A DNA stretch of 64,000 bases from Catajapyx aquilonaris (taxonomy: Eukaryota), in NCBI GenBank assembly GCA_000934665.2, contig KZ538122.1, positions 1 through 64,000 on the forward strand. The letters run 5' to 3'. This document shows, in pieces, positions 1 through 64,000 of this stretch. Each line of letters opens with the position of its first letter. Position 1 is the stretch's first letter. The notes below the pieces were generated by a model. The model did no database searches. It saw nothing but the letters and a program-made list of their open reading frames with translations, and was not told the origin of the DNA. Both the position numbers and the translations under genes were made by a program.

Positions 1-60
1 TTGTATTACCGTATTACCTCACTTAAAAGCGGCATGCTGGTATAACCTGGGTAATATGGG

Positions 61-730
61 TAATGGGCTTTAAATAAAATAGTGGCAACACATCTCTACA
101 AAATCAGTGAAATGTAGGAAGTTTACACCTCTTATGCCACAGATAGGTTGGGTCTTGGTCTAACCTCAGGACATAATAGGATCGCCCCACCTCAATATGC
201 GCATGCGCAGTAAAGAGTAGTATGTGAGCTGTTGCGATCAACCGGTCTAAAGGTGATGTTTTCCAAATTTGAGCAAAGGTGCTGGTTAAAAATTGAAAAT
301 GTGTCATGAAGGGCTTTTGCAGGTTTATGGGGAACATGCATTGCCATATAGAACGGTTGCAACGTGGGAAAAAGCCTTCCGTCAGGGAAGGCAAAACATG
401 ACATATGATCCCCATCAAAATTCAAGTAAGGAACAAGTGGCTACTGTCTCCACATTGATGGAGAACGATCGCAAGTAGACAGTTCGTGAGTTAGCCAGTG
501 AGACAGGCTTGTCGAGTACAACTATCCTGAACATTCTCAAGAAACGTCTGGGTATGAACTATCCCAGACCTTCTTCACGCTTTAGACCGCTCTATATGAA
601 ATATTAACCAAACCAGGGCTGCCAATCACATTGACGAGTACATTGAAGGACTCTGAAAGTTTGAAGTTGCCATGTATTTCCAGTCCCAAGTAATTAAATA
701 GCTGCCACTATTTTATTTACAGCCCTTGTA
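61..730 (+). mobile_element. Internally deleted, decayed mariner (Tc1/mariner) transposon in a PDHA1 intron
   Basis: Imperfect TIRs: GGGCTTTAAATAAAATAGTGGCAAC (65-89) and GCTGCCACTATTTTATTTACAGCCC (701-725), with TA at the ends. The internal ORF fragment HEGLLQVYGEHALPYRTVATWEKAFRQGR...VSTLMENDR resembles the mariner N-terminal HTH. It has stops and frameshifts, and no catalytic domain remains. Confidence 0.8.
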
Positions 731-777
731 CATAGCTAAGTGATTTAAAGTGGAGGAATAATATTATAAATCATCCT

Positions 778-855
778 TATGGAGAACTTCGGGAGCCCAT
801 TCGTAAGTATGGATCGTCGTAGGTCGGGTCGTTCGTAAACCAGGGACTTCCTGTA
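778..855 (-). mobile_element. Solo terminus of a pogo/Tigger-like element
   Basis: Reverse complement reads TA-CAGGAAGTCCCTGGTTTACGAACGACCCGACCTACGACG, resembling Tigger-type ends with repeated TTACGA motifs. The partner end was not found in the window. Confidence 0.5.
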
Positions 856-1089
856 CTGATATTAATGACCTGTAATTGTTTATTTCATTCTAAATAATGT
901 TGAGTGTGATTGTTGCCCATTGCGACATCAGTACGGTTCTCTGGTTGAAACAATAATACTGTTGCAGTTTAGTACACATGTTGTAAAAGGAATTAAATCC
1001 CTTAATTAGATGGTAAAAATCTAACACTGATCAATCAAAACATGGATGTTGAAAGCCACTAAAATGCAATCACTCTGTTCACTCTTCAG

Positions 1090-1958
1090 GTTCCTCTAGG
1101 AGCAGGTCTGGCTTTTGCACATAAATACAAGGGCAATGGTGGAGTGTGCTTGGCTCTCTTTGGTGATGGAGCAGCCAATCAGGGTCAGATATATGAGGCG
1201 TATAACATGGCCAAGCTGTGGGATCTCCCAGCAATCTTCATCTGTGAAAATAATGGATACGGGATGGGAACTCCTTCTGACCGTGCCTCTGCCAGCACCA
1301 CTTTTTACACCCGAGGTGACTATGTCCCAGGAATTTGGGTGGATGGAATGGATGTTCTTGGGGTCAGAGAAGCAATGCGATATGCAGTGGATTACTGCAC
1401 ATCTGGGAAAGGTCCTCTGGTGATGGAGGCTGCCACCTACAGATACAGTGGCCACTCCATGTCTGATCCTGGAACTAGTTACAGGACCAGGGAAGAGGTA
1501 CAGGAAGTCAGGAAGACCAGGGACCCCATCACTTCCTTCAAGGAAAAGATGTCCGAGAACAACATCATCACTCAGGATGAGATCAAGGTAATGAAGGTTT
1601 CTGTGGTGTAGGAAATGAATGCTTGCAAACATAACCAAAAATGGTGAGGAGGATAGTGTCTCTATTCAACAAGTGTGGCATTACATTATTGGGGCAACTA
1701 CGACTCGTAGTTTAATGTACACACTCCCTTCTTTGGCTGGTCATTAAAATTCAAGTGACATTCTTACAGGCAATAGAGAAGGATTGCCGCACACAAGTTG
1801 ATGCTGCAGTCAAGGTGGCCAAGGAGGAGAAGGAGATTGGCATGGAGGAGTTGGCAGGGGACGTCTACGTTGAGTTCCTGGAGGGAACTATACGTGGTCT
1901 GACTCCCTTTGAATCTCTGCAGCACAAGAGAGTTGGACCAGCTGTTAATGCCAAATAA
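1090..1958 (+). CDS. PDHA1: Pyruvate dehydrogenase E1 alpha subunit, last two exons (5' part outside the window)
   Basis: Exons 1090-1587 and 1770-1958 with GT-AG boundaries. TPP-binding motif GDGAANQGQ...CENN and phosphorylation loop [23 protein letters not shown] at 2072 and 2274. Confidence 0.97.
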
Positions 1959-2679
1959 TCTAAGCCTTTATGAGAAACAAAAATACTCTCACATTACAGT
2001 GACCAGTACCCACGACTTGTTAGTGAGAGCATTACACTATTGCTTCTTTTAAAATGACAGTGCTAATGCCGAATAAATCCAGTGCCTGACATAGTATGCT
2101 CACTTCAACTTATATTAGATGCATTAGTCATGCAACATGGTAAAGTTCTAGTCAGCCTGTGATGTTAAGCTGAGTTAATTGTAAGTCTCAGAAGGATGAA
2201 AATACTTGTACCAAAGGAACAACTATAAATTTTTATAAATGGACCAGGTTTTTATTTGTGGCAGTTTTGCATGAATAAAATTTCAGACAGCAGGATACAC
2301 ATCCATCCAACGTGAGATGAAAGTGAAATGGCTTGTTCCCGTCAGGGCGTCAGAGGTCAGACATCACGTGTGGTATGCAACTGGTAGTTTATTAGTACTT
2401 CAGCACACATTAATTTTTTGGGGCTTGGTTTTGGCCCACCTGGTCTATTGCTAATTGCAGTGAATCATTCACATGTGACTCGCAGATTGAGCGCAGAGCG
2501 CGAAAAGCAGACGCTATCGACAAGCTACCACCAAATTTTTGTAATTCATGCACATTTATTTGGCTTTGTGGCGATTAAAATTAATGTTTTACTCATTGAG
2601 CTGTTGAATCGCGTGTAAAGGTGTGAGTTTCGACATATGAATTGCTGAGCATGCCACTTCCACCCTGCAACGGAACTGG

Positions 2680-2740
2680 AGGACTTCCGGTATTCGATTC
2701 CAATATGGCGTCACACTAAAGGCGGCCATATTTTTTTCCA
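2680..2740 (+). promoter_or_regulatory. PELP1 core promoter region
   Basis: CpG-containing patch about 100-160 bp upstream of the ATG, with an ETS-like ACTTCCGG and YY1-like CAATATGGCG / GCCATATT motifs. Motif match only. Confidence 0.4.
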
Positions 2741-2839
2741 ATCTGATCTCCACGCCTAGAAGCAGTTTCCTGCGCTGTGCTTCTTCGATCCTTTTCTGAG
2801 TTGGGGGTATCGGAAGCTGCCCAGTCCAGGAGAGAGAGG

Positions 2840-5800
2840 ATGGAGGGCTTGCTGAGCCTCTACCATCCAGTGGTGGTGGAGGACAAGTGGAATGAGAGGG
2901 TGGTCAGGCAGTACCTCGGGGCGTGCAGGTCGCACCAGACCTTCTCCAGGACTGTGAGTTGGATTGTTTTAAGTGGTGGATGTTCATGAGCACGTGTGTG
3001 GCTGATGCAAACCGTGTCTTTTTAGAGTTGCGCCAACTTGCAACCAGTCGTGGGGTCCATCAATGCATTCCTCAGCGTGCAGTCCACAAGGTGGGTACAA
3101 GGTGGCCAGACATGAGAGTGATGTGTGCACATGGTAGGGCTTTGGCCAGGATTTTAATGTGCATAATCATCATCCATGGTTTTTGGTACCGTACACTTGA
3201 ATTCACCGAACAGAAAAGCTTTCCTGAGTAGAAGATGCCCTAAATGTCATGAAGACAACCCCATTGCCCTGTGAACCAGACTTAAATAAGCTACAGGCTT
3301 GTCAGAAGGCATACTTGTCTCTTAAGAAAATGTGGTTCCATTTGCAATTGGACACTTGTGGGTAGGCTGAGGGTTATGCCAGCCACCAATCGAGCATGCT
3401 AGGCTGTCCTGATCATAAACACTTTTCTCTCGAAAAGTAATAAATCTCAGAAGCGCGAGCGTTATCTAGTGCACTCGATTTGAAGTACAATGTCATCACT
3501 ATTGACACATGTGAAGTCCACTAATTTATCAGGGCAGTGTTAAGGCCATTTCACAATAAGATTTTGCGGCAGCGGCAAGCGGCAAACGCGTGCAACGCCA
3601 ATTGTTATTAATTATTGGCAATAATAAATATAAATAAGAAATATGCCGCAACGCGCGCCGTTTGCCGCGCGACATTTTTTTGTGAAATGGCCTTTACAAA
3701 TTTCAAACATTTTGCAGAGCTGCAACTTTGAAAGTTGGGAATGTCAAGTGTAGTGTAGCCTTAAGCTAACAAAACCCACACATTCTGTTGTGGGATTTTT
3801 TGTATACTGTATCTTGCTTTGTATTAGCTATGTACAGTACATGCATTTGTGGCACTTTGTTATGTAAACGTAGGAATGTTTTAAAGCGTAGTGAGAGTGG
3901 TTTTTAAAATTTGGTTGTAAAATATACTAGAATGAGATCACTTAAATTTCAGATTTCACGGGCTGCTGGTACTGCAGGCTGTGGTGGGCCAATGTTCCAC
4001 ACAAGTGTTTGAGGAGAATGTAATTGGATGGATGCAGCATTGCATAAAGGCAATGCAGGAAAAGGGAGACTCATTTTCACTTGCTGCAGATGTGCTATGC
4101 CAGCTTCTGGAATCATCATCGCAGTTTCCCGAGTTCACCAAAAAGATATCTTCCACTATCATAGCGCCAGCTATTTCTCACATTGCCAATGCACCAACTC
4201 AGGTACGATTTCTAATGGCATGATAAATTTTGGTGTCATGCTTATATTACGCGTATGTGCAAACGATTTATTGTACTTTGTATTGTCCATATACAGGGTT
4301 TGCATGCTGCGCTTCGACTACTTCTGATATCCATGGAGAAGTATCGAGGTCCTTGTGTGCAGTCCAAGGCACAAATTGTAAAGCTGTTGCTGCTGATGCT
4401 GGACCGTGAGGAAGAGTCTGTTATTGCTCTTGCGTCTGATTGCTTCTCCTTGCTACCACAGATAGGGGGTGGGGGCAACCTTGGAGAGACTTACAAGGCT
4501 GAATGGAAGTCCTGCACAGAATCATTTTTGGGTTCTTTGCATGAAACCTTAAACCAACTCTATGAAGATGTGAACCTGATGCAAAGCTCTGAAAATATAA
4601 AGACTCGCCTTCCATTGCCAGCCGTGAGTGGGAAAAGTCCAGTGGAGAAGCTTGTCCAGCTGAAGATACGCTTTGTAAATCTGTGCCAATGTCTCGAGGC
4701 ACTTCTACGGTAGTAAACTGAGTGACACCTGTACATTGTCTGAAGGGAATGGTACTAATTTGAGAACATGTTGCAGGAATCCGTTTCCCGTGGCAAAGGC
4801 AGTTCCAGTTGGCGCCATATTTGATCTGATATGCCGCAGCCTGGATGTCAATTGCAAGACGCTGGGAAGCAGACTGGTAGAAGCATTAACTATAGGTGCA
4901 GTGCTGCCACAGATTCACACTGCTGTGCTTTGCCTACTGGATGGTCTCATAGCATGGTAATAGACTAGTAAGACTGGTGATAAGGAAACAAGTACACTCT
5001 CTGGGCTTCATTCCAGCTGTGAAGCTAATCTGTATCCACAAGCACTACTGATCAACAAGCTTGTCCTGGTTACTCTGAAATGGACATCCCCCGATGCACG
5101 AACATATGGTGTGTCCCAACCATATGAGTAAGTGTAATGGAGAGAAACATTTTTGAATGTGTGATTGAGCATTCTTGCAGGCATGCTTGATTGTTTGAAC
5201 CTTTACACTTTTAATATATTGTAATATTTCACCTAGGTCTCTTCGCTGCACTGCATATCGTGTACTTCAATCCTGGCTCCAAGTGTCCAGAGCTGGGAGC
5301 TTGGTTGAATCATTTGCAAAGGATCTTGTGTCTGAGGCCATATCTGACTGCAAGCCACTAAAGGCGTCTGCAGTGCGACTCCACACCACCCTAAAGACCT
5401 CCAGAAAGCGTAAGAAGCACCAGCAGCCACAACCAGAAGAGCAAACATGGCATCGCAAAGTGAACTTGACAGCAAATGAGGAAGTTTGCTCTGAAGCCCT
5501 GAAGGCCCTTCAGTGTCTCCTCTACTCAGGTGGATCTTCCATGAAGGCTGTGTCCCACCAGGAACTCCACCAGATGGCGCTTGGCATCTTGCTTGAACTG
5601 CAGAGAGGACCTGAACCTTTGCCAATACCATACTCAAGTGTGGTCTGTAGGCATGAGTTATACAAGCTGCTCCTAGCACTTGTGCTTAACCCACACCCAA
5701 AATGGCCACCTCCGTTACATATGGCTGCATCTGTCTTCAGTAGGGGATTGCAGGACCCTGCACTTGAGGTTGCCAAAGCTTGCACCTTGGCTATGGCTGT

Positions 5801-6482
5801 GACAGAAAAGATCATTCATCCTGTGGCACAGACCATGCACTTCAGCCTGACTATGCATGATGTTGAGGATAAGGAAGAGGAGGATGTGGAGCAGGAGGAA
5901 GAAGAGGAGGTGGTGATGGTGGGGAGCAAGAGGAAAGGAGAAGAGCAGAGAGAGAAGGGGGAGGAGGAATCCAAGTCACAGAAGGTGAATGGGTGTGAGC
6001 CAGTGGTGTCTACTATTGATGTTGAGGATGACAGGCACAGTGAGCCTGAGAGGGAAGTAACAACAGTAAATGGAAATCCTGAGGTGATTTCAATTGGTAG
6101 CAGTGGAGAAGACAGTGATGGTTCTGTGCAGGAAGCACAGATTACAAACGGGTACGCTGGAACGAAGCGAAAGATTAAGGATGTAGACCAACCAGAAGGA
6201 GTCAGTGAAAGGAAGAAGGTATGTTCTACAAACCATGCTCATGCTGATTTCTTTATGGTTTTTAAAATTTAACTTTTATTCTGAAATTATAGTTTTTCAG
6301 ACAGTGGAATGGCTTTTTCTCTTCAGTACAGATTACATTTATGTAGCTGCGCCATCACATAAGACTAACAGAGACTTCATTTCACACAGGTGCCACCGGG
6401 AGAACCAGAAGCACCATTGGGACCAACTCTTGAAGAAATGTTGGCCACCTTTGTGGATGTGGAAGATATTAATGGACCCTAG
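2840..6482 (+). CDS. PELP1: Proline-, glutamic acid- and leucine-rich protein 1 (rixosome subunit)
   Basis: Exons 2840-2953, 3026-3090, 3953-4202, 4297-4709, 4777-4956, 5017-5127, 5237-6218, 6390-6482, all GT-AG and in phase. Leu-rich helical N-terminus, CRHELYKLLLALVLNPHPKWPPP motif, acidic tail and C-terminal MLATFVD, similar to PELP1 MLADFID. Confidence 0.9.
3543..3693. mobile_element. PIF/Harbinger (Tourist-like) MITE in PELP1 intron 2
   Basis: 13-bp perfect TIRs AGGCCATTTCACA / TGTGAAATGGCCT, flanked by a TTA target-site duplication (3540-3542 and 3694-3696). CpG-rich subterminal inverted repeats (GCGGCAAACG / CGTTTGCCGC). Confidence 0.85.
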
Positions 6483-7139
6483 GGTTTTCTTTACATCCAA
6501 TGATTCGTCAATTATAATGACTTTTAAATCACAGAACTGCTCTCACATTTATTTGCAAATTTTGGAAGTTAACAAAGACTGCAACTTTTGCTTTGGAGGA
6601 AGGTCCACGATTGTTACTTATACTTGGAAAAAATAAGTGTTCAGTAGGTGCCACATTGTAGATATCCTTGTTACAGTAGTAGTTCTATTGGACTCCTTCT
6701 CGACTCTTAGCAAAAGTTATAGCGCACAAAATGTTAAGAAAGCAAAAACCACAAGTTAAAGTATACTAATGTCATTGTGAGTTGTACATGTTATTTGCAC
6801 AAATCTGTATGCATTTCTTGCACTCTATACCAATAATTCTTGAAGAGTTCAGATAAATGTGATAGAGACATTAGGCTCTCTGGATAGATAATACTGATTG
6901 GAAGTGACGTCATTATGTTTGTGCACTTGAGGTTATTACAGCATACCAAATGAATGTCCTCTGTCTCAAAATATTCCTCTGCCTTGCATTTGTTATTAAA
7001 CGTGATTTCCAAAGTCAACATCGAGTGCACTTTCTCCTTGACTAGCAGTGTGTATCCCAGCACTGTTTTCCAGTGTCAACCGAGGGGGTTATTACCACTC
7101 CCCAAAAAAGTGCACAGCAGTTCCAGCCCAAGTGACACC

Positions 7140-7700
7140 CCTGATGCTGTGGACCGAACGTCCCGCGGACGTGCCACGACAGTCGCCGTGAGATTATATC
7201 CCCCTGGCGGGCGGAGGTTGGAATGTGTGTCCATTGGAGGAGGGAGAGGAGGTGGTTGGTGGTGGTGGGGGAGAGTGAGTTGCTTCCGTGCGCCGCCGCT
7301 AGACCCCTTCCACATGTCCAAAGATGGCGTCCAATGGAGGAGGTCCAGTCGTGGCGGGTGAGGCCTCGTCCATCCCTCCACTCGACCCACCCTGCCCCTG
7401 ATCCGCCCCTGGGTCCATCCTTAGTGGAAAGAGGGAATGGGAGGGACGGGGATGAGGGAGAGAGCGTCCGTTTAGGGGCAGGCGGAGGAGGGGACGCCGG
7501 GGACTGGGGTCGGGGGGTCCCTGCCGCGTGGTGGGGGACCCAGCATCTGGATACCAGTTGGGTCAGGCCCCATTGGCCCGAGGGGGTTTTACAGGCAGGG
7601 GAGCATGCTACGGGACTTTGGGCAGGAGGACTCCTCAGGTTGGGTTGCAGGGCTGGCCACTGGGGCTGCACCCTGATGTTAGCATGTGGCACCACCAGGA
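7140..7700 (+). promoter_or_regulatory. GC/CpG-rich promoter island around eIF2A exon 1
   Basis: GC-rich, G-skewed patch containing the eIF2A start codon within the YY1-like motif AAGATGGCG (7321-7329). Confidence 0.6.
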
Positions 7701-10700
7701 ATTTAGAGTTATTATGATGAACCAATGACATGATTTTCATCAACTACACTAGTTGCTTGGAAACGTCACACATGTAAATTTGCTGCTGTGCCATATTGTT
7801 GTGCCCCACATTTTAAAAACATCAGGGGCGGAGTATCGGATATAGCTGCGGTTCGTCTGTCATGTATTGCAAAGATATGCAACTTTGCAACATTAGGATA
7901 TGGTGCATATATCACGAAAGTTTTGATCGTCCACACAATGGACAGGCCTGTAAAAATTCATAAATAAATCAAGTGTGTGTCGTAACATATTCTTCCAGAT
8001 CAATAGATGCCATTTCTTTTGTACATTGTTAACGAGTGCTGCTGTTAATATATGCCACATTTTAGCACATATTTGTGACGCAAGTTGGTGTGCTGCTTTG
8101 TAGCCTTCGAAGGAAATTTGTACATAGTGGCATAATGTTGATTGTGTTGTGATATTGCACCATATTGTAATTATTATAGAGTACATTATAATGTTTCATG
8201 CAATTTTCATGGACTTTCAGTTTTGTTCACAAATCTGGCAAGTTTTATTGTTTTCTGTTTTTCCTGTCCCTTTGACCTGTTCATGTGCACTAGTGTCCTA
8301 GTGTTTACAAACACGGACCCTTACACACCCATAGTTTTTCACACCTGAAACATTGTCGAAAATGTGACGTCTTAGGCTACATAATGAAACAAAATTATAA
8401 CTTAAGTTATTTTTACAACTTGTGTATACATGTGTCTTGTGCACGTATAAAATCATTGTTCCCAAATTAATTAAGCACTGTCAGTTGTTGAAGGCATGGA
8501 ACACTTCTGACTATGGAATTTTTCTTCTGTAGTTCGAGGCTCGACAGGTATCTACCTTAGCTATGGCCCACCAAACTATGAAGCAGTCAACAAATTCACC
8601 CGGGATGACAGCAAAAACTGCAAGGTCATGTGCTTTACGAAGGATGGGAAGCACTTTGCCTGGTGCAATGGGAATGCGTAAGTACCAAAAAAAAGTGTAA
8701 AATTACTGATGAGTGCATAAACATTGTTATTGATATTCTTAGGGTCAAAGTGGCATCGTGTGAAACTTGGAAGGTGACGGTTGAAATTCCAAAGCCACGG
8801 ACGTCTGTGCTGCAATTCTCACCAAAAGGAACGCTTCTGCTCACTTGGGAAACCTTTCAGAGTGAGTGTGATATCGTTATGGTCTGAATTCATTTCATAA
8901 TTTTGTTGTCTGAAAATTGCAGCAACTCCTAATGACCCTCAAGGATCTCCAAATATGAACCTTTGGGATGTGGCAACTGGGAATTTGGTCAAGGCATTTA
9001 TGCAGAAGAAAGTGAGCGATTGGTAAGTTCACATTGTTCACATTGGGATTTGCTGAAGAGACTTGCGAAGGTGTCAGCATAGTTCAATATTGTTTGTTAC
9101 TTTGGTAGTAGCTGAAAACTGTGGGAATAACTTCACATATAAATAATTTTAAGTGAGTAAAAAGGTTCAATTGGATTGGGTAGTTGTAGCAATTAACTCG
9201 TGTTACTTTCCATTATCCCATAATGACAGTGTAGGGAAGCATTACCTCTCACCCCTCCTTATACCAAACCTTAATTTGTACAGAATTTGCAGCTACTGTG
9301 CTACTTCTCTGTGTACAAATCACATGGGAGGGCTTAACTGGTCCTGGTGAATAAAGGCACTGTCATTCACTATCATCTTGCACATTGTGAGTATAAGGAG
9401 AGGAGTTGTGTGAATGTGGCATGGCAGGCAAATTGGGCACAACCACATGTGAATAAGCCGGGTGGACATGCCATTATGTGGATTTCACTGAAATTATACT
9501 ACATCGTTTGGATTATCATATTACATTATCAAAAGACATGAAAATGTGTGACATTACACAAGCCTACATTATGTATCCACACTATCTCCTTTCACATAAC
9601 ACTTTCCACTGCAGATTGAATATGCAACTAGCACTAGGGATAGTGCAGGTTGGGGCAGGACACAGCAAATATGCAGTAGTGATGACTGACTGTTGGCTTC
9701 AAAGTTCAGCCAAAATAGTGGCTTGTGTGGTTGTTCATATTATTACTATTTGTTTTGATCATAAGTCAATCCAAACTGTGAAGCATCATTTCAGTGTGAC
9801 AGTAACCTGTATTGCATTATGCTAGATATATATATTTTTTTAAATAGTCCTTCTTTAGCTTCCCTGCTAAGAATAATATTTTAAAATACGACCTGGGATT
9901 CTTCTAGTCAATCTAGTCAGTGTAAGGCACCTTCAATTATTTATGGCCAGTAATTTGTAAGACAAATTAGAAATTAAAATCACTGCTGCTAATTTCAAAA
10001 ATATAGGAATATTGCGAACCTAGTAGGTTACCTAATAGGTAGGATTGCTTGTGAAAGAATTGAAAGGGGGCTTTTTTGTGATTCATAAGGGAATTTCACT
10101 CTGATGCTTTGTCATGCAGAAGTGTACACTACACACTCCACATCGTGAAAGCTAATTTTATTACTGTTAGAGTCAAGTAGGTATTGTATTGGCGGAAGAA
10201 ATGTGTCAGAAATGTTGCTGCAAATTCAATTTAATTATGCTTGGCTTAAGAGTCCCTTATAGACCTGCTTGCTATCAGTTAAGAGCAGTAACGGAATCTT
10301 TTAGTCACTTCTGAAGTAGTGAAATGCTTTTGATTTATTATGCAGGATGATGCAGTGGAGTGATGATGAACACATCTGTGCTCGCTTCCTGAACCAAGAA
10401 GTGGTCTTTTATGAAGAAAACAACTTTGAAAACTATGTTCATCGCATACACTCTCAGAAAGTGGCAAACTTCAGCCTGGCACCTGGCAGTGGCCCCCCCT
10501 ACCACGTCTTGTGTTACATGCCAGGAGCCCAAGGGCAGCCCTCAATTGGACGCATGTTTGAATATCCAAAATTTGAGACAGGGCAAGCAGTAGCAAACAA
10601 GAGCTTCTTTCAAGCAGATACGGTAGAAATCAAGTGGAATTTTGCGGGTACAGGCGCAGTGCTCACTACTTATGTGGAGGTGGACAAGTCAGGAGCTTCA

Positions 10701-13700
10701 TACTATGGAAAGCAAGCCTTGCATTACATGGATATTAAGAGAGATACTGCATTGGTGCAATTAGGTGAGTACACAAATATCTTCATACCAACCATTACCC
10801 AGAAACATTATCAAGAACAGCATGCCCTCAGGTGTCAAACTTGATTGCCGTGTCTGATTACAATCCAGTGTCACTCTGACCTGCTGCCTTTGTGTTTGGT
10901 GAGGAAGATATAAAGAAATAATGTTGTTTAGGACTGTTACCTGGAGAGAAAACAGTGGGACTTGGGGTATCTGAATGCTGCAGTGTTGTAGACTGCTGCC
11001 ATTTACCCTTTTATTTCCTAAGTTCAGTTCAGACCTAGTCAGGTGATAGTGAATTACTCATGTAAGCACAGTCTCAAGTCGATTATATCTGTCCTTTCTT
11101 CGGTTTTTTTGTGGCTCTCAAATTTCCTGCCATTTTCAGAATCTTGTCAACTACAAAGTGACAGAATACAATTGAGAAATTAAAACAGTTTGTCCTGAGA
11201 AGTTAGGGTTATTGGGGATGTCTATTGTTTTTAGAAATGTATGTAATCTGAATTAATTTCAGCCCAGGTAATTCCCCAAGTGTCAGAGGTTGAATAGTTT
11301 GACACCTTATTTTAGGTACTACGTGTGAAATAATTATCTGGTCATGATTTCTAGAGGTGGTTGTATTAAGGTTTTGGAGGTAATAAGAGTTGTTTTTTTC
11401 CACAGGGAAAGAAGGACCAATCTATTCAGTGGAGTGGAGTCCAAAGAGCACTGAATTCTGTGTGGTATATGGGTTTATACCAGCAAAGGCTACCCTCTAC
11501 AATCTCAAGTGCGAGACTGTGTTTGATTTTGGAACTGGTCCAAGGAATTCCATCTACTACAATGCTCATGGAAACAATATCCTTTTCTATCTTATGGGAT
11601 GTTTTCTGAAGTACAGGCACATTTTTTCTGCACGATTATTTTTATTTTTATTTATTTTGCACGTTAATGTTATAATGTTATATGCCTCTTGTAACTTCAC
11701 CATCAGGTTATCATTTGGCATGTCAAAATGCATTTTGTAGCATTCTATAATTTGCTAAGAAACACTAATGGTATTATCTCAAATTTAACAATGACAATTT
11801 AAAATGTAACAAGATGTAATAAGCCAAGACCCAAAGAAATGGGAACTTTAATAGATTTTCCATTAGGCATTTTAAGTTTAACTCACAAGGGAAGTGTCTG
11901 TAGGTCCATCGGCCAATCGGCCCGAAAATGACACTAGGGGTAAATCGCAGGCCAGAAATTCATTGGTGAAAGTAAAAAGTTGCATTAGCCAATCGTTTTC
12001 GAGATATGGGCGACTATAGGTGCCCGGCAAACCTGCTCGGTGACAATGGGGCGCATTCGGCAGAAGGAATTATAAACAGTCTTCGTGGCTCAGTCGGTAG
12101 CGCGTCCGCGTCATGATCCGAAGTCTCCGCGTTCAAGTCCGCGGGAAGCGACTTTTTTTTTCCCCCTCCCTCTCTCGTCTCGGAGCATCGTTTTCTTTTT
12201 CTTTCTTCCCCAACACCGTTTATCACCGCATATCTTCCCTTTTGCAATCAACAGGAATAAATAAACAGCTTGCTGGGAAGTGCATTACTTTTTTTTTACT
12301 GAGCTTGTGACTATTAATTTTTCCGGGGTCTGGTACGTAATACCGAAAGACATAACACAGACAGAATAAATTTCCGACAGCTTTATTACCGAACATATAC
12401 AGAGAACATATACCTTTCCACTTTGTTCCTGTCGGTATTTTATCCCGTTCCTATTTTTTCCGTAGGTATTAGACCCGGGACCAATTTTTCCGAATATGAA
12501 GCCATGGAGAGAGTAGGTAAGCATCGGCAGAAGAAGAAAAAAAAGTAATGCACTTCCCAGCAAGCTGTTTATTTATTCCTGTTGATTGCAAAAGGGAAGA
12601 TATGCGGTGATAAACGGTGTTGGGGAAGAAAGAAAAAGAAAATGATGCTCCGAGACGAGAGAGGGAGGGGGAAAAAAAAAGTCGCTTCCCGCGGACTTGA
12701 ACGCGGAGACTTCGGATCATGACGCGGACGCGCTACCGACTGAGCCACGAAGACTGTTTATAATTCCTTCTGCCGAATGCGCCCCATTGTCACCAAGCAG
12801 GTTTGCCGGGCACCTATAGTCGCCCATATCTCGAAAACGATTGGCTAATGCAACTTTTTACTTTCACCAATGAATTTCTGGCCTGCGATTTACCCCTAGT
12901 GTCATTTTCGGGCCGATTGGCCGATGGCCCTACAGACACTTCCCTTGTCAGTGATATTCTCATGAGTTGAAGCCAGGTGCCTCTCTGAGTATTCAGAAAA
13001 TGGCAGTAAGCCTGATACTTTCACTAATTTTTCGTGCTATGTTGTACACTGGTTGATTCCTTAACTTTTTCTTACTGATGATCCTGGGTGGGTTTGGCAA
13101 TCTTCAGGGTCAGATTGAGGTGTGGAACATGCGCAGCAAAAAGATGGTGACATCTCTGAAAGCGCCAGACACCACAGATCTAAAGTGGTCCCCTGATGGG
13201 GAGCACTTAATCACTGCCACCACAGCTCCTCGCCTACGCCAAGGCAATGGTTTCAAGATATACCATTACACAGGTGCACTGCTGTATGAGAGGCCTTGGA
13301 ACAAGATGGAGGAGCTGTGGGAGGTAGTCTGGCAAGGAGTGCCTCCAGGGACATACCAGGAAGCTCCTGTCACCTACAAATCAGTCGAGGGAATTCAATC
13401 AGCACAACCACAGGGTCAGTGTATTATACTGCTCAAGGTTGGTGTGTGACACTGTTGTAAGTGCCATACTACTGTGACCAGTAATGTGAATCTGAAAATC
13501 AGCCTACATGAGGCCTGCATGGAACAGCCCTTTACTCCCTTTGGCAGGGAACTTTGAGTTAGGGATGTTCAAGTTATGGAAGTTCCACTGCATTGATATA
13601 AAATGCTAAAAAATATACTCAGAAAGTTGCACGTATAATACTTATTGCTGAACATACATATTAGTTTAATAAATATAACTTGGATGTGTGATTCACAGCC

Positions 13701-14591
13701 TCGAAAGATGTATACCGGCCACCAGCTGCCAGAGGGAAAGAGTCCACTTTCAAGCTACATGATGACGATGAGTTGCCTTCCAATCAAAAGGGAGATGGTA
13801 AGGTTCATGCTGGTTTTAAGAGTACATCAGAAGCATGTGCTATTATTTACTGCAAGTGTGGGTGGCACTATTCAGAGAGAAGCATCCAACCATTTGCTGT
13901 ACCGTGTTAAAGCTGTGCTGAAACCTTGGAATTTTGTGTTCTTAATAACTACCCAGCAGTAATCTTATTTCCACTCACCTGTGAATCCAGTCCCTGCAGC
14001 TGAACATTTTCTGTATCAAAGATGATAATCTGAACAAGGATGTTAATGACACTTCTACTTCCAGCCAACCTTACCAAGACCGCAATGAAGAACAAAAAAT
14101 ACCGTGAGAAACAAAAAGCCAAGAAGGAGCAGGAGCAGGAATCAAGTGAAATGAATGGAGAGGAACCATTGAAGGACCTAGCCTTGACTGGAGACCCAGA
14201 CCGGGACAAGAAGATCAAAAATATCAAAAAGGTATGTTGCATAGTAGGCTTTAAAAGGCAGTTCAGTACTGTAGACTCTAGATATAACACACTTCAAGGG
14301 ACCACAGAAATCAGTCTGCTATAAGCGAGGCCTGATATATCCCAATACACAGGCCACATGAAAGTATGGCAAGTCCAGCCTTTCAAGCCTGCCATAACAA
14401 AGAATCTGTTATAGCGGAGACTTTTATATCATGAGTCAACTGTACTAACAAATATCCACTTGCAGAAATTGGAACAAATCACCAAATTGAAGGAGCAACA
14501 ATCAAGTGGGAAGCACTTGGAATTGAACCAGTTGGAAAAGATCAAGAAGGAAGATGAATTACTGAAGGAACTCAGAGACTTAACAGTATGA
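7324..14591 (+). CDS. EIF2A: Eukaryotic translation initiation factor 2A (WD-repeat eIF2A)
   Basis: Exons 7324-7357, 8533-8677, 8743-8861, 8923-9022, 10346-10764, 11406-11576, 13076-13414, 13699-13797, 14065-14231, 14466-14591. Spliced protein reads MASNGGGPVVAVRGSTG...DKSGASYYGKQALH...FDFGTGPRN...GGFGNLQGQIEVW...TTAPRLRQGNG...LELNQLEKI, all diagnostic eIF2A motifs. Confidence 0.97.
12079..12152 (+). ncRNA. tRNA-Met(CAT)-derived pseudo-tRNA / Pol III cassette in the left arm of the foldback element
   Basis: GTCTTCGTGGCTCAGTCGGTAGCGCGTCCGCGTCATGATCCGAAGTCTCCGCGTTCAAGTCCGCGGGAAGCGAC followed by T9. A box TGGCTCAGTCGG, CAT at the anticodon position, B box GTTCAAGTCC in a CCGCG/CGCGG stem. Acceptor and anticodon stems are imperfect. 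Confidence 0.6.
12681..12754 (-). ncRNA. Second, inverted copy of the tRNA-Met-like Pol III cassette
   Basis: Exact reverse complement of 12079-12152, preceded on the + strand by an A run (oligo-T terminator on the - strand). Confidence 0.6.
14269..14442. mobile_element. Tigger/pogo-like MITE in the last eIF2A intron
   Basis: TA-flanked degenerate TIRs: CTGTAGACTCTAGATATA versus (reverse complement) CAGTTGACTCATGATATA. Internal CAAGGGACC and TATAAGCG / TTATAGCGG motifs typical of this MITE class. Confidence 0.65.
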
Positions 14592-15422
14592 TGGCAGCAC
14601 TGTTGACACACAAGATTTTTTCAAAAAGAAAAATTACATAATGACGCCAGAAGTGAGTCTTGGGGGTGGGATGGGGAGGCTGGAGGGATGGGACATGGGG
14701 TGTTGAAGCCTGTAAACATTGTCTATAACAGTTGAATATTGCGTCATTGAGTGTGTATTTATTTTCGGATCTGTGATTGGGTTATGAAAAATGTGACACA
14801 AATGTTTATGACAAAGTGGAAAGGACAACTGATGACTTCTTTTTTTTCTTTGCGGTCTTGCATACATAATGTATGCACAAATGTGACCCAAAAATATTGT
14901 TTTGGACAAGCTCAAAACAGTTTCAAAAGAGTATTATTGACCAGTGTAAATCATTGATTCGCTTTAAAAAAAAAGTGAGAGAAAAAGATTTCACGATTTA
15001 AGATTGAATCATTACATACTTACATATATTATACTTGTTACTCTTGTGTTTATTCACAACCTTCTTTTTTTGGCTAGTAGATAGCTGTTAGGTAGTAGCT
15101 ACTTATTCCTTCTGTCTTCATAACTGTGCATTTATTGTGCTTATTGTTAGTTAGATCAAAATTATATTTGCCGGTTTTTCTCTAAGTACTGAAGGTCACT
15201 TGGTTTCATGTTTTTGGCTTCCGTGTCCACAAAGCTTGTGCCTTTTTTGTTCTGAATTTTTTTGGGGAAAAATATAATAAGGTTGGAAAGTAGAGAAGAA
15301 AGATTCAAGAGTTATTTTAACAGGAGTGTCAAACAATAGTTAGTGTGTCGGTACAGTAGCATGTTTTTAGTGGGCGGGGTGAAAAGAAAAGAAGCAAGGT
15401 AGCTTTCAGTACAAAGTGTATT

Positions 15423-17361
15423 TTTATTAACAACCAGTGTGATCTCACAATTGTTGTCTCAGTTGCACTCACTTCAAAAGAATCAGATCTACTTTGGCAC
15501 CCTGGCGAAGCTTTGTTGCAAATTGCTTGTCATTGGGGATTTAGTAATGCTGAGTGTCGGAGTTGTCCACACTGTCCATCAGCACAACTGAAAATATATA
15601 TGTTATGATGAGTGCAGTATTTGCATGCCACTATTTTGTTTGCAATATCTTGTGTAACTATTAGATGGGAAGCAAAGAAAAAAACAGTTGAGATCAGCAT
15701 CTTGTTTAATTGCTATCTTTTAGGCTATTTTTCTACATTTAGCACTACATAATAACAGTCCCTGCAAAAGTTCTTGCTTTGGAAGTAAGGTCCCATTATG
15801 TTAACTGCAGGCTGTAACATTGCTTTGTAATCCCCCCTGCAGCACTACTGCTAGGCCCTTTGTCCCTCTCCCTGTGATCTCTTGATTTATTTTTTTATAT
15901 TTTATTATTTATTTTGTATTCTCGAAATTTCAAGGGGACTCCACAGGTAGGCATCCTGAATCAAAATGCATATAAGTGATTGTTACCAATTATAGCATAC
16001 TCTCTACCTGATGTGATGGAAATTCACCATAACTGAATTTGAGGAGCATGTAATCATGACACTTTAGAGCGAAAAACAATTGACAATATTTTGGTATTGG
16101 AAGCATTCGGTGCGCTTTAAATAGAAGTTACTCACCTGCATTGCACAGACTACGTGCATATACTTGTTTTGAGAATCTATGCATAGTTCATCATGCATTT
16201 ATGGGACCATAACCCAATGCTCCTAGAATCTTGTTCAGTTTTAAGTTACTTAGTTTTGAGTTATTAGCCACCCTCATGAGAAAGTAACCTTTCAGGGCAA
16301 TTTGCAAAAAATAATTTGTGACCAGGATTTGGCATGACTTGATTTTCAGGCGCTGCACACATGCAAACCTCTGTCTACAGTAATTCCTGATCCAGGCCTG
16401 AAGTTTAATTTAATGCAGCTTGTTTTGTGTCAAGTGAAAACTGATCATGGAGCAACAAAAATCTTAGCGTAATAAATTCTTGTCAGTTTTCATTGTCGGG
16501 CAATATTGAAGCAAATTGCACTTACTCCCTGCAACTCAGGCCACAGGTAGACGGACCTTGCCTCCTAAGGAAAAGTAAGTGTGAATGTGATATATCTGAT
16601 GGTTATACTCGTTATACTGTAGTATCCACTTCATTGCATAGCCCATTAGTCAGAAACTTGAATGTGATTATCCAGCTGAGTCCATACAGTAGTATGGGCT
16701 TGAGATTTGGCAATGATATGAAATACTTGGAGATGTGATATGGAGTGATATCTCATGCAGGTTTGTAACCTTTACAGCCTCCTCCCCACCCTCCTTGTCA
16801 TGCAGTTGTGCAAGGCCACACTTGCCTAACAAAAAGTAAGTGACTGTGTGTTGACGGTGTTCTCCCAACTTTAACTCTTTCCACACACACACACACAATG
16901 GGCTTTTCACTGAAATTGCTACTACATTTTCAGGTACCACGGCTCCATTGCAACATGCGAGTGTGGCATAGTTTACAGATCAGCTCTAATCCAAAGTGGA
17001 TCCCACTGCTTGCTTTTCCCAAGCTCTTTGTAACAAATAAATAATTGGAACTTCTCTAGCTCCCTTAGGAAAAAAGAGTGGCTGTGTGTATACTGTATAG
17101 GCCTTCAATAATGCAAGCAGTATAGTGCCCACTGAAAAAGTCATTGCACACAATTGTTGTAAAGTATCATTGCAACCATCTCAACCATAACGAGTTTATC
17201 ACACTGATACATGCTCTCGTAACCAGTGTACAGTTTGTGATGTAATAACGAGTAAACTCACGTCGTTTCTTTATTGATCCAACTTCAAGTGGCCAACACT
17301 TGTTAGTTTTGAAGGTTTGGAATTCCCCTCTCCTTCTTGACTGCACCAAGATGGCCGGCAT
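15423..17361 (-). pseudogene. Putative spliced, degenerate integrase-like (GIN1/Ginger-type) gene
   Basis: Chain of AG-GT bounded segments: 17361-17262, 17063-16938, 16825-16770, 16564-16526, 16397-16289, 16222-16136, 16061-16008 and 15587-~15470, then AATAAA at 15428-15423. Spliced peptide has LAQLHDKEGG..YLWPEL..WIRNYCRQRFACVQ (integrase Zn-binding-like) and RFSKQVYARSL (rve-like). In-frame stops are present and some donors are weak. Confidence 0.4.
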
Positions 17362-17429
17362 ATTAAATCATCTGAATCCGCCGAGATGACACATCCGGTT
17401 TAAATTTTAATCTAATGTAATTAGTAGGT

Positions 17430-17826
17430 GCTTTGCGATCGACCGGTATCACCCCCGGTGACCTGCCGGTGACGTCGGGGGCAATCGCCTCGGGTCTCCC
17501 CCCCTTCAGAAGTGAGAGAGCGCCTCGCATCGGTCCGAGAGAGAATCAGAGTCCAGGGGCCCTTGCCAGGGGAGGGGGCACCAGTTTTCGTCTCCCGCTC
17601 CGGCCTGTGGTGCCACCCGATCCGTTCCTCCCGATCGGAGCATCGAAGCGGGCGGACACCGGGGCGCCCCTCCCCACCCGCCACGGGCAGGGACGAGTCG
17701 GGCACCGGGTGTCGCGAGTTGGGTTGGGCCGAGGCCGGCACGCACCGACCGACCCCCCCGACCGAGCGGTGGTGGGTGTGGACCGACCCCACTGGGATGC
17801 TGAGATCCTCGCCGGGGAGAGGAGAG
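17430..17826 (+). promoter_or_regulatory. CpG island and probable 5'-UTR first exon of the FARP/Cdep gene; possibly a bidirectional promoter
   Basis: Very GC/CpG-rich patch ending in a strong donor GAG|GTGAGT at 17826/17827. The FARP ATG exon begins at an acceptor (TTTCAG|36066), so an upstream exon is required. Confidence 0.55.
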
Positions 17827-20800
17827 GTGAGTGACCCATCTCCAGACAGGGGTCAGAGGGTGGGTGGCTGGATGCTGGGCCCCCCTCTCGAGCTCCGTTT
17901 TTTTTTTAAAGGAGATGAGAGAGAGGGAGGCGCAAGTTAACGGGTTGTTATAAGGGCAGGAGGGGGGGGGAAATAACCTGCGGGGGTTCGACTCCCGTGA
18001 AAGGCACAGAGTGTGTCATTGCCAAGTTAGCGGTGTACGACTTTGTAGCGAAGGACGGCCACCAGGTACGGCCAGATTCATTCAAGGTTTTGCCTACAAG
18101 TTTGGGACACTTACTTGACTTGATATTTACGGAATTGTGCATGTTAGCGCCTTCTGTCTAAAATTGACATCCACATTTACACACTTTCAGTGTTTTAAAT
18201 GAGATGTAAATGTAGTGACGTCAGCTGAGCCCACCTATTTGTACGGCTGAACTGATGTCAGTTGATCTAAACTGTGTGTACTGTACAGCCTCTCTGAATT
18301 CTGTACCTGAAGTAGCCTTCAGTTACTGACTTTGAACAGTTATACATACCTGTTCACCTAGGGGGAAGTTGCAGTGTGGCAAAAGTACTGCACAAGATAC
18401 TGCCACATTTTTTCAGAATATGAGCAGCAGTCTAGACTCGAGAGCTTATACAGTAATTCAGAATTCAGCTACTCTTGGTAGAATGTATTCAAATATTTAA
18501 GTGTGTAGTTTTTGTGTACGGTCAATATTCAAAGTCTGAGTGACCTGAGAGTATTTCCTAGTGTTATGCAGGCTGGAAATGAATTTAATGAAAATGATTC
18601 ATTTTCTTAAGTGTTGCATGTGCAGAGTACATTAGGCTTTGCCAATGCAACCACGAGGGAACCTTCTAATGGCCATGGGAATTATCATGAGCAGGATGAA
18701 GGCGGTCCCTCACACAAGTATAAGTTGGACTAATAGTAGCTGCAATTTCTGCTCGGGATGTGTGTTCATCAAGCATGGCAGGTCGCACTCTAAAATTAGA
18801 GGGTGCAGTGGTAGATTGGAGTTTTCTAGATGCTGCATCTATGTTGACACTTTTATTCAGGTGGTGAGCCATGAAGCGTGAAGTATTTTGGCGAGATATT
18901 AGGAAAAGGTGAAGTGGAGAATCTGGAAGTGTTGCTTATTTGTCACTTTTGGTGGAGTCGGGCAGTGGTGTGTTGTTTACGTGCAGCTTGGCTGATGACA
19001 TGGAGTGATGCGCATTACAGTACTTATACCTTGGTAGAATGGTAGTGCCAGCTGGCACACTTGGGCAGTATGCATTTCTCCCTATTCCATACAGATGCAG
19101 ACTTCTATCAAGTGTTGCAGTTAGTTGGCGCAGTAATTACCAGTTTAAATAGTTTCAATAGGTGGCATCTTGAAGTGTCTTGGGGATATATTCTAACCAT
19201 TCAGCCAGGAAGTGGGCGAGGTAAGGGAATTCCAAGGTGTCTGGAGATTTCAGATTGTCTTTGACCTCTTTGGGTGCACCGTGACCCCATCTGGGATGGG
19301 GGAGGGAAATTGAAATGGAAGTAAAAATATCACTGGTCCAATCTCCATAAGTGCTTCACCTGAGTCTGTTTGCCTATATTTCAAACATACAATCCGTTGA
19401 CAGTTATTACATGTCAGTCGTTGTAAGCGCCAGTATAGTTACAATGACAGGCAGATTGTGTAACAAAATTCAAGCCACTTCTAGATAAAGAATTTTCCCA
19501 TCGTTATTTTAACCTCCAGCATAAGTGTACTGGTTTATAGGACACCTTTTATAGACGCTCGAAATTTGCTGAACATCCGTGACAGGAACATCGGAGGCAT
19601 CGTTGCTAGAAAAGGGGATCTTTATGATTGTTGGAGTAGATAAAACTGGAAAGAGAAAATAACATTCGATATACCCCCTTGATGGCCCGAATTTGAGCCC
19701 TTAACCCCCCTCCGCATCTGCCCTGCCAGTAGTTGCGCTCACGACACGTCCCCCATCCCCATGGTAACCATACAAAAATTCCCAGGATTTTTACGCCCTT
19801 ATCACACGTGTCTCCTTTAGCCGCATGTTGGTCGAGTCTCCGGTAACAAAATTTTCTGCTGGGTGGCAGGTGTCGTCGTTCCCAGGCTCTACATTAGTGC
19901 TGTACGTGGCAGTATGTCTGGATGGTTACATAACCGGAAGCACTCGAACCATACATTGTGCAGGTCATGCCTGTAGACGCAGATGTCACCTGCACCTATA
20001 CTCATAGTACATGGGTGATTACCCTCTTCGAAGACCTGAGGTAAGCAGGTGTAATTAATCAGATTTGAAGGGCTGTTTAATGCTGGGGAAGTGAGTGGGC
20101 AAAATAATGAGTTGTAGAGTGTGAGGAAAATCCTAGGCATGCCTCGACTTTCACGCCTCTCCATAATAGGCTAACTTAAATGCAATTTGCAGGATCAGAG
20201 TAATAATGCGGGGAGTCGGGCTCAGACTCCCGTGGATGGCTTATCAGATGGATAAAATCCGACCCACCCCCCACACCCACTGTGAAACTCAGGGGAAAAA
20301 AAAGTCCTCCTTGTTCCAGTGGATGTGAGGGGGCATGTCAGCAGGGGATTTGGGCTTGTACGTATGAATAGGATTGAAAAGGTGAGGCCCCCCCTGGAGT
20401 TGTGACCTACCGAGAATTAAGCTGTACTGTGTAAGTAACCTGGTCTGAGTAATAAAAGGATGACGTAGCCAGCGATGACAGTGCACTTTTGTTGTCCAAA
20501 TCTGTCCCGGCCACTCCAGTTTTAAACCGATTTTTTTTTGGAAGGACTGTTGGGACATAGCCAGGGCCATGCTCACTGTGAAATGAATTTTTGGCAATAC
20601 CTCCAAATGGTCAGGTGCGCTGTAATGATCTCTGGAAGCGGAGAGGTAGTTTGCGGCTGATGTTCAACAAATATCTTTCCTCCTGGCAGGTCAGCATCAC
20701 GGGATGACAGCCGAGGCGTTTGGGTTCAGTAACCGCTCAGGATCAACATTTCGGGCGATATTTTGAGAATTAGATGCTAATGCATGGTTTTCTCCAGCGG

Positions 20801-35671: not shown

Positions 35672-35744
35672 GGCCCAGTGGCGCAACGGATAACGCGTCT
35701 GACTACGGATCAGAAGATTCCAGGTTCAAATCCTGGCTGGGTCG
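35672..35744 (+). tRNA. tRNA-Arg (anticodon ACG)
   Basis: GGCCCAGTGGCGCAACGGATAACGCGTCTGACTACGGATCAGAAGATTCCAGGTTCAAATCCTGGCTGGGTCG forms a full cloverleaf: acceptor GGCCCAG/CTGGGTC, anticodon stem TCTGA/TCAGA, T stem CCAGG/CCTGG. An oligo-T terminator follows at 35751. Confidence 0.97.
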
Positions 35745-36146
35745 CAAACATTTTTTTCTTTTTTTAAAAAATTGGTTCGTTCATTTATGCAATTATCAGG
35801 ATGATGTGGTTGATCTGTTTTTTGTGTCATGTTAGTGGTTATTTAATTTTATGGCGTATGAACAGATCGTTTGACTCAGTGCGCCTCAATGTAATATAGG
35901 CCCGGAAGCATGAATGCCGACATGCAATCACCGTAATTGTCAATTATCGTTTGTCCACTCAGTCTCAATATCGCTCAATATGCTTTCGATATTATTATTA
36001 TTAGTATATTAGTATAATTATTATGTGTTGTCAATTGCTGAATATTTCTCGTCGTTTAATTTCAGGCGGACGGGCGGTAGTTGGAAGACATGGCATCGTC
36101 TTTGAATCAGCGGTAGTCTCCGGCAGAGTTGGTGACTGACCCAAGC

Positions 36147-39100
36147 ATGGCGTCGGACAGCGAGCGAAGCAGCGGCGGAGGGGGTAAGCTGACCCACTCG
36201 CATTCCTCGCCGGCTGGAGTGGACGGGGGCACAGGATGCGGGGCTCGAACCCCGCCCCCGACCCCAAAGAAAGGAGGGAAGATGCTGGCGCTCAGGGTAC
36301 AAATGCTGGATGACTCGGTCACCATGTTCCAAGTGCAGGTAAAGTGAAATTAGTTATGAACAAAAAAAAAAGTGTGTAATTTTGTTGTAATGAGATAGCT
36401 ATGTCATGAATGGCATAGTTGCCATTGATGAAGACTGTGGGGGAAGGTTCACACTTACTGTTAGTTTCAATCTGGAATATTTGCTTCGGGGCTTCTCCAC
36501 TCATTTTTAATAAACTCCCTCCCTGAATAATGTCAAGAAAATGCAATAAATGACGGAGCCACTCTAGCCCTGCTTTCATGTTCTCCAGCCTTGATTGCAT
36601 TGTTTTGTTTCACGCTGCAGTGTAGGCCTGAATTATTAACGAATGTAGGCCCGGAACTATTTGGCGAATGGAATGTAATTAGGGTACGGCGTGTCAGTGT
36701 TCTCTCGGCGCTACTCTTGCTCCAATGTTCCGGCGTTTTAAAAACGCATTAGCTACTGACCCAGGAGAAAGATGCCGGGCAGGAATTATTTACAAAGTCT
36801 GAAACGCCTCTGGGAAAGATAGTAATTGCCACGTCTGAGAAGAAAGCAGGGGTGATCAGGAAGATCTTGAAAGACTGCCAGATTCGTCATTGCGTTCTCC
36901 AGTTTTTTTTATTCGTCTTCTTAGGTGGGCGGGGAGGCTAAAAACCCGGCACGGGGATGGTTAAGGAGCGGGGGAAATGGTCGCTTCCTAGTTATTTTTC
37001 CTTGGAGACTTGTTTCCGCAATCAAGGACACGATTTCTGCTCGTGACTTGACGATTCCTGCTGCTGAATTGCGTTATATTCGGAGTCGTGAAATTGGTGC
37101 CTATAGTACTGTACGGGGGCGACCTATACAAAAATATGCCTTTGTGAATATCACTTAGGTGTGAAAGACGTCAGATATAATGCCTGTGGATGATGGGACA
37201 TCATTTTCTTCAGACTATACCGAATAACTATGTTAGGCCTCAAATGCCTAACATTGGCGTAGTAACGAGGAGTTAGTTACATGCTCGTACGCCTGTGGGA
37301 TGCGATGTTCTGGCGACCACAAATTGATTGGGTTGCAGAAAGGAGGAAGTTACAGTCGGTAGGGTACCATTCTCTTGGTTCCATGGTAAACAATTTGGGA
37401 GTGGAAATTGAGTTACTACAGGGCCTTTGCGTAAGACGGGAATTAGATTACTGGTTGGTATGTAACGGTTCGTGCCCATATTTATTGAATGATTAGTATT
37501 AGGTTTTGTGTTAAGTATCATTTTGGATGAAAAAAGCTGGTAGATATTATTCTGCCCCATATGTAAACCTGGAAGCTTTTTATTTCCCTTCAACTAAGAA
37601 ATGAAATATAGAAACAAACATATCAATGTTTCGTGTGATGTAACTGTAGCTGACATTTTTCTCATGAAACGTCAGTCTGACACGCGAAAAAAAGCGACAT
37701 TTACATTATTTTGAGCAAAATGAGCCGTGACGTTTAGATATGCTTCAGGCTAAACGGCCGTTGACAGCTCATAATATACCGGGAAGAAATATTAGACTGA
37801 AGGCTTTCAGTATGTCAGTTATATCCGGCACATGTTAATTACCTTCAGTTTTTGGGAAAATGAGACCCGAACTGACAAGACATTATTGGTTCGGCGACAT
37901 GTCCCGTTATCTCACAAGTAGGTCCGCACACCTGAACTGCCCGTAGAAATGAAAAATGTTCCGTTTTGTTTCCGCTTCACACTTGACAAATGAGCACCAT
38001 ATATTATCAGGGAATCTCACATGTAAAGAGGGTTCTGCGAAGACAGGATGCTCCGCCCTTTTCTAGTAAAAATGAGCATCAGGTGAGATCATTTCGGATC
38101 ATCATGATCTAACAAGGATGTTCTTAGGCTTTTCATGAATTTAGATGGGATTGTTTCCCCCGAGGATTGCCCTCCCACTGCACTAGTAGGAAGTAAATAA
38201 GTAAACAAATTGATGTAAATATGTCACTTCAGTACTTGGGACGCACAAAATTGGTTGTCCGCATTAAAAACCTGTACAAACACCCCTGCGGAATGAGGTC
38301 CATAAATCACGGCATAAACAGGTTCCGTTTTTCGAGCAGATGATTATTATCTTTCTCATCCAAAAAGCCGCTTTAATACAACATGATGTCAACCTTGACT
38401 CAGGCGTAGCGAATGATAAAAATGGTGACGTTTCTTGTCACGGAATTTGACATTTTTCAAACGGAGTCTGCCACATGTTCGTAACTGTTTGTGACGCGCC
38501 GTATATATCACATCAAGAGAAGATTGGTTACCCGGTACGCGCAATGAAAGCGGGGCGGATATGAGCTATTTCTGTCAGGCGTATGGTATGTGCCATACCG
38601 AGGTAAAAATGTAATTTGATATTTATTTTTTTGCCACGTTTCTAAATAGTGGTACCTTATTTTCTCCCAGCGCCATTGTTGGCAGCATTAACGATCAGGG
38701 GCCTGACAACATCGAGCGGGGCTGGGGGGTAATTTTCTGCAAGAATGCCCAATGAGCACGTCGCGATTGAAGCCTTTCGGACCTTGGTGTCAGGTGCGAC
38801 TGTTGATTTGGGTGTGCATATAGGCTGACTTTGACATACCAAAGACAATTTCAATTTCGGCCTTATATTTTTGCCTGTTGGCGGTAAGCCAGAGGCGGCG
38901 TGAACAAGAAGAGTCTTCCAGAAATATCTGTTGCCATTGATTTTCCTGCTTCTCTCTGTGCCTGTCTGAGTCAGTATCTCGGCGTGATGCTACCGCAAAA
39001 AAAAAAAAAAAATGGGCGGAGGGGCATCGAAAGACCTCGGGTGTATTCCGGACAAGGTAGTTACATTGCAGGATTTGTGGGCCATTGAGTTCCGGAGTTA

Positions 39101-42100
39101 AATAAATTAAATCAAGGGAGGGAAGAGGAAGATCTAGAAATGGTTATTGTTTGAATGATTTCATATCTGGGATGGTGGGGTCTGTTTTATTGCGGTTGCG
39201 ATCGATGAGATTTGGTAAGGCTTGTCTTGAGGAGAAAAAGCCTGGAGGATGCGGAAGTTGTTATTTTCAGTTGGGATGATATGGTTCCAATCAATGACCA
39301 CTGAGCTACTACAAGTAGCAGGCCTTGTCTCAAAATGGGCAGGGTAGTCTCGAGTTTTTCTGGATAAAATGCGATTCTTGCAATAATTTGGTTTATTTTT
39401 CATTTTATGGTAGTAAATTCCATCATTTTAAAGGGCTATTAAACATCTATTGATTACCGTCACGATGTGCATGTATCGCCAGAGCTTTTTTTTGTTTTTA
39501 AAAAAAATCTGCTACTGGCAACAATAAGAGGAGCCAGAGCAGCAATAAAAGGGCGCAGAAGTAGGCTATACATACCTGCCGGAAAAAAAACGGACAGGTA
39601 TTTCATGGAATTTTGCTCATTTGCACTCCCAAGTGTCATTGAAATAAAAAATTCAGCCCACCCACATTTTACGAACGTTTACGTCATCTGCTGGTAAAAT
39701 ATGAGGCGGAAAGCAATCAAACGGAGCATCGTACGCCCCCTCTGGGAACAGTATGCCTATACGCAGTCAAAATTGGAGAGATCCAAACTTACAGGGCAAA
39801 ACCCTCATAACCCCCAAAACTTTGTAGTGCCCTGGACCGGGACTCTAAATTCAATTAGGTAAAAGTTTTTTAAACAATTTTTTTTCTGGAGGGCAAGATA
39901 ATCATGCCCGGGGTCGGTTGTTTGAACTCTATCCTCTCACACACAAAGAGAGAGATGCAGGCGGAGAATGGTCAAAGGTTGAACCCCGAAAACATTCATT
40001 CGGATAGGGGGTGGTCCTCCTACTTTTTTTTTTGTTTCTTTTATTCCTCCAGCGCTCTCTCTTTGCGATTGTTGGTGCAAGAGAGGGTTAAAAGTTTCAT
40101 GGAAAAAGGTCATCCGGCTTTGGTGGTGTGTCTCTGGTGGGCAGTAAAACTCGTGGGTCCAGATTTGTTCAGGGAATGAGGATATCCCCTCTCATTCAGG
40201 CCCGGTGCTTATGCGAGACCCTGCTATACCTTCCAAGTGGGTGTTGTGATGTTTGGGGATAGAGGATTTGTTTATTGGAGGTGTCAGTTGACTTCCAGTT
40301 CAATTAATAATATGAATAAGCGTGTGTATTCTTCAGGTAGTTTTATTACTGGGTGGCCTGTAAATTATGTTTGAATTGCACTGATTGTATAGAGAGGAAC
40401 AATCTGAAAGGTTCAACCCAACCCCCCCACCTGTTTGTTAGCAACTACTTCACAAGTGTATGGGTGTCTCGGGATCCAGGGTAACGGATGGGATGGGCGC
40501 AGGCAGAGTGTGGGGGTGTCGGCCATGAGGGCCATATCCTCAAGTCGAGTGAGAGGAAGGGACACTCAGAAATAAATTCGAATGATATTTTTAACAGTGC
40601 CTCCAGCACAGGATGAGCCAGAGTTGGGGGGCGGGGGGTTGACAGAAAGGGACAGATTCGCCAGGGGCGCTTGAAGAATTAGGCAATAAAATGTTGGCGT
40701 ATAGAGTTACAAAGGTGAATTTGTTGGAGCGGCTAATGAAATTCTACACTTGTCACCACAACGAATAGGTGATGCTCGATCATGGACGTGCCCAAATCCT
40801 CCGCATAATTGAAAGAGTGTTCCATTTTGACTTATAAATATTCCTAGCCAACCTTTTAGGCCCCCTTTTTACAATAATACCTTCAGATCCCCGTAATTGC
40901 GTGAATGGCACGTGCGTGTTACCATGCATAAACTAATCACTTGGTTACATCCCTGGCTGTGCCGATCCAATTTTGACATATTACCCTTCAGGCTCCGACC
41001 AATATACGTGGGGATATTGATTACGAGGAAGCCCCTATTCGAATCGGCAGGAACATCCATCCTCACAAGGCAGCAAGAAGTGCTTTTATTACGGGCCGCA
41101 CTTAATTTTCATCACGTTTTCCTTTGGTACTCGTTTATCACTGCAATCCCGATGCATCGGATACGTCCGACGGGGCGGTATATTATGGGATGCACCACCA
41201 TAAGCCCCTCTTTAAAGACCTGGCTTGATTTTTTTTTTTTTTTTCTGGGTGAACTATGCAAAAAGGATCAACATGGTTCATAATTTATAAGCTTGTTAGC
41301 ATTTATTGAGTTGAGAGTCTGGGCATAGTTTGCTGGGGGGCTATGCGTATAAGTTATGGACTTTGCATGTTGCAAGTTTCAGGCTGCTGGTGTTGTTGTA
41401 TTGCAATATACCCAGCTGCAGTCGCTCCAGGAGAATTAAGTGCTGTCAATACATTAGTCTGGCTTGGGGACACTCGTGACAGTTTTGCAGGGCTCAGTAC
41501 GGCCCAGAGGGAGTCGTTTCTCTTTGACTGGAGCTGCGTGCTAAAGGTCCCCTTTTTTTTTTTTTTTTGAAAAAAAAAAACGCGTTATTTTCTAACCTTC
41601 CTCACACTCTGGGCTCTTTCATCTCGGTTGCTGCTGCATAAGGTCATCGCCACCTCCCCGAAGCAGGCCAAGGAATTCTCGGCCAGTTAAGCTGTGGGCA
41701 GATAAGATGGGTGAAAAACTGGGCAAGAAGTAATAGAGAGGCTCATCAAGTATACCATCTGGGGGGGACCTCGACACAGTGTTTGCGGCGCGAAGTGGGC
41801 GTAATTAAGTGCATTTGTGGACTGGTGTGTGTAAATTTGCATTGTTTTGTGGTACGGGTAAATAAATTTATGCTTCTGGTCGCGCCATTCAGCGGCTTGA
41901 CGGTGCAAAAACCGGCTGGAAATGTCGATTTTGAAGCGGGAAAATATTGACGGGCAATTTTCTCGGGCATGCAATTTCAGTATATTACATGCGCATACTC
42001 GACCCGATTTTAAGCCACACTGGGTAACAATCATATGTTGAATTATTTTTTTTGCGACGGTCCTGGGTGCTTCATCAAGCCTGTCCCAGTTGGCTAAGAG

Positions 42101-45100
42101 GGAATTCTTGTGCGGCTCATGTCTTTGGGACGACCGGGGACGGAAGTAAAGGAGAAAATGTTATACTATTTACGTCTTGGCCCCTCTCTGCATTAGAGAA
42201 GGGGTTTCCAAGCATCCTTCCCTACATCCGAAAATGGGCGAGGCTTCCTTTGGCTTGGTTGCGTGGGCGTGGAAAAGACGTGGAGGAACCGAATGAAAGA
42301 GAAGGCTTGTGGAGTCTTTGCGCGTGTTGGGGAACCATTTCACTGCTCAGCGCGTTTTTACTTCGAAAAGTGTCCCGGAAAAGGGATGAGATAGCACTTG
42401 GGGACTTACTAACTAAATGAGGAGTGTTGACAAGGAGTTGGTCATGGGCCAAAATGGATGAGGAATGTACTCGACGGGGGTTTTCAAAACTTTTGCTCCA
42501 GTGACGTTTTCCGTTGTATTGAGCTGGTCTGATCTGTGGCAGAGGCGTAGCTGGTGGCTATAGTAGTGCAATTTTAAATGTAGGAAATATTTGATTTGGC
42601 ATATGCTGTAATGAGTGATCGAATGGTGTATTTTCCAGCATTCTGGGAATAGAATTAGTATTCGCCTTGTCAGGGACTAATTGGGAACTTATTGGCTTTA
42701 CATGGCTCCCCCTGTGATGCCAAGTGTGTAATGCACCAGAAATTCAATTTGCATTTTGTCCGCTTGTCTTGCAGGCCAAAGCTCTGGGGCGGGTCCTCTT
42801 TGACCAAGTATGTCGTCAGCTCAATCTACTGGAAGCCGACTACTTTGGACTGGAATACCAGGATTCCAACCAGACCAGGGTGAGGAAAACGGGCCCTTTT
42901 GTACAGCATAAACAAACAGGCAGTGTTTTGACTAGGGATAATTTCTCGCAGTATTGGTTGGACCTGGAAAAGGCTCTAAACCGTCAAGTCGGCCTGTCCA
43001 TGGTGGACACTCTTCTGCGTTTCTCGGTCAAGTTTTACACTCCAGACCCATCCCAGCTGGAAGAGGAGTTCACTCGTTATCTGTTCTGCCTACAAGTCAA
43101 GCGGGACTTGTCACTGGGGAACTTGCAGTGCAATGACAACACAGCTGCCCTCATGGCTTCCTACATCGTGCAGGGTGGGTTGTCGCTTTAATTTTTAAGT
43201 TCAGTTGCCTGGGTGCAGAGGAGGTTGTAACTGGAAGAATATTCCAATTGTAGCAGAGTGCGGCGATTTTGTGGCAGAGGACTATCCAGATCACACTTAC
43301 CTATCAACATACAAGTTTGTGCCACATCAGGACGCTGAGCTGGAAAGGAGGATCATGGAGAACCATAAAAAACATGTGTAAGTGCTGCAGGGAGTTGTGC
43401 AGTAGTTAAGGTGGTTATTGATTTACATTATTTTTCTCTGATGTTTAGGACACAGTCACCAGCTGAAGCCGACCTGAATTTGTTGGAAACTGCCAGAAGG
43501 TGTGAGCTGTATGGCATGAAAATGAACCCAGCAAAGGTGAGCAAACATGTGCATTTAATAGGAAATTTGTAAAATGTGCAGAATTTTATTTACATCAAGG
43601 CTTCAATTCCTCTTCCCCGAATGCACAAAAAGGACTGCCTCATAAATACTCATATAAGATGAGGGCATTGTCTGCAAGATACAATGACATACTTAGGCTC
43701 CCTTAAACATCAGCAACTCATGAACCATTCGTTCCTGGATTCATGACCTCAGTAGTACTGATTGTGATGCGTGAGCTTTTTTTTTTTTTGTCCTAGATTC
43801 CTACTTACCATGGGGTTTTTATGCATTTTCCAAAAGGCGACATGGTGACTATGAAATAGCCTAACAAGAAAATCTGAGAGGCAAGATCAGTAATTTATTT
43901 CTTCCCACAATCCCTCCAATTACAGTAAAACTTCTATAAGTCGAATCTCCATGGGACCAGGAAAAAACTTCTGAGTTATAGAAGATTCGAGTTAGAGATG
44001 TTTGGAATTTTTAAAGCACATAACTCTATAAGGAAGCCTACCTTTATATCCAGTGACGAAAGGTGTTCAAAACTTAAAAATAACTGTCACTATCACACTT
44101 ACAATGTTCATCATTGTTTTGTTGTAAAAAAAATCATTACTGACATTTGCATACTCTTAGATCGGCTCTCACTAAAGGATTCAATTGTCACAATCGGGTC
44201 AAACACGTCTTTCAGTAGATGGAGATCAGGAAAGAGCCTTTCTGTACTCTCGGCCCTTCTGCTGGGAAATGAGAAAATAATTTTCCGTATTCCTCAACAC
44301 GAACTTCGACTGAAAGTGCATTGATATCCCATCGTAAGACCCTGACTGCCAGCTGACTGCACTTCGAGTTATGAGAACTTCGGGTTATAGAAATTCGAGT
44401 TAGGGAAGTTTATTTCCTATTATTTTACATTGTGACCAACCAAGCTCATCATTTTCTTCGACTTATAGAGAACTTCGACTTAGGGAACTTATAGAAGTTT
44501 TATTGTAGATACAATATGATGCACTTTCCAACTACTTGCATTATGCTTGTATACAATGTCTTCCTAAATAGTTACATTAGTAGGAAACCAATATCTACCT
44601 TTCTGTTGGTCCATTTCCCATGTGCAAAAGAATTTGTGTAAGTAATACTGTATGTGAGACACCATTATAATTTGATGATGTTGATGTCATCATCACCATT
44701 ATCATCTGCTGATGCTGATGCAACTGATTCTTAAATGGCGTATGATTGTTTCAGGATCATGAAGGTGTTCCTCTCAACTTGGCTGTGGCACACATGGGAA
44801 TTGTTGTGTTCCAGAACTATACCAAGATAAACACATTCTCCTGGGCCAAAATTCGGAAAATTAGTTTTAAAAGAAAAAAGTTTCTCATTAAGTTGCATCC
44901 AGAAGGATATGTAAGTATTGCATTATTTTCTATATCATTTTAAATATTATAGTAATATTCTGACACCGAAGTTCATCGCTCCTTTTTGCTTTAAATATTA
45001 AAGTGCACATGTGTAGCATGTGTCAGTCAAAAATACATTGTAGACTGTACGTGGTGTGATGTCAAATTAATCTAATGGGTGTCTTTTTGTCTCCGTACTT

Positions 45101-48100
45101 TGTTTCCATGTCCTCGTGCACATCTACTCTAAAGCAGGGACAGGTAATTTGCATTGGGACCTTTTATAATAGTTTATTTTGTAATGGGGTAACTCAAATA
45201 CGTAATTGCAACGTGGTGGTGGTATGAGTTCTCCCTAATTAGCTCAGTTTAACAGGGTGCTTAGCTTTTGCACAAAAGTAGAGTTCTGGGCATCTAAATT
45301 CCTAATGGGTGTTACGTGACTGCCATAAAAGTAATGTAATGGCATGTCCTCTTTACATTCATTGTCTGTTGTGTATGTTACAGTAGTTAGAGTGATGACT
45401 AGGAATTAGCTGCTTGCTAGAATATGTTAGGGAAACATAACACTGGGTCTGAAATATTCCTACAATCCATTCTCCTGGTTTTTCTCATAGCCAACATTCC
45501 AGAAGGAAGTGCAGGTTAATGAATTTCTATTTCCATATCTGATTTACATGCATTTTTGATATCTGAATGGTACATTCTCCTTTTTTTGCTTATTCACTCT
45601 ACTAACTCTACTTGTATGTTATATAGATACCCCTCACAAAAACCATGTTCTTAATTTCAGGGGTACTATAAAGACACAGTGGAGTTCTTCTTTGATGGAA
45701 GAAATGAGTGTAAAAACTTTTGGAAAAAGTGTGTAGAACATCATGGGTTCTTCCGATGTGCGGCAGTGAAAAGGGTTGCCAGGCAAAAAACCAGAGTCCT
45801 GAGTAGAGGATCATCTTTTAGGTAAACACACTTGAACACTTCTGCAGTACAAACAATAGCTCACTGTATTAACTGCCAGTTACGGAAACTGCATTTGCCA
45901 AATTGTACTTTCAGGTACAGTGGCAAAACCCAGAAACAAATGGTGGAATTTGTTAGGGAAAACTATGTGAAGAGACAGACATTTCATAGGTAAGTTGGCC
46001 TTGAATGCAGTGCTAATTGCTGTATACACCTAAAGAGAGGACTTGTTTTTGTACTACTTGCAGCTTTAGCGAGAACAATACTGATGCTGTGGAACGAGTT
46101 TGATGAACTGCCCTGGTCTTGTCACTGGTCAGTATTTAATGAGAAAAGGGATTAGATATCACAGAATGAGAAAGAAGGAAATAGAAAGACATATGGTAAA
46201 CTTTCAGCTTTATTTGAATGTGCATTGCTGTTTGATTTAAAAAAGATATGCTGTGTACAGTACACTAGTAGTGATCTCAGAGGAGATGTCAGTGGATTTA
46301 TTGTTTATCTTCTGGAGAATGCCGATTTTTTGCAAAAGTGACATGGCCGGCAAGGCCCATCTCGTTCCACAGCCAGCATCAATCATGTCTAAGTGTATGT
46401 GTCCACTTTCTTGGCATGAACTGCTCCCCATGTACTGTTGTGGATGTCTTTGGTGTCTTATTGTTTTGTTAGCCCCCCATGAAAACGTGAAAATGGAATA
46501 TTTGCATGCCTTCAGTCGCCGGTGGATTGGAGGTAACTACTTGGCAAGTGTTGAATCGGCAGCAACTCCCCCACTTTTTACAGGTCTCAGTCATTTCGCC
46601 ACACAAGTTCACTACATTCGAGCGTAGGAAACGTGGGTACCAGCATTTCCGCCCAGCCGTTGTTACCTTTGGGAGACAATATGGGTAAGTGATGCTTGCC
46701 ACAAGAACAATTTGCTCGTACTTAAATCGTGATTAATTGTTTTTCAATAGCCAAGAGTCACTCATCATTACTATATTCAGTTGGATGTTTGTTGCAACCA
46801 AATGCGAAGTGTAGAGCTATCTCAGATGCTGGTGTACTCTATATTGAAATCTATTTGGTGTCCATATGATGCCTGAATGCAATAGAATAAATTAACCAGA
46901 GTCGTACTGTAACATCATGTTTGTGTAGCGATGCTCTGAAGGCATTTTAAATGCCCTTGACAAGCAGCATTGGGTGGAATTTTCATCCCATTGTTATTAA
47001 ATTAATAAGGCCAAAATCTCATCTGAATATATCTTGAATATGATTTGAATTCTTGCTCCCATGTGAGTCATAAGAGACTTAACGTCCTCTGGCACTGACT
47101 GTTAGTTGTGTTAATTCAGGTGAGTTTATTTGTTATTTTTTTGTAGCTCTCATGTGAGGTACTGTAATTTCATAGTGAGATTAGCTTAATTATTATCAAT
47201 AGTGGTTTTATTGGCATTCATGAAAATGCACCACTGGTTGAGTATTGTGAAGATGTGTGACTTGACACCTTCAGGTCAATTTGACAATTACTGTTGCACC
47301 ATCCTTGTACCCACACAAAATAAGTAATGAATTTGACAGCTGTTGGGACGCCAGCATCCCTGTCGTGTGGGTCCATGACGGTAGCCTCCGAAGACCCACA
47401 CTCCCCAGGATCTCCTGCCCAGACGGAGACAGCGGACATCCACGACTTTGACACCAGGGATCTGGACACCCCTTCGGTGGCCACTTCCCATCAAGACACA
47501 CTGTCCGCTGGGACCTCAGTAACATCCAGTCCCCAGCGACACGAGGGGCATCGACCAGCCACAGACGACGAGTATGCCGCCAGCCCCATGCGAGGTGTCG
47601 TTCAGCAGCTACAGCAACAGCAGGCTCTGCAGCAGCAACAGGCAGCCATGCAACAGATGCATCTGCACCACCACCATCACCAGCACCACCAACACTACCA
47701 AGCAGGTCAGGATTCTAGCACTAAGAGACGGGTTAGCTCTAAGTCAGGGGAGGTTGCTATACCTGAGTCAGATGGTGATGGAGCCGATGACACAAAGGTG
47801 TACTCTAGTAGCTACCCAGGTACCACATCAACTACTACAACTACAACAGAGAGTGACACACTTGGCGGCTCTCAGGATGTGTTCCCAGGTGATGATATAT
47901 CACATGATTCATATGACCTGCTGGAAAAGGAGGAAGGGTTGGGATCCAGTACAGTTCTTGGAAGTGCCACATTAGGTAGCCATGGATCTGAGGTGTTTGA
48001 AATGGATGATGTCTCCTTGACAATGGACCAGGCCCCAACTCATGCAACACAGAGCGAGGCTGGAACTGCACCAACTAAGCACAGAGTGAGGCGCCACAAC

Positions 48101-51100
48101 CGGGTGCTAGTGCACCAGAAGTCAGTTGATTCGCTTACAGTCGGTGCCTCTGAGGAGTTGGCAGGTGCTACCAGTGACATTCCATACTTGCTGCACAGAC
48201 GCCAGGTAGAGAAGCCCGCCAAACCAGTCCTTACTGCAACAGTTTCAGACAGTGCAAAAGATACAGTGCGACAAGAGCCGTATCGGAAGCGTGCCAGCAA
48301 ATCCATGTCACTACTAGCACGACGCAACTCCCAAGAGATTTTGCGAGCTTCCAGTGATTGCTTGTCAAGACTGGACATGGACCACCCTCGGAAACGTGAG
48401 CAGTCACCAACACTCTTTGCTCGTACGAAAGTTGGTGGGCAATCACCAGTAAAGAAATCACAGAGACGTGCATCCCCAGCATCTCTTCCAAGGCCCAAGT
48501 CTGTTGATTTTGTGGCTGTCCATTGGTTGCCACCCTCAAATGCATTTTCAAGCAAGGATGATACCATTGATGATCCCACACATTGGGGTAGCATGGGATC
48601 CTTAGAGCTGAATGTGATGGACATCATCAAACGTAAAAGGCGTCGGCCAGAAGATGCTAATGGTGTTGCATTCAAGCCACACGTGCAGGTGCGAAATACA
48701 GCATCATGTCCAGCATTTGAACCAGCAGACTTTATTGCATCACCACCAGAAGAAACTGTTCTGGAGGAGCCACCTAAAGAAGAGCCACCGTCACCAGATT
48801 CAAGTCCTGAAATGGTGTCATCTGAAGAAGATAAGATTACATACAGAGAGGGTACCAGAATAGATCTAGACAAGGAAGAAAAGATGGAGCTGGAAGAACC
48901 ACCAATTGAGAAGAGTGGCACCTCTCCCAGTGAAGAGAGTTCCAAGTCAGAGGAGCGTCATGCTACAGTGAAAGAGATGGTGGTGCCAGTACGAGAAACA
49001 ATTGAAGCGGAGGAAGTTGTCAGGGTGACACTTGCAGATGCAGAGACATCTCCTGAGATGGCAGCCAGTCCAACCAAATTGGAGGACGAAGAGCTTTGCT
49101 TAGAATGTGGTGGACGGCTTGTGCCAGATGAAGAGTGCCTCTCAAAGCATGATGATGAGGAAGAGTGTACTGACCATTCTTCATCCATACACCACATTGA
49201 CAGTTCATTGGATGACCCAGCCTTTCCACCTCCACCATCAGATGTCCTCCACCCACACAGTAGCTCTTCAAGTCCTGAAGAGCAGCTGGGTGAGGAAGAA
49301 ACTTCAAGTTCTAACAACCGAGATGATTCACTCCCAGAGGATATAGTGTGCTACACTGAAGCTGAGTACGGCTTTCTAGCATCGGAACTTGGGTATGTCT
49401 TTCCGGTCCGCACCTTGTCACGTATAAGTGAACGCAGTACCACCTCAGAGCAAGAACGCTCAAGTTCCAAGGTGTCTTCACCATCTGCTGCATCAGATGA
49501 TCGCCACTCATCAACTGACCTATCCAGCAGAGACTCAGACCACTCTGAAGACCAACAAGTGCCACGAGGTGCATCTGATGAATTCCCATCACCACCAAGC
49601 ACTTTCTTTGAGAACTTAGAAGGAGGCAGTCATGTGGAGACCTTTTACATGGAAATTAATCCAGATGAAGAGCCACCTCTTTCCCCTGAAGACATGGACA
49701 ATAAGGACCGGACTAGTGCAGATATTGCCCAGTTTGATGACTCAAGTTCTGGAGAGGAAAACAACACACTGCATGATCTGGATGAAGCCTTACAAAAAAG
49801 CATGGAGGGACTGGAATCACTTGCTGGGGATGAGGCACCTCCTGATTATCCAGATGCAGCTGCTGGAGAGTTTGAAGGCCAGTGTGTGAAGATCACTGTC
49901 AGTCCACAGAGGTCTCTGGCAGGAGCATCTGGGGTCAAGACTGCAGTACCTAAACCACCTCCAGTAGATCAGTCAGTTGAGTATGGGCCAACTGGGACAC
50001 TGAAACGGCGACATCGGGTTACCATGGACCTGAAGGTCAAGGATGGCCGAATTATGGATTCAGATAATGGAGGTGACTTGGAGAAGGAAAAGACTGATGA
50101 TGCATGCCTGGAGTGAAACACTTCAACTGATATTACCCAACTTCCAACATTTTTAGCATACGCCACTCTTTGTCAGTCTTCTCAGGATGGTTTTTTGTAA
50201 AAAATTATTTTTTGTTCTGCTTGTTACTTATTAATTTTGATCACTGGGGAGTCTTCTTCATTCTCTTGGTGAACAACGATGAATACTGGTACTTAAAATA
50301 TCATCAGGGGACTTTCAATACTGGTAATGGAAATCATTAAACAGAAGTATTTCAATGAGAGTGAAGAACTCAGGGATAACACAGGAAAACCACATCACTC
50401 TTATGTATTAGTTATGCGATTTCATTTAATTGTAAGCAATCTTATTTTAAACATAACCCATAGACTGGATGAGTCTACACTCATGTGGTTGTGAGTACCT
50501 TAAGCTATAGATTTTAAAACTATGAAGCATTAATTTTGACTTGGCCACCCATATTGTCTATTCTATATCATAAGCATTGAGTAAGTCACATGCACAAGTT
50601 TTTCAAAATGTCCAAAGATTTGTAGTGCTGTGGTACACTTGCGTCACATTTGGTTTATATGAGGTGAATTGTTAACGTGCATGTGGCACAACTGAAATGT
50701 GCAAGGCAGCCTTTCATTTTTGGCTATTCAAAATTGGCAGTACATGTATCACTTATATTGTACTGAATACTGACAATCAGCAGCAAATATTCTGTCCACT
50801 ACAGTTGGTATGCTGGTCTTTTTTGCCTGCCTAGCATTTACAGTCCATAGAGGAAATGTGTAGAAGCATACTGTGGGCTAAATGAATGAACACGTCTTGT
50901 GCTTTGTTAAACTGAGATCATACATGATTTCTATCAGCAGTGGATATTGTCAGGTATCAGACATGCGTCCACAAAGCTAGCTACATAAGCCAGTTGCCTC
51001 ATTGGGACGGTTGGTTAAACTCAGCCACTTGAAGCTAATGCAGGAAGATTGGAGAAAGTTGTACTGTACATTGACTCATTGGCCAATTCCGTCTTTCAAG

Positions 51101-54100
51101 GCTCTGAATATGAGATTATTAGAGATATGAGAGATTTTGGAAGTTGCCTATATGAGAATAAACTTACAGTTAGTGGTATTGTATTTTTTCATATTTGAAA
51201 ATATTAATACCAGATTGAAGGTTTCCTTTTTTGTGAGAGGCAGACTTCCATGCAAAATAATAAATATAATAATTGGCTACAGTGTGATAGGCCTGTGGCC
51301 TCTTTGGGACATTATTTTCCATGTCTGACTTTATTAATCGCTGCATTGCTGATGTATTTTGGTTGTCCAAGGAAATAGGAGAACCCAGATAAAACCCGTG
51401 CGAATACAGAGAGAACCCACCAAGGCTTACCTCCATGCATAGCCTGCAATAAATATAATTGTCCACATTATGTAAGTCGCCAGGATGAAAATGGAAGTAT
51501 TCGACATTAACAAGCTAAAATAATGAAATCAATCAGTGGTCCCATATTTTTTCCACTAAATTTTTATAAGGAATTGGTCAATTTGTCTTGATGCTGCTTT
51601 TTCTGCCCATCCAATGCTGACAGCCTGATAAATGTTAATCTCATCACTTACGCCATATCATGCAGAGAAGATGTTGGGAATTTAGAATCTGCAAAAATGA
51701 TGTCTAGGTGATGTGTCAGACAACCTCTCAAATCCAGGTTTATTCAATGCCTAATTAATGCTCAAGGATTTTGTCAGTTGACGTATTATAAAACCAACTT
51801 GAACTGTAGCTTATTCCAAAGCCTTATGTGTGGTCTCCATGTTATGCTGTGTGTTAGAACTTATTAATTCCTGAAATCTGTCCATATGAAACTTTGAACT
51901 CTTCCCGTCCCATCTTTTTGCTGTCTTTCAACAAGTCGCTTCAATTACCTGTGCAGAATGTCACGTGTGGTGAAACACTTTGTGTAAAGTGTTTAAATTA
52001 ATCTCATTGTTTTGTCATTTATAAAGATTCCAGGTAATGTATGTGAAGTATGGTGGAAATCTTCACTGTTTGTATTCTCATCCATAATGATTTCTTATGT
52101 ATAAGGTTGGCTGGGCAAGAAAACTTTGACAATGGGAATGGCTTAATTAGTGTTACGTGTTAACCCTGTAGAGCATCTTTCATTATTTACCTATTAACTA
52201 CGAAGCAAGTTGTGCTTCCTGTTTCACAGCCTAGTTTGTAGCAGAGACATGCTTGAATCTATAGCACTAACAAACTGCATGGAGTTTGGGAACTGGAGTG
52301 CTGATGTATGTTTCTTTTGGCCTTCAGTATACAAGTACACAGAACTCATCCGACATGCTAATCATTTTTTGCACAATTGCCCCTTTTATTTTTGAGCAAA
52401 GTCCCATATCATATTGAGAGAGTAGTTTCTGGGAAGAACTATGCTGTCAGGCAGAAAGTACTTGTGTGATAAATTGTGATGATAAAATTTGCACAAAAAA
52501 TAGTGTATTACGTGAGGAAAAAATACCTTTCGTTCATTACATTTCAGCTTTGGATGGCACCTCATGGCATTACCGTAACGGACTCCCAAACTATCTGGGA
52601 TAGGTTGAGGTGGCTAACTAGGTCGTGACTCCCTTCAAAGGCCCCTATTTATGCAAAGAATCCACAACACATCTCATGTGTGGTAAGACAAGGCTAGCTC
52701 CTTCATCTCTATCCGTATCATGATTGTATAGCCTTGACATAATTATTATCTCTTTTCATTGTTATAATTTTTGGAATGCATCACATTGGGTTTATTATTT
52801 CAATTTAATTTAATTACATCAGAATGCCCAGAATGGATGTTTATTTTCTTTTGGTTTTTCAAACCTGACCGTTTTTACTCGAGCTGTGCCGGAAATTTTT
52901 GTAGCTTGTCTTACCATACATCATGTACATTTTTATTTTGTTTTCAGTGATTAGCAACCCAGGTTCCCAAAATCTACTGCACAGCGCAATTGTCATTTGG
53001 TGCATGCCTTGATGTGTACTCAAGGACATAGTTGCATAGTTTTTGTTGCTACCTTGTGTTAGCTTTCACATCTAACTAACTTTATGCAAAGAGTGAGTCG
53101 CCAGTTTTGCAAAAAGTTAAAGAGATAGTTGTTTTGGCTTCAGACATTTTGAATGCATGTGGAAATTATTTTGCATGTTGGTGAAGCAATGTGCCACAGA
53201 CATTGGGGAGGTATCAAGCATTGATAAAAGGAGACAAGTTATATTGTGATGGAAGCAATGGTTTAGTTTTTGCATTTTACATTTCATTCTTACAGAATAA
53301 CATGTTGAGGGACCTTTGTCTTCCATTGTTATTGAATTACAAGGATGAAACTGCCAAAGGACGGTACAGTACAGACTCTAGTGCCTTTTGTGCACCCAAC
53401 ATTGCTGTGCTGAACTTTTTACACTTGAAGTCATGTGGCATTTTGTACCAAAGTCAGACTTAGGAGACCCCCATTCATTTAGTTTCGCATGTCACTTGCC
53501 TGCTTTGCGAAGTTTTATAATTGCTTCACAGTCATGAGTAGGCTTTCATGTCAGCTTATTCTCATGGCATGTTACAATTATTGTTTAAGTTGCCAATAAT
53601 TTATTGTGATACTAGAAATGGATAGGAAGCTATCCAACAAGTGTTTATAAATATTCTGTAGTTCTTGACTGGAAGACCTGATGTTATTGTTGAAGGTGTA
53701 AGCCAAAGCCAAAAAAATATGAGGCCAGTGGGACTGAACACATGTGAGGTGAAGGGATTGTCATTAGATTTTCTCAATTGACAATTTGTACATAACTGTT
53801 GCTATTATGCAAGGTGATTTCAATTTTTTAAATTCCTTTTTGAGTACCTGCTTAATGATGTGCATTTACCTGAGAGGTGAATGTATTGCAATGTGTATAT
53901 GTATGTGTGTGGACTAAAAGTTATGCTGGACATGACCATGAATCATTTAGTGGTTCACACTGGAGAGTTTGCACAAATGTTGGTTCTATGGGTAGGGTGT
54001 GCATTGGAAGAGGAAACGGAAAATGTGCTTTTAGCAAGAAGCATATTAAACTTTTGTGTTCAAGAGCATTATCTAACATACTGTAGACATATGCACCCTT

Positions 54101-57100
54101 GGAAATTTTGTAGAACAGGACCAGCAATCAAAGGAGACCATATCACAAAGGCTTAGGAAGAACCATGTTATTTTATTACTGGCCAATTCCCTCAGAAATA
54201 CTTACTTTTCCTTAAAATTTTGGAATTGTCATTTCTACAGTTTTGATTTTGACAGTGTGACAAAAGTTACCTTTTTAAATACATAGTAGTGGTAGAGCAA
54301 TGCTAGATATTTGTTTACTTTACTGAAAATGATGTGCAATGTGTCTCAGTGCAGATTATAAACTTTTTTCTGGGAGACCTATACACATTTCCCCTGGCAG
54401 TACAAATGCATGGAATTTGCATCTACTGAGTTTCACGAAATACAGTAAACCGTGGTGTATTTGTTACTGCTACCACATTTGAAAAGACTTGAATTTGTAA
54501 GTCTCTGAGGCAGTGGCTCTTGGTTGTGATAATGCAAATGTGCCAAAAGTATTAATATGTCAGTGCGCGTAATACCTAGAGGGACGCAGAATATGCATTA
54601 TATTGTGGGCAATGTGAAAACATGCCACGTCATTTATTTGCTTTCGAAGTTGGATGCCAAATTAGTGGCACGTGCATCACAGCATTAGAAAATATTGTGA
54701 ATCATTGGCACCTACAGCTTTACCTTGCACTCTTTGTAGTAACTTCAACACTTTGGATATTTCTGACTGAACTAGGATGCTGACTGTTGTAGTATTATTC
54801 AGCAATGAAAAATCAGCAACCTCGGTGGACTTGAGAGCATGTATGCTATTGACCAGAATCACTTAGGGTTGCTCAAACTTAAGGTCAGCAGACTGCATTT
54901 GACCACTTTGCAGTAGACTATTCATCCTTTAGAGATTTTCACCTTACCGGCTTGGAAATTGACTTGAAGAGGGTTGCTGATCTATTACTGTATTTCCGTG
55001 AAAGTAGATTTTCAAGGAAGATATGGCAAGCAAAAGGGGATCAGACCAATACATTTTTATAAGTGCATAAAAGTTGACATGAGAGAATAAGAATAATTAC
55101 TTACACAAATTTGTATTTAGCAATTGTGCCCTGATTCAAAATGTCGTAGAGGATTTTTCTTTTTAGGTACCATATCGTTTTAAAAATCTCAACAATAATT
55201 GTCTTATAATGCGTACTTTTGCATCCATGTGTTGGATGTTGGGATCGAGTTCCTTAGACCAGTGGAGTACAGCATGTCCTAGAGATCTTTCCAATTGCAC
55301 TGTATAAATTCAGATAATCTCAGCTTTCTTCTTCACCTTTTGCTAACAATTGTTTCTGAACATTACAAAAGTCGTAGCCCTTAGATGGTATTGGTGCCAC
55401 TAGGCGCATGAACTTTCTCCACAGTTTATGAATACAATTGGTGATCAAAGCAATAATACATACCTTGCCAAAAAAAATTGTCCATAGTCAATATGTATGG
55501 TATGCAAGAGACAGGTACAATAGTGCCTTCCATCATATTCGAGCCCCGGGGTTGATTGTGAGAGGTGAAATTCCTTGTTAGGTTGAACTACACAGTGGTA
55601 CTTGAGATATGATAATTGTTTTATAACTGGTCAGAAACAGTTGCAACAATAAAGGAGGAGACAATTCTACTTTCTACTATCGCTGCAACATAGGTTTTTT
55701 CTGTCATGTTTGATATGTTGTTCAGTTATTGTTTTCCTAGTCAACTGCCAGTTTACATTGTATAACTCTTAGAATATAATTATTTAACTACAAGCCAAGT
55801 GAACAATTTATGGCGGAAACTTTAGACTGTACAGACATAGGCTCAGTGTTGAATAAAAGATTTTTACAATATTCCATGTAATGAGTGCTTTGTCACATTT
55901 GCGGTCAGTTTCTATCCGTTAATTATTTCTCAAGGTTACTTCATGCTCAAATTATGGCCGGTTGGGTAAGTGAATATAACTGTATGTAAAATGTCAAGTA
56001 CTTTTTCATATTGCATGTTGTGGTACATGCTACTTCTTTCATTTGATAGTGATTGATGTTGTCAGTTGTAAACAATACTAGTCTGTGAACACCGAGGCTG
56101 AAATGTGGGCGCCATGGAGAATAGAGCGAAGAAAATTTTCTAAACTATAGTGTGCATGATGTGGACGTAGAGAAGGTGTATGATGTAGTGCCCATTTTTA
56201 TCAATCTTGTAGCATGGTTATTGTGGGGTTAGTGGAGCGAAGTGTTATAAGGGTAACTCAAGTGCAGCTGAAAGCTGAATTTTAATTCAGTTGCTTTAGT
56301 ACTGGGAGCTGTTATGAGGGGGGAAATGAAGTGTTTTTCATTGGTACTTCAGCAATAATGGAAAGCATTTTCATTTTGTTATTTCAAGCTGTACTAGTTG
56401 TTGATATGGGCTGGCACATTGCATTGCTTTACTTTCATTGCTGTATGCCATGTTTTATAGCTGGTTATTGTTGTTTTAAATGGTATGTGTATTTTTCATG
56501 TGTTTCAAAGGCATGTTTGTGACTGTTTTCAACTCTGATTTTCAGAAAAGCCTGTCACTCCACAAACACCACCACCACCCTACCCTGGTCTTCAGTTGGC
56601 ACCTGCACCTTTTCCCATCACGAATCATAAGGACACCAACGACACATTCAAGTATGTTGCAATTTTATCATTGCTTTTGGACATTTTACATTTCCAGTTG
56701 TACTCTACCATGAATATAACTCAACTTACTCTTTTTTGTGAAGTGGTGAGAACCACAATCATTCTGAGGTAGCAACACCATTGATGAGTCCCACACGAAA
56801 CATGGCAGATTTGTCACCTTCAATTCCATCCCCCACTCACCGAATTGTCACTGAAGCTGAAGTTGAGGTCCGGAAGAAGGTATGACTACCCATTCAAACA
56901 TATTGAGGCATGTAAACTCACCTTTCGAATATTCTGTTACAGAAACATTTTTCTGACAAGACATACTTCATAGTTAAAGAGCTTCTGATGACAGAGCATA
57001 CATACAAGAAAGACCTGGAAGTTATTGACCTCGTAAGTTCTGCATTTGGGAGAATAAATAGGCTCGGAAATTAATTAATTTAACTAAACCTTCTTACAGT

Positions 57101-59648
57101 GGTTTCGAGATGAAGTGAGTAAAGAAGAATTAATGCCTGAAGAGCTTCTGAATCTCATGTTCACCCTGATTGACCCCATATACGAATTCCACTGTGGGTT
57201 TGTAAAGGAAATTGAGCAGCGTCTGAATGCATGGTGAGTGTAGCTCATGAGCATTCAGATCTATTAGCAATCTATAACATTAGTATAACAGTTGTGACGT
57301 GTAATTACAGGGAGGGAAAGATATCCACTTACATCAAACCTGATTGCCATCGGATTGGGGATGTGATGCTGAAAAATGCGAGCCTTCTTCAGGTATGCAA
57401 CATAACGATGAATTTCTTCCCTCAAAATGACACCTACTTTCATCCTAGTTGTATGCACCATACATCGACAAGCACACACTAATCTTGGAAAGGCTGGACC
57501 AGGCGTTCAGGCTCAACAAGAAGTTTGAGCAGGTTTACAAAGACTTTGAGTTGCAGAAGGTCTGCTACTTGCCCTTCACCACATTCATACTGAAACCACT
57601 TCAAAGGCTACTTCACTACAAGCGAATACTTGAACGTAAGTGCTTTATTTTTACTGGAAGAAAAAGCCTTTATTTACAGCCAATGTTCATTTGAATGGTT
57701 GGCATTAATTTTAATTCTTAGATAACATTTCTGGAATCTTGTAATTTTCAAATAATGCGTGGAACGGACAATTTTTTGCTCTCTGAAAAGCTGCAGCCTG
57801 CATTATTTTATGGCATTTGATAAATTCTGTGAACCCATATCCTGCATCATATTTTTACATGCTTTTTACTGTTGGTTTTTGTCCGTAGGTCTCATGGCAT
57901 ACTATGGTAAGGATCATCCAGACTTCGCAGATTGCAAGAATGCAAAGGAAAACCTGGATAAAGTGGCACTGAAGCTTCCAGACATTCTTAAATCATCAGT
58001 AAGGCCTACTCTGCTTTGTAATATTTTCGTACACAAATATACCCATTTTGTTATATTCTCTTTCATCCTCATAGGAAAATTTTGTGAAGTTGGTTGAACT
58101 GCAGCGGGAATTGGTAGGAATTGAGAACCTGGCTCAGAACAAACGGGAATTCATTCGTGAAGGAAGCTTGCAAAAGTTATCGTGGAAGGGATACCAGCAG
58201 CGAATGTTCTTTCTGGTAAAAGTTATAGAGGAATATTTTAGGTGGAGTCTTATTTAACCATTTTGAACTCTAGTTTTCAGACCTCTTGCTGTACACAAAC
58301 CGAACCACAGTTCCTACCCTCCAGTTCAAAGTGCATGGGCAGCTGCCTCTTAGAGGGGTCATGGTTGAGGAGACTGAGAGTAAAATGGGAGCACAGAATT
58401 GCTTTACCATTTATGGTGGAAACAGGTAAGAGTCGCTATATCAATAATGATTTGCAGGTCAATGTGATCGTGACACGTGCTTAGCCTGTGCACGTTAGCT
58501 GCGATGTCACTACAGATATGGAAGTATGTTGTTTTGTACTCTGTAATAGCAACCATGCCATTTTTCAACCTCATAAAATAATGAAATACAAATTTATCCA
58601 AGAATCTATTTAATTGATTTTGATGCTAATAAATGAACTGTGTTTTTACATGCAGGGCTCTCATGGTATCAGCCACTTCACAAGAAGAAAAAGACAAGTG
58701 GATGGAAGAACTGACCCAGGCTGTTCATGCAGCTAAGGAGAAGCCTGATGACAAGCTTCAAAGTCTAAGTTTCAAGTCCAGTAAGTTGGGTTCCACCTGT
58801 CAGCTGCCTTTGTAAAAGCCATCACTAATTTTAAAATGTTGCCATAGGCCCTTCAGAAGAGGTTCTCAATCACACTGACGCCTTGGTTGAGCCTGGACAA
58901 CAACGTCCAGGTGACAAGCATGCCCAACAAAGGAGCAACACTACAGTCCATGTTTGTTGGCACCGAAACACAAGTGTCAGCATGAAGGATCAGCTACGCA
59001 CAACGGAAGTAAGTGTCACGATATTTTGTCATCCAGTACCTGCACTTGAATAAACATTAAATATTCAAAGGGAATGGAGATAGATTACTGAAATAGACCA
59101 CTACACATCTAATAAACAGCTGGATGTGATTTGTATACATTTTTGTCATGTTAACCGCTTCTTTATTTAACAGAATCAATTGAGCGGTTACCTCCTTCGA
59201 AAATTTAAGAACAGCAATGGCTGGCAGAAACTGTGGGTAGTGTTCACCAACTTCTGTCTGTTCTTCTATAAGACTTACCAGGTGAGTTACAGATGTATGG
59301 TAGGCATGGCTTACGTAATTAATGGCTCAATTAAACTCATTTCAGGATGACTTTCCTCTGGCAAGTCTACCTTTGTTGGGTTACACAATCTCCACTCCTG
59401 GTGAGAAGGATGGGATTCAGAAGGACTTCGTGTTCAAGTTGCAGTTCAAGAACCATGTTTACTTCTTCCGGGCTGAGAGCGAATACACGTTCAGCAGGTA
59501 TGATGCATTGCCAGGTCAGTGCGTGACTGAATTCTCACTTATGTTTGTTCCCATCAGGTGGATGGAAGTAATAAGTAGCGCAACCCAACACTCAGGAAGA
59601 ATACGGCTTTTCAGCCGCAAGGAGAGCGCTGCTGTGGACATTGCCTAA
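36147..59648 (+). CDS. FARP2: FERM, RhoGEF (DH) and pleckstrin domain protein (FARP1/FARP2, Drosophila Cdep orthologue)
   Basis: Exons 36147-36338, 42775-42879, 42952-43174, 43254-43377, 43449-43536, 44755-44910, 45661-45821, 45915-45989, 46584-46684, 47340-47705, 56546-56651, 56744-56879, 56943-57032, 57100-57233, 57311-57392, 57449-57635, 57889-57998, 58075-58215, 58274-58425, 58656-58780, 58848-59008, 59174-59281, 59346-59497, 59558-59648. FERM ([27 protein letters not shown]), FA ([13 protein letters not shown]), DH (KELLMTE, LKPLQRL), PH2 ([18 protein letters not shown]). AATAAA at 60442. Confidence 0.95.
43923..44505. mobile_element. Tigger/pogo-derived non-autonomous element in a FARP intron
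   Basis: TA-flanked TIRs CAGTAAAACTTCTATAAG / CTTATAGAAGTTTTATTG, with multiple subterminal TTCGA(G/C)TTA repeats. On the - strand a remnant ends ...[15 protein letters not shown], resembling the pogo C-terminal QxxIxxFF motif. Confidence 0.8.
47340..50116 (+). CDS. Extended alternative terminal exon of FARP/Cdep (~925 aa, low-complexity acidic/Ser/Pro-rich)
   Basis: Uninterrupted ORF in phase with upstream exon 46584-46684. It reads through the internal donor CAG|GTCAGG at 47705/47706 to TGA at 50114-50116. Confidence 0.85.
51370..51445 (-). mobile_element. Decayed SINE central-domain fragment
   Basis: GGAAATAGGAGAACCCAGATAAAACCCGTGCGAATACAGAGAGAAC resembles, from memory, the reverse complement of a widespread SINE core (GGAAACCGGAGNACCCGGAGRAAACCCACGC...ACGGGGAGAAC). 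No head or target-site duplication seen. Confidence 0.4.
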
Positions 59649-60844
59649 GTGTGGAATTTCTTTTTCATTGCAAGGAAAGGACAATCAACTCTGCCAATGA
59701 GATTGGCACCACTTAAATTTTTTCACTTTCAGTGGCATCTGTGTTGTATAGATTCACAGGGTTAATTGTTTTTTAAATCTCTAAAAATTTTGCTATTAGA
59801 GGTACATTCATTGGTGCTCAAAACAGTGCCAATATTTTTTTATCACATGATGTTTATGGTGAGTTTTGCACTCAAGTTGTGTAGATTTAATAAACTGTCA
59901 GTGAAATGTGGACCACTAATACGTAAGTTAATAATCATTAACTCACCACCATTTTTGGCTTCAAGTAGTAGTTCACAGCATATTTTACAGAGTTAACTTG
60001 CGTCCACTATTTATTACTGCAGCAGTTATATTTTATAAACATATGCGTCGTAAGATTTTTTGTTTCTTTTTGAACGTAATGATTAAGGGTAATTTTTATG
60101 TGACTTTGTCAAAGACAACCAAGTTCATTTAGCATATCATTTTTTAGCTTCCAGTAAGTTGGAACTGTATATTTGCCCTCGGGTTCTCATTAGAGGATTT
60201 TCGTTTGTCGTTTGGATTCCCCCATTTTCCCTGTGTACTAATATCTAGTCTCACTTTTTCCTCACCTTACATTTTATTTAGTTGATCTATACATGTATGT
60301 TATAATTTTTGAAAGTATACGTTGATTGATTAATTACATGTGTTCCAGTGAGACTTGATTGATTTGTAATTTAGTTTCATAAGTGTGAGAATAATTCTTT
60401 ACATACCTATATAATGTAATACCAGGCATTTTTGGAGTGAAAATAAATGAATTTCGTATTTTAAAATGCAACTGATTTGTTTAATATGCCTCTGTTATTT
60501 GATTTTCAATTATTTGAAGTAAAGGGAACCATCATGTAGTAATTGAAGATACATGTACGGATGACGGGAATTAAGAAATTCCATGACATGCAGCTTTTGG
60601 TAATGCCTTGGGTAATGTTGTGCAAGGCTGACGGTACAAATTTTGTTACGGTACTAGTGCCAGCCAATCACTGCTCCGGATGTGCCTGCATCAAAGATGG
60701 CTTCCTCAATGATCTGATGTGGCAGCAGTAACTCTACTCCATCGTTGGCCTAAACCGAGGAAAAGGCGTGAATGTCTGCAGCTGAGTGCTGTCTGCTCTG
60801 AAACATCCGAACGGCCAGGAGCAGGTAGTTTCCCCACTGGCAGG

Positions 60845-63208
60845 ATGGATGTGATGAACCCTGAGCTGCTGTGGGTCGATGGCCGGAGCTACCGGGTCAA
60901 CCCAGTTAGCTCTTCTTACAACTTCACTGCCACCGGACCTTACGAGGAGGAAGACACTCCTGTCACGCCAGGGCAAGGGGCAGACGGTGAGCTCAGATAT
61001 GGCTCGTCAGGCCGTGGTTCCCAGTCAAGTTCCACGCGTTAGATTACTCTCGCTGGAAATTCAGACAAGAAAATACAGATGGGCCTACTGTACAAGCGCA
61101 TGTCACACATAAGTGTTCCGAGTGTTCAGGCCCAACCTGAATACTTGGAACACACTATATATAGATTTGAATTTTTTCATACACTCAATACAGGACGCAA
61201 TAAAAATTACTTGCCAAACGTAATGAAACTTTTTCGCGCATGAAGAACCAGTAACAGGAGTAGAATAGTCATATTTTAATTTAGGCAGTAATTATTTCCC
61301 ATCTTTTTCCAGATGATGACTCCCACTATTATGATTCAGATGAGTCAGAGGTGCATATTGAAGAGATATCTGGTGGGAAGTTCCGGGCCTCGATGGATGT
61401 GGCAAGGTGCTGAAGACATGCCAGCAGCACATAATTATAATCACGGACGCTAATTTTTATTGTTTTCTTTCAGTGCTTACTTTCCATTTATAGTTGGAAG
61501 CAAAGGGGTGGTGAAGAAACGCCTCCAGCTTGAGACCAGAACTAACATCAATATTCCTCCACCAGGGCGTAGCTCTGGAGACATAGGTAATTACGAAGGA
61601 TGGCATTTATGTCACAGACTGAAGGAGTTGTTCAATTCCCTTGGGCAGGTTTAAGTACTGTCAAGTTATTAATAACCTGTTTATAATTTGTAATTAATAG
61701 TTGCTTGGAAAAATATGATGTACTGTAATTTATCAGTAAATGACTAAATGTAACTGGAAGTCCCCACTTTCAAGTTTATGTTGAATGTGGGGAACTGGCG
61801 ACAAAGAGCTGTGGTTTGGGAATGCCATAAGGTCCCCGATCTTCCCCTTCCACCATGCAGCACCCAGTTACACAAAATATGTTTCAACTGCTGTATTTGT
61901 AGTCCAGTTTTTTAAATTCAATTTGTTGACAAATTCCCTCGCTTGAAAAATTTATTGCAGGGGTTGAAAGTAATTTCCACATCTTGACACCTTAAATTAT
62001 AGTTTATATATTTCTTTCTTTTCATTTTGTCTAGTTATAACTGGTCCTGATCGCAGCTCTGTAAGGAAAGCTCTCACGAGGCTTGAAATCCTGATCCACA
62101 CTGCCAAGAAGAAACAACCCTTCACACACTTTATCTCGATCCCAGTGAATTCTGAGGCAATTAGGACCAGCTTTGAGACTTTCAAGGAGAATGTTCTCGA
62201 AGAATGCGAGGGCAGCATTGGTGTGGATTGTTCCTTGTTTCAGACACCTCACAAGCTCCACTTGACCATAGGGACTTTGGTACTTTTAAGTGACCATGAG
62301 AGGAAAGAAGCAGCAGAAATCCTGGCATGTTGCAAGTCTGAAGTTATGGAGTAAGTTTGTTCTTGTGTAACGAAGGGCTAATTATGAACAAAACCCGATA
62401 ATGCACAAAAGGTAGTCCTTTTCACACAATCTGTAATTCCTTTTTTGGGTTAAAAGTCATAATGCAAGATTGCAGGTTATAAACTGGTGCAAAAAGATAT
62501 ACAGTGCAAGTCAGTTGTTCTGGTTGAAATCACAGCAATAGTATTAACGCAACATCTTACGTAATTGCCTTGCATGTGTTTGAGAGTCTGACCCGAAAAG
62601 AAGAAGTTTTGGCTTGTCATTGTAAGCTCATTCATTGCATTTTTTTCAGTCCTATTTTGCATAATGCGCCTCTAAAGATAACTATGCGTGGACTGGAGTA
62701 TATGAATGATGATCCAAGTGACGTAGATGTCCTGTACGGAAAAGTGGAGTCTGAAGAAAATCCAGGCCAACTGCAACATTTGGCCAATGAGATTGTCCGC
62801 TACTTTAGTAGAAAAGGTCTCATGACAGTGGAGCATGAGAATGTGAAGCTGCATGCGACAGTCATGAACACTTTGTTTCGAACCGACGACAGTGGAGACC
62901 TTGGATCTTGTAGCACGAAAAGGGGGACGAAACCTAGGGAATCATTTGATGCATCAAAAATTTTGAAGGTACTTTCACACATTATTATTGTACAGAAAAA
63001 ATTTGCATGGCATAGTATTGGTACCTAGTTAGTCGTGGGTTGCCTTAATTTCCTATGAAAGTAATGAGCCATTTTATATTTCTCATTTCAGCTGTATGAC
63101 ACTTTTGATTTTGGCACCCAACATGTCCAGTCGATTCACTTGTCATTACGTCACAGCACTGCTGCAAATGGATATTATCAATGTACATCAAGTGTCAGCC
63201 TGAATTAA
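60845..63208 (+). CDS. ASCC1: Activating signal cointegrator 1 complex subunit 1 (KH + 2H phosphoesterase)
   Basis: Exons 60845-60986, 61313-61406, 61474-61586, 62035-62350, 62650-62968, 63092-63208. N-terminus MDVMNPELLWVDGRSYRVNP, KH GxxG (IVGSKG), PFTHFISIP, and two HxT motifs (KLHLTIG, KLHATVMN). Confidence 0.95.
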
Positions 63209-63392
63209 AACTCATGCTGTTACCCCACACCTTTTTAAGCTAATTAATGTGTCAACATGGCACATGTCTGTCTTAGAATGCGCTTCCCCTGCTTAAGAAA
63301 TTGAGGTGGGACTTAATTAGCCAGGTCTTCTATTCGACACTCCTTCAGATAAGGTCCTGATGGGTTCCTAATAGAGGAAGCTTGACACAGTT

Positions 63393-64000
63393 ATGATGAA
63401 AGCGCAATGGAGTATGGAATCCCTTGTGGATCATAGGCCAGTTCAAATGGCCTATTATCCCTATCAGTCCCTTCATGATCTGACAGGTAAGAGTATGTTG
63501 CAATTGTATTACATGGTAGTAGCACTGCATGTGTATTCTCGAGTCAGGAATTATTATCAATGCATGATATCTAAGGGTGCATGTTTATTAGAAATCGGCA
63601 ACACTGTGTCACTGTCAAAGCAGGTTCTGTGAGACGAATAAGAGGACCAAAGAGAGTGGTTCTTTTCTGCGTTTTTGCCATCTTCCTCCCGATGGTGGTG
63701 ATGTTCATGCCACTATACATTCGGTACAAGGTCTACCAAGACGTCACCTACACTCTGGGGGAGTCTGATCTCATCACTGTAGACAAGGGAATCTCTTCCT
63801 TCTGGTGTGAGGTACATTGATCAATGATACACTAGTTTAGGATGCAGGTTTGATAATGAGGTTATTTTCAGGGGCAAGAGCTGCAAATGAATGCAACATT
63901 CAATGCCTATCTTCTCCATGATATACCTCAGATATCAGAAGAAAGACAGCCATTTCAAATGGACAAGCATTTGGAACTTCCTGATGACACGCTAGAGTAC
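63393..64000 (+). CDS. Membrane protein with APD1-like N-terminal domain (partial, runs off the window)
   Basis: Exons 63393-63486, 63624-63811, 63872-64000+ are in phase. RGPKRV is followed by a hydrophobic TM segment, then PLYIRY, ESD...GISSFWCEGQELQMNATFNAY and LPDDTLEY, resembling APD1-4-type N domains. Start codon uncertain. Confidence 0.65.

Follow-up and report, generated by a model that had tools for sequence, protein, structure and literature searches.

What kind of element is formed by a near-perfect inverted repeat of about 1 kb that carries a tRNA-like sequence in each arm and lies in an intron of the eIF2A gene? The question is raised by one locus in the 64-kb window (the whole stretch of DNA analyzed, 64,000 nt). 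The answer favored here is that the feature is probably a non-autonomous long-TIR ("foldback", MITE-like) cut-and-paste DNA transposon that is served by a PIF/Harbinger-type partner and carries a captured tRNA-derived cargo.

The host intron

The intron and its neighboring exons are placed as follows.

11404..11576, + strand, upstream eIF2A exon (X5 contig piece)
11577..13075, + strand, U12-type AT-AC intron of the eIF2A gene, 1499 nt (5' ATATCCTT at 11577; TTCCTTAAC at 13059-13067; AC at 13074-13075)
13076..13414, + strand, downstream eIF2A exon (X5 contig piece; translation with eIF2A homologues up to 70% identity)

A U12-type intron was recognized by a 5' /ATATCCTT splice site, a branch site TCCTTAAC located 10-15 nt from the 3' end, AT-AC termini and splicing in RNA, and all of these are found at 11577-13075. 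The splicing is seen in a 2070-nt contig of run X5 that joins 11576 to 13076, skipping 1499 nt whose ends are AT and AC. X5 is a run without stated kind that is read as RNA because the exons are covered, the unique intron sequence has zero depth and the spliced joint is present; the allele sampled may be with or without the insertion. In this one RNA-like run the eIF2A U12 AT-AC intron is spliced normally. The AT-AC ends, the U12 signals and the spliced contig together bear out the location in a minor-spliceosome intron that had been proposed in the initial annotation of this DNA.

Structure of the element

11881..12952, unstranded, repeat unit (bounds taken from the inverted repeat and family similarity; takes in the putative target duplication and target half-sites)
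11886..12296, + strand, left arm (long TIR), first bases CAAGGGAAG, from the inverted-repeat alignment
12297..12536, unstranded, foldback centre (~73 nt of family sequence plus a nested insertion; high summed depth on both sides)
12537..12947, - strand, right arm (long TIR), from the inverted-repeat alignment

The inverted repeat consists of arms at 11881-12296 and 12537-12952 that are 416 nt each, 99% complementary and separated by a 240-nt spacer, in good agreement with the ~415-bp, ~99% identical arms described initially. Only four of the 416 positions are mismatched (11884/12949, 11905/12928, 12038/12795 and 12190/12643). The element is 1062-1072 bp in length and almost the whole of it is made up of the 411-416 bp arms; its ends are flush and symmetric, in inverted orientation, and its predicted RNA fold is a continuous stem of -899 kcal/mol, giving it hairpin potential. 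The sequence GGGAAG(T/C)G occurs at three places in the left arm (11889, 12143 and 12275), no tandem repeats or subrepeats were found within 11881-12952, and no 9-bp direct repeat was found at the element ends. The longest stop-to-stop frame, among 15 frames of at least 50 aa, is 95 aa; since the element is without coding capacity, it would be moved in trans by a transposase recognizing its ends.

The centre of this copy holds a second, unrelated insertion.

12316..12325, unstranded, left 10-bp target duplication AATTTTTCCG of the nested MITE (direct repeat)
12326..12482, unstranded, nested MITE of a different family, 157 bp (loose ends with unlike flanks at both borders)
12483..12492, unstranded, right 10-bp target duplication of the nested MITE (direct repeat)

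Contigs have loose ends at both borders of this insertion, 12326 (5-7 per DNA run) and 12482, and a joint at a contig depth of 703-942 skips 167 nt, from 12315/6 to 12483/4, with 9-10 letters shared. This MITE has imperfect terminal inverted repeats and is absent from many family copies; it would have inserted later into the centre of this copy. The inverted repeats noticed earlier in the spacer are accordingly present, but the foldback design does not include them: they belong to an independent MITE, as shown by the copies that are without it and by its 10-bp duplication.

A recently amplified family

Evidence that the element is repeated elsewhere comes from short-read contigs of three DNA runs (X1, X2 and X3) of one sample, of which 324, 271 and 385, respectively, align to the 64-kb stretch. 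In X1-X3 the summed word depth is 20-46 in the flanks and 169-17809 in the element bins, i.e. 7-480 times the flanks, a summed contig depth that is not a copy number. Contigs at least 99% alike number 124 of 324, 99 of 271 and 162 of 385, and one 110-nt contig with 0 differences has a depth of 1365, versus 23 for the flank. The family boundaries are sharp: other copies begin at 11880/11881 and finish at 12952-12954, beyond which they run into unlike sequence, their loose ends agreeing with a consensus at only 0.49-0.58, and the jump in depth from 20-40 to hundreds or thousands coincides exactly with the element boundaries. The element belongs to an abundant multi-copy family that amplified recently; the single-copy outcome that had been held to count against it is contradicted by the contig depth, the fixed ends and the differing flanks. 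A blastn search of the 64-kb window found no further copy, its matches being the element against itself and one arm against the other in inverted orientation (next best E 0.69), and an exact 19-mer of the terminus gave 0 matches in metagenome contigs, viral contigs or literature text.

At this locus single-copy contigs cross from the flanks into the element, to 11917/11935 on the left and from 12925/12927 on the right. The interior is bridged by no contig, and the internal arrangement at the locus consequently rests on the assembly. This gap would suit a reading in which the family consists of single arms of ~490 bp and the palindrome seen here is a local inverted duplication, a pair of head-to-head insertions or a short-read assembly artefact; so would the short-read era data from which the assembly was made and the 108-183 contigs per DNA run that fit both arms and for that reason are not uniquely placeable. 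Such a reading is very unlikely, however, given that the single-copy contigs enter from both flanks with inverted ends and that these ends are flush and symmetric. In addition, the two halves of the centre (bins 12262-12335 and 12484-12557) have a summed depth of 678-6231, and the depth of the centre junction that is without the nested MITE identifies the centre as family sequence. The unit that has been amplified is best taken to be the whole long-TIR element, arms and centre together.

The tRNA-derived modules

12079..12161, + strand, left-arm tRNA-derived module (74-nt tRNA-like segment plus T9; A box 12086-12097, CAT 12112-12114, B box 12131-12140, T9 12153-12161)
12672..12754, - strand, right-arm tRNA-derived module (mirror copy, convergent with the left and identical to it, no arm mismatch falling inside)

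The inward-pointing A box, CAT, B box and oligo-T run that had been described for each arm are found at these positions, with the CAT at 12112-12114 in anticodon register; the module starts 198 nt inside the arm and its T9 terminator follows directly 3'. When both strands of the 64-kb window were scanned for an A box, B box and T5 pattern, three matches were obtained, i.e. the two arms and a genuine tRNA-Arg gene, and the same pattern had a mean of 0.0 matches in 200 shuffled windows. Global alignment of the tRNA-like segment with the window's tRNA-Arg (Arg-ACG, the one true tRNA used for comparison) has a score of 16 versus -9.2 +/- 4.3 for shuffles (z ~6), a score reached by 0 of 2000 shuffles and by 0 of 2913 random 74-mers. 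Judged by its sequence, the arm module is tRNA-derived.

What it encodes is a different matter. The initial annotation had made tRNA identity subject to a covariance search, and the Rfam tRNA model (RF00005) gave no match at E<=10, whether searched on 3 kb or on 116 nt. ARAGORN made no call of the cassettes at its default, 95% or 90% settings; at 80% thresholds it called tRNA-Met(cat) at 12078-12152 and c12681-12755, but at this setting it reports 36 "genes" in the window versus 23-39 in each of 10 shuffles, and the relaxed calls were rejected as tRNA evidence in view of the similar numbers in this shuffle control. The tRNA fold energy is no better than that of shuffles (z +0.63, with 143 of 200 shuffles folding at least as well), pairing is interrupted in the acceptor, D and anticodon stems, and the T loop has a length of 8 nt. 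The designation "tRNA-Met-like" is not established, because there is no Rfam match and ARAGORN responds only at noise-level thresholds; all that is left of it is the CAT in anticodon register. It is scarcely credible that the cassettes are working tRNA-Met genes lying in the repeat by chance, an idea for which the CAT register and the two 80% ARAGORN calls could be cited but which is opposed by the blank Rfam result even on 116 nt, the blank stricter ARAGORN settings, the noise level of the 80% calls, the broken stems and the 8-nt T loop. The module is not a valid tRNA and appears instead to be a decayed copy of a tRNA gene, with A box, B box and T9 intact-looking and the cloverleaf lost.

The tRNA-derived sequence with its A and B boxes is also what would be expected of two convergent tRNA-derived SINE retroposons, but this origin is highly improbable. 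The tRNA-like part begins only after 198 nt of the unit, and this outer stretch is at least as deep in reads as the tRNA-like part itself; the T9 terminator comes directly after the tRNA-like part; the unit has neither a tail of A-rich or LINE-like sequence nor tandem repeats in a tail; and the termini are inverted and flush. The earlier proposal of a DNA-transposon derivative that captured a tRNA/SINE head thus holds in two respects, in that a DNA element is involved and the sequence it carries is tRNA-derived, but a SINE head is not indicated, given the position 198 nt inside the arm and the module's own T9. In the DNA transposon favored here, the tRNA gene would have been captured as cargo before duplication or homogenization of the arms.

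The module could still bind TFIIIC or yield a short non-tRNA RNA. X5 contigs that match the family (e.g. 12003-12158) begin upstream of the tRNA-like segment, and contigs cannot show RNA ends; a Pol III product is beyond what they can reveal. Arm positions 12030-12178, the tRNA-like module included, are missing from one diverged copy (joint 12179/12804), so that the module may be dispensable or have been added later. Among the matches listed, one of 28 rows of arm variation falls in the tRNA-like segments, which make up 20% of the arm length, a figure that depends on the aligned diverged contigs; it might hint at constraint and is not counted here.

Target site and superfamily

11883..11885, unstranded, candidate left 3-bp target-site duplication TCA (direct repeat at both ends; inferred from one copy)
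12948..12950, unstranded, candidate right 3-bp target-site duplication TCA (direct repeat at both ends; inferred from one copy)

The arm mismatch 11884/12949 lies at the centre of the candidate TCA triplet, where a mismatch is expected if the triplet is duplicated, because an inverted-repeat alignment must mismatch at the triplet centre. The empty site reconstructed from this copy's flanks is ACTCAGT, a 7-bp palindrome with TCA central, and the five outer bases (ACT-N-A) are common to other copies. Insertion would have duplicated the 3-bp TCA at the centre of this palindromic target. A 3-bp duplication in a palindromic target points to a partner of the PIF/Harbinger type, and the fit to this superfamily, as read from the single copy, is suggestive.

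The usual PIF/Harbinger target-site duplication is TTA or TAA, so that TCA is atypical, and TIRs of 416 bp are long for this superfamily. No transposase was seen in the window in a Pfam search of 15 of the 41 frames of at least 120 aa, and a literature search for the maize PIF target motif gave no match. An autonomous PIF/Harbinger partner would be expected to encode a DDE transposase and a Myb-like ORF1 and to have the same termini as the element. The atypical TCA and the partner transposase not seen in those frames lend something to the alternative that the element is a long-TIR transposon that belongs to another superfamily or generates no target duplication, with its five outermost bases, ACT-N-A, belonging to the terminal repeat and containing a single chance mismatch; the similarity of other copies, which reaches 11880/11881 and 12952-54 and so covers the five outer bases, is in keeping with it as well. 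This alternative is a real contender although rather unlikely, for it requires that one of only 4 mismatches in 416 positions fall exactly at the putative triplet centre, a coincidence of ~1%. Moreover, a strong palindromic target preference of the kind known for PIF/Harbinger also explains similarity that extends into the flanks: published accounts describe a 3-bp target-site duplication with an extended target preference for PIF/Harbinger (PMC2836001) and integration of Harbinger3_DR into a palindromic 15-bp consensus (PMC3016246).

Possible significance

Read as a non-autonomous long-TIR DNA transposon whose cargo is a tRNA-derived, Pol III-like module, the element is a known kind in an unusual form. 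A far more speculative proposal, and a doubtful one, is that the family keeps the module because it is functional. Convergent pairs of Pol III/TFIIIC-competent units, numbering in the tens to hundreds, would then have been dispersed recently in an arthropod genome by a cut-and-paste element and not by a SINE, providing new TFIIIC boundary sites or a family-specific small RNA, and intronic copies, this one included, would give rise to ~410-bp dsRNA and from it siRNA against the family. SINE retroposons are known to disperse Pol III promoters and TFIIIC sites in genomes; if the proposal were true, a DNA transposon that is young and present in high copy number would be another means of doing so, and the paired convergent tRNA-like units would offer a natural test of boundary versus small-RNA-source roles. 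If the module is no more than inert cargo, the family is an ordinary set of lineage-specific repeats. Should the X5 sample carry the insertion, a U12 intron tolerates a 1-kb near-perfect hairpin. Automated repeat classifiers may misfile the element, because it crosses the rule of thumb that sets the Pol III head of SINEs against the TIRs of MITEs.

Comparison with known systems

No described tRNA-bearing foldback element or MITE was found among the titles, abstracts and passages covered by a literature search. The element shares features with several known systems. It resembles Tourist-like MITEs and other non-autonomous PIF/Harbinger elements in being non-coding, in its high copy number and near-identical copies, in its TIRs and in the candidate 3-bp duplication in a palindromic target. 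It differs from Tourist-like MITEs in its TIRs of ~411-416 bp and length of 1062-1072 bp versus a few hundred, in a candidate target-site duplication of TCA versus TTA/TAA, and in the tRNA-derived Pol III-like module that it carries. With Drosophila Foldback (FB) and other long-TIR foldback elements it has in common the very long inverted arms, the short centre and the hairpin potential. The arms of Drosophila FB elements are composed of tandem subrepeats and their insertions are flanked by 9-bp duplications, whereas the arms described here are without tandem repeats and the ends without a 9-bp duplication.

The Cassandra TRIM, a non-autonomous plant LTR retrotransposon, likewise has a Pol III-type gene copy in both of its terminal repeats, which are direct repeats (LTRs) with 5S rRNA sequence. 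Unlike Cassandra, the present family consists of DNA elements with inverted repeats in an arthropod host, and its Pol III-type sequence is tRNA-derived. SINEs have their tRNA head at the 5' terminus, where it drives retroposition; in the present element, by contrast, the tRNA segment is internal, has its own T run and is duplicated in inverted orientation within a unit that has TIR ends. HaSE2 of Helicoverpa armigera is a tRNA-derived SINE that is a chimera with DNA-transposon parts (PMC3272025), and SINEs of this type are similar to the present element in joining a tRNA-related segment with A and B boxes to DNA-transposon-derived sequence. In PMC3845634 the presence of a Pol III promoter and tRNA homology are used to separate SINEs from MITEs, and it is for this reason that the element, a probable DNA transposon with a tRNA-derived module in each arm, crosses the usual line between the two.

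Structure of the foldback element

The element at 11881-12952 is a non-coding inverted-repeat element that is present in many copies with fixed ends, has a Pol III-like module of tRNA origin in both arms and later received a nested MITE. Each arm (11881-12296 and 12537-12952) measures 416 nt; the two are 99% complementary, with 240 nt between them, in agreement with the ~415 bp and ~99% identity of the initial annotation; the four mismatches in 416 positions lie at 11884/12949, 11905/12928, 12038/12795 and 12190/12643. As a single RNA strand the 1072-nt element is predicted to form one continuous stem (minimum free energy -899.1 kcal/mol). Tandem Repeats Finder detected no tandem subrepeats in the arms, its sole row (11804-11823) lying outside the element. 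Of the 15 stop-to-stop frames of at least 50 aa the longest has 95 aa, so a transposase is not encoded. A blastn search of the 64-kb window detected no second copy, only self and inverted-arm matches (next best E 0.69). GGGAAG(T/C)G is found three times, at 11889 (arm tip), 12143 (tRNA-like segment, 3' end) and 12275 (inner arm end), possibly as transposase-binding repeats or as the remnant of a second tRNA-like 3' end; a T run follows the copies at 12143 and 12275.

The tRNA-like module

Features of the module (left-arm coordinates, + strand)
12079-12152, mirror 12681-12754: tRNA-like segment, 74 nt, inward-pointing in each arm
12086-12097: A box
12112-12114: CAT in anticodon register
12131-12140: B box
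12153-12161: T9 run

Scanning both strands of the window for an A box, a B box and at least five T in combination gives three matches, namely the two arms and a true tRNA-Arg, versus a mean of 0.0 in 200 shuffled windows. The inward-pointing A box, CAT, B box and oligo-T first described in each arm are confirmed. Globally aligned to the window tRNA-Arg, the segment scores 16 (shuffles -9.2 +/- 4.3), a value attained by 0 of 2000 shuffles and 0 of 2913 random window 74-mers, and it is collinear with that tRNA across the D arm, anticodon arm, variable region and T arm. The tRNA-Arg(ACG) at 35672-35745, a genuine gene with a T run downstream that served as positive control, is the sole tRNA reported by default ARAGORN in the whole window. 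Rfam at E<=10 gave no tRNA on 11000-14000 (four weak unrelated matches) or 12060-12175 (two weak unrelated matches), and the segment folds at -20.8 kcal/mol versus -22.6 +/- 2.8 for shuffles, 143 of 200 of which fold equally well or better. Because the alignment and pattern scores beat shuffles while the tRNA finders and the fold fail, the Pol III type-2 layout is significant and the cloverleaf decayed; the segment is tRNA-derived by sequence but no valid tRNA. Only with thresholds lowered to 80% does ARAGORN name a tRNA-Met(cat), at 12078-12152 and at c12681-12755, a result rejected as noise: with these thresholds the window yields 36 "genes" and each of 10 shuffles 23-39. The proposed identity as tRNA-Met is therefore not supported, and the label depends solely on CAT in the anticodon register.

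Copies of the element in the genome

Logan contigs from four coded runs were placed, at 85% likeness, on 11300-13500. The DNA runs X1-X3 come from a single sample, possibly that of the window assembly, and X5 from another study.

Depth and contigs in the DNA runs (summed contig depth is not copy number)
Run; flank word depth; element bins, summed; contigs; contigs at least 99% alike
X1; 26-32; 899-12239; 324; 124 of 324
X2; 20-23; 169-7105; 271; 99 of 271
X3; 37-46; 1625-17809; 385; 162 of 385

One 110-nt contig with 0 differences from the window has a depth of 1365 (flank 23). These data are taken to mean no more than tens to hundreds of copies, of which many are nearly identical, hence a recent burst. 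Other copies start at 11880 or 11881 and stop at 12952-12954, beyond which their sequences differ (consensus agreement of the loose ends 0.49-0.58). At the locus itself, the flanks are linked to the element by single-copy contigs (4.8 kb and 1.4 kb) that reach 11917/11935 on the left side and start at 12925/12927 on the right; this supports the two junctions as well as the inverted orientation of the ends. The interior is bridged by no contig, its arrangement here being that of the assembly; since both halves of the centre (678-6231 summed depth) and the centre junction (703-942) are found at high depth, the centre, and hence the foldback arrangement, belongs to the family. The element is thus not single-copy, and the assembly artefact that had been considered at the outset is unlikely. 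At 11981, 11993, 12067 and their mirrors both arms share letters unlike those of many family contigs (all 8-11 contigs placed at 11993 have G), so one set of subfamily markers is common to both arms, consistent with copying of a foldback master or with homogenisation between the arms.

A diverged copy (contigs of 841 and 860 nt at a depth of ~20, i.e. single-copy; 20 differences in 149 nt, 13%) joins arm position 12029 to 12179. The absent block, 12030-12178 (mirror 12655-12803), is 149 bp and comprises the module plus 49 nt upstream. Because CTCGG is present at 12036-12040 and a second time at 12179-12183, the block may reflect a microhomology deletion or an old insertion. From this one diverged copy, the module may be dispensable or may have been gained later.

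Features of the centre
12326-12482: nested unit, 157 bp, imperfect terminal inverted repeats
12316-12325 and 12483-12492: perfect 10-bp direct repeat AATTTTTCCG flanking the nested unit

Contigs at a depth of 703-942 link 12315/6 straight to 12483/4, skipping 167 nt, with 9-10 letters fitting both sides. In each DNA run 5-7 contigs match from 12326 on with different sequence before it, and a 791-nt X5 contig has 12326-12482 in another context. Since contigs skip the unit, other contexts carry it and a direct repeat flanks it, the unit is a nested MITE of a separate family with a 10-bp target duplication, missing from many foldback copies. The inverted repeats initially noted in the spacer are thus present, as parts of this MITE and not of the foldback design. 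A 10-bp duplication is within the range of Mutator-like elements.

Ends and proposed mode of movement

On the top strand ACTCA/CAAGGG forms the left end and CCCTTG/TCAGT the right end, with a TCA direct repeat at 11883-85 and 12948-50 whose middle base is the arm mismatch 11884/12949. This mismatch is expected from a target duplication, because the middle base of a duplicated triplet necessarily mismatches when the two arms are aligned as an inverted repeat; the chance that one of 4 mismatches in 416 falls there is ~1%. Without the insert and one TCA the site would read ACTCAGT, a 7-bp palindrome, and the five outer bases are common to other copies, which fits a strong target preference. PIF/Harbinger elements are described as making 3-bp duplications, with target preferences that extend over 9 bp in plants and 15 bp in vertebrates (PMC2836001), and the integration target of Harbinger3_DR is reported to be a palindromic 15-bp consensus (PMC3016246). 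Since a candidate 3-bp duplication here lies within a palindromic, apparently preferred target, a partner of PIF/Harbinger type is favoured from the terminal sequences at roughly even chances, the duplication being seen in one copy only. The usual duplication of this superfamily is TTA/TAA, not TCA, and arms so long are unusual for it. Pfam found no transposase in 15 of the 41 window frames of at least 120 aa, only E1 dehydrogenase, PELP1, eIF2A, FERM and AKAP7 domains. A 930-aa open frame at 47324-50113 (+) has no Pfam match at E<=0.01.

Capture of a tRNA gene or pseudogene may have occurred in an ancestor, ahead of the duplication or homogenisation of the arms, and a PIF/Harbinger-like transposase binding the termini in trans, with the GGGAAG(T/C)G repeats perhaps as subterminal sites, would move the element by cut-and-paste. 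The element accords in outline with the original proposal of a DNA-transposon derivative with tRNA-derived cargo.

The host intron

Features of the intron
11577-13075 (+): U12 AT-AC intron of an arthropod eIF2A gene
11577: 5' ATATCCTT
13059-13067: TTCCTTAAC
13075: AC end

The proposed minor-spliceosome intron is confirmed by these features and by a 2070-nt X5 contig that joins 11576 to 13076, leaving out 1499 nt with AT..AC ends. X5 covers the exons, and its depth is zero in the intron bins of unique sequence (11596-11817 and 13002-13075); from this and the spliced joint we read X5 as RNA. The element thus lies inside a U12 intron spliced in an RNA-like run, whose sample may or may not carry the insertion. 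Transposon sequence makes up 72% of the intron, which is excised precisely in X5. X5 contigs matching the family begin upstream of the module and are unable to reveal a Pol III product. Translation of the downstream exon yields part of eIF2A, with 81 homologues at E<=0.001 among 154 candidates, the best 62-70% identical; those named among the top matches are all insects. These matches point to an arthropod host, probably a hexapod that has no close relative in the database.

Relation to known elements

The element is like a Tourist-type MITE or non-autonomous Harbinger in mode of working and like a foldback element in appearance, but the tandem subrepeats and 9-bp duplication that define Drosophila FB are both absent. 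SINEs have a terminal head and a tail and the element has neither, its module not being at the unit terminus and no SINE-type tail being present, so that the module does not resemble the suggested SINE head. The initial reading was right in outline, its tRNA-Met, SINE-head and spacer-repeat details wrong or unproven. Neither a tRNA-bearing foldback nor a tRNA-bearing MITE was found in the papers searched, and a 19-mer of the terminus had no match in their text. Because Pol III promoter and tRNA homology serve to tell SINEs from MITEs (PMC3845634), the element straddles that line. HaSE2 is a converse chimera, a SINE whose 3' part is from a mariner-like element (PMC3272025). The element is an unusual variety of an established DNA-transposon type, and would be of greater interest if its Pol III modules were active.
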